From Oscillospiraceae bacterium (lineage in GTDB: Bacteria > Bacillota > Clostridia > Oscillospirales > CAG-272), in NCBI GenBank assembly GCA_015065455.1, contig SVQI01000004.1, positions 12,593-76,592 of the forward strand: a stretch of DNA of 64,000 nucleotides, written 5' to 3'. The notes below the pieces were generated by a model. That model did no database searches. It saw nothing but the letters and a program-made list of their open reading frames with translations, and was not told where the DNA came from. Below, piece after piece: positions 1-64,000 of this stretch. The stretch's first letter is position 1, and the number at the start of each line of letters is the position of its first letter. A program made the position numbers and the translations under genes.

Positions 1-309
1 GTTTACCTTCGTTATGTTTATATCAACATCTTTATCATTTAACTCTGTTATTTCTTTAAGATAAAGTTCTTCGTGTCCGTGTTTTATTGATGGAGTAACA
101 GAATCAGAGATATCCTTATCTGCAGAATTAAATTCAAGATGTTTTTTGTCAATCTCCTCTTTTGATGAAAAGTATCTGATAAGATTTTCATCGAGTAACT
201 GAACGTTATCGCTGATAGTAAGAGAAGTAAGAAAAGGGATATTATCTTTTTCATACAGATATTTCACAGAAGCGGCAAATTTCAAAATGTCTTTATTTTT
301 TAATTTCAT
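1..309 (-). CDS. Phage protein, DUF1617-like (3' end outside window)
   Basis: Read manually: AGGAG RBS (316-320), ATG at 309, open to base 1: MKLKNKDILKFAASVKYLYEKDNIPFLTSLTISDNVQLLDENL...KEITELNDKDVDINITKVN; family call from recalled resemblance only. Confidence 0.6.
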   Translation of the reverse strand, partial: MKLKNKDILKFAASVKYLYEKDNIPFLTSLTISDNVQLLDENLIRYFSSKEEIDKKHLEFNSADKDISDSVTPSIKHGHEELYLKEITELNDKDVDINITKVN

Positions 310-326
310 TAAATACTCCTATCATT

Positions 327-1256
327 TTAACTACTTAGATTTATGGTACCAACAACGTTTCCTGAACCGTTCAGAACGTACAACGTATATGTCGATCCGA
401 CTCTGTTTAGGGCAAATGAAAATGCGCTGTTACCCGTTCCGGTATCAAAGGTAAGAATATCGGAACTGTTTATAAAAAGTCTGCAGTTTATTTCGGGAGA
501 GGACATATAAAGTTCTCTACCTATTCTGGTTCCGTTATAGTTGTTTAATAGGTCTAGTCTGCTATTGTTATCAGTCATAATTTTGGAGGCAGTAACCGAA
601 CCGTTTGCAATATAGTCTCCGTTTATATAGCAAGAACCGTCTTTAGAAATAGAAAAAGTAGTATTTCCGGAGGGATTATAAGCTTTGAGCCAACAATCAT
701 CGGAAGAATTAGCTGAATTAAGGTATATAGAACCCTTTCCGGAAGCGGTACTTGAAATAGAATTTGATGAAATATTCCAACCGCCCACATAAGCCGAAAG
801 CGCTGATAGGTCACTAACCGATAGCTTGTCCGCGGATATAGAACCCGTTTTGATATTAGCACCGTTAATTATTGTTTCTCCTGAGTTTTCAAGGTCAGAA
901 AACTTGACAAAACCGCTGATAGAAACTGATTCGGATATAAGCGATGCAGCATAGCTTGTAAGAGCAAAATCAGTTGAAGAGTTAGAGTCTTTTATAAACC
1001 AATTTATTTTTTCTGCCGTTTGAGTGGTTTTTGAAAGTTTATCGTCAAGTGAAATAATAGTTTCATTGGCAAGCTTAGCGTTATCGTAGGCAGTGTTTAT
1101 GGTTTGAGATAGACTATCGGATAGGTTATCGTCATCAATATTCAGCATAATATATTGGAGTTGGTCGTGTAGAATTGCAAGATAACCTTTTATTTTTTCA
1201 AAGTTATGTCTGTCTGATATTTCGGAAAGAGAGGGAAGAGTAACGTTAAGTTGCAT
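327..1256 (-). CDS. Tail fibre/spike-like structural protein
   Basis: 309 aa; N-terminal coiled coil, INGANIKTGSISADKL and YIANGSVTASKI repeats typical of phage fibres, Ser/Gly-rich beta C-terminus; start overlaps the upstream stop. Confidence 0.65.
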   Translation of the reverse strand: MQLNVTLPSLSEISDRHNFEKIKGYLAILHDQLQYIMLNIDDDNLSDSLSQTINTAYDNAKLANETIISLDDKLSKTTQTAEKINWFIKDSNSSTDFALTSYAASLISESVSISGFVKFSDLENSGETIINGANIKTGSISADKLSVSDLSALSAYVGGWNISSNSISSTASGKGSIYLNSANSSDDCWLKAYNPSGNTTFSISKDGSCYINGDYIANGSVTASKIMTDNNSRLDLLNNYNGTRIGRELYMSSPEINCRLFINSSDILTFDTGTGNSAFSFALNRVGSTYTLYVLNGSGNVVGTINLSS

Positions 1257-3052
1257 TATACCACCTCACCTGCTTTTTCAATTACTTTTGTAAGCGAGTA
1301 AAGTTTAAAGTCGCCTTTTCCGGCAAACTTAAGCTTAAAATGGTCGCACCTCGGCGGGAGAATATGCAGTATACGTGTTGTAAGCTTGGAGCTTGTTAGT
1401 GTGTCGAAAAGCTCCCAATTGTTATTTGAATCCGTTTGTATAAATACAGAAACAGAACTGCCTTCGGATATCTCAATTCGGACTTTCAATTTGTTAAGAT
1501 ATTTACAGTCATCAAAAGAGAGACCAATAAGGCCGCTTTCAGCAAACCAGTCAAAATTATTTTCCGTTTTCAGTGAGTCTGAATAAAGTGTTTGACAAAG
1601 CTCGGGTATTTCTGAAGAGAATAATAGCTCCAGATTGTAGCCGTCTTGAGTGTGGTTTATGCTGAGAATATTCCCATCGTATTTTGAGAAAAACATATAG
1701 TCGGTGCTATCGTGACGATGCCAAAGATTTCTTACTATGTCGTATGCATACAGATGCCGCGTTTGATAGCTGTCTGTCAAACAAATAAAGTATGTGTTTT
1801 TACCTACTGCAGCTACGGCGTGAGAAAAAATTTCATTACCAAGCGGTTTTGAAATCAGAATAGGAGCGCTTCCTGAGTATGAATAAATTCCGTCATTGGA
1901 GTGATAGAACAGAGTGCCGTTATGATTGCAAACGGAGTTTTCGGAATGCTTCTTAATTCCTGGATATTTGTCATTATACACGGTAAAGTTTGAGGGTTTT
2001 GTTCCAAAAAGACGATGTATACTGTTTTCTTTGAAAAAAAGTACGTTGCCCATATGAGATGCAATACCTGTAAATTCTCCTTCGCTTCCGCAAGAAGCTG
2101 TATAACTGTCGGTAGATATACCTTGATATACGTTCCAGTTTGTTGGATCACCATGTTTTGAAGCGTATATTTCGTTGACAAATTCCCCTTTATTATTAAG
2201 ACCGTAACGGCAGCCAAAAAGTCTGTTCTGGTGTTCACAAACGAAATCCATAACAGGAACAGCGCGTTCTATCGTAATTCTATTTTGTCCTTCAAAAAGG
2301 CCTCCGTATACCTTATCAATATATCCGGGTACGGTTATTTGGTCATATTCCATATCAGCTACGGTATGATATCCGTCCATTCCAAAACCAAGGTTGGAAA
2401 TTTCTATTCCATCACCAATCTTCAATCCCATGTGAATATGATCTGCTAATATACATATATGAGTTGACGCGATGCTTGTCCAAGTATTATTAGTGGCAGA
2501 GTATATGTAAAGTTGGTTGGGAAACACAGAACTATCAAGCCACAATGCACCGTCTTCGACTTGCTGAGGTGTTTTTGGTAAAACTATCGGATATGGTCTT
2601 CCCGCAATGCATGGAGTCAACGAAACGCTTACATAGCTAAGTATGTTTTTAGAGTGCAGAAACCCTTTGCTGACACATATTTTATCCTCGTTCAGCGTCA
2701 TAGTGTCAATATAGTAATTGTCGGGGAAAACAATAATTTTACTGCCCATTGATACTATCTGTTTTTTTGTGTTTTCTTCAAGTTTGTCATATTGGAGAAC
2801 ACCGTTGTAATACAGTGAAGTTCCGATGACGTACGTAATGCCATTTGTGGTGTGAAGTGCGGAGGGCTTTTCGGGAAGTGATGTAAGAACTGATCTTTTC
2901 TCTCTTGTGGAAAGAATAGGAAAAAGTGAAGAAGTGGTATTTTGTGTGTTAGAAAAGAAGTTTTCTGAAGCAGCAGACGTTCTGTCAATACCGCCAAAAG
3001 TTGATATTGTGTTTTCTGTCAGTTTATAGGGTTTTAATTTTGGGAAAAACAT
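1256..3052 (-). CDS. Podovirus tail nozzle/stabilisation protein (P22 gp10 / T7 gp12-like)
   Basis: 598 aa beta-rich; N-terminal TFGGIDRT, DFVCEHQNRLFG and IYASKHGDPTNW segments; position after the adaptor. Confidence 0.65.
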   Translation of the reverse strand: MFFPKLKPYKLTENTISTFGGIDRTSAASENFFSNTQNTTSSLFPILSTREKRSVLTSLPEKPSALHTTNGITYVIGTSLYYNGVLQYDKLEENTKKQIVSMGSKIIVFPDNYYIDTMTLNEDKICVSKGFLHSKNILSYVSVSLTPCIAGRPYPIVLPKTPQQVEDGALWLDSSVFPNQLYIYSATNNTWTSIASTHICILADHIHMGLKIGDGIEISNLGFGMDGYHTVADMEYDQITVPGYIDKVYGGLFEGQNRITIERAVPVMDFVCEHQNRLFGCRYGLNNKGEFVNEIYASKHGDPTNWNVYQGISTDSYTASCGSEGEFTGIASHMGNVLFFKENSIHRLFGTKPSNFTVYNDKYPGIKKHSENSVCNHNGTLFYHSNDGIYSYSGSAPILISKPLGNEIFSHAVAAVGKNTYFICLTDSYQTRHLYAYDIVRNLWHRHDSTDYMFFSKYDGNILSINHTQDGYNLELLFSSEIPELCQTLYSDSLKTENNFDWFAESGLIGLSFDDCKYLNKLKVRIEISEGSSVSVFIQTDSNNNWELFDTLTSSKLTTRILHILPPRCDHFKLKFAGKGDFKLYSLTKVIEKAGEVV

Positions 3053-3079
3053 TATGCACCCCCATATTTATTAGAGTGA

Positions 3080-3454
3080 TTAAACGTTAAAATATAGTGT
3101 TTTTTTGATAGGCATATTATTTCGATTGTAATAATTTTCAAAATCACGGTATGCCGTTGAATAAAGAATGACGTCGTTGTTATATCTCGAAATATCTGAA
3201 AGATAAAGGTCTTTTTTTATTGTGAGAAAACGCAGATAAATATCAGAAAACGGTTCGGGCACGAGAAGTCTCGTATTGTCGTCAGTGTCTGTGGTATAAC
3301 CGTTAAACGAAATATGCTCAGGGTTTTCATGTGTAAGGATAATATCTGTATATATTGCAGAATCAAGCAACGAAAGCCAGTCTATCTTTATTTCCGAGGG
3401 AATATTATTTTTGACTTCTCTGTCGAATTTTTCAATAGCTTCTTTTAGTGTCAT
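3080..3454 (-). CDS. Head-tail adaptor-like protein
   Basis: ~124 aa helical protein (LLVPEPFSDIYLRFL) between capsid and nozzle; GAGG RBS favours ATG 3454 over 3466. Confidence 0.6.
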   Translation of the reverse strand: MTLKEAIEKFDREVKNNIPSEIKIDWLSLLDSAIYTDIILTHENPEHISFNGYTTDTDDNTRLLVPEPFSDIYLRFLTIKKDLYLSDISRYNNDVILYSTAYRDFENYYNRNNMPIKKTLYFNV

Positions 3455-3462
3455 AGTATTCC

Positions 3463-3690
3463 TCATTTGCTGATGGATTTTTTGTATTTTTCGGCTGCTT
3501 CATCAGCGTATATAGAATTTTGAATTACTTCTGCAAAGCAGCGTTCAACGTAAAACTGCTTGCCGGTGGGGATAGTTTTGTATCTTCCGTTAATTGAAAC
3601 GGTGCGGACCTCATCATCTTTAGAGCGTTTGGGAATAAAAATAGGAACCAATTCGTTTTGTGTGTTCTGTGTATCTTTTGTGTTTTTCAT
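3463..3690 (-). CDS. Small hypothetical phage protein
   Basis: AAAGGAG RBS then ATG 3690; 75 aa (VSINGRYKTIPTGKQFYVERCFAEVI) directly after the capsid gene. Confidence 0.7.
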   Translation of the reverse strand: MKNTKDTQNTQNELVPIFIPKRSKDDEVRTVSINGRYKTIPTGKQFYVERCFAEVIQNSIYADEAAEKYKKSISK

Positions 3691-3748
3691 AATAATACTC
3701 CTTTTATCTAATAATAATTCAAGCAAAACAGTTGTCTTTTTAAAAATC

Positions 3749-3779
3749 AGGGGACTTTTCTGATAAGAAAAAGTCCCCT
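3749..3779 (-). terminator. Intrinsic terminator after the major capsid gene
   Basis: Hairpin AGGGGACTTTTC-TGATAA-GAAAAAGTCCCCT with flanking T/A runs. Confidence 0.75.
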
Positions 3780-3791
3780 TTTTATCAAATA

Positions 3792-5126
3792 TCAGTTGCC
3801 TTCGCTAATGCTGTCAGCGAAAGAAGAAGAGGATTCAACGCGGAGAATATATTCATCTGCGAGAATGGCGGCTGTCATAAACGCTTTCCAACCGATAGAA
3901 CTTCTCTGATTAAGAGGGTCATTTCCATAACCTCTCTGCTTAACGATATGTTCAATAGTTCCTGAGCCATTTATGTCAATGATGCCGTAAGCATCGCGGC
4001 CGAGAAACAATGTTGAATATGTAGCGCAGCCAAGACTACCGCCTTCGCCTGCAAAAAGTGATGCGCTATCAGCGTTGGAAGTTCCACAGTCACTATCCAA
4101 GAATATAAATTTGTTTTCAACGTTAACGCCTGTTATTTTGTGTACGGATGCTTTGTTTGTTGAAGATTTAAATACCTGAACCAATCTGCCAACAATATCG
4201 GGAGAAAATTCATCCTTAACTGTAAACTGGAATGGTGTGGCGGTTCCGCAACCGGCAGATACAGTGCCTGTTCCTTCATTTGTGTATGCCTGTGCAGAAA
4301 TGTGTTTCTTGGTTGAAGAAAAGGGCTTACCGTAGTTAATCTTTGCTTCTGACGATTCAACAAATCTGACACCGCCGAGAGTACCGAGTTCACCGTTAAG
4401 AATGTTATCAGGATCGGCATATTTCTTGATATCAATCCAGGCATCTCCAGACTGCTGCATTAAGTCAAAGGCTACGTGAGGGTGAATGATGGCAACGTAT
4501 TTGCCATCGATTGTCGGAACGTTAAGGGCTTTAAGCTGGGCAGCAGCTTTAAAAACGTCAACAACACGAAGTCTGGAGGAGGGTTCAAGATATGCGCGTG
4601 AAGAAACGTCTGTTAAATACCCCTCATCATCATTGGGACAGTAATATACGTTGGTACCCGTCTGAAGAACGTCACGAATGACAGTATCAAGTGTTCTGCC
4701 CGCCTGGTCAGCAAGAAGCTTTGTAGCTTCGATAACTGTGTTGTCAATCGATGTCATTTCAATAAGGTCGGTCTGTTCGATGTAGTCACCGTACTGGTTG
4801 AGAGTGGCAGTAAGCGGAACTACCGTCATCTTTGAGCCTGAAGGAGTGATACCTTCTGTAATAGCGTTTGTGTTTTTTGCCAAGGGCTTCATTCTGCGAA
4901 ACTCAATAGTTTTTCCGCCGTGAGCGGGAATAGAGCGTTTCTGACCAAACTGTGCGTGTACGAGATTGGGTGTTGCAAGCTCGATAAGTGTTTTATCGTA
5001 GAATGTTTTCATTTCGGCAGAAAGACCGCCGCCGTTGTAGTTTTCAACAGTGCCCGCGTTTGAATTTACAAATCCTTCAGTACTATGAACTGTGCTGTTT
5101 GCGCCGTATGTGTTAGTGTTTTCCAT
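3792..5126 (-). CDS. Major capsid protein, N4-gp56 family
   Basis: LSAEMKTFYDKTL, GKTIEFRR, EGITPSG, QYGDY, GELGTLGGVRFVE and DPLNQRSSIGWK motifs; AGGAG RBS. Confidence 0.9.
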   Translation of the reverse strand: MENTNTYGANSTVHSTEGFVNSNAGTVENYNGGGLSAEMKTFYDKTLIELATPNLVHAQFGQKRSIPAHGGKTIEFRRMKPLAKNTNAITEGITPSGSKMTVVPLTATLNQYGDYIEQTDLIEMTSIDNTVIEATKLLADQAGRTLDTVIRDVLQTGTNVYYCPNDDEGYLTDVSSRAYLEPSSRLRVVDVFKAAAQLKALNVPTIDGKYVAIIHPHVAFDLMQQSGDAWIDIKKYADPDNILNGELGTLGGVRFVESSEAKINYGKPFSSTKKHISAQAYTNEGTGTVSAGCGTATPFQFTVKDEFSPDIVGRLVQVFKSSTNKASVHKITGVNVENKFIFLDSDCGTSNADSASLFAGEGGSLGCATYSTLFLGRDAYGIIDINGSGTIEHIVKQRGYGNDPLNQRSSIGWKAFMTAAILADEYILRVESSSSFADSISEGN

Positions 5127-5186
5127 AAGTTGTAATCTCCTTTTTTAATAGTTTTTGCGCAGGAGATTTTATTTAAGACAGATGGA

Positions 5187-6005
5187 TTAAAATCTTATTT
5201 TAGAGCCGTTTTCCACCTGCTTAAGAATAGAACGTATTTCTTCACCGGTGAGTGAAGATACGTCGGTTTTTCGGACAACTCCCGCGCCGTTGTGAAGTCC
5301 ATTTTCGGCTACGCGACTGCCTTGAGCACGAATGCTTTTGAGAGTCTGTTCGGCAACTTTTTTTGCAGTTCCGGAGACTGCGTTTTTTAAAAGCTCGTCC
5401 GAGTGTGCTGCTGTAAATGCTTTTTTTACGGGCATACCGTTTTTCAAAAGGGAAGCAAATACGGGATTTTTCAGTTCTGTTTTAAAATCAAAATTCGGAA
5501 AAATCTTTTTTAAAGCTTCACCTTCGGCAGCCCAACGGTTAGAAAGCATTTTTGCTTTGTTTGCAATATAGCGTTCTCTCATTTGCATTTCGTTTTTTTC
5601 AGCGTTACCCGTTTCAGATTTCTTTTCATCAGGAGCATCATTCTGCATTTTTTCAAGAAGCAGCGCGGTGTCAGAAGAATCAATTCCATATTTTTTGGAG
5701 AGAAAATCGAGTACAGGCTGCTGTTTTGCCTGAGCTTCCTCGAGAGTTTTCAAGGTCTTAAAACGCTTATCAATAATGCCCTGTGTGCGTTTTTTGAAAG
5801 CGTTTTCATACTTTCCACCCTTGATTAGCTTTTCGAATTCTTCTTCAAGCTGATTGCCGTCCAAAATGTTGTCGGCAGAAGCTGTGTCAGATACTGCTTC
5901 AGTTTCGGGAAATGCGTCGCCCGTATTGGAGGAGATATCGTTGGCAATTTCCTCTGATGCAAAAAACTGAAGAGAAATTTTAATGGGTAAATAAATATTT
6001 TTCAT
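5187..6005 (-). CDS. Capsid scaffolding protein
   Basis: 272 aa; acidic N-terminus, charged helical body, LQFFAS motif; lies between portal and capsid. Confidence 0.75.
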   Translation of the reverse strand: MKNIYLPIKISLQFFASEEIANDISSNTGDAFPETEAVSDTASADNILDGNQLEEEFEKLIKGGKYENAFKKRTQGIIDKRFKTLKTLEEAQAKQQPVLDFLSKKYGIDSSDTALLLEKMQNDAPDEKKSETGNAEKNEMQMRERYIANKAKMLSNRWAAEGEALKKIFPNFDFKTELKNPVFASLLKNGMPVKKAFTAAHSDELLKNAVSGTAKKVAEQTLKSIRAQGSRVAENGLHNGAGVVRKTDVSSLTGEEIRSILKQVENGSKIRF

Positions 6006-6054
6006 AACATCGTTCCTTTCCGAAGTGTCAGAGCTTTTTTGATAGCTCGTGTGA

Positions 6055-6086
6055 TATTATACTATAAAATGATTTTAATCTCTCCC
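6055..6086 (-). promoter_or_regulatory. Putative module-specific promoter GGGAGAGA-N17-TATAATA for scaffold-capsid
   Basis: Minus strand reads GGGAGAGA ttaaaatcattttatag TATAATA; same boxes and spacing as 10040-10071. Confidence 0.65.
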
Positions 6087-6150
6087 TAAAAGCAATATTA
6101 TATATGATTAAAAGAATAGAATTAGGAGAGAGTGAACAGATACAAATTGC

Positions 6151-8070
6151 TTATCGTGGAGCGCTTAAGTTAGCAGCTCTCTGGCGTGCTTTGTCAATTC
6201 TTGAAATACTTTTTTTGGTATATGTGTATTTTTTTGATGGTTGAGCTGTTTTCTGCAATGTAAGATCTGAGTATTTTTTTACATAACCTTCATATAAACC
6301 TGCCAGCTCAGGATGGTCTTTTTCGACAATGGAAGCAAGTTCAAGAAGCTTTGATCGTATTTCCGTATAGTTTGTGGAAAGCATACTTTTTTCGCTTATT
6401 TTTTCTGCAATGATCTGTTTGCCGTCAAACTCCATCATATCAAGACAAGCCAATGCTTGTTCTGCCTGTGCTGGATTAAAGAAGCCAAGTCGGTAAAATT
6501 CTTTTGCAAGCTCGTTTTGTGAAAGCTTGGTAAATGCAGACTGTTTTTGAGCTTTTACTTTAATGTCGAAGATAGGCAAGCGCAAACCGAGATCAAATCC
6601 AAAAGAACTTCCCATAGAACGTGGTAAAAGATTTTCATTGTTGTATGTAACAAAATCGTATTCTCCGTTTTCGCCCGTTATTCTGAAACAGCGGGGCAGA
6701 TCGTAAAATTGTCTGATAAGTTCAATTATAAGATTGTTGAGTCTAACAAAGATTCTGTATGAGCCTTTGATCATATCTCTTGACAGCTTACTTCCAGCTT
6801 CCTGTAAGGCGGCTATGGCAGATGCCGCGGTGACACCCGAGGCGGTATTTCCTCTTGTGAAGTCAGAGTTACCGGTAGTTTCTTTAAGTTCGTTAATTTT
6901 GTTGTCTATAAAAGATACGTAAAGAGGTGATATATCGGAAACACGGATGGGAGTCATACTGTCATTGGGGTTGCCGGAACCTGTGTAGTGGACAATAGGG
7001 TTACTCCAGTCAGCAAATTCTTTTTCGTTGATTGATCCGTCTCCTCTGGCAAAATAACGAACGGTTGACGCCATTCTGATGTTTTCACAAACAGATGCGC
7101 TCATAAGATCTATCTGCGTCTGTGTATCCTTCATAATATCGATGAAACCAAACCCGCAAGGCGTACCTTGTTCGGTAAACAGCTTATCAAAAACAAAGGG
7201 ATAAAGACCGTGATCGTAATATCCTTTATTATAGAGTGTGATATCGTTTTCGGAAGCGTAGAGTATTTGATCTGCGCAAAATTTACAAAGGTGAAGAATG
7301 GTTTTTCCGTTGTTATTTACTTTGTAATACCAGTCGATAACGGGAGTTTTATTGCTTGTGTCAACAGCGTCGTCGTATTGATATTTTGTTACGTCAATTC
7401 CGTATGAACCAAGTTTACCGTGCAGAAAGGGGTATTTTGCTTCAAGTTCATCGTTGTTAAAAAGCTCAACGTGAAAAATATTGGGGGATTTCTGTATATC
7501 CGATACACCGGGCTCCCAGAAAAGATTTAAAATGTCGCATCTTTTTATAGCGATATCGCCCGTGCCGTTATTGAGTGAGGGGTCCCAAAAGATTCCGTAG
7601 ACACCTGTTCCGCCTTTCAGCTTGTCATACCAAACGTCTGAATACGTGTCTTCAAATGAGTTTTGTTCGAGAATGACAGGAAGTATTTCAGTAAGCTGTT
7701 TTGCAGCGTCTGAGTCGCTTTGTTCTCTGGGAAGAACGATTGCTTCGGGGCAGTTATCCATAACGTCAGCGTGCTTGTTTGCGATAGCATTGAAAAGCCA
7801 GGCGGATGCAGGATTGTGTTTTCGGCTTCTGTCGCGAATCTGTTCCCAATGGCGCATTTTCCACCACTGTTCGTTTTCTGTAACTCTTTTTTCAAGGTTG
7901 GTTTTACCCGCTTTATAGTTTTTTAAGAGTGAATAGGCGCGGTCGAGGGATTTTTGATTGATTTTGTCAGGAGAATAATCGGGCGGGAGAAGCGCATCCG
8001 GATTGTTCTTGATGTAAATGGATGAAACAAGGTTTTTATCGGGGATTTTTTTGTTTTGTTTTTTCTTCAT
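6151..8070 (-). CDS. Portal protein (P22-like/podoviral type)
   Basis: 639 aa after terL; GTGVYGIFWD, YPFVFD, SGVTAASAIAALQEAG segments typical of portals of this class. Confidence 0.8.
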   Translation of the reverse strand: MKKKQNKKIPDKNLVSSIYIKNNPDALLPPDYSPDKINQKSLDRAYSLLKNYKAGKTNLEKRVTENEQWWKMRHWEQIRDRSRKHNPASAWLFNAIANKHADVMDNCPEAIVLPREQSDSDAAKQLTEILPVILEQNSFEDTYSDVWYDKLKGGTGVYGIFWDPSLNNGTGDIAIKRCDILNLFWEPGVSDIQKSPNIFHVELFNNDELEAKYPFLHGKLGSYGIDVTKYQYDDAVDTSNKTPVIDWYYKVNNNGKTILHLCKFCADQILYASENDITLYNKGYYDHGLYPFVFDKLFTEQGTPCGFGFIDIMKDTQTQIDLMSASVCENIRMASTVRYFARGDGSINEKEFADWSNPIVHYTGSGNPNDSMTPIRVSDISPLYVSFIDNKINELKETTGNSDFTRGNTASGVTAASAIAALQEAGSKLSRDMIKGSYRIFVRLNNLIIELIRQFYDLPRCFRITGENGEYDFVTYNNENLLPRSMGSSFGFDLGLRLPIFDIKVKAQKQSAFTKLSQNELAKEFYRLGFFNPAQAEQALACLDMMEFDGKQIIAEKISEKSMLSTNYTEIRSKLLELASIVEKDHPELAGLYEGYVKKYSDLTLQKTAQPSKKYTYTKKSISRIDKARQRAANLSAPR

Positions 8071-8109
8071 ATACAGTCTCCATTTCTGAATAGATTAAAA
8101 AAGTTTGTG

Positions 8110-9492
8110 TTAAACGTAGCTGTACTTTCTGTATCTTTCATCTCTCAATAGGTCAAGAGGGTCAGATGAAGGATATTTTGCAAGAATTTGTTTTTGAGGC
8201 TTTATGGGTCTTGACATACAGAAATAACGGAATGAGTCAGCGAAGTGGTCTTCCTGTGAAGTATCAAGATCCTCGGGGTTGGTTTTGCTGAACTGCAAAA
8301 GGGGAAGAGTTCTTATGGCATGCTTGCAGGTGTTAAAGAAATAGACCATAGGCTTTCCATCACTGTCGAAAGCAAGTCTGTAGTGAACTTGCATCCAGCC
8401 GGGAATTCTGCAATTATCTGCTTTTTGAAAATATACCTGATGTCTGTCAGCGGCGGCAATTATTGGCTCTCCGCCGTCCTCGCTCCAGATGGATGGATCG
8501 GCAATTCCGATAATTGATTTTCCTTTTAACCACCGATGCTCTGATTCTATTCTGTGAATTTCGGCAAATACTTTCTCAGCGTGCCATTTTAAGCCTTCGT
8601 TGGGGACGCCGTTGCTGCCGTAAAAGTGAAGAATGAGGTAGGCTCGTCCGTCGTAATCTATTGCCCACCAAGAGCAATCAAATGGTTTTGCAAATCCCCA
8701 GTCAAAGCTGCGTACGATATGCCAATCCGGTGGGATTTCAAAGGGCTCGATAACGTTTGTGAAGAGCCTGTCAGAATAATGTTCGGGCGCATCAATAAAA
8801 TCTTCAAAAAACTGTCCTTCAAATATGTTCCAATCACCGTCAAGCCAAGCCTTTTTTAGCTTTGGAGGCAAAGATGAAAGCTGCTTTGCATAATCGGGAT
8901 TTGTATCCATAAGCGCTTTATTGTCTGTAACAAGAGAACGTATAAAGCTGTAATCATTAGGATCTTCACCCTCTTTGTATACTCTATCAATGAATAAACG
9001 CTTTACCCACGAATGACCAACTCCGCCGGGATTGCAGGTGAGATATACTCTTTTTGGAAAGTTATTTACACCTCGTACCGTAACTTTAAGCTCGTCAAAC
9101 CATTCTTCTTTAAGCTGGGTTGCTTCGTCAATGAAAATAATATCCCATTCCGATCCCTGATACTGAGTCAGGTCAGCTTGACATGAGCAGTAACCAAAAC
9201 GAATTGCCGAGCCGTTTTTAAAAGCGAGTTCTTTTTTTGAATCGTTATAACTTGTAAGGTTTTTTGTTATATCGATAAGAGGGTTAATGTGATTGTTTCG
9301 GAGCTCGGCAAGTGTTTTTCTGATAATGAGTATTTTTATTCCCGAGTGCTTCAAAGCAAGTAATACCGCTTTTACTCTGACAGCCCAGGATTTACCTCCA
9401 CCTCTTGCTCCGCCAAAAGCAACGAATCTGTGCGTATCAAGCAGAAATTCTGACTGCTTTGGATTTGGAACTCCTAAAGAAATATGCTTCAA
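8110..9492 (-). CDS. Terminase large subunit
   Basis: Walker A GGARGGGKS, Walker B IIFIDEA, coupling motif LTCNPGG, nuclease motifs RSFDWG and EDHFADSFRY; GAGGTGA RBS before TTG. Confidence 0.95.
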   Translation of the reverse strand: MKHISLGVPNPKQSEFLLDTHRFVAFGGARGGGKSWAVRVKAVLLALKHSGIKILIIRKTLAELRNNHINPLIDITKNLTSYNDSKKELAFKNGSAIRFGYCSCQADLTQYQGSEWDIIFIDEATQLKEEWFDELKVTVRGVNNFPKRVYLTCNPGGVGHSWVKRLFIDRVYKEGEDPNDYSFIRSLVTDNKALMDTNPDYAKQLSSLPPKLKKAWLDGDWNIFEGQFFEDFIDAPEHYSDRLFTNVIEPFEIPPDWHIVRSFDWGFAKPFDCSWWAIDYDGRAYLILHFYGSNGVPNEGLKWHAEKVFAEIHRIESEHRWLKGKSIIGIADPSIWSEDGGEPIIAAADRHQVYFQKADNCRIPGWMQVHYRLAFDSDGKPMVYFFNTCKHAIRTLPLLQFSKTNPEDLDTSQEDHFADSFRYFCMSRPIKPQKQILAKYPSSDPLDLLRDERYRKYSYV

Positions 9493-9501
9493 GCTATCAC
9501 C

Positions 9502-9978
9502 TCACATACAGTATTTCTCCATATCATTTTCGAGGATGACCCGAATTTCATTTTCTGTTGAAACGGCTTCAGGATGTTTTCTTTGCTCGTATTCAATCTG
9601 TTTTTGTTCAGTAAGGAGGGGAAGAAGAAATATGTTTTGCTTGATGTTTATAGCCTCTTTAAGTGTAGATGTAAGCTCTTTTAAAGTTTTAGTGTCAACG
9701 TCCCCCTTTTTTGAAGAAGCCTCTGAGGCAGAAATGAAGGCGTTTTCTATAAGGGATTCCAAAGCATCCGAGGAACGCGCTAATCTTGAAACGTCAAGCG
9801 GTGGCATATCGGGAGAAGAATTATATTGCTTCCTTTTTTGAACCCAGTTGTTGTCCTTTGCATACTTTGCCAAAAGTCTTAATGGAATAGAATATTTGCT
9901 TGCCAGTGCGGCGTATGAGAGATTGGAGGATATATATTCATCTTCCGCTTTTTCGTAATCTAAAATTATGTTAATCAC
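9502..9978 (-). CDS. Terminase small subunit (start codon uncertain)
   Basis: N-terminal HTH (LSYAALASKYSIPLRLLAKYAKDNNW), helical core, immediately upstream of terL. Confidence 0.75.
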   Translation of the reverse strand: MINIILDYEKAEDEYISSNLSYAALASKYSIPLRLLAKYAKDNNWVQKRKQYNSSPDMPPLDVSRLARSSDALESLIENAFISASEASSKKGDVDTKTLKELTSTLKEAINIKQNIFLLPLLTEQKQIEYEQRKHPEAVSTENEIRVILENDMEKYCM

Positions 9979-10039
9979 CTCTCTTAAATAAAAAATTAAA
10001 TTGAAAAATAAAGGGTGTATAACTGTTTTGCTTGAAGAG

Positions 10040-10071
10040 TATTATATCAAATAATATATGTTTTCTCTCCC
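10040..10071 (-). promoter_or_regulatory. Putative module-specific promoter GGGAGAGA-N17-TATAATA for terS-terL-portal
   Basis: Minus strand reads GGGAGAGA aaacatatattatttga TATAATA; twin of 6055-6086. Confidence 0.65.
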
Positions 10072-10082
10072 CACGAGACGTA

Positions 10083-10111
10083 TTGACACTAAGTCGAAAA
10101 TGTGCTAAAAT
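10083..10111 (+). promoter_or_regulatory. Sigma-A promoter of gpsA
   Basis: TTGACA-N17-TAAAAT with extended TGn. Confidence 0.75.
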
Positions 10112-10158
10112 AGAGGATATAAAAGACAGAAAATATTCTCTTGTTTTTGGAGGAAAAT

Positions 10159-11112
10159 ATGGATATAACAGTAATCGGATGTGGCAGATGGGGTTCTTGT
10201 ATCGCGTGGTATCTTGACAAAATTGGCCATAACGTAACACTTTACGGAAACGATCTAAAACAGATCAGAGGAATAATGGAAACACGCACGAACGGAGTTG
10301 TGCAGTTTGGTGACAGAATAAATATTACCGATGAGATAGAGGTTGCCGCGAAGAATAAGACTACGGTAATTTCAATACCTTCACAGGCGGTAAGAGGATT
10401 GATGAAGGAGCTTCAGGCGTACGGAGCTTCAGAAAAAGAATACATACTTTGCATGAAGGGTATAGAGATCTCGACGGGAATGCGTTTGAGTGAAGTGGTA
10501 AGAGAGGCTACTACTCCTGAAACAAAGATAGCGGTTTGGATAGGTCCGGGACACGTAGAGGAATTCACAAAGGGAATACCCAACTGTATGGTAATTGACA
10601 GTGATAATAATGAATATAAAGAATATCTCGTATCACAGTTTTCAAGTGAGCTTATCCGTTTTTATTACGGTAAGGATCTTGTTGGAAATGAGATAGGAGC
10701 TGCTGCAAAGAACGTAATTGGTATTGCGGCAGGATTGCTTGACGGCAAGGGTTTATCATCGCTTAAGGGCGCTCTTATGGCAAGAGGTACGAGAGAAGTT
10801 GCGAGACTCATAACCGCTCTTGGAGGAAATGAGTTGTCTGCATACGGGCTTTGTCATTTGGGCGATTATGAAGCGACTTTGTTCTCCAAGTTCAGTCACA
10901 ACAGAATGTATGGAGAGATGTTTGCAAAGGGTGAACAGTACGGAAGTCTGGCAGAAGGTTATTATACAGTAAAGGCAATATTGAAATTGGCTGAAAAATA
11001 TAATGTTGACCTGCCTATTTGCGCGGCTGTATATGAAGTGTTATACAACGGAGCAGAGCCGGAAGCAGCGCTGAAGGCTTTGTTTACAAGATCTTTAAAG
11101 GGAGAATTTTAA
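10159..11112 (+). CDS. gpsA: NAD(P)H-dependent glycerol-3-phosphate dehydrogenase
   Basis: VIGCGRWG Rossmann motif, KGIE, AAKNVIGIA, LGDYEAT, SHNR; GGAGG RBS. Confidence 0.93.
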   Translation: MDITVIGCGRWGSCIAWYLDKIGHNVTLYGNDLKQIRGIMETRTNGVVQFGDRINITDEIEVAAKNKTTVISIPSQAVRGLMKELQAYGASEKEYILCMKGIEISTGMRLSEVVREATTPETKIAVWIGPGHVEEFTKGIPNCMVIDSDNNEYKEYLVSQFSSELIRFYYGKDLVGNEIGAAAKNVIGIAAGLLDGKGLSSLKGALMARGTREVARLITALGGNELSAYGLCHLGDYEATLFSKFSHNRMYGEMFAKGEQYGSLAEGYYTVKAILKLAEKYNVDLPICAAVYEVLYNGAEPEAALKALFTRSLKGEF

Positions 11113-11224
11113 CGTTATTTTCCGATTTTACCAAAAAGTTTGCAGTTACATTTTTAGTATTCATTGATTATAATATTAGTAACTATAATAGAGTTAGAGA
11201 TATTATAAAAGGGTGAGTGAGAAA

Positions 11225-11842
11225 ATGGAGCTGATTCTCATTAGCGAATCAAAACTGAAGATAATGCTGACAGCGGATGATATGGAGAATTACGACATAT
11301 CAAACGAGCAGATGACTTACGAGAAGAAGGAAACCAGGCGGGTTTTTGAAAAGCTTCTTGATGAGGCGAGAGAAAAGACGGGATTTGACAGTAGTTCGGA
11401 GCGTATTTTTATACAGGTATATCCGTCCAAGAACGGTGGGTGTGAAGTGTACGTAACGCTGAACACAGAGGGAAAGCAGGAAAGGAAACAAAGAGAGAAG
11501 AGTACTGCACCGAAAAACAAAAAGGAGTATTGTGTATATTTGTTTGAGAATATAGACGATGCTTTATCAGCTTGTTGCGTTTTGCGGAAAATCGGATACA
11601 AGAATGAAAGTTCGCTTTATTCAGAGCAAAAAGGGAAGGCACAGGTCAAATATTACCTTGTTTTGCAGGAAGATGTTATACAAAATACACAGGGCAGAAA
11701 AAGAAGAAACGTAAGCAAAAGCGATCTTGCGAACGAGTATGGGAAAAAACTTGCAAGCAAGGAGTGGATGCTTTACATAAGAGAGCACGGAAAAGCTATT
11801 GTTGAGAAAAATGCAGTTCAGACTATGAGTGTGCTCAGATAA
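11225..11842 (+). CDS. mecA: Adaptor protein MecA family
   Basis: MELILISESKLKIMLT start, IFIQVYPSKNGGCEVYVT, C-terminal IREHGKAIVEKNAV. Confidence 0.8.
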   Translation: MELILISESKLKIMLTADDMENYDISNEQMTYEKKETRRVFEKLLDEAREKTGFDSSSERIFIQVYPSKNGGCEVYVTLNTEGKQERKQREKSTAPKNKKEYCVYLFENIDDALSACCVLRKIGYKNESSLYSEQKGKAQVKYYLVLQEDVIQNTQGRKRRNVSKSDLANEYGKKLASKEWMLYIREHGKAIVEKNAVQTMSVLR

Positions 11843-11861
11843 GTAAAGAGGGACAGAAAAT

Positions 11862-12437
11862 ATGCCGAATACTGAAACAAGCAAGAAGTGGGAAGAACTC
11901 GAAAAAAGATGTAAAAATTGCACAAGGTGTTCTTTGTCGGAGACGAGAACGAACGTTGTTTTTGGCACAGGAAGCAGAGATGCTGAAATAATGTTTATAG
12001 GAGAAGCTCCGGGAGAGAAAGAGGATCTGAGCGGAGTTCCGTTTGTGGGAGCTGCGGGAAAGATGCTCGATAAGTATCTTTATGCTGTTGATATAGACAG
12101 AGATAAGGTGTACATAGCTAATATGTTGAAATGCCGCCCGCCGAAGAACAGAGACCCTAAGGAAGACGAACAAGATCTGTGTATAGAATATCTTCGTGAA
12201 CAGGTAAGACTGATAAATCCGAGAATTATAGTGTGTCTTGGCAGGATATCAGCTAAAAGACTGATAAAGCAGGATTTTATGATAACAAAAGAACATGGAG
12301 AGTTTTACGAAAAGAACGGGTTCACTATATGTGCGGTATATCACCCCTCGGCTTTGTTGCACGATCCTAGAAAAAAGGAAGATATGCTTATTGACATGCA
12401 GAAGATAAAGAAGAAACTTGATGAAGTTCAGAGATAA
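11862..12437 (+). CDS. Uracil-DNA glycosylase, family 4
   Basis: CxxC..C Fe-S ligands, GEAPG, KCRPP, YHPS. Confidence 0.93.
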   Translation: MPNTETSKKWEELEKRCKNCTRCSLSETRTNVVFGTGSRDAEIMFIGEAPGEKEDLSGVPFVGAAGKMLDKYLYAVDIDRDKVYIANMLKCRPPKNRDPKEDEQDLCIEYLREQVRLINPRIIVCLGRISAKRLIKQDFMITKEHGEFYEKNGFTICAVYHPSALLHDPRKKEDMLIDMQKIKKKLDEVQR

Positions 12438-12478
12438 AATGTTTTGAATAATACATAGTGAAATTGAACTAAAATCGG

Positions 12479-12504
12479 ATGCACCCCAAAAGTTTGGGGT
12501 GCAT
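12479..12504 (+). terminator. Palindrome, probable terminator after UDG
   Basis: ATGCACCCCAAA-AG-TTTGGGGTGCAT followed by a T-rich tract. Confidence 0.55.
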
Positions 12505-12556
12505 TAATTTTTATAGGAAAATGTGTGCATTATAATATAATAATTAACAGAAAAAC

Positions 12557-12585
12557 TTGACAATATAAGCTATATAATGTACAAT
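12557..12585 (+). promoter_or_regulatory. Sigma-A promoter
   Basis: TTGACA-N17-TACAAT. Confidence 0.6.
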
Positions 12586-12624
12586 AGATATGTATATAAT
12601 TTGAACTTCCAACGGAGGACGTTT

Positions 12625-15600
12625 ATGAAAAGATTTTATATATTTATGTCAATGGCGTTGATTGCAGTAATTGTTGCAGCACTGTCAGTTATGAATTTTT
12701 CTGCATCGGCAGCAACGCTCGAAGTATACAGTGATGTTGTTTTTGTTTCCGACAACGCTACCGAAGGCGGAGATGGAAAGACAGCGAATACTCCACTCTA
12801 TCCATCCAATTTAAAGGAAACGGTTGCTGGCAACAACACCTATCAACTTTCTAATCTTTACCAAGCTGCAGAAAAATTGCTTGACAAAGGTGGAACAATA
12901 GTTGTGTGCGGACCTGTTGTTATTGACGGTGATGATTGCCAGATAAGTTCTAGTACTACGTTTAGAGATTTCTATTTCCCCGGTGGGACCAAGCCTATTG
13001 TTATAACAAGTGTATATGACGGTGTTGATTACAGCAAACCGGAAAACGGCGGTGCTTACCTCGCCATTAAACAACCTGCAGAAATCAGACTTGGAACTGA
13101 TACTGAATTCAATAATATTTCCATAAATGTTGAAGGAAATATGAGATGTATCTTTGCAAACGGAAATAAGCTTGTTATGGGTGATAATGTTACTACATCA
13201 GTCAATAACACAGATGCTTATAAGTCTAACTTGTCTATTTGCGGTGGTATAAGATTTGGTGATTTTACAGGAAATACTGATATTACAATTATGTCGGGAA
13301 CGTACAGTAATATTTGCGGTGCAGGATATTCAAGCGTAGAGGGGCCGTCTCATTATGTCGGTGATACAAAGATTACAATTAAGGGTGGTACTATAAAAGG
13401 TAATATCTGTGGAGGTAACCCTTTTGACTTTATAGCAGATAATAATAAGGTGCCTTGGACACAGGAAGGTGACGTTCAAATTGATGTTTACGGCGGTGTT
13501 ATAGAAAGGCCGATATTATTAACCGGACAGGGCGGTTTTTCTACAAATGATAACAATGTAAAGATCAATATATATGGCGGAACCGGAACGTTTACTACTG
13601 CATCCGCAAAAATTGAAAACGCTCCTAATTCAGCATCTGTATCAAACTATTTACCGTCAAATGTGTACTTGAATCTTTCAAATACAGGTTTGACAGACAG
13701 TTTGATTAACAACTTTATCAACAACGCCACCGCGGCGATGTTTGATATTACATATCCTGCGTCATGGATCACAAGCGGAAGCTGGACGGTTAAGCCTAAG
13801 ACACCTTCGGTTGTTTTAAATAACGAAACCCTTACAGCAGAAGGCGCTGTTTTATCTGTAACATATAAAAACGGTAAGACGAAGACGATTACCTATAACC
13901 CTGAAGATAAGGCTTTTGAAACAACGTGTAATACAGGGGTAATTGGAACACAAACAGTAACGTATAAGTACGGAACACTTTCTTGTTCAGATACAGTTAA
14001 AGTGGTTAAAACTCCCAGCCTTGTGGTAGAGGGGGCAAAAATAAGAGTTGACAGAACAGATTATACCCAGGGACTTCGTTTTGTTGTAAACCAAACGGGT
14101 GATTTGCAATCCGGCATGGTAATAGCTGAACGCGGTGTGATTGCAGTTCCGTTTGATATAATCAATGATGAAACAAAACTTAATTTTGAAACAATGGCGG
14201 GAATGAATGTTCTTACCCCCAATGTTTCAAGAGGAGATTACGACGAAGAAACCGGTTACACTTGTACAATATACGATATTCCGCTTAACCGTTTTAATAT
14301 TGATTATATTGTGAAAGCTTATATGAAGCTTTCGTATGAAGGTGAGACATACTACGTTTATTCAGATGCAGTGAGAAGAAACCCATATAAGATCGCGCAG
14401 CAGGCAGCGGCTCAGAATTCTGTTGAAACGGCTGAAATAAAGGATTATCTTCAGACTAATGTTATAAATGCTTATGAAAGTTACAAAGTGCCGGAACGTG
14501 TAACGTCAGGCACATTAACCACTGTTGGATATGCAGATTCGACTGCTCTCAGACAGAAGGTTGTCGATTATATGGAAGCTCAAATGAATATTAAGTGGAC
14601 CCCTAAGGAAACGTTCAGAATATATAACACGGGTTCAGAGGGCGTAGGCATTAATATGATATTTGAGAAAGGGAAGACCTATTACGGATTACCCTATACC
14701 AACTTTAAATCTTCGCAGAACGAATCATTTATCAAGTTTATGAACGGTGTAGACAGCAACGGTAACATGATATTGGATTTTGATTTAATGAAACAAAGCG
14801 GATATGATGTTAACCCCTGTTCTACAACTGATACAGTCACATCAAAAACAAACTATAATAACTTTCCGGGTTCGGACTGTTCAACAGCGGTTATTACGTC
14901 TTGGAATTCGGTTATAAACAACAGACTTAGCATGCAAGAAGTTAACGGAACCGCCAACTTGATTCCCGGAAAGGTTCCTAATATAATTCCCGTTGGTAAC
15001 TACAAATATCTGGATGATAGCGGACGTGCTTATGATAACACAAACAGAATAATAAGCGCTAATAGTGCTGATGAGATCTATGCATCTTATGATTTGTTAC
15101 AGCCCGGAGATGCAGTTATCGAATACAGAGGTAGCGGACACGTAAGAATGGTTGTTGAAGTTGATAAAGTAAACAAAACGGTCACAACTATAGAGTGTGC
15201 AAGCTGGGGTATTCCTAATGCTACTGTATCAAGCATAAGCGGATCTCAATATTATACAGACAATAATACTTGTTGGAGAAGACTTACGTACAGCTATTCA
15301 AGTTTAAGATCAAGCAACTATATTCCGATAACTATTCCTGAGCTTGTAACGGGACACAGTGACAAAGAAATGACGGTTGTAACAGATTTGTCGCTGGATA
15401 AAGATCTTCCTGAAATGAAGCTTAATGGTACTGTTATATCAAATAAACAGATTGTATATCTGGAAGCAGAAGTAACAGACGGAAGTAACACACAGAAGGT
15501 GTACTATAAATTAAACAAATCAACAAAATTTGGAACAGTATACGCGTTCTATACTGATTTGGATAAGATGGACTTCTCTGAAGTACAGCTCAATAGTGGT

Positions 15601-15687
15601 ACAGAATACGGATTTACATTAAAAGTCTGTGTTCCCGGAAAAGAACCATATAATTTAATTGATAATTATAGATTTACAGCAAAATAA
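12625..15687 (+). CDS. Large secreted protein with C-terminal NlpC/P60 (papain-like) domain, paralog 1
   Basis: GGAGG RBS, signal peptide, Gly-rich beta repeats, Ig-like part, YYGLPYT...GSDCS...LQPGDAV...GHVRMV...TIECA. Confidence 0.75.
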   Translation: MKRFYIFMSMALIAVIVAALSVMNFSASAATLEVYSDVVFVSDNATEGGDGKTANTPLYPSNLKETVAGNNTYQLSNLYQAAEKLLDKGGTIVVCGPVVIDGDDCQISSSTTFRDFYFPGGTKPIVITSVYDGVDYSKPENGGAYLAIKQPAEIRLGTDTEFNNISINVEGNMRCIFANGNKLVMGDNVTTSVNNTDAYKSNLSICGGIRFGDFTGNTDITIMSGTYSNICGAGYSSVEGPSHYVGDTKITIKGGTIKGNICGGNPFDFIADNNKVPWTQEGDVQIDVYGGVIERPILLTGQGGFSTNDNNVKINIYGGTGTFTTASAKIENAPNSASVSNYLPSNVYLNLSNTGLTDSLINNFINNATAAMFDITYPASWITSGSWTVKPKTPSVVLNNETLTAEGAVLSVTYKNGKTKTITYNPEDKAFETTCNTGVIGTQTVTYKYGTLSCSDTVKVVKTPSLVVEGAKIRVDRTDYTQGLRFVVNQTGDLQSGMVIAERGVIAVPFDIINDETKLNFETMAGMNVLTPNVSRGDYDEETGYTCTIYDIPLNRFNIDYIVKAYMKLSYEGETYYVYSDAVRRNPYKIAQQAAAQNSVETAEIKDYLQTNVINAYESYKVPERVTSGTLTTVGYADSTALRQKVVDYMEAQMNIKWTPKETFRIYNTGSEGVGINMIFEKGKTYYGLPYTNFKSSQNESFIKFMNGVDSNGNMILDFDLMKQSGYDVNPCSTTDTVTSKTNYNNFPGSDCSTAVITSWNSVINNRLSMQEVNGTANLIPGKVPNIIPVGNYKYLDDSGRAYDNTNRIISANSADEIYASYDLLQPGDAVIEYRGSGHVRMVVEVDKVNKTVTTIECASWGIPNATVSSISGSQYYTDNNTCWRRLTYSYSSLRSSNYIPITIPELVTGHSDKEMTVVTDLSLDKDLPEMKLNGTVISNKQIVYLEAEVTDGSNTQKVYYKLNKSTKFGTVYAFYTDLDKMDFSEVQLNSGTEYGFTLKVCVPGKEPYNLIDNYRFTAK

Positions 15688-15700
15688 GTAAAAATAAAAC

Positions 15701-15733
15701 GACTCTCATCTAGTATGATGGGAGTCTTTTTTT
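15701..15733 (+). terminator. Intrinsic terminator
   Basis: GACTCTCATC-TAGTAT-GATGGGAGTC plus T run. Confidence 0.8.
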
Positions 15734-15833
15734 TGTGGAAATACAGTTTTGTTTCTAAATAACAAATGTTGTGACTTGAATTTGTTAATAATAACAAAAA
15801 ATATAAAATATGGAAAAAAATAACAAAAAAGTA

Positions 15834-15862
15834 TTGACTAACCAATTGAGTTTGTGTAAAAT
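15834..15862 (+). promoter_or_regulatory. Sigma-A promoter
   Basis: TTGACT-N17-TAAAAT. Confidence 0.55.
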
Positions 15863-15901
15863 AATATCGAGCTCACAAATAAATACAAATGGAGGATGTT
15901 T

Positions 15902-18900
15902 ATGAAAAGGTTTTATGCATTTATGTCAACGGCGATGATTGTTGTCCTTATTGCAGCGATCTCGGCCATGACATTTCCCACAGCAGCAACGGTTGAAGTT
16001 TCCGATAACGTTGTTTTTATTTCAGACAACGCTACCCAGGGCGGAGATGGAAAGACAGCAAATACTCCTCTTTATCCATCAACCGAAAGACAAGCCATGG
16101 TTAACGATTCAACCAATTCACAGTATTACAACAAAAAATACTATCTGACAGCGCTCTATCAGGCAGCAGAAAAACTTGTTAATACAGGAGGAACGATTGT
16201 AATATGCGGTCCTGTTGTTATTGACGGTAATGACAGCTACGGTTCAAGCAGTTCAAACAGAGACTTTATAATGCCTGAGTCAGATAAACCCATTGTAATT
16301 ACTAGTCTTTATAATGGTGTAAACTATAGGACAAACGGTTCGGGAGCATATTTAGGCATTTCTGAACCTGCGCAAATTACACTTGGCGCTCCTACTGAAT
16401 TTAACAATCTTGCTATTAAGACAACGGGTACACTCAGAGCTATTTGTGCAAACGGAAACAAAATTGTAATGGGACAGGGTATTGATTCTTCCAACACAAG
16501 CGGTACAAATAATTCAAGTACTCTCGTATCAATTGTAGGCGGTACAAGATACAATAATTTTACCGGTGATACTGACATAACAATCAAGTCAGGAAAATTT
16601 GCTAACATTTGCGGATCAATGTGGACAAACGGTGCTTCCGGTGTTGTATATAAACACACTGGTAACGTAAAAATAAGCATCGAGGGCGGAATTATTAACG
16701 GTTATGTGTGCGGTGGCTCAAACAGAGCTATTGATGCAACACTGGACGGTGACGTACAGATCGATCTTTATGCGGGCGCTACATTCGGTCAGCAGATATA
16801 TGCAACAGGAAAGGGACGTTTTGCGACTGAAGGACATACAGTAGAAATAAACGTATACGGCGGATCATTCTACAATTCATCGGCAAAGGTTTCCCGTTGG
16901 TATTCAACAGTATCTAACTATGCTGCAGGCGAATATCGCTTGAATATATCTAATGCATCATTGACTGCAAAATCAAGCGGAAGCTCAGCTAATTTGTTGC
17001 TTGACACATTTATAACAAGCGCAACAGGTTTTGATATTACATATCCTGCAGCTTGGATTACAAGTTTAAATATGACCAATTCTCCCGTAACTCCCGATTC
17101 TGTATTGAGAAAAGAAAGCCTTACAGCAGAGGGCGCAGAATTGTTGGTTAGCTATCTTAACAACTACAACAACACAACTGCTTATACGGATAAAGTGGTA
17201 AAATACAATTCCGCAGACAAAGCATTCGTGACAACTTGCGATACAACAACTGCAGGAACCAAGACAGTTACTTATAAATACGGAACGACTACTTACCATA
17301 CTGATACGGTAAACGTAATAGATATTCCTGATTTGACACTTGACAGCACGGCAAAAATTGTAACTGACGGAAGTTCGCAGGGAATACGTTTTACAGCAAA
17401 TTATACCAATGCTTTACAGAATGGAATGACAATAGAGGAATACGGTATAATTTCTGTCGGATCTGATATATTGAATGACGAAACAAAGCTTAATTTTGAA
17501 AAGACAACAGGTATGACTGTTCTGACACCTCAGGCTGATGACATTAATGAAGCAACGTCTAACGGTTTCAGATACTCTTGCACAGTAGAAAATATTCCTT
17601 TAAACAGAGCGAAAGTAGATTATATCGCAAAAGCGTATATGAAATTATCGTATAATGGAGAAATATATTATATTTATTCCAACGCTGTAAGAAATAACGT
17701 ATACGAGCTCGCAAAGGCTGCTATAGCAGGGACAGAGGTAACACAGGAGATTAAGACATATCTTCAGAATAGTGTTGTAAGCGCATTCGATAGCTATGAC
17801 GTAACACAAAATTATGTAAATTCATCAGCTCTCAGAGCTCAGGTTGTGGCATATATGAGAGAACAGATGAATATAGAGTGGACTCCCAGTGAAGATTTTT
17901 GGATATACAACGGAACAGGGCAGAGCGTAAGCACAAATCTGTTCTTCGAAGCAGGAAAGACGTACAAGGGACTTCCTTATACAAACTATAAATCTGCGCA
18001 GGCAGAATCGTTCTCAAAGTTTATAGTAAACGGCGTGCTTGACTTATCCAAGATAGACGGTGTTAACGGATGTACAAAGTCCGATAATACAACAGGAACT
18101 GCAAACTACAATAATTTTCCCGGTTCAGACTGTTCGACATCAGTTATAACGTCGTGGAACACGGTTATAAATAACAGATCGAGCATGGAATTGGTCAACG
18201 GTACAAAGAATATGCTTCCCGGAAATAATATGGATATCATTCCTATAGGTGATTATGAATACGATTATGCAACGTATCAGGATAATACTTATAGTATGAC
18301 ACAGGATTCCGTAAACGGAGCAAAGGTGCTTCAGGCATACGATATGTTACAGCCCGGTGATGCGATAGTTCATTATAAGGATTCGTGGGGACACGTAAGA
18401 TTGGTTGTTGAAGTTGATACCGAAAACAGAACGGTGACCACAATAGAGTGCGCGAACTGGTCAATTCCGAATTGTACTGTAACGTCAGGAAACGGAACAA
18501 CACAGAGTTATACAGATAACAATACTTGTTGGAGAGAGCTTGAATACGGTTATGATTATCTGATACAGACAGGTTATATTCCGATAACAATTCCCGAGCT
18601 TGTAACAGGATATAGTGACGAAGAAACCACAGTTGTAACAGATTTGTCATTGGATGCAGATCTTCCCGAAAAAGCGCTTAACGGCACTGTTATTTCAAAC
18701 AGACAGATAATATATATGGAGGCAGAAATATCAGACGGAGCATCTGTTCAGACAGTTTATTACAAGGTAAAGAAGCCTACAAAATTTGGAACAGTATATG
18801 CATCAAACGTAGACTTGTCACAGGTTGACTTGTCGGGAATTACACTGAATGCAGGAACAGAATATACGTTTACTTTGAAAGTGTGCGTATCGGGTTCTGG

Positions 18901-18943
18901 GGTGTTAAGTCCTATTTCAAATTATGAGTTTATAGCAAACTAA
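15902..18943 (+). CDS. Large secreted protein with C-terminal NlpC/P60-like domain, paralog 2
   Basis: Collinear with 12625-15687; YKGLPYT...GSDCS...LQPGDAI...GHVRLV...TIECA. Confidence 0.75.
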   Translation: MKRFYAFMSTAMIVVLIAAISAMTFPTAATVEVSDNVVFISDNATQGGDGKTANTPLYPSTERQAMVNDSTNSQYYNKKYYLTALYQAAEKLVNTGGTIVICGPVVIDGNDSYGSSSSNRDFIMPESDKPIVITSLYNGVNYRTNGSGAYLGISEPAQITLGAPTEFNNLAIKTTGTLRAICANGNKIVMGQGIDSSNTSGTNNSSTLVSIVGGTRYNNFTGDTDITIKSGKFANICGSMWTNGASGVVYKHTGNVKISIEGGIINGYVCGGSNRAIDATLDGDVQIDLYAGATFGQQIYATGKGRFATEGHTVEINVYGGSFYNSSAKVSRWYSTVSNYAAGEYRLNISNASLTAKSSGSSANLLLDTFITSATGFDITYPAAWITSLNMTNSPVTPDSVLRKESLTAEGAELLVSYLNNYNNTTAYTDKVVKYNSADKAFVTTCDTTTAGTKTVTYKYGTTTYHTDTVNVIDIPDLTLDSTAKIVTDGSSQGIRFTANYTNALQNGMTIEEYGIISVGSDILNDETKLNFEKTTGMTVLTPQADDINEATSNGFRYSCTVENIPLNRAKVDYIAKAYMKLSYNGEIYYIYSNAVRNNVYELAKAAIAGTEVTQEIKTYLQNSVVSAFDSYDVTQNYVNSSALRAQVVAYMREQMNIEWTPSEDFWIYNGTGQSVSTNLFFEAGKTYKGLPYTNYKSAQAESFSKFIVNGVLDLSKIDGVNGCTKSDNTTGTANYNNFPGSDCSTSVITSWNTVINNRSSMELVNGTKNMLPGNNMDIIPIGDYEYDYATYQDNTYSMTQDSVNGAKVLQAYDMLQPGDAIVHYKDSWGHVRLVVEVDTENRTVTTIECANWSIPNCTVTSGNGTTQSYTDNNTCWRELEYGYDYLIQTGYIPITIPELVTGYSDEETTVVTDLSLDADLPEKALNGTVISNRQIIYMEAEISDGASVQTVYYKVKKPTKFGTVYASNVDLSQVDLSGITLNAGTEYTFTLKVCVSGSGVLSPISNYEFIAN

Positions 18944-18949
18944 ATATAA

Positions 18950-19031
18950 AAAACAACGCTTAATAACAGTTAAGCGTTGTTTTTTTGCTTACAAAAAAAT
19001 CCTATGCATAGTTATCTATGCATAGGATTTT
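18950..19031. terminator. Two hairpins terminating convergent genes
   Basis: AAACAACGCTTAA/TTAAGCGTTGTTT and AAAATCCTATGCATA/TATGCATAGGATTTT. Confidence 0.8.
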
Positions 19032-19044
19032 AAAAATACAGTAA

Positions 19045-20145
19045 TTAGATGTTGTCAGCAATATTGCCGAAATAGTCGGAGAAGTTCATGCCGAAGCCTT
19101 CTGCGCAACCCTTCATTTCTTTAACAGTGTTAATGTTAATAGCGATACCGTTAGCCAATCTGTCTTCCATAGCGATAATTTCTTTTTCGCCATGTGTATA
19201 GATTCTGTCACATCCGTCAGCCTTGGGAGCGTTACGCAAATCCTGAAGGAATGAAGAGAAGTGAGCTTTAATAGCATCGGGATCACCGAAGAGGTTGGGA
19301 TTTATAGCAATGAAACCGTGGCAGATAAGTGCTTTTCCATCACTGTAGGTTTTGTCACTTGTGAGACCCTGAGAAAGAATAGAACTAAAAATTTCACAAA
19401 GCATACCGTAACCGTAACCCTTGTGGCTGCCTGTTTTTTCGTAAGCGCCGCCGAGGGGAAGAATACCGCCGCCCTTGTGAGCTGCAATGCAGTCAAGAAC
19501 GTGGGGAGCATTTGTATTAACCTTACCGTCAGCATCGAGACCCCAACAGTCGGGCATTTCTTTTTCGAGCTTTTTGTAAAGTTCGAGCTTACCTCTTGTA
19601 ACAACAGAAGTTGAAGCATCAAAGAAGAAGGGGTACGGATCAGCAGGCATAGCAACTGCAATAGGGTTGCTTCCGAGCATAGCTTTACGAGCGAATGTAG
19701 GAACCATTATAGCTTCTGTGTTTGTAACAGAAATACCGATAAGACCCTTGTCGCAAGCCATTTTTGCATAGTAACCTGCAATGCCGTAGTGGTTAGAGTT
19801 TTTAACAGTAACCATACCGATACCGGATTTTTCAGCTTTTTCGATAGCAAGGTTCATAGCGTCGTAGCTAACGAGTTGGCCCATGCCTTCTTTTGCATCG
19901 ATTACAGCGGAAATGGGAGTTTCAAAAACTGTTTCAGCTTTTGCGTCAGCCTTGATAAGACCTGTCTGGAGGTGCTTATAGTAGCGGAGAAGACGCTGTG
20001 TGCCGTGTGAATCTATACCGTAGAGGTCGGAGAGAAGAAGAACGTCTGTGATGATTTCACTTTGTTTTTCTTCAAAACCGAATTTACAGAAGATGTCTAC
20101 ACAAAATTTTTTAAGATTTTCATAGGAAAATTTCAAATCTGCCAT
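19045..20145 (-). CDS. Ldh_2 family (malate/L-lactate/ureidoglycolate) dehydrogenase
   Basis: GIDSHG, NSNHYG, GSNPIA, GSHKGYG motifs. Confidence 0.9.
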   Translation of the reverse strand: MADLKFSYENLKKFCVDIFCKFGFEEKQSEIITDVLLLSDLYGIDSHGTQRLLRYYKHLQTGLIKADAKAETVFETPISAVIDAKEGMGQLVSYDAMNLAIEKAEKSGIGMVTVKNSNHYGIAGYYAKMACDKGLIGISVTNTEAIMVPTFARKAMLGSNPIAVAMPADPYPFFFDASTSVVTRGKLELYKKLEKEMPDCWGLDADGKVNTNAPHVLDCIAAHKGGGILPLGGAYEKTGSHKGYGYGMLCEIFSSILSQGLTSDKTYSDGKALICHGFIAINPNLFGDPDAIKAHFSSFLQDLRNAPKADGCDRIYTHGEKEIIAMEDRLANGIAININTVKEMKGCAEGFGMNFSDYFGNIADNI

Positions 20146-20179
20146 TGTTAAAATTCCTTTCAAAATTGAGAATAGAATT

Positions 20180-20225
20180 ATTGGTAAAAAGAAACAAGTT
20201 CAATTGGTAAAAAGAAACAAGTTCA
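20180..20225. repeat. Perfect 23-bp tandem duplication
   Basis: ATTGGTAAAAAGAAACAAGTTCA x2. Confidence 0.95.
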
Positions 20226-20404
20226 ATTTAAACCACTTAATATTATATCATAGAGAAAATGATAATTCAATATATAAATAGTATTTTTAGAAAATAATGT
20301 AAAAATATATACAAATAAACGTAAAAAAAAGAGGCAATATCTTGTTGACAGAGGAGTGATGAATAAAGTATAATTAAAAAAGTAAGTTAAACGGGGGTAA
20401 AAAG

Positions 20405-21613
20405 ATGAGAGCGTACGAAAGACTTATAAAATATACGGAGTTTGAAACGGGTTCTGATGAAAACAATTTAAATTGCCCATCATCTCCTGAACAGTTGAAG
20501 CTTGCCGAATACCTTGTATCCGAGTTAAAGGGGATGGGTATAGATAATGCGACCGTTGACGAAAATTCGTATGTATATGCGAAGATACCTGCAAATTCAG
20601 AAACGATTACGGGAAAAACAATAGGTTTTATAGCTCATCTTGATACAATAAGTGACGTTGAATTCAGAAACGTTAGACCTAAAGTTATTGAAAATTACGA
20701 CGGAAATGAAATAGTACTTAATGAAGAAAATAAAGTTATAATGCCGCCTCTTGAAAAATACAAGGGATGCAGTCTTGTTGTAACTGACGGAATGACAATC
20801 CTCGGAGCAGACAATAAGGCGGGAATTGCCGAGATAATGACTATGGCAGAACGATTGATGAACGATCCGACGATTCTTCACGGAGAGGTGTGTATAGGTT
20901 TTACGCCTGACGAAGAAATAAACAGAGGGGCAGAGCGTTTTGATATAGTAAAGTTTGGCGCTGACTATGCTTATACTCTTGACGGAGGAGATTTTGGTCA
21001 GGTAGAATATGAGACTTTTAACGCTGTAAATGCGAAAGTGACAATAAAAGGAAAATCTGTGCATACGGGAACGGCAAAGCAGGGCGGAATGAAAAATGCA
21101 AATAATATAGCTATGGAGTTTGATTCAATGCTGCCTGAAAACGAGCGCCCGGAATACACAGAAGGCCACGAAGGATTTTATCATTTGATGGACGTAACGT
21201 CGGATGTTGAGAAGGCAGAAATGAGATATCTTCTCCGTGATTTTGACAGTACAAAAATTAAGATAAAGAGAGCTATGCTTGAGAAGGTTGCCGAATTTCT
21301 CAATACGAAGTACGGCAACGGTACAGTAAAAGTAGAATTATTTGACAGATATCAGAATATGGCAGAGATGATACTTCCTCACATGCATTTGATAGAAAAC
21401 GCAAAGGAAGCAGTAAAAAATGCGGGTGGAGAGGTTGAAGTTTGCGCTATAAGAGGCGGAACCGACGGAGCGCAGCTGTCTTTTATGGGACTTCCTTGTC
21501 CCAATTTGGGAACAGGTTCGGGAAACCACCACGGAAGACACGAGTATGCGGTTGTTGAAGATATGGATAAGGCTGTAGAAATGATTATAAATATTGTAAA
21601 GGCATACCGATAA
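20405..21613 (+). CDS. pepT: Peptidase T
   Basis: AHLDT, LGADNKAG, FTPDEE, IRGGTDG. Confidence 0.93.
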   Translation: MRAYERLIKYTEFETGSDENNLNCPSSPEQLKLAEYLVSELKGMGIDNATVDENSYVYAKIPANSETITGKTIGFIAHLDTISDVEFRNVRPKVIENYDGNEIVLNEENKVIMPPLEKYKGCSLVVTDGMTILGADNKAGIAEIMTMAERLMNDPTILHGEVCIGFTPDEEINRGAERFDIVKFGADYAYTLDGGDFGQVEYETFNAVNAKVTIKGKSVHTGTAKQGGMKNANNIAMEFDSMLPENERPEYTEGHEGFYHLMDVTSDVEKAEMRYLLRDFDSTKIKIKRAMLEKVAEFLNTKYGNGTVKVELFDRYQNMAEMILPHMHLIENAKEAVKNAGGEVEVCAIRGGTDGAQLSFMGLPCPNLGTGSGNHHGRHEYAVVEDMDKAVEMIINIVKAYR

Positions 21614-21616
21614 GAT

Positions 21617-22252
21617 ATGAGATATAAATATATTTTATGGGATTGGAACGGCACTTTGCTGGATGACCTTGACGCGTCGCTTTGCGCTGTCAACGATATG
21701 CTTAAAATGTATGATAAACCGATTATTGATCTTGAGACGTATTATTCTTATATAGATACACCGATTTACAAGTTTTATGAAAGGTTGTTTGACTTTAACG
21801 TTGTATCTATGGAGGTAATAAAACCGCTTTTTAGTGAGTTGTACATAAATCATAATGACAAGATTAATCTTGCCGACGGAGCTGTAAGAGCCATTGATTT
21901 ATTAAGGGAGAAGGGCGCTAGACAGTATATTTTATCGGCGGCGCATATTAATGATATAATGAGATATGCAAGAGAATTTGGGGTTGCTGAGTGCTTTGAA
22001 AAGATAGAGGCAGCAAACGATTATGAAGCAGGAAGCAAGACAGAACGTGCTGTCAGACTTTTGGCAGAAGAAAAAATTGACCCTGCAGAGTGTGTTGTTA
22101 TAGGCGATACTCTGCACGATTATGATACGGCAAGAGTGCTTGGCGTTGACTGTATTTTATATTCAAGAGGGCACACCGATATAGAAACATTGAAGAATAC
22201 AGGAAACGTTGTGTGCACGTCTTTTGATGAAATTATAGAGATGATAAGTTAG
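21617..22252 (+). CDS. HAD-family hydrolase
   Basis: WDWNGTLLD motif I variant, IGDTLHD motif. Confidence 0.88.
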   Translation: MRYKYILWDWNGTLLDDLDASLCAVNDMLKMYDKPIIDLETYYSYIDTPIYKFYERLFDFNVVSMEVIKPLFSELYINHNDKINLADGAVRAIDLLREKGARQYILSAAHINDIMRYAREFGVAECFEKIEAANDYEAGSKTERAVRLLAEEKIDPAECVVIGDTLHDYDTARVLGVDCILYSRGHTDIETLKNTGNVVCTSFDEIIEMIS

Positions 22253-22267
22253 AATCAAGAGGTAATT

Positions 22268-22831
22268 ATGGACGTTATAGCAATTTTAGGAACAGCGATA
22301 GGGCTGTCGATGGACGCATTTGCAGTCGCGATTTGTAAGGGTCTTTCGCTCGAAAAGGGATTTAAGGTAAGACATGCGGTAAAAATAGGCATTTATTTCG
22401 GTTTGTTTCAGGCATTGATGCCTCTTATCGGATTTTTTCTTGGAAGTATGTTCAGGCAATATATAGAAGCGGTAGACCATTGGGTTGCGTTTATTCTTTT
22501 GTGTTTGATTGGCGCTAATATGCTTAAGGAAGCATTTGGTAAAGAGGAAGAGTGCGTTGACGCAGCACTTGATTTTAAGACGATGATAGTTCTTGCGATA
22601 GCGACGAGTATTGACGCTATGGCTGCAGGCGTGGCTTTTTCTATGGAGAACGTAGAGATCTTTTCGACAGTTGCGGTAATTGGCGTAACGACGTTTTTGT
22701 TTTCATTTGTGGGAGCCAAGATAGGAAATGTGTTCGGTACTAAATATAAGTCGAAAGCAGAAATGGCGGGCGGAATAATTCTGATAGTTATGGCTTTTAA
22801 ATTTTTGCTCGAAGGGTTAAATATACTATAA
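22268..22831 (+). CDS. mntP: Manganese efflux pump MntP family
   Basis: GLSMDAFAV and ATSIDA repeats, multi-TM. Confidence 0.9.
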   Translation: MDVIAILGTAIGLSMDAFAVAICKGLSLEKGFKVRHAVKIGIYFGLFQALMPLIGFFLGSMFRQYIEAVDHWVAFILLCLIGANMLKEAFGKEEECVDAALDFKTMIVLAIATSIDAMAAGVAFSMENVEIFSTVAVIGVTTFLFSFVGAKIGNVFGTKYKSKAEMAGGIILIVMAFKFLLEGLNIL

Positions 22832-22966
22832 AAATGATTAGCGGATATTGTTGTGAATTGAAGACAATATCCGTTTTTATTTGCGGTTGTTTTATTGACT
22901 TTTGGATTAATGTGTTGTAAAATGATTATAACTATATATATTTTTAAAAGGCAATGGAGGAATAAT

Positions 22967-24232
22967 ATGAGAATACTTGTTGTAGGGGGCGGCGGAAGAG
23001 AACACGCCATAGTAAAAAAATTATCTGAAAGTAAGTATGCGCCTGAATTGTTCTGTGCTCCGGGTAATGGAGGAATTGCTTCTATAGCTACATGTTTGCC
23101 CGTTAAGGCGACAGATGTTCAGGGTATTGTAAATATTGCAGAAGAATATAATATTGATTTGGTATTTGTTGCACCTGACGATCCGCTTATGTTGGGCACT
23201 GTTGACGCACTTGAAGCAAAGGGGATAAGAGCGTTTGGTCCTCATCAGTGTGCGGCAATAATAGAGGGAAGTAAGGTTTTCTCCAAGGAATTGATGAAAA
23301 AATACGGAATTCCGACAGCGGCTTACGAAGTATTCTACGAAGCTGACAAGGCTCTTGAATATATAGAGGCTCAGAATGATTATCCGACGGTAATTAAGGC
23401 TGACGGACTTGCTCTCGGAAAGGGCGTAATTATAGCGGAAAACTATGCAGAAGCTGAGGATGCTGTAAAGAGCATTATGTGCGACAAGGTTTTCGGTGAA
23501 TCGGGAAGCAGAGTTGTAATTGAAGAATTTTTGACAGGTCCCGAGGTATCCGTACTTGCATTTACAGACGGAAAGACAGTTGTTCCGATGGTGTCGGCTC
23601 AGGACCACAAGAGAGCGCTTGACAACGACAAGGGACTTAATACGGGCGGTATGGGTGCATTTTCTCCCAGCAGAAATTATACGGAAGAAGTGGCAGAAGA
23701 ATGCTACAGAACGATATTCAAGCCTACGATTGAAGCTATGAACAAAGAGGGAAGGACGTTTAAGGGCGTTATATATTTCGGTCTTATGCTGACTCCCAAG
23801 GGGCCTAAGGTTATTGAATACAATGCAAGATTCGGAGACCCCGAAACACAGGCGGTACTCCCCAGACTTAAGACAGACTTTGTTGATATAATTAACGCTG
23901 TAATAGATGAAAAGCTTGACGAGATAAATATTGAATGGTCAAACGAGGCTGCAGTGTGCATCGTTTTGGCATCGGGCGGATATCCTTCAAAGTACGAGCC
24001 GGGCAAGGAGATATTCGGTCTTGACAGTGAAGTATTCAAGAACGGTGAGGCTTTTGTATACCATGCAGGAACAAAATGCGAAGACGGTAAGATATATACT
24101 GCAGGCGGCAGAGTTTTAGGTGTTACGTCAACTGGTAAGACTCTTGATGATGCTATTTCAAAGTCTTACAGTGCGCTTGAAAATATCAAGTTTGAAAAGA
24201 TGCATTACAGACACGATATCGGTATAAAATGA
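22967..24232 (+). CDS. purD: Phosphoribosylamine--glycine ligase
   Basis: GGGGREHA, KADGLALGKGV, NTGGMG, RFGDPE; GGAGG RBS. Confidence 0.96.
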   Translation: MRILVVGGGGREHAIVKKLSESKYAPELFCAPGNGGIASIATCLPVKATDVQGIVNIAEEYNIDLVFVAPDDPLMLGTVDALEAKGIRAFGPHQCAAIIEGSKVFSKELMKKYGIPTAAYEVFYEADKALEYIEAQNDYPTVIKADGLALGKGVIIAENYAEAEDAVKSIMCDKVFGESGSRVVIEEFLTGPEVSVLAFTDGKTVVPMVSAQDHKRALDNDKGLNTGGMGAFSPSRNYTEEVAEECYRTIFKPTIEAMNKEGRTFKGVIYFGLMLTPKGPKVIEYNARFGDPETQAVLPRLKTDFVDIINAVIDEKLDEINIEWSNEAAVCIVLASGGYPSKYEPGKEIFGLDSEVFKNGEAFVYHAGTKCEDGKIYTAGGRVLGVTSTGKTLDDAISKSYSALENIKFEKMHYRHDIGIK

Positions 24233-25470
24233 GCTTTGACAAGACAAAGGTGTGTGTGATCGGTGGCGGTGCGGCAGGGCTTATGTGTGCCGGAAAGGCG
24301 GCAGAGCTTGGCTGCGAAGTTACCCTTTACGAAAAGAAGAATGCGGTTGGCAGAAAGCTTGCCATTACAGGCAAGGGAAGATGCAACGTAACTAACAACT
24401 GCGACAGAAATACTTTTATAGAAAACGTGCCGACCAACCCACGTTTTCTTTATGCCGCTTATTCAAATTTCACTTCAGAAGATACGATGGAGTTTTTTAA
24501 AAATCTTGGTGTAAAGCTCAAGACGGAAAGGGGAAACAGAGTTTTTCCCGTAAGCGACAGAGCTTTTGACATAGTTGACGCTTTACGCGATTTTTGCAAG
24601 AATAACGGCGTTAGGATCGTATATGAAAAGGTCGATGGACTGATAGTTGAAAATGAATGCATAAAGGGCGTTACAGTAAACGGAAGACCTGTGTATTACG
24701 ATAAGGTTGCAGTGTGTACGGGAGGGGTGTCGTATCCCCAAACGGGCTCTGATGGAGATGGATTTTTGTTTGCTGAGAAGTTGGGAATAAAGGTTATAGA
24801 ACCGAAGCCCTCGCTCGTGCCGTTGGAAACTAAAGAAAAGTGGCCGAGAGAGCTTATGGGATTATCTTTAAAGAACGTCAGAATGACTGTGTTTGATAAG
24901 ATAAAACAGACCGATGTGTTTTCTGATTTTGGGGAAATGATGTTTACGCATTTTGGAATATCGGGGCCCATGGTTCTCAGTGCATCGTGTCATATGAAGC
25001 CGATGCAAAAGGACAGATATGCTGTAAAAATAGATCTGAAGCCTGCGCTGGATGAAAAGACTCTCGACAACAGACTTTTATCCGATTTTGAGAAGAATAA
25101 GAATAAGAATTATGCTAATTCACTTTCAGCGCTTTTGCCTCAGAAACTTATACCCGTGTTTGTGAAAATGACGGGAGTTGCCGAGGATAAAAAGGTTAAC
25201 ACCATAACCCGTTTGGAAAGACAGAATATACTCAAGACTTTAAAAAGTCTTGAATGTACGGTGAGTGGTTTCAGACCTGTAGAAGAGGCAATAATTACTT
25301 CGGGCGGGATTGATGTTAAGGAGATCGACCCGAAGACGATGATGTCTAAAAAAATCAGTAATCTGTACTTTGCAGGTGAGGTTATAGACGTTGACGCTTA
25401 TACCGGCGGATTTAATTTGCAGATAGCTTTTTCGACTGCAAATCTTGCTGCTATTGATATGGCATACTGA
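24229..25470 (+). CDS. NAD(P)/FAD-dependent oxidoreductase, HI0933/BaiN family
   Basis: GGGAAG, TGKGRCNVTN, TGGFNLQ. Confidence 0.92.
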   Translation: MSFDKTKVCVIGGGAAGLMCAGKAAELGCEVTLYEKKNAVGRKLAITGKGRCNVTNNCDRNTFIENVPTNPRFLYAAYSNFTSEDTMEFFKNLGVKLKTERGNRVFPVSDRAFDIVDALRDFCKNNGVRIVYEKVDGLIVENECIKGVTVNGRPVYYDKVAVCTGGVSYPQTGSDGDGFLFAEKLGIKVIEPKPSLVPLETKEKWPRELMGLSLKNVRMTVFDKIKQTDVFSDFGEMMFTHFGISGPMVLSASCHMKPMQKDRYAVKIDLKPALDEKTLDNRLLSDFEKNKNKNYANSLSALLPQKLIPVFVKMTGVAEDKKVNTITRLERQNILKTLKSLECTVSGFRPVEEAIITSGGIDVKEIDPKTMMSKKISNLYFAGEVIDVDAYTGGFNLQIAFSTANLAAIDMAY

Positions 25471-25526
25471 TATTTACAGAAAATATTGTGTAAAAATAAT
25501 AATACGGGGAGAAAAAACAGAAGAAA

Positions 25527-26192
25527 ATGTTTAAAATAGCGTTAGACGGGCCGTCAGGGTCGGGAAAAAGCGTAATGGCGCGCGCGGTTGCCGAAAGGCT
25601 TGATTTTTTGTACGTTGATACCGGAGCTCTTTACAGAGCGATTGGGTTATATATGTTCCGTAACGGAATAGATATAAACGACGCTGAAGCGGTTTCGTCA
25701 AATTTAAGTAATATAAAGCTTGAACTCAGCCATTCTGAAGAAGGTCAGGTGGTTTTGCTCAACGGTGAGAACGTAAATAAGGATATAAGACTTCCCGAGA
25801 TATCTATGTACGCATCAAAGGTATCTGCAATTCCTTCAGTAAGAGATTTTTTGCTTAACATACAAAGGGAGACAGCGAAAAAAAATAACGTTATTATGGA
25901 TGGCAGAGATATAGGTACGGTTATATTTCCCGATGCTCAGGTTAAGATCTTTTTGTTTGCAAAAGACGAAGTCAGAGCTATGAGAAGATATAAAGAGCTT
26001 GTTGCAAAAGGAATAGAGACGACGTACGAAGAGGTTTTGTCCGATATGCAAAAGAGGGATGAAAACGACAGAACAAGGGCTATAGCCCCTGCAGTTCCTG
26101 CCGAGGATGCTATTATGTTGGATAGTTCTGATTTGAATATCGAAGAAACTATTTCTACGATAATCGGAATTATAGACAAGAAATTAAAATAA
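25527..26192 (+). CDS. cmk: Cytidylate kinase
   Basis: [23 protein letters not shown]. Confidence 0.96.
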   Translation: MFKIALDGPSGSGKSVMARAVAERLDFLYVDTGALYRAIGLYMFRNGIDINDAEAVSSNLSNIKLELSHSEEGQVVLLNGENVNKDIRLPEISMYASKVSAIPSVRDFLLNIQRETAKKNNVIMDGRDIGTVIFPDAQVKIFLFAKDEVRAMRRYKELVAKGIETTYEEVLSDMQKRDENDRTRAIAPAVPAEDAIMLDSSDLNIEETISTIIGIIDKKLK

Positions 26193-26217
26193 AATTTATT
26201 GAGAGAGAAATACAAGA

Positions 26218-26841
26218 ATGAAATTGTATGCATTTTTAAAAAAATTGGTACAAGGGTTTATTAAATTTCTTTTCAGAATAGAAGTGCAAGGCGAAGAGAA
26301 TATTCCAAAAGAGGGCGCAGTGCTTGTGTGCCCGAACCATATATCCAACTGGGACCCGATAGTTCTTGGCGTTGTGTTTGACAGACAGATAAGATTTATG
26401 GCAAAGGCATCGCTTTTTAAAATACCCTTGCTCAATGCTTTGATAAGAACGTTGGGTGCGTTTCCCGTAAAAAGAGGGGCGGCAGATCCTTCTGCAATAA
26501 AGACAGCAATAAAGCTGTTGGGAGAAGGGGACGCTGTTGGTATGTTTCCTCAGGGAACTCGTTATATCGGAACAGAACCCGGTAATACCGAGGTGAAATC
26601 GGGCGTCGGAATGGTAGCGCATCGAGCAAATGTGGATGTTTTACCTGTACAGATAAAAACTAAGAATTATAGGATTTTACCGTTTCGCAAGGTGTATATA
26701 AAAATCGGTGATTGCATACCTAATTCTGAATTGGGAATTGAAAACGGCACCCGTGATGAGTACACGAATGCGTCACGTTATATTTTCGGCAAGATTCTTG
26801 ACTTGGCAACAGAGAATAGTGAAGAGGAAACTTTAAAATGA
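26218..26841 (+). CDS. plsC: 1-acyl-sn-glycerol-3-phosphate acyltransferase
   Basis: NHISNWD (HX4D), FPQGTR. Confidence 0.9.
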   Translation: MKLYAFLKKLVQGFIKFLFRIEVQGEENIPKEGAVLVCPNHISNWDPIVLGVVFDRQIRFMAKASLFKIPLLNALIRTLGAFPVKRGAADPSAIKTAIKLLGEGDAVGMFPQGTRYIGTEPGNTEVKSGVGMVAHRANVDVLPVQIKTKNYRILPFRKVYIKIGDCIPNSELGIENGTRDEYTNASRYIFGKILDLATENSEEETLK

Positions 26842-28907
26842 TTATAGAGGTTGCGAAAAATGCGGGATTTTGCTTTGGTGTAGACAGAGCGGTGGATTCC
26901 GTGTACAGACTTATAGATGAAAATCCTAAAAGAAATATATATACTTTAGGGAATTTGATTCATAATCCGACGATATGTGAGGATCTTGAAGAAAAGAACG
27001 TAAGGGTTATTTCTGAAGACGATTTAGATAAAGTTTTTGCTGAATGTAACGAGGATAATCCTTGCACGGTGGTAGTAAGAGCGCACGGCGTTACGAAAGA
27101 TGTATACGAAAAATTAGAAGATTTTTCGAATAGAAACAGTAATTTTAATATGCTTGACTGCGCTTGTCCTTATGTGAAGAAGATACATAAGATAGTAAAG
27201 GATAATGCCGGGGAAGATACGTTGCTTTACGTGTACGGAGATCCAAATCATCCCGAGGTAAAAGGGATAGTAAGCTTTGCTAAGGGAGAAGTAGTTGTAT
27301 TTTCAAACGTAGCCGAGCTCGAAAAACAGCTTGCAAGTGATAAAAATGCACAAAAAAAGGTAATTGTAGTGTCTCAGACAACACAAAATCTAACAGAATG
27401 GAAAAAAACACAAAAAATTCTTGAAAAAGTATATACAAATTCATATATTTTTGATACAATATGTTCTGTTACCGAAAATCGACAGATTGAAACTGAATTA
27501 TTGGCGCAAAAAGTTGATTTTATGGTGATAATAGGGGGCAGAAACAGCTCCAATACAAACAAGCTTTTTGATACTGCGAGAAAATATCAACCAAATACTG
27601 TATTGGTTGAAAATGCGACGGAGCTTCGACTTGACTTGTTTAGAAATAATATGAAAGTGGGTATATCTGCAGGGGCATCGACTCCGGGCAGTATCATAGA
27701 GGAGGTAAAAAACAAAATGAGCGAAAACACAATGAACAACATCGAAAAGGATTTGACTCAGCAGTCCTTTGAAATAAACGATGAAAACAGCTTTGCTGCA
27801 ATGCTTGAGGAATCTTTCAAAACTTTAAATACAGGTGAGATAGTAAAGGGTACCGTACTTGCGGTAAACTCTAACGAGGTTCAGGTAGACCTTGGTGCAA
27901 AGGTTACCGGTATCGTTCCTTACAGCGAGGTTTCCGAAAACCCGTCTGTTAAGCTTGAAGAAGAATTCAAGGTTGGCGATGAAATTGAAGTAATGGTTAC
28001 AAGAGTAAGTGACATTGACGGTGTTGCATCACTTTCAAAGAAGAGAGTAGACGCTATTACAAACTGGAAGAATGTTGTTGAAAGCTTTAACGAAGGCAAG
28101 ATTCTTACAGGTAAGGTTACTGAGATTGTAAGAGGCGGAGTTATCGTAGTTGCAGAAGGACAGAAGCTTTTTGTTCCCGCATCACATTCCGGACTTGCAA
28201 AGGACGCTGATCTTTCAGTACTTAAGGGTACAGAACAGAGAGTAAAAATTATCGATATTAACGAACAGAGAAGAAGAGCTGTTGCATCTATCCGTATAGT
28301 TGCAAGAGAAGAAAAGAAAGCTGCAGAAGAAGCATTCTGGGCAAGTATTGAAAAAGACAAGAAATATGACGGTGTTGTTAAGTCAATTACAAATTACGGC
28401 GTATTTGTTGACCTCGGCGGTGTAGACGGAATGATCCACAGCACAGAACTTGCATGGACACATTTCAAGCATCCTTCCGAGATCGTATCCATCGGCGAAA
28501 AGCTTACAGTATACGTTAAGGATTTTGATGCTGAAGCAAAGAGAATTTCTCTCGGATACAAGACAGAGGAGAACAATCCTTGGAATATATTTGTTGAAAA
28601 GTACGCAGTTGGCGACGTTGCTACAGTTAAGGTAGTAAATATGATGCCTTTCGGTGCATTTGCAGAAGTTATTCCCGGAGTAGACGGACTTATCCACATT
28701 TCTCAGATTGCAGACAAGAAGATCAATAAGCCTGCTGACATTCTCGAGCTTGGACAGGAAGTTGATGCAAAGATTACTGATATTGATACAGAAAACCACA
28801 AGATCAGCCTTTCCATCAGAGCTCTCATCGAAGAAGCAAAGGCAGCTGAAGAGGCTATGCCTGAAGATTACATACCCGATGAAGAGAAGGAAGAAGCAGC
28901 TGAATAA
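26838..28907 (+). CDS. ispH: Bifunctional HMBPP reductase / ribosomal protein S1
   Basis: GFCFGV, RAHG, CPYV, QTT, DTIC, SSNT, AGASTP followed by four S1 repeats. Confidence 0.95.
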   Translation: MIIEVAKNAGFCFGVDRAVDSVYRLIDENPKRNIYTLGNLIHNPTICEDLEEKNVRVISEDDLDKVFAECNEDNPCTVVVRAHGVTKDVYEKLEDFSNRNSNFNMLDCACPYVKKIHKIVKDNAGEDTLLYVYGDPNHPEVKGIVSFAKGEVVVFSNVAELEKQLASDKNAQKKVIVVSQTTQNLTEWKKTQKILEKVYTNSYIFDTICSVTENRQIETELLAQKVDFMVIIGGRNSSNTNKLFDTARKYQPNTVLVENATELRLDLFRNNMKVGISAGASTPGSIIEEVKNKMSENTMNNIEKDLTQQSFEINDENSFAAMLEESFKTLNTGEIVKGTVLAVNSNEVQVDLGAKVTGIVPYSEVSENPSVKLEEEFKVGDEIEVMVTRVSDIDGVASLSKKRVDAITNWKNVVESFNEGKILTGKVTEIVRGGVIVVAEGQKLFVPASHSGLAKDADLSVLKGTEQRVKIIDINEQRRRAVASIRIVAREEKKAAEEAFWASIEKDKKYDGVVKSITNYGVFVDLGGVDGMIHSTELAWTHFKHPSEIVSIGEKLTVYVKDFDAEAKRISLGYKTEENNPWNIFVEKYAVGDVATVKVVNMMPFGAFAEVIPGVDGLIHISQIADKKINKPADILELGQEVDAKITDIDTENHKISLSIRALIEEAKAAEEAMPEDYIPDEEKEEAAE

Positions 28908-28966
28908 TCCGGATTGGATTTGAGTGAATTTTAGTTGACCCCCTAAAAAAAGAGAGGCCGACGTAC

Positions 28967-28995
28967 AAAAGAGGGGTAAATACCCCTCTTTTTTT
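28967..28995 (+). terminator. Intrinsic terminator
   Basis: AAAAGAGGGG-TAAATA-CCCCTCTTTT plus T run. Confidence 0.8.
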
Positions 28996-29018
28996 AAAAT
29001 ACTAACGAAAGACGGTAA

Positions 29019-30545
29019 ATGATGAATCCTAAGCTTAAAGAAAAAACCAAAGAATCGCTGACCGCCGTTCTTCCGATAACAGCAATAGTGCTACTGATAA
29101 GCGTGTTTCTTGTTCCTATGGAGCTTGGACATATAGTACTGTTTTTGTCGGGTGCTGTAATGCTTATATTCGGAATGGGACTGTTTCAGTTAGGAGCTGA
29201 GATGGCGATGAGTCCCTTAGGAGAAGGAATAGGCGTTCAGATTTCAAAATCGAAGAAAGTGTTGATAATACTTTTTATCGGTTTTATTATGGGTTTTATA
29301 ATTACTATATCCGAGCCCGACTTGCAGGTGTTGGCTGAGCAGGTTCCCGGCGTGCCGAACAGTGTGTTGATTTTGGCAGTAGCGGTGGGTGTAGGTGTAT
29401 TTCTTGCATTGTCAATCGCAAGAATAAGAGACCAGATAAGCTTATCGGCTATGTTAATTGTTTTTTATGTAGCGATGATTGGTTTATCCTTTTTGGTTCC
29501 AAAAAATTTCATAGCGGTTGCGTTTGACTCGGGCGGTGTAACAACAGGTCCTATGACAGTACCGTTTATTATGGCTATGGGTATTGGTCTTGCATCTGTT
29601 CGTGGTGATAAGAATGCAGACAGCGATAGCTTCGGTCTTGTAGCTTTATCGAGTATTGGTCCGATATTGGCTGTAATGGTACTCGGTTGCTTTTTTAAAC
29701 CGGGAGGCGCACAGTACAGCTTGACTGATATTCAAAGTGTTTCGACTACGAGGGATGTTGCAAACGTTTTTTTGCACGGTTTACCTGAATATGCTAAGGA
29801 AGTGTTAATATCTCTTCTTCCGGTGTTGGCTGTATTTGTTGTTTTTCAGATTGTATGCAGAAGATATCACGGAAAGCAGATACTGAAGATAGTTATCGGT
29901 TTAGGCTATACTTACACAGGACTTGTGCTGTTTTTGTGCGGTGTAAATTTAGGATTTGCGCCGGTTGGAGCCTTTCTTGGAGAAGAGCTTGCGTTGCTTG
30001 AATATAAATGGATTTTGGTTCCCATAGGCATGCTGATAGGTTACTATATAGTAAAGGCAGAGCCTGCAATACAGATTTTGAACCATCAGGTTCAGAGTGT
30101 TACGGATGGAGCTATATCCGTAAAGGCGATGAATTCATGTATGTCAATAGGTGTGTCGGTGAGTGTAGGACTTGCGATGTTGAGAGTGCTTACGGGAATT
30201 CCGATACAATATATAGTAATTCCGGGGTATATTCTTGCTCTTGTGATGTCCAAGTTCGTCCCCAAGATTTTTGTAGGTATTGCATTTGACTCGGGCGGCG
30301 TTGCCAGCGGACCGATGACCTCAACGTTTTTGATACCGCTAAGTATCGGCGTATGTCTTGCTGTTGGCGGAGATATAATGACAGATGCATTTGGCGTTGT
30401 TGCGTTGGTTGCTTTAACCCCGCTGATAGCTATACAGATTATGGGACTTGTATACAAATTCAAGACACAGAAGATCAATAAACAGGCAGACACTGTTGTT
30501 GTTCCTGAGGACAGTGATGAAATTATCGACTGGGAGGATGACTAA
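29019..30545 (+). CDS. DUF1538 membrane protein (two fused domains)
   Basis: AFDSGGVTTGP and AFDSGGVASGP repeats. Confidence 0.9.
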   Translation: MMNPKLKEKTKESLTAVLPITAIVLLISVFLVPMELGHIVLFLSGAVMLIFGMGLFQLGAEMAMSPLGEGIGVQISKSKKVLIILFIGFIMGFIITISEPDLQVLAEQVPGVPNSVLILAVAVGVGVFLALSIARIRDQISLSAMLIVFYVAMIGLSFLVPKNFIAVAFDSGGVTTGPMTVPFIMAMGIGLASVRGDKNADSDSFGLVALSSIGPILAVMVLGCFFKPGGAQYSLTDIQSVSTTRDVANVFLHGLPEYAKEVLISLLPVLAVFVVFQIVCRRYHGKQILKIVIGLGYTYTGLVLFLCGVNLGFAPVGAFLGEELALLEYKWILVPIGMLIGYYIVKAEPAIQILNHQVQSVTDGAISVKAMNSCMSIGVSVSVGLAMLRVLTGIPIQYIVIPGYILALVMSKFVPKIFVGIAFDSGGVASGPMTSTFLIPLSIGVCLAVGGDIMTDAFGVVALVALTPLIAIQIMGLVYKFKTQKINKQADTVVVPEDSDEIIDWEDD

Positions 30546-30548
30546 GAT

Positions 30549-31253
30549 ATGGTATGTGAAAAGAATCCGTCGGTTAGAGTATTGGTATTGATTACCACAG
30601 ATAAATTGGCAAAAAAAGCAGCAGATATATTTGATAACGCGCATATTCCGATACAATACGGCGCTATTGCGGAAGGTACGGCATCAAGCGAGATTTTGGA
30701 TATGCTTGGACTTGGAAGTACAGAGAAAAGATTGTTTATAAGTATGCTTCCGAAGATGGTTGCCGACAATATGCTGAGAAAACTTCACAATGAGCTTGGA
30801 ATGAATAACGTAAACAGCGGTATAGCGTTTACTATAGCGATGACGGGGGCTAATAACCTGTTGTTGCGTTTAATAACCAAGATTTCTGAGAATGAAGAGG
30901 GAGAAGCAGAAATAGAAAATATCGGAAAGGGAGATGACGTAGAGATGGAAGAAAAAAAGAGCGTTCTTATTGCAGCTGTAATGAACAGAGGCTTTAGCAG
31001 TGATGTTATGATTGCTGCGAGAGAAGCGGGCGCAAGAGGCGGAACGGTAGTTCATGCAAGACAGCTTATTAACGAGGAAACAGCAGGTTTCTGGGGTGTA
31101 AATATTAACGAGGAGAAGGAAATACTCCTTATCATATCTGATATCGAAAACAAGGTTAATATAATGAAAGCCATCAGCGACCGTTTTGGTATGCAGAGTG
31201 AAGCTAAAGGAAATGTAATATCTCTGCCCATTGATTGCGTAATGGGATTATAA
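30549..31253 (+). CDS. Tandem PII-like protein
   Basis: Two PII-like halves (GTASSEILDMLGL; AREAGARGGTV); usual partner of DUF1538. Confidence 0.8.
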   Translation: MVCEKNPSVRVLVLITTDKLAKKAADIFDNAHIPIQYGAIAEGTASSEILDMLGLGSTEKRLFISMLPKMVADNMLRKLHNELGMNNVNSGIAFTIAMTGANNLLLRLITKISENEEGEAEIENIGKGDDVEMEEKKSVLIAAVMNRGFSSDVMIAAREAGARGGTVVHARQLINEETAGFWGVNINEEKEILLIISDIENKVNIMKAISDRFGMQSEAKGNVISLPIDCVMGL

Positions 31254-31445
31254 AATACAGACAAATAAACCGTCCTAAAATTTAGGGCGGTTTATTATAT
31301 TTTTAAAAAGCTGTATGAAAAAAGTTTTTTGTTAAAAAAGGTTTGAAAAAACGCACATATGTGCTGCAAATAGTATCAGTGAAATAATGTATCATACACG
31401 AGTGGATATTTGTTGTGTATTAGGGCACAAAAATAGGAAAAACTA

Positions 31446-31474
31446 TTGACGGATTGCTGTAATATGTATATAAT
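31446..31474 (+). promoter_or_regulatory. Sigma-A promoter of the pot operon
   Basis: TTGACG-N17-TATAAT. Confidence 0.7.
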
Positions 31475-31480
31475 AATATA

Positions 31481-31828
31481 TTGTACACGAATAATAAAAT
31501 ATATAAACGATTTTTGCATCTGTGCCAACATTTTTGTCAAAAGCAAAGGTTTGACAAAATATATCATCGCCTTATAAATGATGGGTAAATTTTATATTTA
31601 CTTGAGGGTCAGATGTACATATCAGGGCAGTTCTTAACAAGAGCCGTGACTGACAAATGTGTCAGTTTGAGAAACCGAGTGCTGCAATTATGTTTAAGCT
31701 AAAATTGTTTTAGCGTATATATAGTTGTAACAAACTCTTTGCGGGGGCATCGGTTAGCCCGATATGGGGTTCGCGCAGAGCTTAACAGAAGCTGTACGCG
31801 GTCTTTACCGCAAAGGGGGATGCAAAAA
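31481..31828 (+). promoter_or_regulatory. Long structured leader of potABCD (candidate cis-regulatory RNA)
   Basis: Several perfect hairpins and an anti-RBS stem 31735-31744/31808-31817. Confidence 0.5.
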
Positions 31829-32950
31829 ATGAATTCTAAAAACATTATTGAACTTAAGAACATCACCGTAGAGTTTGATGGAGAAAAAGTGCTTGACGAT
31901 TTGAACTTGTCAATAAAGGACAAGGAATTTGTTACGCTTTTGGGGCAGTCCGGTTGTGGAAAAACCACTACACTCAGGATAATTGCCGGATTTATCCAAC
32001 CTCAGACGGGCGATGTTTTTTTTGACGGAAAGTCAGTAAAGGGAATACCGCCTTATCAGAGACCCGTCAACACCGTATTCCAGAGATACGCATTGTTTCC
32101 AAACTACAACGTATATGACAATATTGCATTCGGATTGCGCGTAAGCAAGGTTCCCGAAAAGGAAATTGAACAGAGAGTAAAGGAAATGCTTGCACTTGTA
32201 AATCTTCAAGGGTTTGAAAAGAGAAGTGTAGCGAAATTATCAGGTGGACAGCAGCAGAGAGTTGCTATTGCAAGAGCTGTTGTAAATCAGCCGAAGGTGT
32301 TGTTGCTTGACGAACCGTTGGCAGCACTTGACTTAAAGCTTCGTAAGGATATGCAGAACGAACTTAAGAACATTCAGAGAAAGCTCGGCATAACCTTTAT
32401 ATATGTAACACACGATCAGGAAGAAGCATTGTCTTTGTCCGATACTGTTGTTGTTATGCACGAGGGAAAAATACAGCAGATAGGAACACCTATTGATATA
32501 TATAACGAACCCGAAAATGCATTTGTTGCCGACTTTATAGGCGAGTCAAATATTATTGACGGCAATATGATAAGCGATTATAAGGTTTCGTTAGTTGGAA
32601 AGACTTTTGACTGCCTTGATAAAGGCTTTGAAGCGAACGAGCCTGTTGACGTTGTAATCAGACCAGAGGACGTGGATATTGTACCCGTTGAAAAGGGAAT
32701 GCTTGTAGGAGAGGTTACGTCTGTACTTTTCCGCGGTGTTCATTTTGAGATAATTATTGACGTTGCAGGATTCAAGTGGATGATTCAGACGACTGACGAA
32801 AGTAAGGTCGGAGATACTGTTGGTCTCTATATTGAGCCCGACGCTATTCACGTAATGAAGAAGTCAAAATATTCCGGTAAATACGGAGATTACAGCTCAT
32901 ACAGTGACGAAATGGATAAGATGAGTGAAATCGAAGAGGTAGACGAATGA
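31829..32950 (+). CDS. potA: Spermidine/putrescine ABC transporter ATPase
   Basis: [34 protein letters not shown]. Confidence 0.93.
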
Positions 32951-33768
32951 ACAAGAAAAGACTTGGTTCAATTGCTTTGAATTCACCGTATACAGTGTGG
33001 TCGGTAATATTTATCGTTGTTCCGCTTTTTATAGTTGCATACTATGCCTTTACCGATAAGAGCGGCGCTTTTACTATTGATAATATAGTACAGCTGAAAG
33101 AGTATAAAGAGATATTCGGAATATCTATTTTGTATTCGGTGATAGCAACTTTGATTACGTTATTGATAAGCTATCCTTTTGCTTATTTTTTGAGCAGACA
33201 GAGTGAAATGTCAAGAAGACTTCAGATGATGCTTGTAATGCTTCCTATGTGGATGAATCTTCTTATAAGAACGTATTCGTGGATGAATATTCTTGAAAGA
33301 AACGGACTTATAAATAATTTCCTTGGGATGTTTGGCATAGAACCCATAAAGATGATAGGTACTCCGGGAGCCGTAATCTTCGGTATGGTGTATAATTATC
33401 TTCCATATATGATATTGCCGATATATACGGTAATGTCAAAGATAGAGCCCTCGTTGCTTGAAGCGGCAGAGGACCTGGGTTGCAACGGATTCAATAAGCT
33501 CAGAAGAGTTATAATGCCTCTCAGCTTACCCGGTGTTGTATCGGGAATAACAATGGTGTTCGTTCCGTCGGTCAGTACGTTTTACATCAGTCAGAAGCTC
33601 GGTGACGGAAAGATAACTCTTGTGGGTGATGCAATAGAAAGACAGATGCAGACGTCATATAACTATAACCTCGGCGCATCTATATCACTCGTTTTGATGG
33701 TGATGATTTTGATCAGTGTTGCTGTGATGAACAGATTTTCTGATGAAGATGGAGGTATGGTTGTATGA
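32947..33768 (+). CDS. potB: Spermidine/putrescine ABC permease
   Basis: LIRTYSW, EAAEDLG loop, operon position. Confidence 0.9.
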
Positions 33769-34574
33769 AAACGTTTGGAAAGATATTCAATTTCTGCGTT
33801 TATTTTCTGCTGTACGCGCCTCTGTTGATAATGGTGTTTTTTAGTTTTAACGAATCTAAGAGCACGTCTGTGTTTACAGGTTTTTCGTTAAAATGGTATA
33901 ACGAGCTTTTTTCAAAGAGCGACATAATGGAAGCTTTGAGGAATACTATCGTGTTAGCGGTAGCATCAGCTTTTATAGCTACGATACTCGGTACCGTTGC
34001 GGCAGTTGGATTATACAAGATGAGGAATAAGTATTTGTATAATACAATGAATACCGTAACCAATATACCTATGATGAATCCCGATATCGTAACGGGCGTA
34101 TCTTTAATGCTTTTGTTCGTATTTGCGGGCAAACTGCTCGGATTAAGCGAGTATCTGAACTTTTTTACACTTTTGATATCACATATAACGTTTAATATAC
34201 CGTACGTTATATTGAACGTATTACCCAAACTTCGTCAGACCGACGAGCATTTGTACGAGGCTGCGATGGATTTGGGATGTACTCCTATAAGAGCGTTCTT
34301 TAAGGTTGTAATGCCTGCGATAATGCCGGGTGTTATTTCGGGAGCGCTTATGTCGTTTACGTTGTCGCTTGACGATTTCGTAATAAGCTATTATACGACG
34401 GGAGCTGATTTTCAGACGTTGCCGCTCAAGATTTTTGCGATGACAAAGAAAACGGTAAAACCCGATATGTACGCGCTTTCCACACTTATATTTGTTACTA
34501 TTCTTGTATTGCTTATAGTAATAAATATTGTTCAGGAGAGATCGGAGAGAAAGTTAAAAGGTGATAATAAATGA
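33765..34574 (+). CDS. potC: Spermidine/putrescine ABC permease
   Basis: FSFN, PDIVTG, EAAMDLG, SLDDFVIS. Confidence 0.9.
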   Translation: MKTFGKIFNFCVYFLLYAPLLIMVFFSFNESKSTSVFTGFSLKWYNELFSKSDIMEALRNTIVLAVASAFIATILGTVAAVGLYKMRNKYLYNTMNTVTNIPMMNPDIVTGVSLMLLFVFAGKLLGLSEYLNFFTLLISHITFNIPYVILNVLPKLRQTDEHLYEAAMDLGCTPIRAFFKVVMPAIMPGVISGALMSFTLSLDDFVISYYTTGADFQTLPLKIFAMTKKTVKPDMYALSTLIFVTILVLLIVINIVQERSERKLKGDNK

Positions 34575-35683
34575 AGAAAATTACAGCACTGCTTCTTGCG
34601 GTTGTTATGATGGTTTCTATGTCTTGTCTTGCTTCATGCGGAAAGACCAACGATACAGTAAAGAACCTTGAGGGAACGTATAGCCGTGAATATGAGGGCA
34701 CGACTCTTAACGTGTTCAACTGGGGTGAATATATATCAGACGGAAGCGAAGGCTCGCTTGACGTTAATAAGGCTTTTGAAAAGATTACGGGAATAAAGGT
34801 TAATTACAGTCTTTATGAAAGCAACGAGGCAATGTATGCCAAGATGAAGAGCGAAGCCGTTTCATACGATATAGTTATTCCTTCGGATTATATGATCGAA
34901 AGACTTAAGAACGAAGATATGCTTCAGAAGATTGATAACACAAAGCTTTCAAACTACAAGTATATCGACGAAGAATATAAGGGCTTATATTTTGACGAAA
35001 ATAATGAATATTCCGTTCCTTACAGCGTAGGTATGGTAGGTCTTATTTATAATACGACTATGGTAAAAGAAGCGCCTACAAGCTGGAACGTAATGTGGGA
35101 TAAGAAATATAAAGAAAATATTCTTACTTTCAACAATCCCAGAGATGCTTTTGCGATATCTCAGTTTTTATTAGGAATTGATTTGAATACTACCGACAAG
35201 GCTGAATGGGATAAGGCTGCTGCAAAGCTGAAAGAACAGAATTCTGTTTTGCAGGGAAGAGTAATGGACCAGGTGTTTAATAAGATGGAAGGCGGAAATG
35301 CCGCTATCGCACCTTATTATGCAGGTGACTTTTTAACGATGCAGAGCAACAATGAAGATCTTGCATTTGTATATCCCAAAGAGGGAACGAATATTTTCGT
35401 AGATTCTATTTGTATTCCGAAAAATGCCAAGAATTATGAAGCAGCTATGATGTATATAAACTTTATGCTTGAGCCTGAGGTAGCGCTTGCAAATGCTGAG
35501 TATATTTGCTATGCATCGCCTAATACAGCTGTTGTTAATAACGAAGATTATTCTTTAAAGGATAATGAGATTCTTTATCCGGCTGAAGATAAGAAACCCA
35601 AGACACAGTATTTCCACGATCTTCCCTCTGAAATCCGCGGCTATTATGAAAAGCTTTGGGAAGAAATATTGATTGAATCATAA
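34571..35683 (+). CDS. potD: Spermidine/putrescine-binding lipoprotein
   Basis: Lipobox LASC, NWGEYI, SNEAM, PSDYM, PKEG. Confidence 0.92.
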   Translation: MKKITALLLAVVMMVSMSCLASCGKTNDTVKNLEGTYSREYEGTTLNVFNWGEYISDGSEGSLDVNKAFEKITGIKVNYSLYESNEAMYAKMKSEAVSYDIVIPSDYMIERLKNEDMLQKIDNTKLSNYKYIDEEYKGLYFDENNEYSVPYSVGMVGLIYNTTMVKEAPTSWNVMWDKKYKENILTFNNPRDAFAISQFLLGIDLNTTDKAEWDKAAAKLKEQNSVLQGRVMDQVFNKMEGGNAAIAPYYAGDFLTMQSNNEDLAFVYPKEGTNIFVDSICIPKNAKNYEAAMMYINFMLEPEVALANAEYICYASPNTAVVNNEDYSLKDNEILYPAEDKKPKTQYFHDLPSEIRGYYEKLWEEILIES

Positions 35684-35694
35684 TTATAAGATAA

Positions 35695-35724
35695 AAAAGA
35701 ACTTCTGTAAGGAAGTTCTTTTTT
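35695..35724 (+). terminator. Intrinsic terminator
   Basis: AAAAAGAACTTC-TGTAAG-GAAGTTCTTTTT. Confidence 0.8.
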
Positions 35725-35756
35725 AGTGCAATTGTCCCCTGTTTTGCTGAGGTCTG

Positions 35757-35786
35757 TCATATTTGATAAGCCTATAGCATAGATAT
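35757..35786 (+). promoter_or_regulatory. Sigma-E-type sporulation promoter of spoIVA
   Basis: TCATATT-N14-CATAGATAT fits the SigE consensus; spoIVA is SigE-dependent in Bacillus and Clostridium. Confidence 0.7.
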
Positions 35787-35821
35787 TACCAAAAGAAAAA
35801 ATCTGAAAGTGGGACAAAAAT

Positions 35822-37300
35822 ATGACAGATACGAGTATTTACAATGATATTGCGACTAGAACGGGCGGCGATATATATATAGGTGTGGTAGGACCTGTCA
35901 GAACGGGGAAATCCACATTTATAAGAAGATTTATGGAAACGGCAGTTTTGCCAAATATAAAAGAAGAATATGAAGCCGAGAGGGCGAGAGACGAGATGCC
36001 TCAAAGCGCGGCGGGCAAGACAGTTATGACGACAGAACCCAAATTTGTACCCGACGAGGCTGTATTAGTCAACGTAGGTAACAATGCAACTATGAAGGTT
36101 AAGATGGTTGATTGTGTTGGATATATAGTCCCCGAGGCGTTGGGGCATATAGAAAACGGAAGTCCCAGAATGGTGATGACCCCTTGGAGTGAAGAGCCTA
36201 TGCCATTTGGTGAGGCGGCAGAGATAGGTACAAGAAAGGTAATTAACGACCATTCGACAATCGGTGTGTTGGTAACGACAGACGGCACGGTTGGAGAAAT
36301 CGGGCGTAATTCGTATATTGAAGCAGAGGAAAGGGTCGCAGAGGAACTGCACAGAATAAATAAGCCGTTTGTGATTGTATTAAACTCTGCAAATCCCGAT
36401 TCAGCCGAGAGTGAGGCTTTGGCTTATGAGCTTGAGGAAAAGTATAAAGCTCCCGTTGCTTTGGTGAATTGTCTTGAGTTAAATAAAGCTGATATTGAAG
36501 GTATACTTGAGATGGTATTGCTTGAGTTTCCCGTAAGAGAAATTAACGTAAAACTGCCAACGTGGGTATATGCGCTTGATGATGACCACAGAATACGAAA
36601 GAGTCTGACGGACAGCGTTCTCGAATGTGCAAACGGAATATATAAGGCGGGAGATATACAAACCGCTTTTGAACCGTTAAAAGAAAATGAATATATAGCG
36701 TCTGTTAATCTGAGTGGAGTCGATTTGGGAAAGGGAAGCGCTTCTGTGATATCCGAGCTTAAGGATGACCTTTTCTACAAGACGGTAGGGGAGATGACTG
36801 AACTTGAGATAGAAAATGAAGAACAGTTGATTTCACAGATGATAGAATTGTCGAGGGTTAAGAAAGAGTATGAAAAGGTAGAACAGGCACTGATCGACGT
36901 TGAGGAAAAGGGGTACGGAATTGTAACTCCAAGACTTGAAGACCTGAAGCTTGAAGAACCCGAAATGACAAAACATCAAGGCTCGTACGGAGTTAAACTC
37001 AAGGCATCAGCTCCGTCGGTGCATATGATAAAGGCTACTATACAAACTGAATTGAACCCAATAGTAGGAACAGAACAGCAATCAGAAGAACTTGTAAAAT
37101 TTATGCTCCGTGAGTTTGAGGAAGACCCAAAGAAAATTTGGGAGTCAAATATGTTCGGAACAAGTTTATATGAATTGATAAATGAGGGACTTAACAGTAA
37201 ACTTGCACAGATACCGCACGAGGCAAGACTAAAGTTTGGCGATACTTTGCAGAAGCTTATAAACGAAGGCTCGGGTGGTTTAATCTGTATAATTCTGTAA
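35822..37300 (+). CDS. spoIVA: Stage IV sporulation protein A
   Basis: GVVGPVRTGKSTFI, MTTEPKF, C-terminal NEGSGGLICIIL; 492 aa. Confidence 0.97.
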   Translation: MTDTSIYNDIATRTGGDIYIGVVGPVRTGKSTFIRRFMETAVLPNIKEEYEAERARDEMPQSAAGKTVMTTEPKFVPDEAVLVNVGNNATMKVKMVDCVGYIVPEALGHIENGSPRMVMTPWSEEPMPFGEAAEIGTRKVINDHSTIGVLVTTDGTVGEIGRNSYIEAEERVAEELHRINKPFVIVLNSANPDSAESEALAYELEEKYKAPVALVNCLELNKADIEGILEMVLLEFPVREINVKLPTWVYALDDDHRIRKSLTDSVLECANGIYKAGDIQTAFEPLKENEYIASVNLSGVDLGKGSASVISELKDDLFYKTVGEMTELEIENEEQLISQMIELSRVKKEYEKVEQALIDVEEKGYGIVTPRLEDLKLEEPEMTKHQGSYGVKLKASAPSVHMIKATIQTELNPIVGTEQQSEELVKFMLREFEEDPKKIWESNMFGTSLYELINEGLNSKLAQIPHEARLKFGDTLQKLINEGSGGLICIIL

Positions 37301-37327
37301 ATATAAAGGGTATATCTCGGAGGGGTT

Positions 37328-37624
37328 ATGTTTGAACGCTGTTGTATTGCTGATTTAAGAAATAAAGAAGTGATAAACATATGCGACGGCAGACGGCTTG
37401 GTTGTGTTATAGACGTTGAATTTAACGTTTGTGACGGAAAGATATTGTCACTTATTGTTCCCGGCGATAACAAGGTAAGCTTATTCGGCAAGAGCGACGG
37501 AATGAACATTCCTTGGTGTAAGATAGATAAGATAGGTGACGATATAATATTGGTTAACGTTGGTGAACTTCCGTTTGGCGACGCCAATTGCTGTGATAAC
37601 AACAAAAAGAAAAAGTATTATTAA
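37328..37624 (+). CDS. YlmC/YmxH family PRC-barrel sporulation protein
   Basis: LRNKEVINICDGRRLG, IPWCKIDKIGDDIILV. Confidence 0.92.
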   Translation: MFERCCIADLRNKEVINICDGRRLGCVIDVEFNVCDGKILSLIVPGDNKVSLFGKSDGMNIPWCKIDKIGDDIILVNVGELPFGDANCCDNNKKKKYY

Positions 37625-37733
37625 AAAAAGTGGTATACAACATAGGTTATTAATGTTAATACTTTTTTGACGATTCAATATTTTTAGATTTATATACTTG
37701 TCTGCCCGTTGTTATTAGAAGTTTTGAGGGAGT

Positions 37734-37793
37734 CAAGAGGGTGTCTTTTTCAAAAACGCCCTCTTGTCGTGGGTTCGGGAGTGAAACTCCTGA
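37734..37793. repeat. GC-rich double-hairpin intergenic element (REP-like)
   Basis: CAAGAGGGTGT...ACGCCCTCTTG then TCGGGAGT-GAA-ACTCCTGA. Confidence 0.4.
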
Positions 37794-37814
37794 CATAATG
37801 TGCTTCATTCAACT

Positions 37815-37843
37815 AAAAAAGAGCTGTTTTAACAGCTCTTTTT
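37815..37843. terminator. Bidirectional terminator
   Basis: AAAAAAGAGCTGTT-TT-AACAGCTCTTTTT. Confidence 0.8.
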
Positions 37844-38799
37844 TAGTTGAATTCTTTGAGAAAATATATATTATTCTTTTTTACTTCAAACGATTTGCCT
37901 TTGAGATAGGAAAGAATTCCCGATTCCGTTGTGAAATCAAAAGCAATTTTATAAGAATAGAGTGCTTGGGATTTATATCCCGATTTTCTGTCGTCTTTGT
38001 TGATTCCGTACTTGCCGTCTCCAAGAAGAGGGTGGCCGATGTAAGAAAATTGCGCTCTGATTTGATGTGTACGACCTGTCATAAGTTCGGCTTCTACAAG
38101 GGATAAATTGTTTTTTTCTTCAATAACCCTGTATTTTGTTTCAGCGGTTTTAGATCCTTTTACTTGTTTTTCGTATACTTTTACAGTGTTTGTATTTTCG
38201 TCTTTAAGAATAAAGTTTTTTAAGATACCCGTAGGTTTGCTAAGTCTTCCGTGGACAGCGAGAAGATATTTTTTGGTAATTTCTCTGTCTTTGATTTTTT
38301 GATTTAAAATACGTAAAGTTTCCGCATTCTTTGCCGCAATAACGATTCCACCGGTATTTCTGTCTATTCTGTTACACAGAGCAGGTGCAAAGGAGTATTC
38401 GTTTTCGGGATCGTACTCTCCTTTGTGGTAAAGATATGATTTTATATGATTTATAAGCGTATTCGTATCTTCTTTTGAGTCGGAATGAACGATAAGTCCC
38501 GAGCGCTTATCTGCAAGCAGTATGTTTTTATCCTCATAGACTACGTCAAGGTTTGCTTTTAGCTGTGTAAACGGTTCTTTGACAGAGGCTTTTTCAAAAA
38601 ATTCTTCGGCAATAAAAAGTTCAACTGTATCGCCGTTTTGCAATATATATTTAGGCTCGGTTCTCTTGCGGTTAACTTTTATTTTTTTAGTTCTTATCTG
38701 CTTATACATAAGGGACGTGGGGAGAGTTTTAAGCGTTTTATTTAAAAATTTATCCAGTCTCTGTCCCGCGTCGTTTTCTTTTATTATAAGTGTCCGCAT
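37843..38799 (-). CDS. RluA-family pseudouridine synthase
   Basis: S4 domain (QRLDKFL), NRIDRNTGG, TGRTHQIR. Confidence 0.93.
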   Translation of the reverse strand: MRTLIIKENDAGQRLDKFLNKTLKTLPTSLMYKQIRTKKIKVNRKRTEPKYILQNGDTVELFIAEEFFEKASVKEPFTQLKANLDVVYEDKNILLADKRSGLIVHSDSKEDTNTLINHIKSYLYHKGEYDPENEYSFAPALCNRIDRNTGGIVIAAKNAETLRILNQKIKDREITKKYLLAVHGRLSKPTGILKNFILKDENTNTVKVYEKQVKGSKTAETKYRVIEEKNNLSLVEAELMTGRTHQIRAQFSYIGHPLLGDGKYGINKDDRKSGYKSQALYSYKIAFDFTTESGILSYLKGKSFEVKKNNIYFLKEFN

Positions 38800-38965
38800 T
38801 TTTCGGTTTCCTTCTTTGTTTTTTTATGAGAATATCAAGTTAATTATACATATTATGAGGAAAAATTGCAAGAAAAAAATAAATATAAAAAAATTTGCAG
38901 ATATCTGTTTACAGAAGCAAGAAAAAATGTTAAAATATATTGATTAAGTATATGCGGAGATAATA

Positions 38966-40279
38966 ATGGTCAAAAAATACAAGGCTTCAATATACACGTT
39001 AGGCTGTCGCGTGAATTTATACGAGAGCGAAGCGATAGCAGACGGGCTTTCGGAAAACGGATTTGAGATATGCGATTTTTCAGAAGTGTGCGACGTATAT
39101 ATAATAAACACCTGTACCGTTACTGCCGAAAGTGACCGTAAATCAAGACAGATTATAAGACGGGCAATAAAAACTAACCCTGATGCAAGAATACTTGTGT
39201 GCGGGTGTTATTCACAGATGTTTCCGTCTGACGTAAGCATTATTGAAAACGTTGATTATATCGGCGGAACGACGGATAAGATGCAGATCGTATCAAAGGC
39301 AAAAGAGGTTGCCGAAAAAGGAAAAAACAAGTATCCGTATATGAACGTGGGAGATCCATTTGAATCGGATTTTGAATCAATGGAAGCTACGTTGCAGGAT
39401 AGGACAAGGGCTTTCCTAAAAATCGAGGACGGGTGCAATAATAAGTGCTCGTATTGTATAATACCTAAGGCAAGGGGAACTGTGCGCTCAAAGCCTATCG
39501 ATGACGTGATATGCGAGGTTGAGAAGATAGTATCAAATGGATATCGCGAAATTGTATTGGTAGGAATTGAAACTGCGGCATACGGAAGCGGAAAAGGGTA
39601 TAGCCTTATAGATCTTCTTGAAAGACTTGAAGATATAGAGGGACTTGATCGAATAAGACTTGGTTCGATAGAGCCGGCGTACTTAAAGGATAACGTGATT
39701 GAGAGATTATCGAAATTAAAAAAGACGATGCCTCATTATCACTTGTCATTGCAAAGCGGTAAAGATAAAACACTTAACGCGATGCGAAGACGTTATAATA
39801 CAAAGATGATAGACAGATGCGTTTCTTATATGAGAGAGATGATACCGAACGTTACGTTTGGCTCGGATTTCATAGTGGGATTTCCCGGAGAAACGGAAGA
39901 AGATTTTGAAGATACGATAGAGTTTATAGATTCTCTTGATATACTTAACAGCCATATTTTTTCATATTCGATAAGGCCGGGAACAGAGGCGGCAGAAATG
40001 ATAGAGCAGGTTATGCCCGATATTAAAGAAAAGAGGCATAAATCTATGCAGACGATGGCTGATTGTTCGGAAAAAAGATGTATTGAGCGATTTATCGATA
40101 ACAAGACTATTCTTGAAGTTTTGTTTGAAAAAGAGAGCGACGGATATTTTTACGGATACACCAATAATTTTATTTATGTAAAGGTTAAAAGCGGCAGGAA
40201 TTTATGCGGAAGCATAGAGAAAGTCGTTTTGAGCAAATATAACGAAATAGACAGAATAACTGAGGGAGATTTAATATGA
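38966..40279 (+). CDS. mtaB: tRNA t6A37 methylthiotransferase
   Basis: TLGCRVNLYES, NTCTVT, CNNKCSYC radical SAM motif. Confidence 0.92.
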   Translation: MVKKYKASIYTLGCRVNLYESEAIADGLSENGFEICDFSEVCDVYIINTCTVTAESDRKSRQIIRRAIKTNPDARILVCGCYSQMFPSDVSIIENVDYIGGTTDKMQIVSKAKEVAEKGKNKYPYMNVGDPFESDFESMEATLQDRTRAFLKIEDGCNNKCSYCIIPKARGTVRSKPIDDVICEVEKIVSNGYREIVLVGIETAAYGSGKGYSLIDLLERLEDIEGLDRIRLGSIEPAYLKDNVIERLSKLKKTMPHYHLSLQSGKDKTLNAMRRRYNTKMIDRCVSYMREMIPNVTFGSDFIVGFPGETEEDFEDTIEFIDSLDILNSHIFSYSIRPGTEAAEMIEQVMPDIKEKRHKSMQTMADCSEKRCIERFIDNKTILEVLFEKESDGYFYGYTNNFIYVKVKSGRNLCGSIEKVVLSKYNEIDRITEGDLI

Positions 40280-43200
40280 GCGTTTTCAGAGTTTTTGTTG
40301 AAAGAAAGCAGAACAACCGTATTGAAGCGGACAGCGTAAAGAGGGACCTCCGCGAAAATCTGATGATAGGAGGACTTGAGAACGTCAGACTTATTAACAG
40401 ATATTACGTTGAGGGAATCAGCGAGGAGATTTTTGAAAAGGCAAAATATACTATTTTTTCCGAGCCGCAGACTGACGTTGCGACCGAGGATTTTGAATAC
40501 AAAGAAGGCGACAGACTTTTTGCGGTAGAATATTTGCCGGGACAGTTTGACCAGAGAGCAGACTCATGTTCCCAGTGTATCCAGATTCTTACACAGGGCG
40601 ACAGACCTATTGTAAAGACAGCAAAGATTTATATTTTATCGGGTAATATTTCCGATGATGAATTCGAAAGCATAAAGAAATATGTTATCAACCCCGTTGA
40701 GAGCCGCGAGGCGTCGTTTGAAATGCCCGCATCTCTTGAGGACAAGCACGAAATGCCCGATATGGTTCCCACTATTGACGGCTTTATAAAGATGACAAGA
40801 CCTGATTTTAAGGGCTTTATAGGCAAATATGCGCTTGCTATGGATGAAGATGACGTAGAGTTCTGTGTTTCATATTTCAGAGATGAGGAAAAGAGAGATC
40901 CTACTTTGTCAGAGCTTCGTCTTATTGACTCATATTGGTCAGACCATTGCCGTCATACAACGTTCTTGACACAGATTGACGGTGTAAAGATAGAGGATTC
41001 ATTTATTGCAGATACATATAAGGATTATCTTGCAAAGAGAGAAGAGGTTTATGCAGGCAGAAAGAATAAACCTATGACTCTTATGGATATCGGCACTTTG
41101 GCTGCTAAATATCTCAAGAAGAAGGGGGTTTTGAAGAACCTCGATGAATCTGAAGAGATCAATGCTTGTTCGGTAAGAATAAAGGCAGAGATAGACGGAG
41201 AAGAGCAGGATTGGCTTTTGATGTTCAAGAACGAAACACATAACCATCCGACAGAAATCGAGCCTTTCGGTGGTGCGGCAACTTGTCTTGGCGGAGCTAT
41301 CCGAGATCCCCTTTCCGGTAGATCTTACGTATATCAGGCAATGCGTGTAACGGGTGCAGCTGACCCGAGAAAGAAAGTAAGCGAAACTATTCCCGGAAAG
41401 CTTCCTCAGTCAAAGATTACGACAGGTGCAGCTAACGGATACAGCTCATACGGTAACCAGATAGGTCTTGCTACGGGTTGTGTAAATGAGATTTATCATC
41501 CCAACTATGTTGCAAAGAGACTTGAGATAGGCGCAGTAGTTGCTGCAGCTCCCGCAGAAAACGTTATAAGAGAAGTTCCCGAAGACGGCGACGTTGTTAT
41601 CTTGCTCGGCGGAAGAACAGGAAGAGACGGTTGCGGCGGTGCTACAGGTTCATCAAAATCACATACGATAGAATCACTTGTAAAATGCGGAGCAGAAGTT
41701 CAGAAGGGTAACCCCCCCGAAGAAAGAAAGCTTCAGAGACTTTTCCGTTCAAAAGAAGCTACAACGCTTATTCGTCGTTGTAACGACTTTGGTGCGGGCG
41801 GTATATCCGTTGCTATCGGTGAACTTGCGGACGGTCTTGATATAGATTTGTCAAAGGTTCCGAAGAAATACGAAGGTCTTGACGGTACAGAACTTGCGAT
41901 TTCCGAATCTCAGGAAAGAATGGCGGTTGTTGTAAGAGCAAAGGATGCAGAGAAGTTTATGCAGCTTGCATTGGCTGAAAACCTTGAATCAACAATTGTT
42001 GCAAGAATAACAGAAGAAAAGCGTCTCAGAATGCATTGGAACGGAAAGACAACGGTTGACCTTTCCAGAGAGTTCCTCAATTCAAACGGCGCTGAAAAGC
42101 ATACACAGATTGAAGTTAAGAAGGCAGAAGTTGAAGAGATTTTTGCAACTTCAGTTAGCGAACACGTAAAGGAAACAGCTAAAGAAAGCTTTATGTCACT
42201 TGTTTCCGATCTCAACGTATGCTCGCAGAGAGGTTTGGTAAGCAGATTCGACTCATCTATCGGTGCAGGAAGCGTTGTAATGCCTTACGGCGGTAAGACA
42301 CAGTCCACAGCTCCTCAGTATATGGCGGCTAAGCTTCCCGTACTTAAGGGTGAAACAAACACGGTATCTGTTATGGCGTACGGTTATAACCCGATGATAG
42401 CAGATAAGAGCCCCTACCACAGTGCATTGTATGCAGTAGCTGAAAGCGTTGCAAGAATGGTTGCTGCTGGTGTACCTTATGAAAATTGTTATTTGACGTT
42501 CCAGGAATATTTTGAAAGAACAAACAACAAGCCTGAAAGATGGGGCAAGCCCTTTGCGGCACTCCTCGGCGCATTCAGAGCTCAGACGGAGCTTGGTCTT
42601 GCTGCTATTGGCGGTAAGGATAGTATGAGCGGAACATTTGAACAGATAGACGTTCCCCCCACACTTGTTTCATTTGCTTGTGCGGCTACAAAGCTTCAGA
42701 ATATTACAACTCCCGAATTTAAATCAGCAGGCAGCAAAGTATACTATATAGCTCCCGAATATGATGAAAACGGAATTGTATGTTTTGAATCCTTGAAGAA
42801 GGTATTTACTTACATTCACGCACTTATTACAGAAAAGAAGGCTAAGGCTGTATACACACTCGGTTACGGCGGTATTGCAGAAGCTGTTATAAAGATGAGC
42901 TTTGGTAACGAAATTGGTTTTGAATTTGCCGATGTTAAGGATATCAAAGAATTGTTTGAAACAAAATACGGTTCGTTTGTTGTAGAGACCGATGCGGAAA
43001 TCGAAGGAAAGCTGATCGGTAAGACAACGGAAAAGGCAGCAATCGTTGTAAACGGTGAAGAAATTTGTATAAAGGCTCTTAAAGAAGCGTGGGAAGCTCC
43101 CTTGCAGAAGGTATTCCCCACAGAAGCAAAGGGTATAGGCAAGGATACGACAGAAACGTTTGCATATGCAGAGAGAAATGTATCAAGACCTGCAATAAAG

Positions 43201-44007
43201 GTTGCAAAGCCCCGTGTTATTATTCCCGTATTCCCCGGTACCAACTGTGAATACGATACTGCAAGAGCGTTTGAAAGAGCAGGAGCTGAAGCAGAAATAT
43301 TCGTGCTTCGCAATATTAACTCCGACGTTCTTACACAGTCGATAAGAGAATTTGCTGAAAAGATTGATAACAGCCAGATACTTATGATCCCCGGAGGATT
43401 CTCAGGTGGTGACGAGCCCGACGGTTCAGGTAAGTTTATAACAGCAGTACTCCGTAACCCCAGAGTTAAGGAAGCTGTGACAAATCTTCTTGAAAACCGC
43501 GACGGACTTATGCTCGGTATCTGTAACGGTTTCCAGGCGCTCGTAAAATCCGGACTTCTTCCTTACGGTAAGATTATGGACACAATGGAAACAGACAGTC
43601 CTACGCTTACTTTCAACGCCATTGGCAGACACCAGTCACAGATGGTACAGACAAGAATTTCGTCTGTTAAGTCTCCTTGGTTTGCAAATGTAAATACAGG
43701 GGATATTCATACTGTTCCGATCAGCCACGGCGAAGGTAGATTTACAGCTCCGGAAGCGCTTATCAGACAGATGGCGGCAAACGGACAGATTGCAACGCAG
43801 TACGTTGATGAAAAGGGAAATCCGACTATGGATATTACGTTTAACCCCAACGCATCAGATTTTGCTATTGAAGGTATTACAAGCCCTGACGGCAGAATTC
43901 TCGGTAAGATGGCACACAGCGAACGTATAGGCAACGGAGTTGCAATAAACGTTCCCGGTGAACAGGACCAGAAGATATTCCTTTCGGGTGTAGAATACTT
44001 TAAATAA
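40276..44007 (+). CDS. purL: Phosphoribosylformylglycinamidine synthase (fused type)
   Basis: WSDHCRH, ETHNHPT, SESQERM, GICNGFQ, HGEG. Confidence 0.96.
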   Translation: MSVFRVFVERKQNNRIEADSVKRDLRENLMIGGLENVRLINRYYVEGISEEIFEKAKYTIFSEPQTDVATEDFEYKEGDRLFAVEYLPGQFDQRADSCSQCIQILTQGDRPIVKTAKIYILSGNISDDEFESIKKYVINPVESREASFEMPASLEDKHEMPDMVPTIDGFIKMTRPDFKGFIGKYALAMDEDDVEFCVSYFRDEEKRDPTLSELRLIDSYWSDHCRHTTFLTQIDGVKIEDSFIADTYKDYLAKREEVYAGRKNKPMTLMDIGTLAAKYLKKKGVLKNLDESEEINACSVRIKAEIDGEEQDWLLMFKNETHNHPTEIEPFGGAATCLGGAIRDPLSGRSYVYQAMRVTGAADPRKKVSETIPGKLPQSKITTGAANGYSSYGNQIGLATGCVNEIYHPNYVAKRLEIGAVVAAAPAENVIREVPEDGDVVILLGGRTGRDGCGGATGSSKSHTIESLVKCGAEVQKGNPPEERKLQRLFRSKEATTLIRRCNDFGAGGISVAIGELADGLDIDLSKVPKKYEGLDGTELAISESQERMAVVVRAKDAEKFMQLALAENLESTIVARITEEKRLRMHWNGKTTVDLSREFLNSNGAEKHTQIEVKKAEVEEIFATSVSEHVKETAKESFMSLVSDLNVCSQRGLVSRFDSSIGAGSVVMPYGGKTQSTAPQYMAAKLPVLKGETNTVSVMAYGYNPMIADKSPYHSALYAVAESVARMVAAGVPYENCYLTFQEYFERTNNKPERWGKPFAALLGAFRAQTELGLAAIGGKDSMSGTFEQIDVPPTLVSFACAATKLQNITTPEFKSAGSKVYYIAPEYDENGIVCFESLKKVFTYIHALITEKKAKAVYTLGYGGIAEAVIKMSFGNEIGFEFADVKDIKELFETKYGSFVVETDAEIEGKLIGKTTEKAAIVVNGEEICIKALKEAWEAPLQKVFPTEAKGIGKDTTETFAYAERNVSRPAIKVAKPRVIIPVFPGTNCEYDTARAFERAGAEAEIFVLRNINSDVLTQSIREFAEKIDNSQILMIPGGFSGGDEPDGSGKFITAVLRNPRVKEAVTNLLENRDGLMLGICNGFQALVKSGLLPYGKIMDTMETDSPTLTFNAIGRHQSQMVQTRISSVKSPWFANVNTGDIHTVPISHGEGRFTAPEALIRQMAANGQIATQYVDEKGNPTMDITFNPNASDFAIEGITSPDGRILGKMAHSERIGNGVAINVPGEQDQKIFLSGVEYFK

Positions 44008-44015
44008 TTTCTAAC

Positions 44016-44061
44016 AAAAAAGACGCTTATGATTTTTAAGATCATAGGCGTCTGTTTTTTT
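44016..44061 (+). terminator. Intrinsic terminator
   Basis: AGACGCTTATGAT/ATCATAGGCGTCT plus T run. Confidence 0.8.
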
Positions 44062-44070
44062 ATTATTTTA

Positions 44071-44098
44071 ACAAATACAAGCAGTTTTGCATAGAATA
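44071..44098 (+). promoter_or_regulatory. Possible sigma-K-type sporulation promoter
   Basis: ACA-N16-CATAGAATA. Confidence 0.45.
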
Positions 44099-44131
44099 CT
44101 CTTGAAAAAGTAATTGAGAGGGAGATAATAA

Positions 44132-45172
44132 ATGCAGAACGAAAAGAAATATTTTGCATCAGCAAATACAGAAAAAGGTTTTGTATCTTATTTTGATGAA
44201 ATATACGGAAATCTTAATATGGTATATATTATAAAGGGCGGTCCCGGAACAGGCAAATCGCATTTTATGAGAAATATAGCGGATGAAGCCGAGGAGAAAG
44301 GTTATTCGGTGGAGTATTTTTACTGCTCATCAGATCCTTTATCTCTTGATGGAGTAATAATAGAGGAACTTGGCGTTGCTGTTATAGACGGCACAGCGCC
44401 GCATACGTACGACCCGCGTGTACCGGGAGTAAGGGAGAAAATTATAAATCTTGGCGAGAACTGGGATTGCAAAAAGTTAGAAGAAAATAAAGACGAAATA
44501 TGCAGAATAGTTCAGGAGAAGAATTTGGTATACAATAACATATATAATTATTTGTCAGCCTCGGGTAGAGTAGAGGCGGAGATAAAGATGTTTAACAGAA
44601 AGGCGATAAAGTTTGAAAAAATGCAGGCGGCGGTAAACAGGTTGGCAAAGGGATGGAAGACAGGAAATGGATTTGTCAAAAAACTGCGAGTAATTGACGG
44701 AATATCTCATGCAGGGCATATTGTATATGATACATACCATAATTTATCTGATAATAAGTATGTGATCCACGATAGATACGGCGTCGGGACAGTTTTTATT
44801 GATATGATAATGAAGTGCGCAGAGTGTAAGGGATTGAAGGCGGTTTACAGTCCGGGGTGCATCGATGTTTCAAGTGTTGTAGGAGTTTATTTACCGGAGG
44901 TTTCAAGCTCTTTTGTGATATGCGACGATGACGGTGTTGACAAAAAGCAGATAAATATGGACAGATTTGTTGACGTCGATATAATCAGAAAAAACAAGCA
45001 AAAAAACCGATTTGCAAGGCGCTGTCTCAGTTCGTTGTATGAAGGGGTTCAAAAAGGGTTTGACGAGGTGTATGAACTTCATTCCGAGCTTGAAAGTTAT
45101 TATATAAAAGCTATGGATTTTTCAAAAAATGTAAGTCTTTTGAAGTCGGTAAAGAGAGAAATATTTATATAA
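44132..45172 (+). CDS. P-loop ATPase, PRK06851-like
   Basis: YFASANTEKGF, KGGPGTGKS, CSSDPLSLDGV, DGTAPH. Confidence 0.8.
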   Translation: MQNEKKYFASANTEKGFVSYFDEIYGNLNMVYIIKGGPGTGKSHFMRNIADEAEEKGYSVEYFYCSSDPLSLDGVIIEELGVAVIDGTAPHTYDPRVPGVREKIINLGENWDCKKLEENKDEICRIVQEKNLVYNNIYNYLSASGRVEAEIKMFNRKAIKFEKMQAAVNRLAKGWKTGNGFVKKLRVIDGISHAGHIVYDTYHNLSDNKYVIHDRYGVGTVFIDMIMKCAECKGLKAVYSPGCIDVSSVVGVYLPEVSSSFVICDDDGVDKKQINMDRFVDVDIIRKNKQKNRFARRCLSSLYEGVQKGFDEVYELHSELESYYIKAMDFSKNVSLLKSVKREIFI

Positions 45173-45206
45173 TAACAAAATAATGCTCACTGAAAAAAAG
45201 TGAGCA

Positions 45207-45506
45207 TTATTTTGTTACAGGGTAGTATATGAGTCCGTTCATAGTTAAAGTGCCGTTAGAATTGATGGCATATTCAATTACCATGGCTTCTCCTTTGTTA
45301 TCAATTGTAACTTTGTCTTCGGTAACTGAAAATTTATATTTTTCTTTTCCTTTTTTGAAAGTGCCGTCAGTACAGAACTCTATAACGTTTCCTTCGTGTT
45401 CCCATACACCAACAATTTGATGTCCTGCAACCTTTGAAGCGCAGGAGGATAGAAAGAGACAAATTAATATTGCGTACAAAATATATTTTATATTATTTCT
45501 TATCAT
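45207..45506 (-). CDS. Small lipoprotein
   Basis: Lipobox LSSC, IVGVW motif, AGGA RBS. Confidence 0.75.
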   Translation of the reverse strand: MIRNNIKYILYAILICLFLSSCASKVAGHQIVGVWEHEGNVIEFCTDGTFKKGKEKYKFSVTEDKVTIDNKGEAMVIEYAINSNGTLTMNGLIYYPVTK

Positions 45507-45687
45507 AGGTTTCCTTTTAAAATGTAGATTTTAAAATAGTATTTGCTTAACGTGATAAATAATAAGCATATTGTAATAAAATGAATAATGGAAAAATGAG
45601 GCAAACTTGACACATAAAAGCAAAAATGATATAATTAACGTGAAAAAATAAGCAAATATATACAAACGAATGAGAGATGTATTATTT

Positions 45688-47898
45688 ATGAATATGAGAA
45701 AGAAAATAGCTATAGGCGGTATAATATTTTTTGCGCTTTCCGTTATTCTGACTGTAATATTGGCTTTCGTTGTTACAAGGCTGAACAAACCGGAGTATGA
45801 GCCGGCACCACCGGAAGCTCCGCGTTTAACGAAGTTAAGTGTAGCGGGAGAATCAATTGCTTTTTCTCCCGAGTTAAGATATTATGAAGTAAAGCTTCCT
45901 TTGGGTAATCCTATTGTACCAAAGATTTCTGCAAGTGCAAAAGAAGGAATAAAAGTGGAAGTCTTTCAGGCGTTTATTGCAGACGGTAAGAACGAAGGAA
46001 AAGCTCAGATTTTTTTAGATGACGGAAAATACACAAACAGTTATGAGGTTAAATTTAAAAAGGATAAATCTGAAGGGCTTGTACTCCAGTATGACGACAG
46101 ATATAAGTTTACTCCCGATTATAAGTTAAAGGAAGGAGAAAAATTTACTTATTCTGTTGAAGGTGAAGGTAATAATATTAAAATTGACTCTAACGGCGTA
46201 ATTAAGGTAATCTCGGTTTACGATGGGACATCTACAGTAAAAGCGTATGTCGGAGATAAACACGTTGACAGTTTAAAGGTTAACAAGACCGTTAAAGCAG
46301 TAATTGATATGTTTATAGTTACAGGACAGGGAAATGCCGCAGGAGAGGGCGGAAATGCCGAAGAAAGTAACAAAACAAAAGAGGGAACTGCATATACTGT
46401 TGAGCTTGAAGACAGAAAAAATGAGTTAAAGGATTTATCCCAAGGCAGACGTGGCTTTGCACCCGCTTTGGCGGAAAAATGGTATTCTGTTACAGGAAGA
46501 AAGGTTATATTTATACAGACTGCAGTTTCTGACGTATCAGTTACGCAGTGGACTCCTGAGGGCGAAGCATATAATATGGCTGTCAGCCGAATACAATATT
46601 TTTTGGATAAGCTTTCTGCCGACGACTCAAACTATATAATAGATAAAAAAATATGCTTGTGGCTTCAGGGGGAATGGGATATTTCACAGAGAATGGCCCC
46701 TGAGGAATATATAAAGCATTTTACAGCATTTAAGAATGGAATTAAAGAAACAATAAATACGGAAATGACAGCAATCATTCCGGTTCGTTCTTCGGAGATT
46801 GTTGATAGCAATAAGACTGTTTTTGATGCGATAACTGCGGCTCAGTATAAGCTCAGCAATATGTATTCTGATGTAAGAGTAATAACTGTTCTTCCGGAGC
46901 AGGCAAGTATGGAAAACGGGTACATCAGCGCAGGAAATCTTTACTATACACAGTTGGGATATAATTTAATAGGCGAGGACGTAGCCCAGAATTTATATAA
47001 TTATTACAACGTAAGAGCCGACCGTAGCGTAAAGAAGATTGAGTTATACGGTAGTCTGAAAAATGATATGTATGAACAGGGAAAGATTCTCAGACTTAAA
47101 AAGGGTGAGACTATTCGTACAATCGCTCTTATAACTCCTTTATATGCCAAAGACACTAAAGTAAACGTTGTGTTTGATGAAAGCCGAATAAAGTATTCGG
47201 AAGCAGGCTTTATTTCGATAGCAGAGGGTAATACGGAATACGGAATGTATGAAGTAGTATTTGAGTGCGGCGGAGTTGAGCTTAAGCTTCTTATAGAGTA
47301 TTACGATGACGCCGCTGAATTGGTGGGGAAAAATATATTGTACACATGGGATTTTAATGATCTTAATGAAAAGAGCAACAGTAATACCCTTGCCTTGTCG
47401 GACAAATCTGTTGCTGATAAATACGCAATTCAGGATGGAATGATTGTATCGGGCGAAAGAGCCGTTGATTTTGTGTTTGAGAAAAAGATTGAACTTGCCT
47501 CTGACGTTGGTTGGAATATTGAATGGAAGGGTAGTCTAAACGATAACGGAATAATTCTTGGAAACAGTTTTAGTACAAAGGGTTATATATACCTTGCTCC
47601 GTTTGCAGAGAATATGGGGTATTCAATCAGAATGGTTGACGATGACGGCAAGACTTTTTATTTGCCGTACGGCGAACATGCAAACGACAATAAGAGCTTA
47701 AACGTATGGAGGATCAACTATACGAAGGAGAGTAGAACGCTCACTCTTTACGTAAACGGTCTTGTCGTTTCGAGTGTGGACGTAGAAAAAGACTTTAAAT
47801 TTACTCTGACCAATCTTTTTGGCAGATATGGAAACGAAAACGTAAATTACTGTTATACGGGATGTGTTGATTATCTCAGCATTTCAGTAGGAAAATAA
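45688..47898 (+). CDS. Membrane-anchored protein with degenerate SGNH (sialate O-acetylesterase-like) and C-terminal lectin/LamG-like domains
   Basis: N-terminal TM helix; FIVTGQGNAAG, LWLQGEWD, GNLYYTQLGY; start could be 45670-45694. Confidence 0.65.
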   Translation: MNMRKKIAIGGIIFFALSVILTVILAFVVTRLNKPEYEPAPPEAPRLTKLSVAGESIAFSPELRYYEVKLPLGNPIVPKISASAKEGIKVEVFQAFIADGKNEGKAQIFLDDGKYTNSYEVKFKKDKSEGLVLQYDDRYKFTPDYKLKEGEKFTYSVEGEGNNIKIDSNGVIKVISVYDGTSTVKAYVGDKHVDSLKVNKTVKAVIDMFIVTGQGNAAGEGGNAEESNKTKEGTAYTVELEDRKNELKDLSQGRRGFAPALAEKWYSVTGRKVIFIQTAVSDVSVTQWTPEGEAYNMAVSRIQYFLDKLSADDSNYIIDKKICLWLQGEWDISQRMAPEEYIKHFTAFKNGIKETINTEMTAIIPVRSSEIVDSNKTVFDAITAAQYKLSNMYSDVRVITVLPEQASMENGYISAGNLYYTQLGYNLIGEDVAQNLYNYYNVRADRSVKKIELYGSLKNDMYEQGKILRLKKGETIRTIALITPLYAKDTKVNVVFDESRIKYSEAGFISIAEGNTEYGMYEVVFECGGVELKLLIEYYDDAAELVGKNILYTWDFNDLNEKSNSNTLALSDKSVADKYAIQDGMIVSGERAVDFVFEKKIELASDVGWNIEWKGSLNDNGIILGNSFSTKGYIYLAPFAENMGYSIRMVDDDGKTFYLPYGEHANDNKSLNVWRINYTKESRTLTLYVNGLVVSSVDVEKDFKFTLTNLFGRYGNENVNYCYTGCVDYLSISVGK

Positions 47899-47919
47899 TA
47901 AAAGAAAGAGGGTATTGAT

Positions 47920-49242
47920 GTGAGCGCTAAAAAAGTTGTAAAATATGCGATTATTATTTTATGTACAGTTCTTATGTTTATATCCTCGTTTGTTGTGACA
48001 GGTGGCGTTACGGAAAAAACTGTATATTTACGTGACGGCGGAAACGGAGACGGTTCGTCTTATGAAAATGCAATAGGAGATTTTAAATCAGCAGTCAGGC
48101 TTCTTGCAGACAGCGGAGGCAGAATTGTTATATGCGGAAAATATACTTTTAATAAGCTTATAGCTTTATCCGAACAGAGCGGAACTGCGAATAATAACAG
48201 AACTATCACAGTAACAAGCGTTGACGGAGAAAAGGATTACAGAATAACCGATAACGCTGCATTGTGTATGGGTGATGATGAAAGCAGTGCCAATATGGTT
48301 CTGGCGGGGGACTTTGTTTTTGAAAAAATGAATATTATAACAAACGGAAGCGAAATCCCCAGAGCAATAATATGCGGAGGAAATAAAACTGTATTTGGCG
48401 AAGGTATTATATGTAAAAAAATTGGAAAAGCGCCTTATGTTTCTGTCGTCGGAGTGTCGTTTGATGAGAATGTAATAAAAAACGGTAAGATATCAATCGA
48501 AAGCGGTACTTACAATTACGTTTGCGCAGGAAACAGGAACGGTATTCATAAGGGGGATACTTCTCTGACGATAAACGGCGGAACCTTTGAAGGAATGGTT
48601 TCCGTGTCAGGTATAGAAGGTGAGAGCAACGTACAGGACGGTGATGCTTCAATAACGATAAACGGCGGAAACTTTTTAGGCCCCGTAGGTGCAATAACAA
48701 AGGTTTCGGGGGAGTTGCAGCTGGTTATTAACGGTGGTACTTTCCGAACTAATATTACGGCAATGGGAAAGACAAATAATATTGAAATAAACGGTGGAGG
48801 TCTTCAGAACGTTGATGCAATAAGGGTAGGATATTCAGATGCTCCGGCTGAAAGCGGAAACGATAAACCTAATGAGACAAAGGAATCTTCCATTATAAAT
48901 ATAAACACATATAACGGTGACGTTAATAAGCTTGTTTCAAAGATACAAGGTGACGGAATAAAGATAAATATTAAGACAGAGGGCGGAAGTGATATAGAAA
49001 CAGGGCAATCACCCGTTGTAACTACACCGATCATACCAAATACCTCAGAGAATACAACACCTGAGCAAACAGAAAAGGATGATGAAAATAACGTTCAGAA
49101 CAGTGAGAAAAACTACCTGTTGGGAAGTAGGGAAAACACTGTGATAGTTTGTATAGCACTTGTTGGTGTTGTGTTTTTGTCTATTGTTGCTTTAGTGTAC
49201 AGAGCAATACATGGAAATGACAATAATCAGCCGAAAGAGTAA
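47920..49242 (+). CDS. Surface protein with signal peptide and C-terminal TM anchor
   Basis: GNGDGSS, GGRIVICG, INGG repeats, Thr/Pro/Glu linker, C-terminal hydrophobic helix. Confidence 0.75.
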   Translation: MSAKKVVKYAIIILCTVLMFISSFVVTGGVTEKTVYLRDGGNGDGSSYENAIGDFKSAVRLLADSGGRIVICGKYTFNKLIALSEQSGTANNNRTITVTSVDGEKDYRITDNAALCMGDDESSANMVLAGDFVFEKMNIITNGSEIPRAIICGGNKTVFGEGIICKKIGKAPYVSVVGVSFDENVIKNGKISIESGTYNYVCAGNRNGIHKGDTSLTINGGTFEGMVSVSGIEGESNVQDGDASITINGGNFLGPVGAITKVSGELQLVINGGTFRTNITAMGKTNNIEINGGGLQNVDAIRVGYSDAPAESGNDKPNETKESSIININTYNGDVNKLVSKIQGDGIKINIKTEGGSDIETGQSPVVTTPIIPNTSENTTPEQTEKDDENNVQNSEKNYLLGSRENTVIVCIALVGVVFLSIVALVYRAIHGNDNNQPKE

Positions 49243-49243
49243 T

Positions 49244-49286
49244 AAAAAACCGATAAATTTCGTGATAGAAATTTATCGGTTTTTTT
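49244..49286. terminator. Bidirectional terminator
   Basis: AAAAAACCGATAAATTTC/GAAATTTATCGGTTTTTT. Confidence 0.85.
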
Positions 49287-49301
49287 ATATCAATGTATAA
49301 A

Positions 49302-50648
49302 TCAGGAAATACCTTGAGCAATCATTGCTTCTGCTACCTTGATAAAGCCTGCGATATTAGCGCCGGCAACAAGGTCGTAGCCAAGTCCGTATTTTTCAGC
49401 AGTTCTTGCTGACTCATCATGGATGTTCTTCATAATTCTATGAAGCTTTTCGTCTACTTCTTCTTTTGTCCAGCTGTATCTCATGCTGTTCTGGCTCATT
49501 TCGAGAGCAGAAACTGCAACACCGCCCGCATTTACGGCCTTTGAAGGAGCAACAGCCAATACGTTGCACTTGAGGAATTTTAATGCTTCGTTTGTTGTAG
49601 GCATATTGGAAACTTCAATGTAGTATTTAACTTTGTTTGCAACTATTTTGAGAGCTTCATCCATATTAACTTCGTTCTGAGTAGCGCAGGGCATAATGAT
49701 GTCAGCTTTTACGCCCCAAGGCTTTTCACCCTTAAAAAATTTAGCGGAAGGATACTTGATAGCGTAATCTTCAGCCTTATCGCGGCCGGATGCTCTCATT
49801 TCGAGAATATAGTTTAATTTTTCGCCTGTAATACCGTCTTCGTCGTATATGTAACCGTCAGGACCTGAGATTGTAACAACCTTTGCACCAAGTTCGTCTG
49901 CTTTTTTACATACACCCCATGCAACGTTACCAAAGCCGGAAACGGCAATTGTTTTTCCTTCAATAGATTCGCCGAAGTGCTTCAATACTTCGCAAGCGTA
50001 GTAAACTGCGCCAAAACCTGTAGCTTCAGGACGGATAAGAGAACCGCCGTAGCTGAGGCCCTTACCGGTGATAACACCGTTTTCAAAACCGCCTCTGATT
50101 CTCTTGTACTGACCGAAGAGATAACCAATCTCTCTCGCGCCAACACCGATATCTCCTGCGGGAACGTCAACGTCAGGACCGATGTATCTGTAAAGCTCAG
50201 TCATAAAGCTTTGGCAGAATCTCATAATTTCAGCGTCACTCTTACCTCTGGGGTCAAAGTCGCTTCCGCCCTTTGCACCGCCGATAGGAAGACCTGTCAA
50301 GCTGTTTTTGAATGTTTGTTCAAAGCCGAGGAATTTCATAATGCCCATGTAAACGGAGGGATGGAAACGGAGTCCGCCCTTGTAGGGACCGATAGCCGAA
50401 TTGAACTGTACTCTATATCCGCGGTTTACGTTTACGTTACCGTTATCATCTATCCAAGAAACTCTGAATGAAACCTGTCTGTCAGGCTCAGCCATTCTTT
50501 CAAGTATGCCGTATTTTTCGTATTCGGGGTGCTTATTTACAACAGCTTCAAGGCTTTCGTATACTTCTTCAACAGTCTGAATAAATTCAGGCTCGTTCTG
50601 GTTACGCGCTTTGAGCTGTTCAATTGTTTTCTGAATGTAAGAATTCAT
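49302..50648 (-). CDS. gdhA: NADP-specific glutamate dehydrogenase
   Basis: GPYKGGLRFHP, GGAKGG, DVPAGDIGVG, RPEATG. Confidence 0.96.
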   Translation of the reverse strand: MNSYIQKTIEQLKARNQNEPEFIQTVEEVYESLEAVVNKHPEYEKYGILERMAEPDRQVSFRVSWIDDNGNVNVNRGYRVQFNSAIGPYKGGLRFHPSVYMGIMKFLGFEQTFKNSLTGLPIGGAKGGSDFDPRGKSDAEIMRFCQSFMTELYRYIGPDVDVPAGDIGVGAREIGYLFGQYKRIRGGFENGVITGKGLSYGGSLIRPEATGFGAVYYACEVLKHFGESIEGKTIAVSGFGNVAWGVCKKADELGAKVVTISGPDGYIYDEDGITGEKLNYILEMRASGRDKAEDYAIKYPSAKFFKGEKPWGVKADIIMPCATQNEVNMDEALKIVANKVKYYIEVSNMPTTNEALKFLKCNVLAVAPSKAVNAGGVAVSALEMSQNSMRYSWTKEEVDEKLHRIMKNIHDESARTAEKYGLGYDLVAGANIAGFIKVAEAMIAQGIS

Positions 50649-51227
50649 AAAAACCTCCTGTGATTTCTCTACTATTATATATAACTAAAAATGCTTGTTA
50701 ATATTATACTGTATTTTGCTGAAAAGTGTCAATGTAAAACATTAACGAAATTCTGCTCTATAAAGGGCGTGATTTGTATAATTATCACAAAAAAACGTTG
50801 TATTTAGATTAATAAAATTAAAAATACAAGAAAACAACTTAATAAAATTAAGTGAGCGTGATAAAACGTAAAAGCAAATCTGTGTTTTGTTAGTTAAATT
50901 AGCAAGTTATTTCTATGTTAAAAAAAGAAGGCTCGATGATACAAGGAAAATGGGCGTATTTGTTGAATATATATAAAAGAGTGCCAAATGAGATCACATT
51001 AGTTTAAAATTGGTGCAATTAGGGTTTTTTGGGTGATGTGTGTGAAAAAAACAAAGAATTATTGACCGATTTGCACAGTTTGTGGAATAAAAAAATAAAA
51101 AAAGTTAAAAAAAGTGATAAAAATTAGAAAATGATATTTTAATTTTTGATAATATATGTTATAATGGTAGCAATGATATTTTGTATTTTCAATAATGTAT
51201 TTGAAAACGATATTTGTGGGGGGAAAT

Positions 51228-52349
51228 ATGAACGAGAATATTTTTGGTGAGCTCAGTGTAATCAGTATGAGAGGTGGCGAAAAATTCGCCGGTAATGTTG
51301 ATTATTATTTGAAACAATGGCGTAATACAGATGAATCTTTTGTAATCAACGCAGACTGTCCCAGATTTGGTACAGGAGAAGCTAAGTGTTTGCTCAAGCA
51401 CTCGCTCAGAGGACACGACGTATTTATTATCGCCGATGTATTTAACTACGGTGTAACATACAAGATGTACGATATGGTAGTACCAATGAGTCCCGATGAT
51501 CATTTTCAGGATATAAAGAGAGTAATAGGAGCTATTGCAGGAAAGGCGCGTAGACTTTCGGTAATTATTCCTATGCTTTATGAAGGAAGACAGCACAAGA
51601 GATCTGCAAGAGAATCACTTGACTGCGCAGTTGCTCTCCAAGAGCTTGTAAATATGGGTGTTACAAATATTATTACGTTTGACGCGCATGACCCGAGAGT
51701 ACAGAATGCAATTCCAAACAGTGGTTTTGACAGTGTTCAGTCTACATATCAGATGATAAAGGCTTTGTGCAAGGCAGTGCCCGACGTTAAGCTTGATAAA
51801 GAGCATATAATGATGATATCCCCCGACGAAGGCGCAATGCAGAGAAGTATGTATTACTCATCGGTAATAGGACTTGATTTGGGTATGTTCTACAAGCGTC
51901 GTGATTATACACGAGTTGTAGACGGAAGAAACCCGATCGAAGCGCACGAATATCTTGGTAAATCAGTAGAGGGCAAGGACGTAATTGTTGTTGATGATAT
52001 GATTTCATCGGGTGATTCTATGCTTGACGTAGCAGCGCAGCTTAAGGCAAAGGGAGCAAACAGAATATTTGTATTCTCTACGTTTGGTTTGTTCTGCAAC
52101 GGTTTTTCAAAGTTTGATGAAGCATACGAAAAAGGCATGATAACAAAGGTGTTTACAACTAACCTTAATTACAGAAAACCCGAGCTTCTCGAAAAGCCTT
52201 GGTATTATGAAGTTAATATGTGTAAATATGTTGCTATGCTTATAGATACGCTTAACCACGACGCAACAATAAGTGAGCTCCTCAATCCCGTAAACAGAAT
52301 TCACAATCTTCTTGACAGAAGAGCAAGTGAACAGTCAGCTGAAAAATAA
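51228..52349 (+). CDS. prs: Ribose-phosphate pyrophosphokinase
   Basis: GRQHKR, FDAH, SPDEG, VDDMISSGDS. Confidence 0.92.
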   Translation: MNENIFGELSVISMRGGEKFAGNVDYYLKQWRNTDESFVINADCPRFGTGEAKCLLKHSLRGHDVFIIADVFNYGVTYKMYDMVVPMSPDDHFQDIKRVIGAIAGKARRLSVIIPMLYEGRQHKRSARESLDCAVALQELVNMGVTNIITFDAHDPRVQNAIPNSGFDSVQSTYQMIKALCKAVPDVKLDKEHIMMISPDEGAMQRSMYYSSVIGLDLGMFYKRRDYTRVVDGRNPIEAHEYLGKSVEGKDVIVVDDMISSGDSMLDVAAQLKAKGANRIFVFSTFGLFCNGFSKFDEAYEKGMITKVFTTNLNYRKPELLEKPWYYEVNMCKYVAMLIDTLNHDATISELLNPVNRIHNLLDRRASEQSAEK

Positions 52350-52360
52350 TTGCAAATAAC

Positions 52361-52391
52361 AAAAGACCTCGGGTTTACCGAGGTTTTTTTA
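52361..52391 (+). terminator. Intrinsic terminator
   Basis: AAAAGACCTCGG-GTTTA-CCGAGGTTTTTT. Confidence 0.8.
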
Positions 52392-52408
52392 TGTCTATAT
52401 TAAAAATA

Positions 52409-52437
52409 TTGATTTTATTACGTTTTAGGTGTATAAT
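52409..52437 (+). promoter_or_regulatory. Sigma-A promoter of the mgtE leader
   Basis: TTGATT-N17-TATAAT. Confidence 0.6.
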
Positions 52438-52482
52438 AAACATATAGGGGTATACTTGAATACTATAAAAAGAGGTGAGAAG

Positions 52483-52569
52483 ATGGACGGTAGTTGCAGT
52501 AGTCGAAAAAACAACGTGGCATTTTTATTATACAAACGGAATATTAGCAGTCTGCCGTTTGTGTTCTGA
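52483..52569 (+). CDS. Putative 28-aa leader peptide upstream of mgtE
   Basis: GAGGTGA RBS; MDGSCSSRKNNVAFLLYKRNISSLPFVF*; overlaps alternative stems. Confidence 0.45.
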   Translation: MDGSCSSRKNNVAFLLYKRNISSLPFVF

Positions 52570-52779
52570 TTATTTTATTTGAATATGACGATGCCATTGT
52601 TTGTTTTTTGAAGCTGTGCTATACAAAAAAAGTAAAGCATAATATAGGACGGTTTCTTTGTAAAATAACAGTGGTATTTTTATACCCAAAATTATGATTA
52701 CAAAAACGGTAATATTACAATGCTTTACACAGAGTCGGATATATCCGCAGTAAAAATACGTGTAAAGGAGGAACAGACA

Positions 52780-54186
52780 ATGAATATGAATGTTCAAAAT
52801 GATAATAACGTTATGACACAGCACCCCGATTACAAAACGGAGATTGCTGATATTTTGCATAGCAACTTGACGCCTAAAACTATGCGTGAACAGCTGCTTT
52901 CGTATCACGAATATGATATAGCGACAGCGCTTGATATTTTGACGGCAGATGAGAGAAAAAAGCTGTACAGAATAGTTGATACTGAAACTTTGGCAAATAT
53001 ACTTGAATATTCAGAAGAGTTAAATAAGTATATCAGTGAACTCAGCGTACGTAAAAAGACGGATATTCTTTCTATGTTTGAAATTACGACGACTGTCGAA
53101 GTTTTAAACGGAATGGAAAAGAACGAGAGGGTAATGCTGATAGATCTCCTTGGAGATGACATAAGACGGGAAATAATTATGCTCAGCGCTTTTGATGAGG
53201 ACGAGATAGGAAGCAAAATGAGTACTAATTATATCTCTATAAAATCCGGCATTGGTGTTCGCGAGGCTATGCGCGAGCTTGTGAGCCAAGCGGCAGAAAA
53301 TGATAACATAACGACAATTTACGTTGTTGACGAGGAGAATACACTCGTCGGCGCTATTGATTTGAAAAATTTAATTATTGCGAGGGAGAATACTCCCATT
53401 GAGAATATTATAATGACTTCGTATCCTTACGTTTATACAACCGAGCTTGTAGACGAATGTATAGAGAGGTTAAAGGAATATTCCGAGGACTCAATACCTG
53501 TGCTGGATGCAGACAATAAACTGAGAGGTGTATTGACTTCGCAAACGATAACTCAGCTGACAGATGAGATTTTCGGGGACGATTACGCAAAACTTGCGGG
53601 CTTGTCAGCAGAAGAAGATTTAAATGAGCCGCTAAAAAAGAGTGTTGGCAAAAGGCTTCCTTGGTTGATAATTTTATTTGGATTAGGACTTTTAGTATCG
53701 GGTGTTGTTGGCATATTCGAGCAGGTTGTGGCACAGCTTGCTGTAATAGTTAGCTTTCAGTCGCTTATTTTGGGTATGTCGGGTAACGTTGGTACGCAAT
53801 CACTTGCTGTTACGATAAGAGTTTTAATGGATGAAGAAGTAAGCAGAAGACAGAAGTTTAGCCTTATAGGTAAAGAGGCACGTGTGGGATTGGTTAACGG
53901 TTTGATATTAGGCGTTATGTCTTTTCTGCTTATCGGCGGTTATTTATGCGTATTTAAAGAGCAAAGCGTGTTTTATGCGTTTACGATTTCAGCATGCACG
54001 GGAATCGCGCTTTTGATATCGATTTTTCTTTCGAGCCTTACAGGAACGATAGTTCCGTTAGTGTTTAAGAAAATGAAAATAGACCCCGCGATTGCATCCG
54101 GGCCATTGATTACAACAATAAACGACCTTGTTGCAGTTGTATCCTATTACGGACTGGCATGGGTTTTATTGATAAAGCTTTTATAA
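52780..54186 (+). CDS. mgtE: Magnesium transporter MgtE
   Basis: N domain, CBS pair, KRLPWL, GNVGTQS, DPAIASGPLITTIND; AAGGAGG RBS. Confidence 0.95.
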   Translation: MNMNVQNDNNVMTQHPDYKTEIADILHSNLTPKTMREQLLSYHEYDIATALDILTADERKKLYRIVDTETLANILEYSEELNKYISELSVRKKTDILSMFEITTTVEVLNGMEKNERVMLIDLLGDDIRREIIMLSAFDEDEIGSKMSTNYISIKSGIGVREAMRELVSQAAENDNITTIYVVDEENTLVGAIDLKNLIIARENTPIENIIMTSYPYVYTTELVDECIERLKEYSEDSIPVLDADNKLRGVLTSQTITQLTDEIFGDDYAKLAGLSAEEDLNEPLKKSVGKRLPWLIILFGLGLLVSGVVGIFEQVVAQLAVIVSFQSLILGMSGNVGTQSLAVTIRVLMDEEVSRRQKFSLIGKEARVGLVNGLILGVMSFLLIGGYLCVFKEQSVFYAFTISACTGIALLISIFLSSLTGTIVPLVFKKMKIDPAIASGPLITTINDLVAVVSYYGLAWVLLIKLL

Positions 54187-54233
54187 TAATAAAAAATGCA
54201 CCTAAAAAGGTGCATTTTTGTTATTGGGTTTAT

Positions 54234-54965
54234 TTACAGAACTTTTGAAAGAAAGTCTTTAAGTCTCGGGTTTTTAGGATTATTAAAGAATTCCTGCGGT
54301 TCAGCTTCTTCGAGAATATTTCCTTCGTCCATAAACAAGATTTTTGTTCCGACTTCTCTTGCAAAGCCCATTTCGTGTGTAACGACAACCATTGTCATAC
54401 CGCTTTCCGCAAGTTCAGTCATAAGCTGAAGAACTTCACCAACCATTTCGGGGTCAAGTGCCGACGTAGGCTCGTCAAAGAGCATAACGTCAGGGTTCAT
54501 AGCCAATGCGCGAATGATTGCAATACGCTGCTTCTGACCGCCTGATAATTGTGAAGGGTAAGCCTTTGCTTTGTCTGCAAGTCCTATTCTTTCGAGAAGA
54601 GCCATAGCATTCTTCTCGGCTTCTTCCTTTGTCTGAAGCTTCAGTGTTACGGGGGCAAGAGTAATGTTATCAATAATGTTTTTATTGTTAAAAAGATTGA
54701 ATTGCTGGAAAACCATACCCATTTTTTGTCTTACGGTATCGATTTTCGTTTTCTTATCGTTTATCTGAATGCCCTCAAACCAGATCTCGCCCGAAGTGGG
54801 AGTTTCAAGCATATTAAGGCAACGAAGGAAAGTACTTTTACCGGATCCCGATGGGCCAACTATAACGATTTTTTCGCCTTTTTCAATTTTGTAATCAATA
54901 TTTTTTAATACGTCGTTTTTTCCGAAGGATTTACAAAGATTTTTAACCTCTATCACTTTGTGCAA
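54234..54965 (-). CDS. Polar amino acid ABC transporter ATPase (GlnQ-like)
   Basis: [28 protein letters not shown]. Confidence 0.93.
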
Positions 54966-55644
54966 ATCTCCTTTCGAGCTTATTGAAGAGTATTGACAAG
55001 CCGTGTACCATAATGAGATATATTATCGCAATCGACAGGTAAGGGAAGTATACGTTCGCTGTACGGCTGATTACCGATTCAGCCGCCTTTGTCAAGTCCA
55101 TAACACCGAGATAACCTATAACGGAAGTTTCTTTTAAGAGGGCTATGAATTCATTACCGAGAGCGGGGAGAACATTTTTAAAAGCTTGAGGAAGAACAAT
55201 AAGTCTCATTGTCTGGATTTGTGAAAGACCGAGTGATCTTCCCGCTTCTGTCTGACCGCCGTCAACAGCCATAATACCGGCTCTGATAATTTCGGACACG
55301 TATGCGCCCGAGTTTATACCAAAAGCTATTATACCTATCAAAACCGCGTTAGAGGAGTTTAGAAAAATAAGGTTATACGATATAAGCAACTGAAGAACGA
55401 CCGGAGTACCTCTTATGATGGTTGTATATGTTTCAAAAATCGTATTAAGAATTTTTAATTTACCTGTTTTTTTATGTAAAACTTTAATTACCGCAATTAC
55501 TATACCGATGATAATACCCATCAAGGTTGCAGCGAGAGCAATAATGATTGTGTGCTTTAAACCTTCAAGAAAGTATTTGTATCGGTTATCAACAATAAAT
55601 GTTCTGTTGAACTGATGTGCGATTGATTCAAAAAATTGTACCAT
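54943..55644 (-). CDS. Polar amino acid ABC permease
   Basis: [26 protein letters not shown]. Confidence 0.93.
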
Positions 55645-55762
55645 TTAACTAACCTTTTTTAATTAACCTTAGTTATTACTTTTTGTAAAAATATAATTAC
55701 ACAATATTACTCTCCCCTCAAAAAACAGGGGAGAGTAAAGTGAAATATTCAAATTTTAAAAA

Positions 55763-56605
55763 TTATGCCAAAGCATCTGTTGAGTGCTTAACAATGTATT
55801 CGTCGATCTTTCCTTCATCGAGAAGCTTCTGAACAACCTTATTTACAACCTCAAGAAGAGTCTTGTTACCCTTAGCTACGCAGATAGCGTATGATTCAGC
55901 AGTGTTTGAACCGTCTTCATAAACGAGCTCAACAGCCTTAAGTTTTGCTGTGCTGTTTTTAACAATAAGTTCAGCAGGGAGCTTGTCGATTACAACAGCC
56001 TGGATCTTGCCGGATTTAAGAGCTTCAGCAGCAAGGTTAGCGTTGTTGTAAGTGGTAACTGTTGCGCCTGTATCCTGAAGGAGACCCTTAACGTCCTTGC
56101 CGTCGTCGTCCTTGTAGCCGTTTACTTCGTCAGAAATGATGAAGTCGCCTGTTGTACCGAGCTGAACGCCTATCTTCATACCTTTAAGGTCGGTAATGTT
56201 TTCATATGTTGCATCTTCGGGAAGAATAACGTACTGTGTGCTTGTTGTGTAAGAAATAGAGAAATCAACTGATTCTTTTCTTTCGTCTGTTACAGTAATA
56301 CCTGCAGCTCCGAGAGAAGCTTTACCGGACTGAACGGAAGAGATGATAGTGTCGAATTTAACGTTTTCGATTTTTAATTCAACGCCGATTTCATCTGCGA
56401 TAGCCTTTGCGATATCCATATCAACGCCAACGGGCTTGCCGTCTGCAAGATATTCAAAGGGAGCAAATTCCGCATTTGTGTAAACAACGAGTTCGCCTCT
56501 TTTTTTAATAGCGTCTACGCTCTGCTTATCAGCAGCGCTTCCACAGCTTAAAAGAACAGCGGAGCAAAGTACGAGAGTCATAATAAGAGCAATAATCTTT
56601 TTCAT
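55763..56605 (-). CDS. Amino acid ABC substrate-binding lipoprotein (family 3)
   Basis: Lipobox LLSC, AEFAPFEY, GVQLGTTG. Confidence 0.92.
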   Translation of the reverse strand: MKKIIALIMTLVLCSAVLLSCGSAADKQSVDAIKKRGELVVYTNAEFAPFEYLADGKPVGVDMDIAKAIADEIGVELKIENVKFDTIISSVQSGKASLGAAGITVTDERKESVDFSISYTTSTQYVILPEDATYENITDLKGMKIGVQLGTTGDFIISDEVNGYKDDDGKDVKGLLQDTGATVTTYNNANLAAEALKSGKIQAVVIDKLPAELIVKNSTAKLKAVELVYEDGSNTAESYAICVAKGNKTLLEVVNKVVQKLLDEGKIDEYIVKHSTDALA

Positions 56606-56823
56606 GTTCTGTCAACCTCACATAAAATATTTTATAACAACACTATATCACTATTTATACAAAAAATCAAGTGTTTTTATGCATTTTTATGAATAGTTAT
56701 ATATAAATATTCTTTAAAGTAATTAAAGAACGTTACTTTTTATATTAAATTAACAAATGTTTATATGTGTAGTGAATAAATATACGAAAAAAACACTCCG
56801 ATATTTACCGGAGTGTTATATTA

Positions 56824-57330
56824 TCAGACCTTTTTTGTTCTGTATCTGAAAAGCGAGATAAGAACAGAGCATGTGGCAAATATCTGAGCGTAAATAAGTG
56901 TAGATCCTATCATAGCGTAGTACACGAGATATACGAGGATATTTACAAGATTAAAGATGCGTATGTTTTGTTCTTTTGTCTGGAAAACGCCGCCCATAAA
57001 GAACAAAGTACCAATGAGAGGTATAATATCAATAACCTTACGCAATCCTATAAGACCTGCTGCAACATAAAGTATAAAAAAGAGTATTTTTTCTTTTTTG
57101 GTAGATTCCTTTTGATTTATACAATGCTCAATAATAACAATTATATGAATTGCGCCGAGAAGGTTAAGCAAAACAGCGGAATTAAGTCCGGCAATAAGTA
57201 AAACGTTAACAGCACCTAAAAAATTTGTAACAGCCTGTGCTGAAAGTATGTATTTTCTTTTTGGCAACTGAAACGAAATAATAAACATTAAAGTTGCAAT
57301 ATATCCCAATATGTCCGATGCAAGTTTCAT
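56824..57330 (-). CDS. YgjV-family membrane protein
   Basis: GYIA..ISFQ start and hydrophobic pattern. Confidence 0.7.
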   Translation of the reverse strand: MKLASDILGYIATLMFIISFQLPKRKYILSAQAVTNFLGAVNVLLIAGLNSAVLLNLLGAIHIIVIIEHCINQKESTKKEKILFFILYVAAGLIGLRKVIDIIPLIGTLFFMGGVFQTKEQNIRIFNLVNILVYLVYYAMIGSTLIYAQIFATCSVLISLFRYRTKKV

Positions 57331-57369
57331 TTTTTGTCTTCTTTCTGTAAAAATCAAATTATAATCGTG

Positions 57370-57401
57370 AAAAAAGACACCCTAGTTTGAGTGTCTTTTT
57401 T
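57370..57401 (-). terminator. Terminator after the tRNA
   Basis: AAAAAAGACAC-N10-GTGTCTTTTTT. Confidence 0.75.
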
Positions 57402-57403
57402 CT

Positions 57404-57479
57404 TGGCGCGCCGCGCAGGATTCGAACCTGCGACCTACCGGTTCGTAGCCGGGCACTCTATCCACTGAGCTAGCAGCGC
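57404..57479 (-). tRNA. tRNA-Arg (ACG)
   Basis: GCGCTGCTAGCTCAGTGGATAGAGTGCCCGGCTACGAACCGGTAGGTCGCAGGTTCGAATCCTGCGCGGCGCGCCA; 76 nt cloverleaf with encoded CCA. Confidence 0.97.
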
Positions 57480-57497
57480 ACTTATTCGTACTTGCAT

Positions 57498-57526
57498 ATA
57501 ATATCACAATGTTTATTGATTGTCAA
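57498..57526 (-). promoter_or_regulatory. Sigma-A promoter of tRNA-Arg
   Basis: TTGACA-N17-TATTAT. Confidence 0.75.
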
Positions 57527-57685
57527 GGGTTTTTTTGTATTTTTCGGGCAGTTTATCTTTATTTTTTGTAGCATTGCATAACAAAATAATCGAATAAAAC
57601 TAACCAAAAACAAAAAAACTGTTGATTTGGGCATTATGTTGTTTTATAATTAAATAAAAAGTATAAAAAAACACAAGGACAGAAT

Positions 57686-58585
57686 ATGAATAAAGAAGAT
57701 TCACTCAGATTAAGCGGCTATATTTCGCAGAAAATCATAAACGAATCCCCCACGATAAATTATTCTTCAACGGAATTAGAGAAAGAAAAGAAGAAATATT
57801 CGGAAGAACAGCTAAAAAAACTAACAGAAGAGGGACTTTACAACGGTGATTTTGAAACTTTTTTTGTGGTAAAAAAGTTTTGCGACAAATTAAAAATCTG
57901 GGATTATGCAGACGATGAATATTTACGAAAGCTTTTTGGTAATGCCAAATGCCACAGAAAAGAAAGTTTTTATAGTGATCCATATTTAAAGAACATAAAG
58001 GTGCCCACAGTTAATTACGGAAATATTCTTCTTTTAAATGCTTGCTATGGAAAAGGAGAGTTTTTTCAGTACGATATGCCAAAGTTATCTGAGGATATTG
58101 TCGTACCCAAACTCGGATTTTTTAACAGTAGAGTTTTTTTCCCAAGCGTATATGAGGGAGAAATGCCCTGGGTAAGCGTAATTCCGTCAGAGATAAATTC
58201 TATGCAGATAGACGTGGATAAAGCGTTCGGTAGATGTCTCGTTTTAGGGCTTGGGCTTGGATACTATCCGTACGTAATATCACTTTCAGACAAGGTTAAG
58301 AGCATAACCATAGTTGAAATAAGCGAAAAGATCATAACTTTATTTGAAAAATATATATTGCCTCAGTTTGAGCATAAGGATAAAATAAAAATCATACACG
58401 CCGATGCTGTCGAATTTATGAAGACAGTACAAAGAGACGAGTATGATTACTGTTATGCAGATATTTGGGAAGGGCAGGTGGACGGTGCTGAATTATATAC
58501 AAAGATAAAGCCGCACGAAAAAAGACTGCCGTATACAAGATTTGCATATTGGATAGAAGACGAAATAAAATGGTATCTTGAATAA
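57686..58585 (+). CDS. Class I SAM-dependent methyltransferase-fold protein (spermidine synthase-like)
   Basis: LVLGLGLGY, ITIVE, IIHADA, YADIW. Confidence 0.7.
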   Translation: MNKEDSLRLSGYISQKIINESPTINYSSTELEKEKKKYSEEQLKKLTEEGLYNGDFETFFVVKKFCDKLKIWDYADDEYLRKLFGNAKCHRKESFYSDPYLKNIKVPTVNYGNILLLNACYGKGEFFQYDMPKLSEDIVVPKLGFFNSRVFFPSVYEGEMPWVSVIPSEINSMQIDVDKAFGRCLVLGLGLGYYPYVISLSDKVKSITIVEISEKIITLFEKYILPQFEHKDKIKIIHADAVEFMKTVQRDEYDYCYADIWEGQVDGAELYTKIKPHEKRLPYTRFAYWIEDEIKWYLE

Positions 58586-58588
58586 CTC

Positions 58589-58993
58589 TTAATCTAATAT
58601 CTTTTCGGAGAAAATTTTTGATTTAATAATGGCTGCAATTTTGAATCCTACGATAGACAATAAAAACCAAAGTAACGAAAAGACTAAACATATCTGCCCG
58701 AGTAAATTAAAAGGCAGATGAGAATAATCCCATACGTTCCAACCGAGCAGGAGGTTGACTATACAGCCGGTTATAAATTCATTTAGAGTAATAAAAAGAC
58801 ATCCGAAAAGACATTTGAGCGGTAAACTGCATTTTTTGGCTTTTTCTTCAAGAATATAAATACCGAGAAAACATACCCCGCCGCATATTCCCATAGACCA
58901 ATGTGAAAATCCCCGCCAGCATACTTCAAGAAGCATATATACTATGCCCCCTGTAAAAAATATTAATGGATATTCTAATTTTTTTAATAACAT
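58589..58993 (-). CDS. Putative ABC transporter permease-like membrane protein
   Basis: EVCWRGFSHWSM, WDYSHLPFNLLGQIC; GAGGTG RBS. Confidence 0.8.
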   Translation of the reverse strand: MLLKKLEYPLIFFTGGIVYMLLEVCWRGFSHWSMGICGGVCFLGIYILEEKAKKCSLPLKCLFGCLFITLNEFITGCIVNLLLGWNVWDYSHLPFNLLGQICLVFSLLWFLLSIVGFKIAAIIKSKIFSEKILD

Positions 58994-59038
58994 AAAAATG
59001 ACCACCTCAGGACTGATAATGGTCATTTTTTTGTTTAA

Positions 59039-61855
59039 TTATTCAGTTTCGTTGTCAGAAGACTTTTGTTCTGTGTTACTTTCTTCCGTGCCAGTCTGAT
59101 GATTATTTTCTTTTAGAATATTATCATTTTTTTGATTATCTGAATAATCAAGTTTCTCATAAAAATCATCCAAGTCTTCTTGGTATTTAAGTTGCTTTCT
59201 TTTCCTTAGAAGTTTGACTATTATATCAAGCGTGATAACCAGTATAAAAATGAGTATTCCGATAACGGAAATAAACGAGCCTTTAACAAAGCAGTCGGGA
59301 AGATACTTCATTTCAAGCTTGTGAGTTCCTTGCGGTATTTCTGCCGCAAGCAAGGAATTTGCCGTTTTTATGAGAGGGAGTTCTTTTCCGTCGCATGTGA
59401 TTGTCCAACCCTCGTCATAGGGAATAGAGGTAAACAAGAGCATATCCTGATTTTTTACGGTAATGCTTCCGCTGAGATGTGTGTCTGAATGTTCTTTTAT
59501 ATCATAGCTGCATTCGGCAAGTCTTGTCATAACAGAATCGTATACTTCTTTATCAAGATACCAAAAATAAGTTTCATTCGTCAAAAGGTAAAGAACATCG
59601 TCGTTAAGCGTTACAGTAAATTTCATTGATCTGTCATCGTCAAATGAGCCGAGGGATATTATTCTGTCAGTTTCATTGCCAAAGAAAGTTCCAAAATCTC
59701 TGTTATTAAGCTCAAGTGATACTTCTCTTGGATAGTCCGAGGGGTAGAAGAAGAATAGCTCGTTTGTTGTTCCGGAAATAAATGTGTAGATGAGCTGTGC
59801 GGGATTGTCCTTATTTACGGGAACGTATTTATCGTATTCTGCATTTGCATAGGATTTATTTATATTGGAAAAAGTTTCCGTTACATATTCAACGGGTTTA
59901 AAGAGCATAACGTTTTCTTCTTCTCCAAGCATAGATGTAACAACGTTATTCAGTAAGTCAAAGGGCGTTGTATAGTCATTAAAATCTACTTGTTCAAATT
60001 GCTTTGAAACTGCAAAAGCAAGACTCATAGCATTTGGGTTTTTGTAGACGGTATAATTTCCGTCATTGTGAATTTTGTTATAATAATCATCGTAGTAGGA
60101 GTCTTCGCTTATAATATACTTTATTCCAAGCAAGGAGTCCGAAACGGGAGTACCGCCGAGATATTTTGACCAATGGGATTTGGACGAGTATCCAAATTGG
60201 TTAAGCAGTTTAATTATTGATGCATTGAGAGTAGATGTTGAACTTGAAATGCCGTTTATATTGAGAGTCATATTATCGTTTGTTTTGCGATGTTCGGTTT
60301 TTTCCATACGGTAGAATGAATCGTCCTTGTCGTGAATGTATTCAACGATGGGAGAAACCGAATCTATATATTCTCTGTAAGACGTACGCGTACTGAAAAT
60401 AACGTCCTCGTCAAGCGCATCAAGACATACGAAGCCGTTTATAAGAAGCTCGGATGAAACAATGATTGCCAGTACCAACGCTGTAAAATTGCTTCCTCTT
60501 TCTTTGTGGAATGCGTAAAGAGCAAGAAGGTATACGCCTACAAGTATTATGCTCAGCCAAATACAAGTAACGTTGTCAATATAGCTGTACTGCTCGTTTT
60601 GCACGAGAATAATAAGAAGAACGAGCGTTGCGCACACGGAAACTATATGATTGAACTTTATGCTTTTGATATAGTGGAAAGCCTGATGGGCAAATGTTAC
60701 AAGCAAAAAGCAAAGCATAAAGCTGTAGCGGTAGTTAAGCCAGTTGGGATTTTGCATACCGTGCCAGAAAATATCGACTGTTGATGCTGAGAAAGAGAAG
60801 ACTAAAGCTGAAATAATAAGAGCTGAACCAATCTTTTCGCGTACAGTTGATTTCTTTGAGAAAAAGTAAACGGGAAGCAAAATAAGGGAAAGAACACCGC
60901 AATAAACAAATGGCAGACCGTTTGGACGTACAGTATCATAGGAGTTTGGAAGAAACTTTGCAAAAAGCTCAAACAGATTGAATTTTGAAGTCAGATCGTA
61001 TTTGGGATCAGAGAAGTCATTTTTTCCAAAGGTAAGTGAATATCTGACAGTAAGAATAATAACTGCAGATATGGCAAGAGCAATAAGAGAGAAGAAAAGA
61101 ACTCGCAAAATCGATTTGATCAAATGAGCCTTTTCGCCGGTTTTGTTGTATTCATCGGAATAGCCGTACACCAGATAGTAGTATACTGAATAAAGGACAA
61201 GGAATATACAAACCATATAACCGATATAGAAGTTAGAGAAAACGGTAACGGCAAGTATGATCGTGTAAAGTTTATATTTTCTTTTATTTATTAAGCTTTC
61301 AAGACCAAGAATAAGAAGCGGTAAAAAGAGAAGAGCGTCTATCCACATAGTGTTATGACCGTTTACGAGAGCATAAGAGGTCAAGGCGTACATCGTGGAG
61401 AATATTATTGTAGAAATAACAGATTTTGCTCTGCCCGAATAATGAAGAAATATAGCAAAGTTAAAGCCTGAAAGTCCCGCTTTTAATACAAATATGGTAA
61501 GCAGCGCTTCCGTTATTGCATTTTCGGGGAAGAGTGCGATGAGCAGGTTAAACGGACTTGCAACGTAGTATGCAAACATACCCATAAATTCACCGCCCAC
61601 AGCTCTTTGCCATGAGTAGAGAAGACTGCCCTGACCTAAAAGTATATCTCTCAATTCTTCAAAAAAATAAACGTACTGCGCGTTTAAATCAAGAACAAGA
61701 ACAGAATTTTCGCTGATTGGGTAAACCTCTCTTAACAGATAAACTCCTAAGAACAGTAATGCGGGAACAAAAAAAGCAAGAAGCAGATAGGGTCTGAATT
61801 TAACTTTTTTGTTCTTTATATCATCATCAATGCAAATGGTACAATTATCTGTCAT
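59039..61855 (-). CDS. YfhO-family membrane glycosyltransferase
   Basis: DLNAQY, YYVASPFN, NFYIGYM, YRYSF, SIPYDEGW. Confidence 0.9.
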   Translation of the reverse strand: MTDNCTICIDDDIKNKKVKFRPYLLLAFFVPALLFLGVYLLREVYPISENSVLVLDLNAQYVYFFEELRDILLGQGSLLYSWQRAVGGEFMGMFAYYVASPFNLLIALFPENAITEALLTIFVLKAGLSGFNFAIFLHYSGRAKSVISTIIFSTMYALTSYALVNGHNTMWIDALLFLPLLILGLESLINKRKYKLYTIILAVTVFSNFYIGYMVCIFLVLYSVYYYLVYGYSDEYNKTGEKAHLIKSILRVLFFSLIALAISAVIILTVRYSLTFGKNDFSDPKYDLTSKFNLFELFAKFLPNSYDTVRPNGLPFVYCGVLSLILLPVYFFSKKSTVREKIGSALIISALVFSFSASTVDIFWHGMQNPNWLNYRYSFMLCFLLVTFAHQAFHYIKSIKFNHIVSVCATLVLLIILVQNEQYSYIDNVTCIWLSIILVGVYLLALYAFHKERGSNFTALVLAIIVSSELLINGFVCLDALDEDVIFSTRTSYREYIDSVSPIVEYIHDKDDSFYRMEKTEHRKTNDNMTLNINGISSSTSTLNASIIKLLNQFGYSSKSHWSKYLGGTPVSDSLLGIKYIISEDSYYDDYYNKIHNDGNYTVYKNPNAMSLAFAVSKQFEQVDFNDYTTPFDLLNNVVTSMLGEEENVMLFKPVEYVTETFSNINKSYANAEYDKYVPVNKDNPAQLIYTFISGTTNELFFFYPSDYPREVSLELNNRDFGTFFGNETDRIISLGSFDDDRSMKFTVTLNDDVLYLLTNETYFWYLDKEVYDSVMTRLAECSYDIKEHSDTHLSGSITVKNQDMLLFTSIPYDEGWTITCDGKELPLIKTANSLLAAEIPQGTHKLEMKYLPDCFVKGSFISVIGILIFILVITLDIIVKLLRKRKQLKYQEDLDDFYEKLDYSDNQKNDNILKENNHQTGTEESNTEQKSSDNETE

Positions 61856-62060
61856 CAGCATTACCTCCCAAAATCAACGGTTCAACCTTTTTAATATTTT
61901 TCTCAAGTTTCAGACGGGGGATTATCATATCGTGGCCGCATCCCTTGCATCTGACCTTTATATCACTGCCCGTGCGCAAAACCTCAAAAGCAAAAGAACC
62001 GCAGGGGTGTTTCTTTTTCATTACAAGAGTATCGCCTTTATCAAATTTAGGTATTGTCAA
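61845..62060 (-). CDS. DUF951 protein
   Basis: MKKKHPCGS, RTGSDIKVRCKGCGH. Confidence 0.92.
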   Translation of the reverse strand: MTIPKFDKGDTLVMKKKHPCGSFAFEVLRTGSDIKVRCKGCGHDMIIPRLKLEKNIKKVEPLILGGNADDR

Positions 62061-62232
62061 GAGATATCAGCCCTTTCTGTATTTTCGGTTGCATATAATA
62101 AAATATTATACCATAAAAGAAAAATAATGTAAACAAATTTCTTAAGCACTTTGTAAACTATTGAAAAAATTTCATAATATGATACAATAATACAGTAAAC
62201 AATTTCAAGTAAAAAAACGGAGATGAAGTCGT

Positions 62233-63477
62233 ATGAAGATAAACAGCGCGGAAATATTGTGTGTCGGCACGGAAATTCTTATCGGAGATATTATAAACAC
62301 AAATGCGGCATATATTTCACAAAGATTAGCGGCGTTAGGTATAAATCAGTATCATCAGGGCGTTGTTGGAGATAATCCTCAGAGAGTGAAGAAGTTTATA
62401 GCAGAAGCATTGGAAAGAGCAGACCTTGTAATTACAACGGGAGGCCTTGGTCCTACTTATGACGACTTAACAAAGGAAACGATAGCAGAGCTTATGGGAA
62501 AAAAGATGGTTCTGCACGACGAGTCGCTCAGAAGACTGAAGGAGTATTTTGAGAGCAGAAACAGAGTAATGACTGAAAATAATATAAAACAGGCTTATAT
62601 GCCCGAAGGCTGTATTATTCTTGAAAATAACTGCGGTACAGCACCGGGAGCAATTATAGAGAACGAAGAAATGGGCAAGGCGGTTGTAATTTTGCCCGGT
62701 CCCCCAAGAGAAATGAAGCCTATGTTTGAAGAGGGTGTTGTGCCTTATCTTGAAAAAAATTCAGACTATTTCTTTGTAAGTAAAAACATAAATATATTTG
62801 GTATTGGTGAATCAGCTCTTGAAACAGAAATAATAGATATTATGAAAAATTCTCTCAATCCGACAGTTGCCCCCTACGCATCTGACGGAGAGGTAAGACT
62901 CAGAGTTACTGCTAAGACAGAGAGAAAAGAAGAGGGCGAAAAACTTTGCCTTGATATGGTCGAAAAATTAAAAAATACGACCATAGGCAAATATATTTAC
63001 GGGGTTGATACAAGTCTTGAAGAAGCGCTTGTAAATACTTTGAAAGAAAAGAATTTGAAGATTGCCGTTGCTGAGTCGTGTACAGGCGGAATGGTTACGG
63101 GAAAGATAACAGCTGTAAGCGGTTCGTCAGCCGTTCTTGACGGAAGCGTGGTTTCTTATGCAAATGAAATAAAGTCAAAACTGTTAGGTGTAAGTACCGA
63201 TATACTAAACACTAAAGGCGCCGTATCAGAGGAATGTGCGCTTGAAATGGCGGAAGGTGTAAGAAAGCTTATGTCTGCAGATATCGGTATAAGCGTAACG
63301 GGAATAGCGGGTCCGACAGGGGGGACAGAAGAAAAACCTGTGGGAACTGTATATATTGCCGTAAGCACAAGCAAGAAGAAAGAATGTGAAAAACTTACCT
63401 TGCGAAACAACGGCAGAGAATATATAAGAAATGTTTCTGTACGGAACGTACTTCACCTTGCTTTAAAATCTATATAA
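62233..63477 (+). CDS. cinA: Competence/damage-inducible protein A
   Basis: VGTEILIG, GGLGPTYDDLT, AESCTGG, TGIAGP. Confidence 0.95.
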   Translation: MKINSAEILCVGTEILIGDIINTNAAYISQRLAALGINQYHQGVVGDNPQRVKKFIAEALERADLVITTGGLGPTYDDLTKETIAELMGKKMVLHDESLRRLKEYFESRNRVMTENNIKQAYMPEGCIILENNCGTAPGAIIENEEMGKAVVILPGPPREMKPMFEEGVVPYLEKNSDYFFVSKNINIFGIGESALETEIIDIMKNSLNPTVAPYASDGEVRLRVTAKTERKEEGEKLCLDMVEKLKNTTIGKYIYGVDTSLEEALVNTLKEKNLKIAVAESCTGGMVTGKITAVSGSSAVLDGSVVSYANEIKSKLLGVSTDILNTKGAVSEECALEMAEGVRKLMSADIGISVTGIAGPTGGTEEKPVGTVYIAVSTSKKKECEKLTLRNNGREYIRNVSVRNVLHLALKSI

Positions 63478-63483
63478 AGATCA

Positions 63484-63517
63484 AACACCATCGAGCTTCT
63501 CTCGATGGTGTTTTTTT
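63484..63517 (+). terminator. Intrinsic terminator
   Basis: AACACCATCGAG-CTTCT-CTCGATGGTGTT plus T run. Confidence 0.85.
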
Positions 63518-63717
63518 GAAAATATTTTAGGGACAGGTATCCTCAAATGTTCGTGTAAAAAAATTGTATAAAATAACTAAAAAATATGCGTTGAGATGTT
63601 GTAGAAGTGGGTTAAAATTATGCAAAAATGAGATTTTGAAAAAGTCATACAAACACTATTTACAATCACGTGACCGTGTGATATAATGATAATGTCAAAA
63701 GAGAAAGGGGGGATTCA

Positions 63718-64000
63718 ATGATTAAGGTTTTACCCGGAACTACGATAGAAATATCAGAACTAACTAAAGGCGTATCAAGAAGATTGTTCGACGGCATTTT
63801 TGCTGCAGGGGGAATAACCTTGTCACAGGTGTCAGTTATGACGGGACTTGAGCCTTATATGATACAGAACTGGGTGAAGAGAGGATTTGTTTCATCACCA
63901 ATTAAAAGGCAGTATTCAAAAGATCAGTTTTCCAGAATAGTAACGTTGAATATGTTAAGAGAATCTCTTCAACTTGATAAGATATGTGATATGCTTTCGT
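63718..64000 (+). CDS. DUF1836-like HTH protein (runs off the window)
   Basis: Read manually: MIKVLPGTT...GITLSQVSVMTGLEPYMIQNWVKRGFVSSPIKRQYSKDQ; G-rich RBS. Confidence 0.75.
   Translation, partial: MIKVLPGTTIEISELTKGVSRRLFDGIFAAGGITLSQVSVMTGLEPYMIQNWVKRGFVSSPIKRQYSKDQFSRIVTLNMLRESLQLDKICDMLS

What the first reader, a model, noticed from the sequence alone, without database searches (positions are those of the whole stretch)
1..10111. Stand-alone podovirus-type virion module joined to core genes: candidate gene transfer agent or domesticated phage
Seen: ten co-oriented ORFs with no visible frameshifts form a packaging, head and short-tail set, and TerL keeps all ATPase and nuclease motifs. 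Only 180 bp separate terS (9978) from gpsA (10159). That gap is filled by the module's leader and promoter and the gpsA sigma-A promoter, which are 11 bp apart. Known: in temperate phages the region upstream of terS normally holds replication, regulatory or lysis genes, whereas GTAs (RcGTA, VSH-1, Dd1) and PBSX-like elements are host-kept structural clusters that package host DNA. Inference: this is a vertically inherited, host-controlled particle-making locus in a spore-forming clostridial lineage, with podoviral parts unlike the siphoviral RcGTA. The distal end lies outside the window.
Basis: partly seen in the sequence, partly recalled or inferred. Interest (0 to 1): 0.9.

Follow-up and report, generated by a model that had tools for sequence, protein, structure and literature searches.

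The report
Host-kept short-tailed phage particle genes
A 12.9-kb block of phage head, short-tail and lysis genes, with no replication or integration genes, sits at the same chromosomal spot in most species of this gut Clostridia genus where that spot could be read, so it is most likely a host-kept particle-making element like the 'gene transfer agents' recently described in gut bacteria, not a live prophage.

Summary
Ten co-oriented minus-strand ORFs (terS, terL, P22-type portal, scaffold, N4-gp56-type capsid, adaptor-like proteins, a podovirus nozzle, fibre proteins) end 180 bp from gpsA. The missing far end lies just left of the window. It holds one more fibre-like gene, small ORFs, a holin and a GH25 endolysin, then the host genes capD and aspartate kinase. 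The whole element is 12.85 kb with no integrase, replication gene or att repeat.

All 11 other species genomes of the genus carry at least part of it. It abuts gpsA in 7 of 7 readable junctions and capD in 6 of 8. Synonymous sites are saturated while ORFs stay intact (pN/pS 0.14-0.43, like the flanking genes). The well-supported rpoB splits recur in the module tree.

Related stand-alone modules occur in other Oscillospirales. True ~40-kb phages with this module carry replication and lysogeny genes.

Erosion exists: one species lacks terS and terL, and one strain lacks the nozzle gene.

A 2026 paper describes a podovirus-like GTA of the same gene order in Faecalibacterium (FpGTA). I therefore call this a new member of a known kind. 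Particle production and DNA transfer are untested, and sequence homology to FpGTA could not be checked.

The parts
9502..9978 (-). terS, small terminase candidate (158 aa from GTG 9978; the real start is more likely ATA 9969 or ATT 9966, after the RBS-like GAGAGGTGA)
   Evidence: Position upstream of terL. Weak phrog_1206/phrog_4151 hits on residues 7-77. The model has three short N-terminal helices plus two long helices, pLDDT 70. No significant PDB fold match. Start codon argument.
8110..9492 (-). terL, large terminase (460 aa) with conserved ATPase motifs and conserved acidic residues in the C-terminal half
   Evidence: PF04466 2.7e-16 and phrog_2 1.4e-41. Residues 16-160 align with Sf6 gp2. 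Conserved motifs in 37 homologues.
6151..8070 (-). portal protein, P22-like (639 aa)
   Evidence: PF16510 8.1e-24 and phrog_156 3.3e-78.
5187..6005 (-). scaffold candidate (272 aa), named by its position between portal and capsid genes
   Evidence: phrog_13908 2.6e-44, a family of unknown function. Found in 66 of 80 related loci directly before the capsid gene.
3792..5126 (-). major capsid protein (444 aa), N4-gp56 family, with a ~90-aa insertion (about residues 262-357) that more distant relatives lack
   Evidence: phrog_1357 4.6e-76. Name given by NCBI to homologues. Split matches in relatives.
3463..3726 (-). small virion-module protein (87 aa as listed; probably shorter), function unknown
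   Evidence: phrog_15239 1.2e-5. Conserved in the genus.
3080..3466 (-). 128-aa protein, adaptor candidate by position before the nozzle gene
   Evidence: phrog_12105 1.1e-34. Found in 54 of 80 related loci. The adaptor role is inferred, not tested.
1256..3052 (-). tail nozzle protein of podovirus type (598 aa)
   Evidence: AlphaFold model pLDDT 92.6. Top 26 PDB fold matches are tail proteins of short-tailed phages, where named the nozzle or hub. phrog_511 2.7e-48.
327..1256 (-). tail fibre or tip protein candidate (309 aa); only 169-180 aa in G003 and G007
   Evidence: PF09327 Phage_Tail_Tip 2.1e-6. Length table.
1..309 (-). first 103 codons of a 126-aa module ORF that runs off the window's left end. 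The rest of the element lies at C8:9722-12592: a 369-aa fibre-like protein, 68-aa and 80-aa ORFs, a holin, and a GH25+CW_7 endolysin.
   Evidence: phrog_1401. Left part read in L002.
10041..10072 (-). candidate module promoter: GGGGAGA box (10072-10066), 19-nt spacer, extended -10 TGATATAAT (10049-10041)
   Evidence: GGGGAGA is present in the 4 species whose sequence reaches it, and a TGnTAnAAT-type -10 in 4 of the 5 aligned species. Coordinates. Not found by the sigma-70 consensus scan. Function is inferred.
10083..10111 (+). gpsA promoter-like site, TTGACA-17-TAAAAT with an upstream TG
   Evidence: 11 of 12 matches. The -35 is conserved in 5 of 5 aligned species.
10159..11112 (+). gpsA (host gene), right border of the element
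   Evidence: PF01210 and PF07479. 84-92% identical in 6 other species.

Best explanation
The locus is a domesticated remnant of a ~40-kb short-tailed phage. Only the packaging, head, short-tail and lysis genes survive (terS to endolysin, 12.85 kb, C8:9722-22570 = window 1-9978 plus 2.87 kb to the left). It has been inherited vertically between capD and gpsA since before the species of this genus split.

Likely mechanism (inferred): a host-controlled promoter in the 180-bp gap drives one long minus-strand operon in a few cells. TerS and TerL fill capsids with DNA through the P22-type portal. The adaptor, nozzle and fibres close the particle. Holin and endolysin then lyse the producer.

With no replication or excision, the packaged DNA would be mainly host chromosome. 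That makes it a gene-transfer-agent-like element of the FpGTA type.

Shown here: gene content, borders, synteny, purifying selection and co-divergence. Inferred: expression, particle assembly, what is packaged, and delivery.
For: 1) Content and borders. Searches give terS-terL-portal-scaffold-capsid-adaptor-nozzle-fibres-holin-endolysin, then directly capD and aspartate kinase on the left and gpsA, mecA and a UDG gene on the right. The five tyrosine recombinases of the genome all lie on other contigs. The module genes have no paralogues elsewhere, and the borders share only an 11-bp A/T repeat.

2) Presence in the genus. The capsid gene is in 10 of 11 other species genomes. The eleventh (G008) has terL at 84% identity.

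3) Synteny. gpsA adjoins the module in 7 of 7 species whose contigs reach that end; in six it abuts terS, and in G006 it abuts the portal gene. capD adjoins the endolysin in 6 of 8.

4) Selection. pS is 0.64-0.80, i.e. saturated, in module and flanking genes alike. Module pN is 0.11-0.34. For G000-G004, omega is 0.037 for portal, 0.093 for capsid and 0.030 for gpsA. Core ORFs are full length wherever contigs cover them.

5) Co-divergence. The rpoB splits {G000,G004}, {G011,G002} and {G010,G009,G011,G002}, and the weaker {these four + G006} (89/92), all recur in the concatenated module tree at 100%. Mantel test: 35 of 5000 permutations reach the observed r = 0.51.

6) Wider family. Stand-alone versions occur in other genera. 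G013 is flanked by glutamine synthetase. G020 is split into two intact halves 12.5 kb apart. In 24 non-genus loci, the 126 ORFs upstream of terL matched NadA, IscS, NifU, MnmA, MFS and the like, and no integrase or replication family was among the 25 families listed. The same held for 81 downstream ORFs in 16 loci, apart from lysis genes.

7) Positive control. Flanks of 11 IMG/VR contigs of 31.7-44.4 kb (9 of them 37-44 kb) with the same module gave replisome organiser, G39P, SSB, primase, helicase, CI repressor and integrase.

8) Precedent. FpGTA of Faecalibacterium has the same gene order and no replication genes. It makes ~40-nm particles carrying ~9-kb host DNA. A 12.7-kb cluster with terminases, capsid genes, holin and endolysin was proposed for Butyricicoccaceae.
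Against: - No expression, particle or packaging data: all runs that hold the locus are DNA contigs.
- Erosion in some lineages. G006 has gpsA 440 bp from the portal gene and no terL anywhere in its 84%-complete genome. One goat-gut sample has a contig joining across a 1.9-kb deletion of the nozzle gene. The 309-aa fibre is truncated and the 126-aa ORF is missing in G003 and G007. An ABC transporter is inserted between the portal and scaffold genes in G002 and G006.
- Rank correlation of module and rpoB distances is weak (Spearman 0.18, not significant). rpoB resolves only part of the tree (3 of 7 branches starred).
- At order level the capsid gene is patchy: 36 of 301 genomes, 12 of 26 families.
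- TerS seems to keep an HTH-like N-terminus, whereas FpGTA's TerS is said to lack a DNA-binding domain. Packaging might therefore be site-directed.
- Free relatives have ~40-kb genomes. If the capsid is still that large, the whole locus would fit inside it.
- Homology to FpGTA proteins was not tested.
Confidence: 0.62

Rival explanations
1. Domesticated, but not for gene transfer. The particles would serve another host function: a PBSX-like killer particle, programmed lysis for release of DNA or public goods, or defence against related phages. Any packaged DNA would not be delivered.
For: The genomic evidence shows selection on the particle genes, not on transfer. The FpGTA authors leave this option open. 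The lysis cassette is conserved in all 8 other species whose contigs reach it.
Against: TerS, TerL and portal are among the best conserved genes (83-90% and 77-88% identity), so DNA packaging itself is under selection. A tail-only bacteriocin would not need them.
Confidence: 0.15
2. An old defective prophage remnant that is simply decaying slowly, kept by chance or by linkage to capD and gpsA.
For: Loss of terS and terL in G006. Nozzle deletion in one strain. Fibre-region truncations. Host genes inserted inside the module.
Against: Synonymous sites are saturated (pS 0.64-0.80), yet the core ORFs of up to 639 codons stay open wherever contigs cover them in up to 10 species, with pN/pS 0.14-0.43, like the neighbouring host genes at 0.11-0.38. 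Neutral decay over that time would have destroyed them.
Confidence: 0.13
3. A mobile element: a prophage or helper-dependent capsid-forming satellite (cf-PICI-like) that repeatedly enters the capD|gpsA site.
For: IMG/VR lists a 12.75-kb contig with a 76%-identical capsid gene as viral. Authors of the mouse study note that such clusters resemble capsid-forming satellites. The order-level distribution is patchy.
Against: There is no integrase, replication gene or att repeat. The element has its own nozzle, fibres and lysis genes. The module tree follows rpoB where rpoB is resolved. The junction sequence, including the shared promoter region, is itself conserved.
Confidence: 0.06

Closest known systems
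FpGTA of Faecalibacterium prausnitzii (Borodovich et al., Nat Commun 2026, PMC12946183; sections 9, 10 and 26 read)
   Same: Gene order TerS-TerL-portal-scaffold-capsid plus short-tail proteins in about ten ORFs. No replication genes. Holin and endolysin belong to the system. Near-universal in its genus. Host order looks the same: record titles of the related loci name Oscillospiraceae, Ruminococcaceae and Acutalibacteraceae.
   Different: FpGTA is split into a 10.5-kb operon and a 5.5-kb tail/lysis operon ~125 kb apart; here everything is one 12.85-kb cluster. FpGTA's TerS is said to lack a DNA-binding domain; this TerS looks HTH-like at its N-terminus. Sequence homology was not testable here. 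Particles and ~9-kb packaged DNA are shown for FpGTA and not here.
12.7-kb GTA candidate cluster of Butyricicoccaceae QXXE01 (bioRxiv 10.64898/2026.07.08.737213; passages read)
   Same: Nearly the same size. Small and large terminases, capsid proteins, holin and endolysin in one cluster. The host contigs were evenly covered by VLP reads. Capsid homologues of the window's protein occur in Butyricicoccus pullicaecorum.
   Different: That cluster also encodes a transcriptional activator; none is seen here. Homology to it was not tested. Its authors could not tell a GTA from a satellite.
RcGTA and other alphaproteobacterial GTAs
   Same: A head-tail cluster without replication or integration genes, vertically inherited, under purifying selection, released by lysis.
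   Different: RcGTA is siphovirus-like with an HK97-type head module and a tape measure, and its genes are scattered over several loci under known regulators (recalled). Here the tail is short and there is a single locus.
PBSX of Bacillus subtilis
   Same: A host-kept defective phage element in a Gram-positive spore former that packages host DNA and lyses the cell (as described).
   Different: PBSX is myovirus-like, acts as a killer particle and has its own repressor (recalled). No sheath, tube or repressor is present here.
Bacillus megaterium podophages Page, Pony and Poppyseed (Pagevirus), and ~40-kb IMG/VR contigs
   Same: Nearest isolated phages by capsid protein (37% identity). The IMG/VR contigs share terL, portal, scaffold, capsid, nozzle and the 369-aa protein.
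   Different: They are 32-44 kb with replication, repressor and integrase genes. Only the capsid and portal of Page are detectably similar.
Capsid-forming PICIs (cf-PICI)
   Same: Small (10-15 kb) chromosomal islands that encode their own terminase, portal and capsid.
   Different: cf-PICIs carry an integrase and replication genes and steal tails from a helper (recalled; cited). This element has none of the former and has its own nozzle, fibres and lysis genes.

Membership tests
Gene transfer agent (viriform) in the general sense | Phage-derived head/tail/packaging genes without replication, integration or lysogeny genes | tested here: met
   15 ORFs from terS to endolysin, with host genes on both sides and no recombinase on the contig.
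Gene transfer agent (viriform) in the general sense | Vertical inheritance with the host at a fixed locus | tested here: met
   Present in 11 of 11 other species. gpsA junction in 7 of 7 and capD junction in 6 of 8. Supported rpoB splits recur in the module tree.
Gene transfer agent (viriform) in the general sense | Purifying selection on the structural genes | tested here: met
   pS is saturated and pN/pS is 0.14-0.43. ORFs intact. Exceptions: G006 lacks terS and terL, and one strain lacks the nozzle gene.
Gene transfer agent (viriform) in the general sense | Particles carry near-random host DNA and cannot transmit the whole locus | not testable with these tools
   Only DNA metagenome contigs hold the locus. 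Capsid size is unknown.
Gene transfer agent (viriform) in the general sense | Production under host regulation | tested here: inconclusive
   There is a conserved GGGGAGA box plus an extended -10, without a canonical -35. No regulator was identified.
FpGTA family | TerS-TerL-portal-scaffold-capsid plus short-tail proteins; no replication genes | tested here: met
   compared with the description.
FpGTA family | Sequence homology to FpGTA proteins (e.g. RCH50849.1, RCH50851.1) | not testable with these tools
   No named Faecalibacterium sequence could be reached. Two guesses turned out otherwise: a 48% GC locus and Butyricicoccus pullicaecorum.
FpGTA family | TerS without an evident DNA-binding domain | tested here: inconclusive
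   The N-terminal three-helix unit has weak DNA-binding and TerS PHROG hits, pLDDT 84-89 and only non-significant HTH fold hits.
Podovirus-type virion module | P22/T7-type portal-adaptor-nozzle tail, with no tape measure, tube or sheath | tested here: met
   Portal PF16510. Nozzle fold. No long-tail family hit.
Integrated temperate prophage | Integrase, att repeats, repressor and replication genes | tested here: not met
   The positive control shows such genes are detected in real relatives.
Capsid-forming PICI satellite | Integrase and replication module; no tail genes of its own | tested here: not met
   (none present). Own nozzle and fibre genes.

The most novel reading that the evidence does not exclude
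The FpGTA-type element is not special to Faecalibacterium. It would be one branch of an old, order-wide family of domesticated podovirus particles in Oscillospirales: 379 related capsid loci in species genomes, and stand-alone modules in at least four families. This genus would keep the complete one-operon form (packaging, head, tail and lysis behind one host-type promoter). The family would then supply the gene clusters that are still missing for the GTA-like DNA packaging seen in gut Oscillospiraceae and Butyricicoccaceae. Deletion variants such as the nozzle-less strain and the terminase-less species would be natural non-producer 'cheaters'.
Probability: 0.35. Interest if true: 0.75.

Novelty: new member of a known kind. 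Interest (0 to 1): 0.6.

Why it matters
GTAs were long known almost only from Alphaproteobacteria. In 2026 a podovirus-like one was shown in Faecalibacterium, and GTA-like packaging was seen in other gut Clostridia whose gene clusters were not found.

This locus gives a clean, compact candidate in another lineage, one that lives in animal guts. Its evolutionary evidence (fixed position, co-divergence, purifying selection) goes beyond what I saw in the sections read of the Faecalibacterium paper, which report presence in 12 genomes.

It also shows that related stand-alone modules are scattered through the order. The contrast with real ~40-kb phage relatives gives a simple genomic test for telling the two apart.

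If these elements are active, they could be a major route of gene flow among abundant gut anaerobes.

Tried and rejected
- Sequence search of the 598-aa protein against PDB found nothing; the fold search solved it.
- A TerS profile against PDB gave only chance-level hits. The TerS fold search had no match at E <= 0.001, so TerS is named by position, weak PHROG hits and helix layout only.
- Sequencing runs: no RNA holder is listed. The four runs laid are contigs, so they say nothing on expression, ends or packaging. Most joints with sides of 20-29 letters were ignored as likely repeats or other organisms.
- Attempts to reach a named Faecalibacterium homologue, to test kinship with FpGTA, failed:
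  - ESM Atlas gave only 'N4-gp56 family' clusters.
  - A complete 2.69-Mb genome (G183) had 48% GC at its locus.
  - A 59% GC candidate (G308) proved to be Butyricicoccus pullicaecorum.
- A genome-wide search for the GGGGAGA...TGnTAnAAT motif gave one other site (C16:13052-13083), upstream of short, broken-looking ORFs with no Rfam match. I treat it as possible chance.
- Hot-spot prophage and satellite readings were rejected for lack of an integrase, replication genes or att repeats, and because of co-divergence.
- My notebook says 13 of 26 families. The recount is 12 of 26.
- The supplementary files of PMC12946183 (proteomics, gene lists) are closed and could bear on the homology question.

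Full report
**What is in the window.**
- The window is G000:C8:12593-76592, in a 1.54-Mb, 97%-complete genome.
- Ten minus-strand ORFs fill window 1-9978.
- Pfam and PHROGs name a large terminase, a P22-like portal, a major capsid protein and a weak small terminase. The other ORFs match PHROGs of unknown function that recur in phages.
- TerL residues 16-160 (Walker A, Walker B, C-motif) align with Sf6 gp2. Positions conserved at >=95% in 37 homologues are Walker A (G27-S35), Walker B (D117, E123), the C-motif (T152, N154) and the acidic residues D264, D332, D415 and D419 in the C-terminal half. I read the latter as nuclease residues from general TerL knowledge.
- The 598-aa protein folds with pLDDT 92.6. 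Its 26 best PDB matches are all tail proteins of short-tailed phages; where the entries name them they are the nozzle or hub of PhiM1, T7, P22, Sf6 and SU10.
- The nearest isolated phages by capsid are the Bacillus megaterium podophages Page, Pony and Poppyseed at 37% identity. Only the capsid and portal of Page are detectably similar.
- The 'podovirus-type packaging, head and short-tail set' is therefore real.

**The far end.** The contig runs 12.6 kb further left.
- The module continues with the rest of the 126-aa ORF, a 369-aa protein, 68-aa and 80-aa ORFs, a holin and a GH25+CW_7 endolysin.
- It stops at C8:9722. Next come a capD-type polysaccharide gene and aspartate kinase on the other strand.
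- On the right come gpsA, mecA, a uracil-DNA glycosylase family gene and purine genes.
- The element is thus 12.85 kb.
- The genome's five tyrosine recombinases are all on other contigs.
- No module gene has a paralogue elsewhere, and the borders share only an 11-bp A/T repeat.
- GC content matches the neighbourhood.

**Relatives in the genus.**
- The capsid gene is found in 10 of 11 other species genomes at 69-76% identity. The eleventh, a 79%-complete genome, has terL at 84%.
- tblastn maps and ORF maps show gpsA next to terS in G004, G007, G003, G005, G011 and G001.
- In G006, gpsA lies 440 bp from the portal gene. That makes 7 of 7 readable right ends at gpsA.
- The endolysin abuts capD in G004, G007, G003, G005, G006 and G009.
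- G010 has other genes there, and G011 shows no capD in the 1.26 kb available. That makes 6 of 8 left ends at capD.
- Core ORFs are full length wherever contigs allow.

**Selection and trees.**
- By Nei-Gojobori counting, the median synonymous difference is 0.64-0.80 in both module and flanking genes, which is saturation. Non-synonymous difference is 0.11-0.34.
- For the closest pair (G000-G004), omega is 0.037 for portal, 0.093 for capsid and 0.19 for scaffold, against 0.030 for gpsA and 0.019 for aspartate kinase.
- An rpoB tree of 10 species has three starred splits and one at 89/92. All four recur with 100% support in the tree of ten concatenated module proteins.
- The trees differ only where rpoB is unresolved.
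- Pairwise distances correlate moderately: Pearson 0.51, with 35 of 5000 Mantel permutations reaching it. Spearman is only 0.18 and not significant.

**Signs of erosion.**
- G006 lacks terS and terL at the locus, and no terL was found in its 84%-complete genome.
- The 309-aa fibre is cut to 169-180 aa and the 126-aa ORF is missing in G003 and G007.
- G002 and G006 carry an ABC transporter plus DUF1854 gene, on the opposite strand, between the portal and scaffold genes.
- Several species keep extra ORFs that G000 has lost: about 115 aa after the portal gene, and about 583 aa after the 369-aa gene.
- In one goat-gut metagenome a contig joins window ~1239 to ~3149. This deletes the nozzle gene, and depth over that stretch is low there.

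**The wider family.** An alignment of capsid proteins found 379 related loci in species genomes. The best 80 are nearly all MAGs whose titles name Oscillospiraceae, Acutalibacteraceae, Ruminococcaceae, Candidatus Avispirillum or simply Clostridia.
- Clustering their ORFs shows one conserved set: terL, portal, a ~115-aa ORF, scaffold, capsid, the 128-aa protein, the nozzle and the 369-aa protein. Nothing is conserved upstream of terS apart from one 364-aa family found in 6 loci.
- In the same family as the window, G013 has a compact module flanked by glutamine synthetase and other host genes.
- G020 has two intact halves facing away from each other across 12.5 kb of host-type genes.
- Pfam tally upstream: 126 ORFs upstream of terL in 24 loci gave NadA, IscS, NifU, MnmA, MFS and similar. 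HTH_3 appeared in 3. No integrase or replication family was among the 25 listed of 63 families matched; by the ranking, any unlisted family matched one member.
- Pfam tally downstream: 81 ORFs in 16 loci gave amidases, holins and dockerin-bearing proteins, then transporters.
- Control: 145 flanking ORFs from 11 IMG/VR contigs of 31.7-44.4 kb (9 of them 37-44 kb) with the same module gave replisome organiser, G39P, SSB, primase, helicase, CI repressor, integrase and Prp protease.
- So free or temperate phages of this lineage exist, and the chromosomal modules are stripped derivatives.
- Across the order the capsid gene is patchy: 36 of 301 genomes and 12 of 26 families, but in all sampled members of some genera.

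**Regulation.**
- The scan finds the gpsA promoter at 10083-10111 and no consensus site on the module strand.
- The aligned gaps of five species share the gpsA -35.
- On the module strand there is a GGGGAGA box in the 4 species whose sequence reaches it, then an extended -10 of TGnTAnAAT type, then an RBS-like GAGAGGTGA.
- In G005 the frame is closed by TGA until an ATT codon, and the doublet ATW-ATT is conserved. terS therefore probably starts at a weak ATT/ATA codon. This is inference.

**Literature.**
- Borodovich et al. 2026 (sections 9, 10 and 26 read) describe FpGTA.
  - A 10.5-kb operon holds TerS, TerL, portal, scaffold, capsid and hypothetical proteins.
  - A 5.5-kb operon holds tail, holin and endolysin genes.
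  - Capsids are ~40 nm, packaged DNA is 8.4-8.9 kb, and the element is present in all 12 Faecalibacterium genomes examined.
  - They call it the first podovirus-like GTA-like element.
  - They saw GTA-like packaging in Oscillospiraceae and others without finding the genes.
- A 2026 preprint (passages read) proposes a 12.7-kb cluster in Butyricicoccaceae.
- Searches for GTA with Clostridia, podovirus, Oscillospiraceae and related terms found nothing closer.

**Verdict.** Function is inferred, and kinship with FpGTA is likely but untested. The finding is a well-supported new member of a kind described in 2026. Its added value is the evolutionary evidence and the view of an order-wide family.

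Noticed in passing
window 9964-9978: terS probably starts at ATA/ATT rather than the listed GTG. The GTG lies inside an RBS-like GAGAGGTGA. In G005 the frame is closed by TGA until an ATT codon. A weak start codon would keep TerS levels low.
   Followed up: partly
window 3792-5126 (capsid residues ~262-357): The capsid protein carries a ~90-aa insertion that the Page capsid, Butyricicoccus (324 aa) and many order-level relatives lack. It is also the least conserved part within the genus, so it may be a surface domain.
   Followed up: partly
window ~1240-3148 (L128 8233-10141): One goat-gut metagenome run (X11) has a contig that joins across a 1.9-kb deletion. The deletion removes the nozzle gene and clips both neighbouring genes. 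Depth over the deleted stretch is low in that run.
   Followed up: partly
L032:5901-8647 and L036:4556-7295: In G002 and G006 a 746-749-aa ABC transporter and a DUF1854 gene lie on the opposite strand, between the portal and scaffold genes of the module. G010 seems to have the same transporter there.
   Followed up: partly
G020:C6:15567-21377 and 33879-37200 (L024, L119): In another genus of the family the module is split. Scaffold, capsid, nozzle and the 369-aa homologue lie on one strand. terL, portal and a 109-aa ORF lie 12.5 kb away on the other strand, with host-type genes between. No lysis genes are adjacent.
   Followed up: partly
window 11213-11842: The gene after gpsA encodes a MecA-family adaptor (negative regulator of competence in Bacillus), conserved next to the module in 4 other species. 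A link between competence control and a DNA-transfer particle is speculative.
   Followed up: no
window 44132-45172: A 346-aa P-loop NTPase (weak NPHP3_N/STAND-like hit) has 28-35% identical homologues lying directly upstream of terL in 6 related loci (L065, L071, L072, L076, L078, L107).
   Followed up: partly
G000:C16:13052-13083 (L133 2053-2084): This is the only other genomic match to GGGGAGA-N(12-22)-T[GA]nTAnAAT. It lies upstream of short, broken-looking ORFs and has no Rfam match. It may be chance.
   Followed up: partly
L028 (MT835662.1) and L129 (G183:C1:486000-505900): A human-faecal 'Bacteriophage sp.' virome scaffold carries a related module followed directly by host genes (CAP, M23 peptidase, SpoIIM, PTAC, ZIP). 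Eight of its eleven module ORFs have exactly the lengths seen at a chromosomal locus in a complete 2.69-Mb genome. It is thus bacterial chromosome found in a VLP data set.
   Followed up: partly
one search hit list (Butyricicoccus pullicaecorum capsid homologues): Dozens of independent assemblies hold this capsid gene on contigs of about 6.85-6.96 kb. This may reflect one strain sequenced many times with breaks at the same repeats, or a discrete unit.
   Followed up: no
G002:C12:2040-3368 (L126): G002 has a second terL at 60% identity on another contig, so a second related element or prophage exists in that species.
   Followed up: no
window 12577-18943: Two adjacent genes encode ~1000-aa proteins with similar N-termini. 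One has a Big_3 domain. They are probably paralogous surface proteins.
   Followed up: no

Follow-up and report, generated by a model that had tools for sequence, protein, structure and literature searches.

A G-rich box in the −35 position at both operon starts of a phage-like module and at unlinked toxin-immunity cassettes

The two operons of a 13-kb head, tail and lysis module are preceded by the same unusual promoter motif, and its G-rich box recurs before toxin-immunity cassettes encoded elsewhere in genomes of the genus. On balance, we think that the boxes probably confer specificity on a late promoter that depends on an activator; it would have been inherited from phages of gut Clostridia and kept by a domesticated, GTA-like module for short-tailed particles. 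The sharing of the box by the module and the unlinked toxin genes suggests that a single hidden switch controls particle production in this group of gut bacteria.

Promoter motif and organization of the module

In the window, which is the whole stretch of 64,000 nucleotides that was analysed, the minus strand carries two copies of the motif GGGAGAGA-N17-TATAATA, at positions 6055-6086 and 10040-10071. At site 1, GGGAGAGA is located at 6086..6079 and TATAATA at 6061..6055; at site 2, they are located at 10071..10064 and 10046..10040. An earlier note on this DNA had described identical boxes 17 bp apart with unrelated spacers at both entry points, and this is what the minus strand presents: 17 nt between the boxes at each site, filled by mutually unrelated sequences. 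The pattern search of the window returned 2 matches against 0.00 expected from 100 dinucleotide-preserving shuffles. In the whole genome (1,537,769 bases in 30 contigs), the full pattern was found only at both module sites, with 111 occurrences of GGGAGAGA alone and 1097 of TATAATA when both strands are counted.

The packaging-operon promoter comprises the G-rich box GGGGAGAGA (10064..10072, minus strand; conserved core GGGAGA at 10071..10066) and an extended −10 element of TGA plus TATAAT (10041..10049, minus strand), with a predicted transcription start near 10034. The promoter of the head, tail and lysis operon comprises the box GGGAGAGA (6079..6086, minus strand; core GGGAGA at 6086..6081) and the −10 hexamer TATAAT (6056..6061, minus strand), with a predicted start near 6049. 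A perfect −10 combined with a −35 position unlike TTGACA had been noticed before, and the description is accurate for both sites. Between 16 and 18 nt 5′ of the −10, no TTGACA-like hexamer is present at either site, and the sequence there reads GAGAnn. A sigma-70 consensus scan of the window, with a threshold of at least four of six matches per hexamer, listed neither boxed site; it did list the adjacent gpsA promoter, a canonical and divergent sigma-A promoter (TTGACA-17-TAAAAT with TG; 10083..10111, plus strand) placed back to back with the packaging-operon box.

Site 2 is located about 60-70 nt upstream of terS (9502..9978, minus strand), the first gene after the packaging box, which encodes a 158-aa protein matching the terminase small subunit family phrog_1206 (E 7e-6) and has orthologues in the genus. 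It is followed by terL (8110..9492, minus strand; Pfam Terminase_3, E 2.7e-16) and by the gene for a P22-like portal (6151..8070, minus strand; Pfam P22_portal, E 8e-24), the last before the head-operon box, whose product has a counterpart in each of the 11 other genus genomes, with 74-88% identity. Site 1 precedes by 49 nt the ATG of a scaffold-like gene of 272 aa (5187..6005, minus strand; phrog_13908), which is the first after the head-operon box and has a conserved position between portal and capsid. Next are the major capsid protein gene (3792..5126, minus strand; phrog_1357 major head protein, E 4.6e-76) and other structural genes (1..3726, minus strand), with ORFs of 87, 128, 598, 309 and 103 aa. 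The second operon continues left of the window to a holin (phrog_297) and an endolysin (phrog_291) at G000:C8:9722-10998, preceded by an XhlA-like gene with a weak match (23 bits, under the cut-off of 34.7). The packaging promoter would then drive terS-terL-portal, and the second promoter scaffold, capsid, tail and lysis genes.

Head, packaging, tail and lysis genes are all present in the module, and no integrase, replication or lysogeny genes were found in it. In the genus genomes the module occupies one chromosomal site, between gpsA, adjacent in all nine loci reaching that flank, and a capD-like gene, adjacent in all three loci reaching the other. Next upstream of the module come gpsA and the genes for a MecA-domain protein and a uracil-DNA glycosylase, in agreement with the earlier view that no regulator is encoded there.

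The 5′ UTR of the scaffold-like gene contains a leader element, TGACACTTCGGAAAGGAACGATG (6008..6030, minus strand), which is invariant in 10 of 10 genus loci. It recurs in other families and, in some cases as two or three tandem copies, in IMG/VR contigs; it had no match in Rfam. A small hairpin, GAGCU...AGCUC, is located directly 5′ of this element (6031..6048, minus strand), in a leader fold of −11.3 kcal/mol (z = −2.7). Relatives present hairpins of differing sequence at the same place, as judged by eye only.

Conservation and distribution of the promoter type

The conserved unit is GGGAGA-N19-TAnAAT, narrower than the full 8-mer and 7-mer, and it has exactly one match in each of 20 orthologous upstream regions (10 of terS and 10 of the scaffold gene). 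Conservation in orthologous loci, on which the significance of the motif had been made to depend, is thus seen at all 20 assessable sites. The terS-upstream core GGGAGA is invariant in 10/10 genus regions, exactly 19 nt from the −10, and the scaffold-upstream regions present an invariant GGGAGAG and a TATAAT, both in 10/10. Two further genus genomes (L026 and L126) have the GGGAGAG box on other contigs. The −10 is close to TATAAT throughout (TAnAAT in 20/20), the spacers carry almost no information, and the bases beside the box drift. TGn precedes the −10 at 10/10 terS sites versus 4/10 scaffold sites.

The spacing is specific as well. In this genome, N19 gave 7 matches, against 0-3 for each of the other spacings from 8 to 32 (mean about 0.6), and in the 12 genus genomes there were 44 exact matches against 3 for reversed-pattern controls; the motif is therefore not one that is common at random, a concern raised when it was first described. 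Across 40 other genera of the same family, 11 matches against 12 controls represent no excess. The 44 genus matches comprise 17 module sites, 4 toxin-cassette sites and 23 further sites, 13 of which precede genes that include uvrB, gyrB, hrcA, a Fic gene and an AAA_21 gene. The gyrB box is conserved in 3 of 10 genus genomes, and the exact pattern is present in 1 of the 12 for uvrB and in 2 each for a phosphatase operon and hrcA. Since these matches before housekeeping genes are poorly conserved, a wider regulon is uncertain.

The suggestion that the motif could reveal unlinked members of the regulon proved productive: in the genus, every one of the seven toxin-immunity cassettes with a MuF motif has the box, at an unchanged distance from a TATAAT, as exact GGGAGA in 4/7 and with one mismatch in 3/7. 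One cassette (L136) encodes a barnase-type Ribonuclease (PF00545, 40.1 bits) followed by Barstar (71.8 bits), and another (L138) a DUF6883 protein followed by an 82-aa ORF. The same promoter type would drive these cassettes, so the module operons and the cassettes would be switched together. In the toxin domain with a small downstream immunity gene, the N-terminal MuF-type Cys/His motif and the link to phage head modules, they resemble the MuF polymorphic toxins of temperate phages as presented by Jamet et al. 2017 (PMC5576092). Unlike those toxins, the proteins are short here (113-177 aa), and only the last third of the Phage_Mu_F profile is matched by the N-terminus, below threshold (positions 65-97 of 112; 21.6 bits against a cut-off of 29.6). 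The cassettes also differ in being located away from the head module, tied to it by the shared promoter alone.

Outside the genus, the GGGAGA-N19 design is present at both entry points of a Cuneatibacter element (L067) and a Ruminococcaceae element (L117), and also in IMG/VR contigs. A sister lineage presents a different box, GGTGGTACCCT, shared by both of its entry points. The motif is thus not private to the module and, judging from its distribution, belongs to the late promoters of a broader family of phages of gut Clostridia. Because the box also precedes both operon starts of related prophages in other host families, it appears to represent an inherited class of phage late promoter, with a sigma-A-type −10 and a G-rich box replacing the −35.

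A candidate switch locus and the trans-acting factor

Each module promoter would combine a −10 of the sigma-A type, which TGn extends at terS, with a G-rich GGGAGA standing for the −35, exactly 19 nt 5′ of the −10 and at about −37 to −32. Region 4.2 of the host sigma-A is canonical and hence should not read the GGGAGA box, from which we infer that a dedicated trans factor is needed. Besides sigma-A, the sigma inventory of this genome comprises only sporulation sigmas, a sigH-like gene, ECF types and genes on a mobile-element contig. In the same genome, the ArpU family (TIGR01637) had no match and neither did an LtrA-like 145-aa query, which was found in 4/12 genus genomes. No spare sigma-like regulator and, with the ArpU model and the LtrA-like query, no Ltr/ArpU-type regulator was found in this genome. 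One true prophage in the genus encodes a p81 paralogue (see below) and, after it, a weak sigma-70-region-4 (LtrA-like) protein that may be the actual late activator of that prophage. The earlier proposal of a dedicated factor encoded elsewhere is partly supported by a plausible unlinked locus with an S24 repressor; the factor could be an activator, a sigma-like protein or an antiterminator.

This switch locus is on another contig, unlinked to the module, and is conserved in 12/12 genus genomes. It includes a gene for an S24-peptidase XRE (CI/LexA-like) repressor, the only full S24 repressor in the genome, divergent from a perfect sigma-A promoter (TTGACA-N17-TATAAT) overlapped by repeated operators; the only other match to the operator in the genome is intragenic, on contig C2. 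The other genes encode a membrane protein, an acidic 59-aa protein (p59) and a 68-aa protein with four invariant Cys (p81), none of them with a sigma domain. Identities in the genus are 89-99% for the repressor, 80-95% for p81 and 73-92% for p59. The repressor would sit on the sigma-A promoter that drives the membrane protein, p59 and p81; DNA damage would lead to repressor self-cleavage and production of the factor, which would activate transcription of both module operons and the toxin cassettes, resulting in particles and lysis. The operon as a whole is the best, though tentative, candidate for the source of the factor.

Within the operon, p59 is restricted to the genus and the box is wider than the genus. 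Relatives of p81 are located just upstream of terS, on the module strand, in about 30 of 74 related loci. In the Cuneatibacter and Ruminococcaceae elements the order is p81 relative, terminator and boxed terS promoter, and in four viral contigs the relatives are 27-83 nt before the boxed terS promoter. The 15 of 41 related genomes that contain p81 all belong to the 17 whose portal match is strong, and p81 was found in none of the other 24. Lineages with different-looking operon starts also contain p81; in the Acutalibacteraceae group, its gene comes first after a LexA-box sigma-A promoter. No match was obtained for p81 in Pfam, PHROG, NCBIfam or PDB sequences, nor for p59 in Pfam. The structural model of p81 is confident (pLDDT 85), with three strands and two helices, and structure searches with it yielded no significant neighbour (best Foldseek E 1.6, best VIA Z 3.4); nothing in the searches marked DNA or RNA polymerase binding. 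Sequence identity of p81 was 0.279 within the GGGAGA box type and 0.253 to other types, a difference that is not significant: 387 of 5000 permutations of the labels, which were assigned automatically and include doubtful sites, performed equally well. With gene position and co-occurrence as the evidence, p81 itself is less likely than not to be the factor, and somewhat less likely than the operon as a whole to be its source.

Alternative explanations and comparison with known systems

The simplest alternative is that these are plain sigma-A promoters in which the −10, extended or not, suffices, the −35 is weak and the G-rich stretch is kept for another role, such as an upstream element or a nucleoid-protein site. 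Promoters with an extended −10 can function in the absence of a −35, the −10 is perfect here, TGn is found at 10/10 terS sites, and box-type matches precede the housekeeping genes gyrB, uvrB and hrcA in some genomes. We regard this as distinctly unlikely, given a GGGAGA invariant at a fixed 19 nt in 20/20 sites while neighbouring bases drift, TGn in only 4/10 scaffold sites, and recurrence of the box at unrelated toxin cassettes and both operon starts of distant phages; moreover, a constitutive promoter before holin and endolysin would presumably be lethal. The housekeeping matches could instead reflect a transcription factor of the host, such as a stress regulator of the genus, that has no relation to the p81 locus and that the module evolved to exploit. 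The excess of 23 further genus matches in 12 genomes over 3 controls, confined to the genus when compared with the 40 other genera, and the 13 located upstream of genes speak for such a factor, but the extra sites are poorly conserved between species, the box type is common to prophages in other bacterial families and no candidate host factor was identified, which makes this unlikely.

Reading of both boxes by an alternative sigma factor of the host (sporulation-type, sigH-like or ECF) would tie particle release to a developmental stage, and several such factors are encoded in the genome. Cultures of Faecalibacterium prausnitzii with FpGTA lyse in late stationary phase, according to Borodovich et al. 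2026 (PMC12946183), as such a link would predict. The −10 is nevertheless the sigma-A consensus with TGn. We know of no sporulation, sigH or ECF consensus pair resembling this one. As the promoter type is also found in prophages of hosts from other families, a phage-borne factor fits better, and an alternative sigma is very unlikely. Under Q-like control, the promoters would be constitutive and the box would load a processive antiterminator, p81 or another protein, past downstream terminators. The order of p81, terminator and boxed promoter in related elements, a terminator-like hairpin before the scaffold gene in the Acutalibacteraceae group and the strongly conserved leader after the second promoter are compatible with it. 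However, the terminator scan of the window found none between either promoter and its first gene, and no conserved fold was detected for the leader element; we give such control little credence.

An activator-dependent late promoter has precedents among phage-like elements. PBSX of Bacillus subtilis is a defective, chromosomally fixed phage-like particle, with an Xre repressor and a sigma-like positive factor, Xpf, driving a late operon that has terminase genes first and the lysis cassette last. The present module is likewise fixed, with a small candidate factor under a repressor and the weakly matched XhlA-like gene before holin and lysin. It differs from PBSX in having no sigma-like protein in the switch operon, a repressor with an S24 self-cleavage domain, a regulator locus on another contig and, from the genes alone, a short tail with a P22-like portal. 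In alphaproteobacteria, GafA or GafYZ is an unlinked dedicated activator that turns on a domesticated GTA cluster. The earlier note had drawn this analogy, which extends to an unlinked, dedicated activator, here a candidate; proteins, organisms and promoter architecture are unrelated.

In Gram-positive temperate phages, late promoters are activated by the Ltr superfamily (RinA, ArpU, LtrA/sigma70_r4, LtrB/DUF1492 and LtrC), and packaging, morphogenesis and lysis depend on one promoter just 5′ of terS; a CI-type repressor acts on the activator, which makes SOS induction a two-step cascade, as described by Quiles-Puchalt et al. 2013 (PMC3753634). Compared with the systems described there, the module also has a promoter just 5′ of terS and a candidate factor operon with a predicted CI-type S24 repressor, and p81 relatives occupy the position of the Ltr activator gene, directly upstream of terS, in the Cuneatibacter and Ruminococcaceae elements. 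In contrast, no Ltr-family protein was found here with the ArpU model, the LtrA-like query or Pfam, p81 belongs to no described family, there are two promoters instead of one, and a single G-rich box at fixed spacing occupies the −35 instead of repeats upstream of the promoter. The candidate gene is also unlinked from the module in this genus, where gpsA is upstream of terS in all loci.

The TerS protein here has an N-terminal DNA-binding-like part, unlike that of FpGTA, described as without one in PMC12946183, a paper in which "promoter" and "regulator" do not occur. FpGTA, as presented there, is split into two operons and so would also need co-regulation by a shared signal. By gene content, the module resembles it in a podovirus-like head, packaging and lysis set without replication or integration genes, and each is conserved among the species of a gut Clostridia genus.

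Paired promoters at the two entry points of the module

Both operon starts of the GTA-like module carry the same two boxes on the minus strand. The G-rich word GGGAGAGA lies ahead of the gene for a 272-aa scaffold-like protein (6086..6079) and ahead of terS (10071..10064); TATAATA lies 17 nt further downstream at both sites (6061..6055 and 10046..10040, respectively). The spacers of the two sites are unrelated in sequence. The pairing described in the earlier note was recovered as exactly two matches in the window and none in 100 shuffles, and these are the sole matches of the full GGGAGAGA-N17-TATAATA pattern in the 1.54-Mb genome. In that genome, G000, the window corresponds to C8:12593-76592.

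In the first block, on the minus strand, terS, terL and a P22-like portal gene are followed by box 2, the scaffold promoter. The second block, on the same strand, comprises the scaffold-like gene, the major capsid protein gene and five more structural ORFs, and beyond the left edge of the window the module ends with a 369-aa ORF, an XhlA-like ORF, a holin and an endolysin, all on the minus strand. Integrase, replication and regulator genes were absent from the module, and no regulator lies upstream of it, in agreement with the earlier note. On one side it is flanked by gpsA (divergent), a MecA-domain gene and uracil-DNA glycosylase, and on the other by a capD-like polysaccharide gene. The gpsA promoter is canonical (TTGACA-17-TAAAAT) and lies 11 bp from box 1, the terS promoter. 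The portal is found at 74–88% identity in all 11 other genomes of the genus; gpsA adjoins the module in all nine loci that reach that flank, and three loci reach the capD-like flank.

Upstream regions of 170 nt were taken from 10 terS loci and from 10 loci of the scaffold-like gene, and GGGAGA-N19-TAnAAT occurs exactly once in each of the 20. The terS set is limited to 10 since genome G006 has no terS-terL at the locus and the contig of G009 begins inside terL; the scaffold site is also present in two additional genomes, on other contigs. Across the 20 sites the box holds about 1.8 bits per position and the -10 holds 1.3, while the spacer mostly holds 0–0.6 bits, rising to about 1 immediately upstream of the -10.

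The source organism is an uncultured gut MAG, whose genome was scanned for GGGAGA-Nk-TATAAT at every k from 8 to 32. Seven matches were obtained at k=19 and 0–3 (mean about 0.6) at the other spacings, and four permuted hexamers gave no peak in the same scan. The motif is thus both conserved at orthologous loci and rare by chance, two of the points on which the earlier proposal depended. In the 12 genus genomes the exact pattern has 44 matches against 3 for a reversed control, counts that overstate the number of independent observations because these genomes are kin. No excess was seen in 40 other genera of the family (11 matches vs 12 for controls).

Some features of the module genes were also observed. 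The apparent start of terS (9964-9978, minus) is a non-canonical ATA/ATT codon, 5–8 nt past a GAGGTGA ribosome-binding site within which the listed GTG start falls; an AT(T/A) ATT pair is kept there in most genus loci. The G006 locus (L024, G006:C78; 3552-3986 and 5908-10941) lacks terS-terL between gpsA and portal; between portal and box 2 it carries an insert of 5 kb on the opposite strand, which includes an ABC-type 746-aa gene among others. Inserts of 1–4.5 kb occupy the same interval in four further species, with a conserved 115–117-aa ORF inside; MuF toxins were sought in these variable inserts of the five species, and other genes were found there instead. The capsid protein (3792-5126, minus) contains an insert of some 90 residues (roughly 264–354); relatives outside the genus lack it, and their matches are interrupted at this point. 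The N-terminus of the scaffold-like protein (5187-6005, minus) bears a ...SLQFFA... motif, which we take to resemble the Prp-removed propeptide of ribosomal protein L27 and of some phage head proteins. Relatives have their own Prp gene (Peptidase_Prp, 55 bits), placed after the portal in Acutalibacteraceae modules, and the genus has a chromosomal homologue only (G000:C29:101271-101549).

Related promoters and a leader element in other lineages

With a weight matrix derived from the 20 sites of the genus, no match exceeded 22 bits in 74 related loci outside it (1.0 Mb), as the matrix had learned the AT-rich spacers of the genus. A plain GGGAGA-N18-21 search found the box in other lineages, which ruled out a genus-specific motif. 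GGGAGA-N19 stands ahead of terS and the scaffold gene alike in a Cuneatibacter element (L067) and in a Ruminococcaceae element (L117), and the box precedes terS in genome G020, with a 20-nt spacer, and in an Avispirillum MAG. Cuneatibacter sp. NSJ-177 is a cultivable strain with this promoter type. In a sister lineage of the same family (G013, L113) a different box, GGTGGTACCCT, with a palindromic core, lies 22–23 nt upstream of TAT(G/A)AT (L112 5256 and 8925; L113 5042), and in G013 it is present at both the terS and scaffold entry points. Among 13 IMG/VR contigs assessed, which were found via the leader element described below, 6 have a G-rich word of 9–21 nt that occurs both just downstream of the gene for p81, a candidate trans factor, and ahead of the scaffold gene. 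One lineage-specific box at both operon starts in several lineages makes this design a family trait and argues for a dedicated factor that would co-evolve with it.

Modules of Acutalibacteraceae (L048, L053, L062, L070, L076; about 4300–5500) open with a gene for an ImmA-like peptidase and one for an XRE repressor. The pair is divergent from a LexA-box sigma-A promoter, which drives the homologue of p81, then a small gene resembling terS, then terL.

A leader element of about 21 nt, GACACTTCGGAAAG then (G)(A)ACGATG (6008-6030, minus), lies immediately ahead of the ribosome-binding site of the scaffold gene. It is invariant in 10/10 genus loci and also occurs in distant lineages (L048, L051, L053, L062, L067, L117 and the IMG/VR loci L203-L282). 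When viral contigs were searched for the 14-nt element as a DNA pattern, 91 matches were obtained, about half of them chance matches inside unrelated genes; the (G)(A)ACGATG extension is present in 39 of the 91 among the viral contigs listed. Several viral contigs have 2–3 tandem copies, 23–33 nt apart. Rfam at E up to 1 gave nothing at either promoter or at the leader (window 1-11000), and a conserved fold of the element was sought and not found. The element has the appearance of a binding site for a protein or the ribosome within the mRNA leader.

Sites unlinked to the module

The 44 genus matches comprise 17 module sites, 4 sites before small toxin-immunity cassettes and 23 mixed sites. A profile of cassette N-termini matched seven chromosomal cassettes in five genomes and, weakly, one within a prophage. 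The box stands at the fixed distance from TATAAT in all seven chromosomal cassettes (four exact, three with one mismatch); it was sought at the prophage copy and was absent. In one cassette a sub-threshold MuF motif is combined with a barnase-type ribonuclease, and Barstar comes next; in another, DUF6883 is paired with an 82-aa ORF. The genome under study has two cassettes (G000:C16:13187-13964 and G000:C4:459-1323), and both toxin genes are damaged, one by an internal stop (TGA) and the other by truncation ahead of the ribonuclease domain, the latter also with a mismatched box. Their immunity genes, encoding 87 aa and a Barstar of 111 aa, are intact.

Of the mixed matches, 13 of 23 are upstream of genes: gyrB (3), hrcA (2), a phosphatase-rimI-tsaD operon (2), uvrB (1), Fic (4) and AAA_21 (1). 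Because the gyrB box is present in just 3 of 10 genus genomes, gyrB was rejected as a conserved regulon member and the other gene-upstream matches are treated as uncertain members. The idea that the motif could reveal unlinked members of the regulon held for the toxin cassettes (7/7). Upstream of recA there is a 21.7-bit motif match, with TATTAT as the -10. In four genus genomes (L125, L128, L132, L141) a 418-aa Fic-domain gene lies behind a box-type promoter with near-identical spacers, followed by a second, extended -10 promoter.

A candidate switch locus and the proposed control of the module

Comparison of ORFs from related loci with G000 led to a small protein on contig C25. Its locus (G000:C25:48685-50960, equivalent to L144 4686-6960) is kept in 12/12 genus genomes. 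It encodes a repressor with XRE-HTH and Peptidase_S24 domains, the sole full S24 protein in the genome, whose DNA-binding domain is not LexA-type. The gene is transcribed away from a TTGACA-N17-TATAAT promoter, and a 12-nt operator, present in three copies, overlaps that promoter. The only match of the operator elsewhere in the genome is inside a gene on contig C2, and with the operator so confined the repressor was rejected as a global SOS regulator. The canonical LexA box CGAAC-N4-GTTCG has one copy in the genome and none at recA or uvrB.

The switch promoter is followed by genes for a membrane protein of 130 aa, an acidic protein of 59 aa and p81; the last is in fact some 68 aa long and has four invariant Cys residues. 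Relatives of p81 are encoded just upstream of terS, on the module strand, in about 30 of 74 related loci; in the Acutalibacteraceae group the relative is the first gene after the LexA-box promoter, beside the XRE/ImmA-like pair, and in L067 and L117 it immediately precedes the boxed terS promoter. Members of the p81 family are present in 15 of 17 portal-positive genomes and in none of 24 others. AlphaFold models p81 with confidence (pLDDT 85.4). Nothing in Pfam, PHROG or NCBIfam could be assigned to it, its family profile had no match among PDB sequences at E up to 10, and tblastn against 50,697 deposited phage genomes gave none at E 1e-3. Structural searches gave a best Foldseek E of 1.6 and, in a wide VIA-align search, a best Z of 3.4 (AP2 DNA-binding domain), which is not significant; the Atlas neighbours are unnamed viral clusters. 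No DNA-binding signature was detectable in p81.

From these features we infer each functional step of the following scheme. The -10 would be bound by the sigma-A holoenzyme, and GGGAGA, at about -37 to -32, would be recognised by a factor from the repressor-controlled operon, which would recruit or stabilise polymerase at boxed promoters. DNA damage would lead to self-cleavage of the repressor and start the cascade, so that both module operons and the toxin cassettes would fire together, followed by lysis.

Four other readings are judged less likely. The sites may be weak plain sigma-A promoters with no dedicated factor: TGn precedes the -10 at 10/10 terS sites, although at only 4/10 scaffold sites. 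Flanks and leaders of the terS sites form two unrelated groups, and box and spacing are retained in both. Sigma-A of G000 has a canonical region 4.2 helix and would not be expected to read the G-rich box. An alternative sigma could read the boxes instead. Besides sigma-A, sigma domains are encoded by four sporulation-type genes (one of them divided between the ends of two contigs), a sigH-like gene next to rlmB, a gene in which ECF and anti-sigma parts are fused, a pair of genes on an 8.6-kb mobile-element contig, and ylxM. An unrelated host factor could be the reader, given the boxes at host genes, of which that at gyrB is poorly kept. Control might also be exerted by Q-like antitermination. 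Against p81 itself stand a sigma-region-4-like neighbour in one true prophage and the presence of p81 in lineages without the box. Its co-variation with box type was not significant (387/5000 permutations), some box labels being automatic and doubtful. The earlier suggestion of a factor encoded elsewhere gains a plausible candidate in the unlinked operon, which is kept throughout the genus.

The mobile-element contig (G000:C9, 8.6 kb, L196) looks like a small mobile element, with an integrase fragment, a sigma-70-region-4 protein, an XRE gene, an ABC transporter, an ECF sigma with anti-sigma and a MobC-like gene.

Returning to the dedicated factor, its most far-reaching form is one that we consider improbable. 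In it, the particle would be both a DNA carrier and a co-regulated weapon, and p81 would represent a new class of zinc-binding phage proteins, about 70 residues long, that take the place of -35 recognition at late promoters of the GGGAGA type. When DNA is damaged, p81 would turn on packaging genes, head/tail/lysis genes and small MuF-motif toxins destined for the capsids; in a genus without canonical LexA or LexA boxes at recA and uvrB, a few stress promoters of the host (uvrB, gyrB, hrcA) may also have come under the switch.

A cis element with exact spacing can be searched in any genome, and it defines a regulon of two module operons and the toxin-immunity cassettes. The candidate switch, an S24 repressor with a small operon, predicts DNA damage as the trigger. 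Taken together, element, regulon and switch make it directly testable when and why these bacteria produce particles and lyse. The shared box at toxin cassettes suggests that the particles may have protein cargo, and in gut metagenomes the motif flags the late operons of a broader phage family that is still uncharacterised.

The control logic resembles Ltr/RinA-type late control (PMC3753634) and differs in that no Ltr defining protein was found (neither an ArpU nor an LtrA-like protein in G000) and in the cis element. GTA-like particles of gut Clostridia were first described in 2026; in the paper on FpGTA, the gene transfer agent of Faecalibacterium prausnitzii (PMC12946183), 'promoter' and 'regulator' have zero occurrences and there is no word on control. 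A 2026 preprint on murine VLP DNA does not mention promoter, SOS or LexA. A literature search for a GGGAGA-type late promoter or regulator of gut GTA-like elements returned nothing relevant.

The logic is also like the Xre/Xpf control of PBSX; it differs by another cis element, and no defining protein of that system was found. The 80-aa ORF before the holin (L002 11019-11261, minus; G000:C8) is weakly XhlA-like (23 bits, below the cut-off), which gives an XhlA-holin-endolysin order like that of the PBSX lysis cassette.
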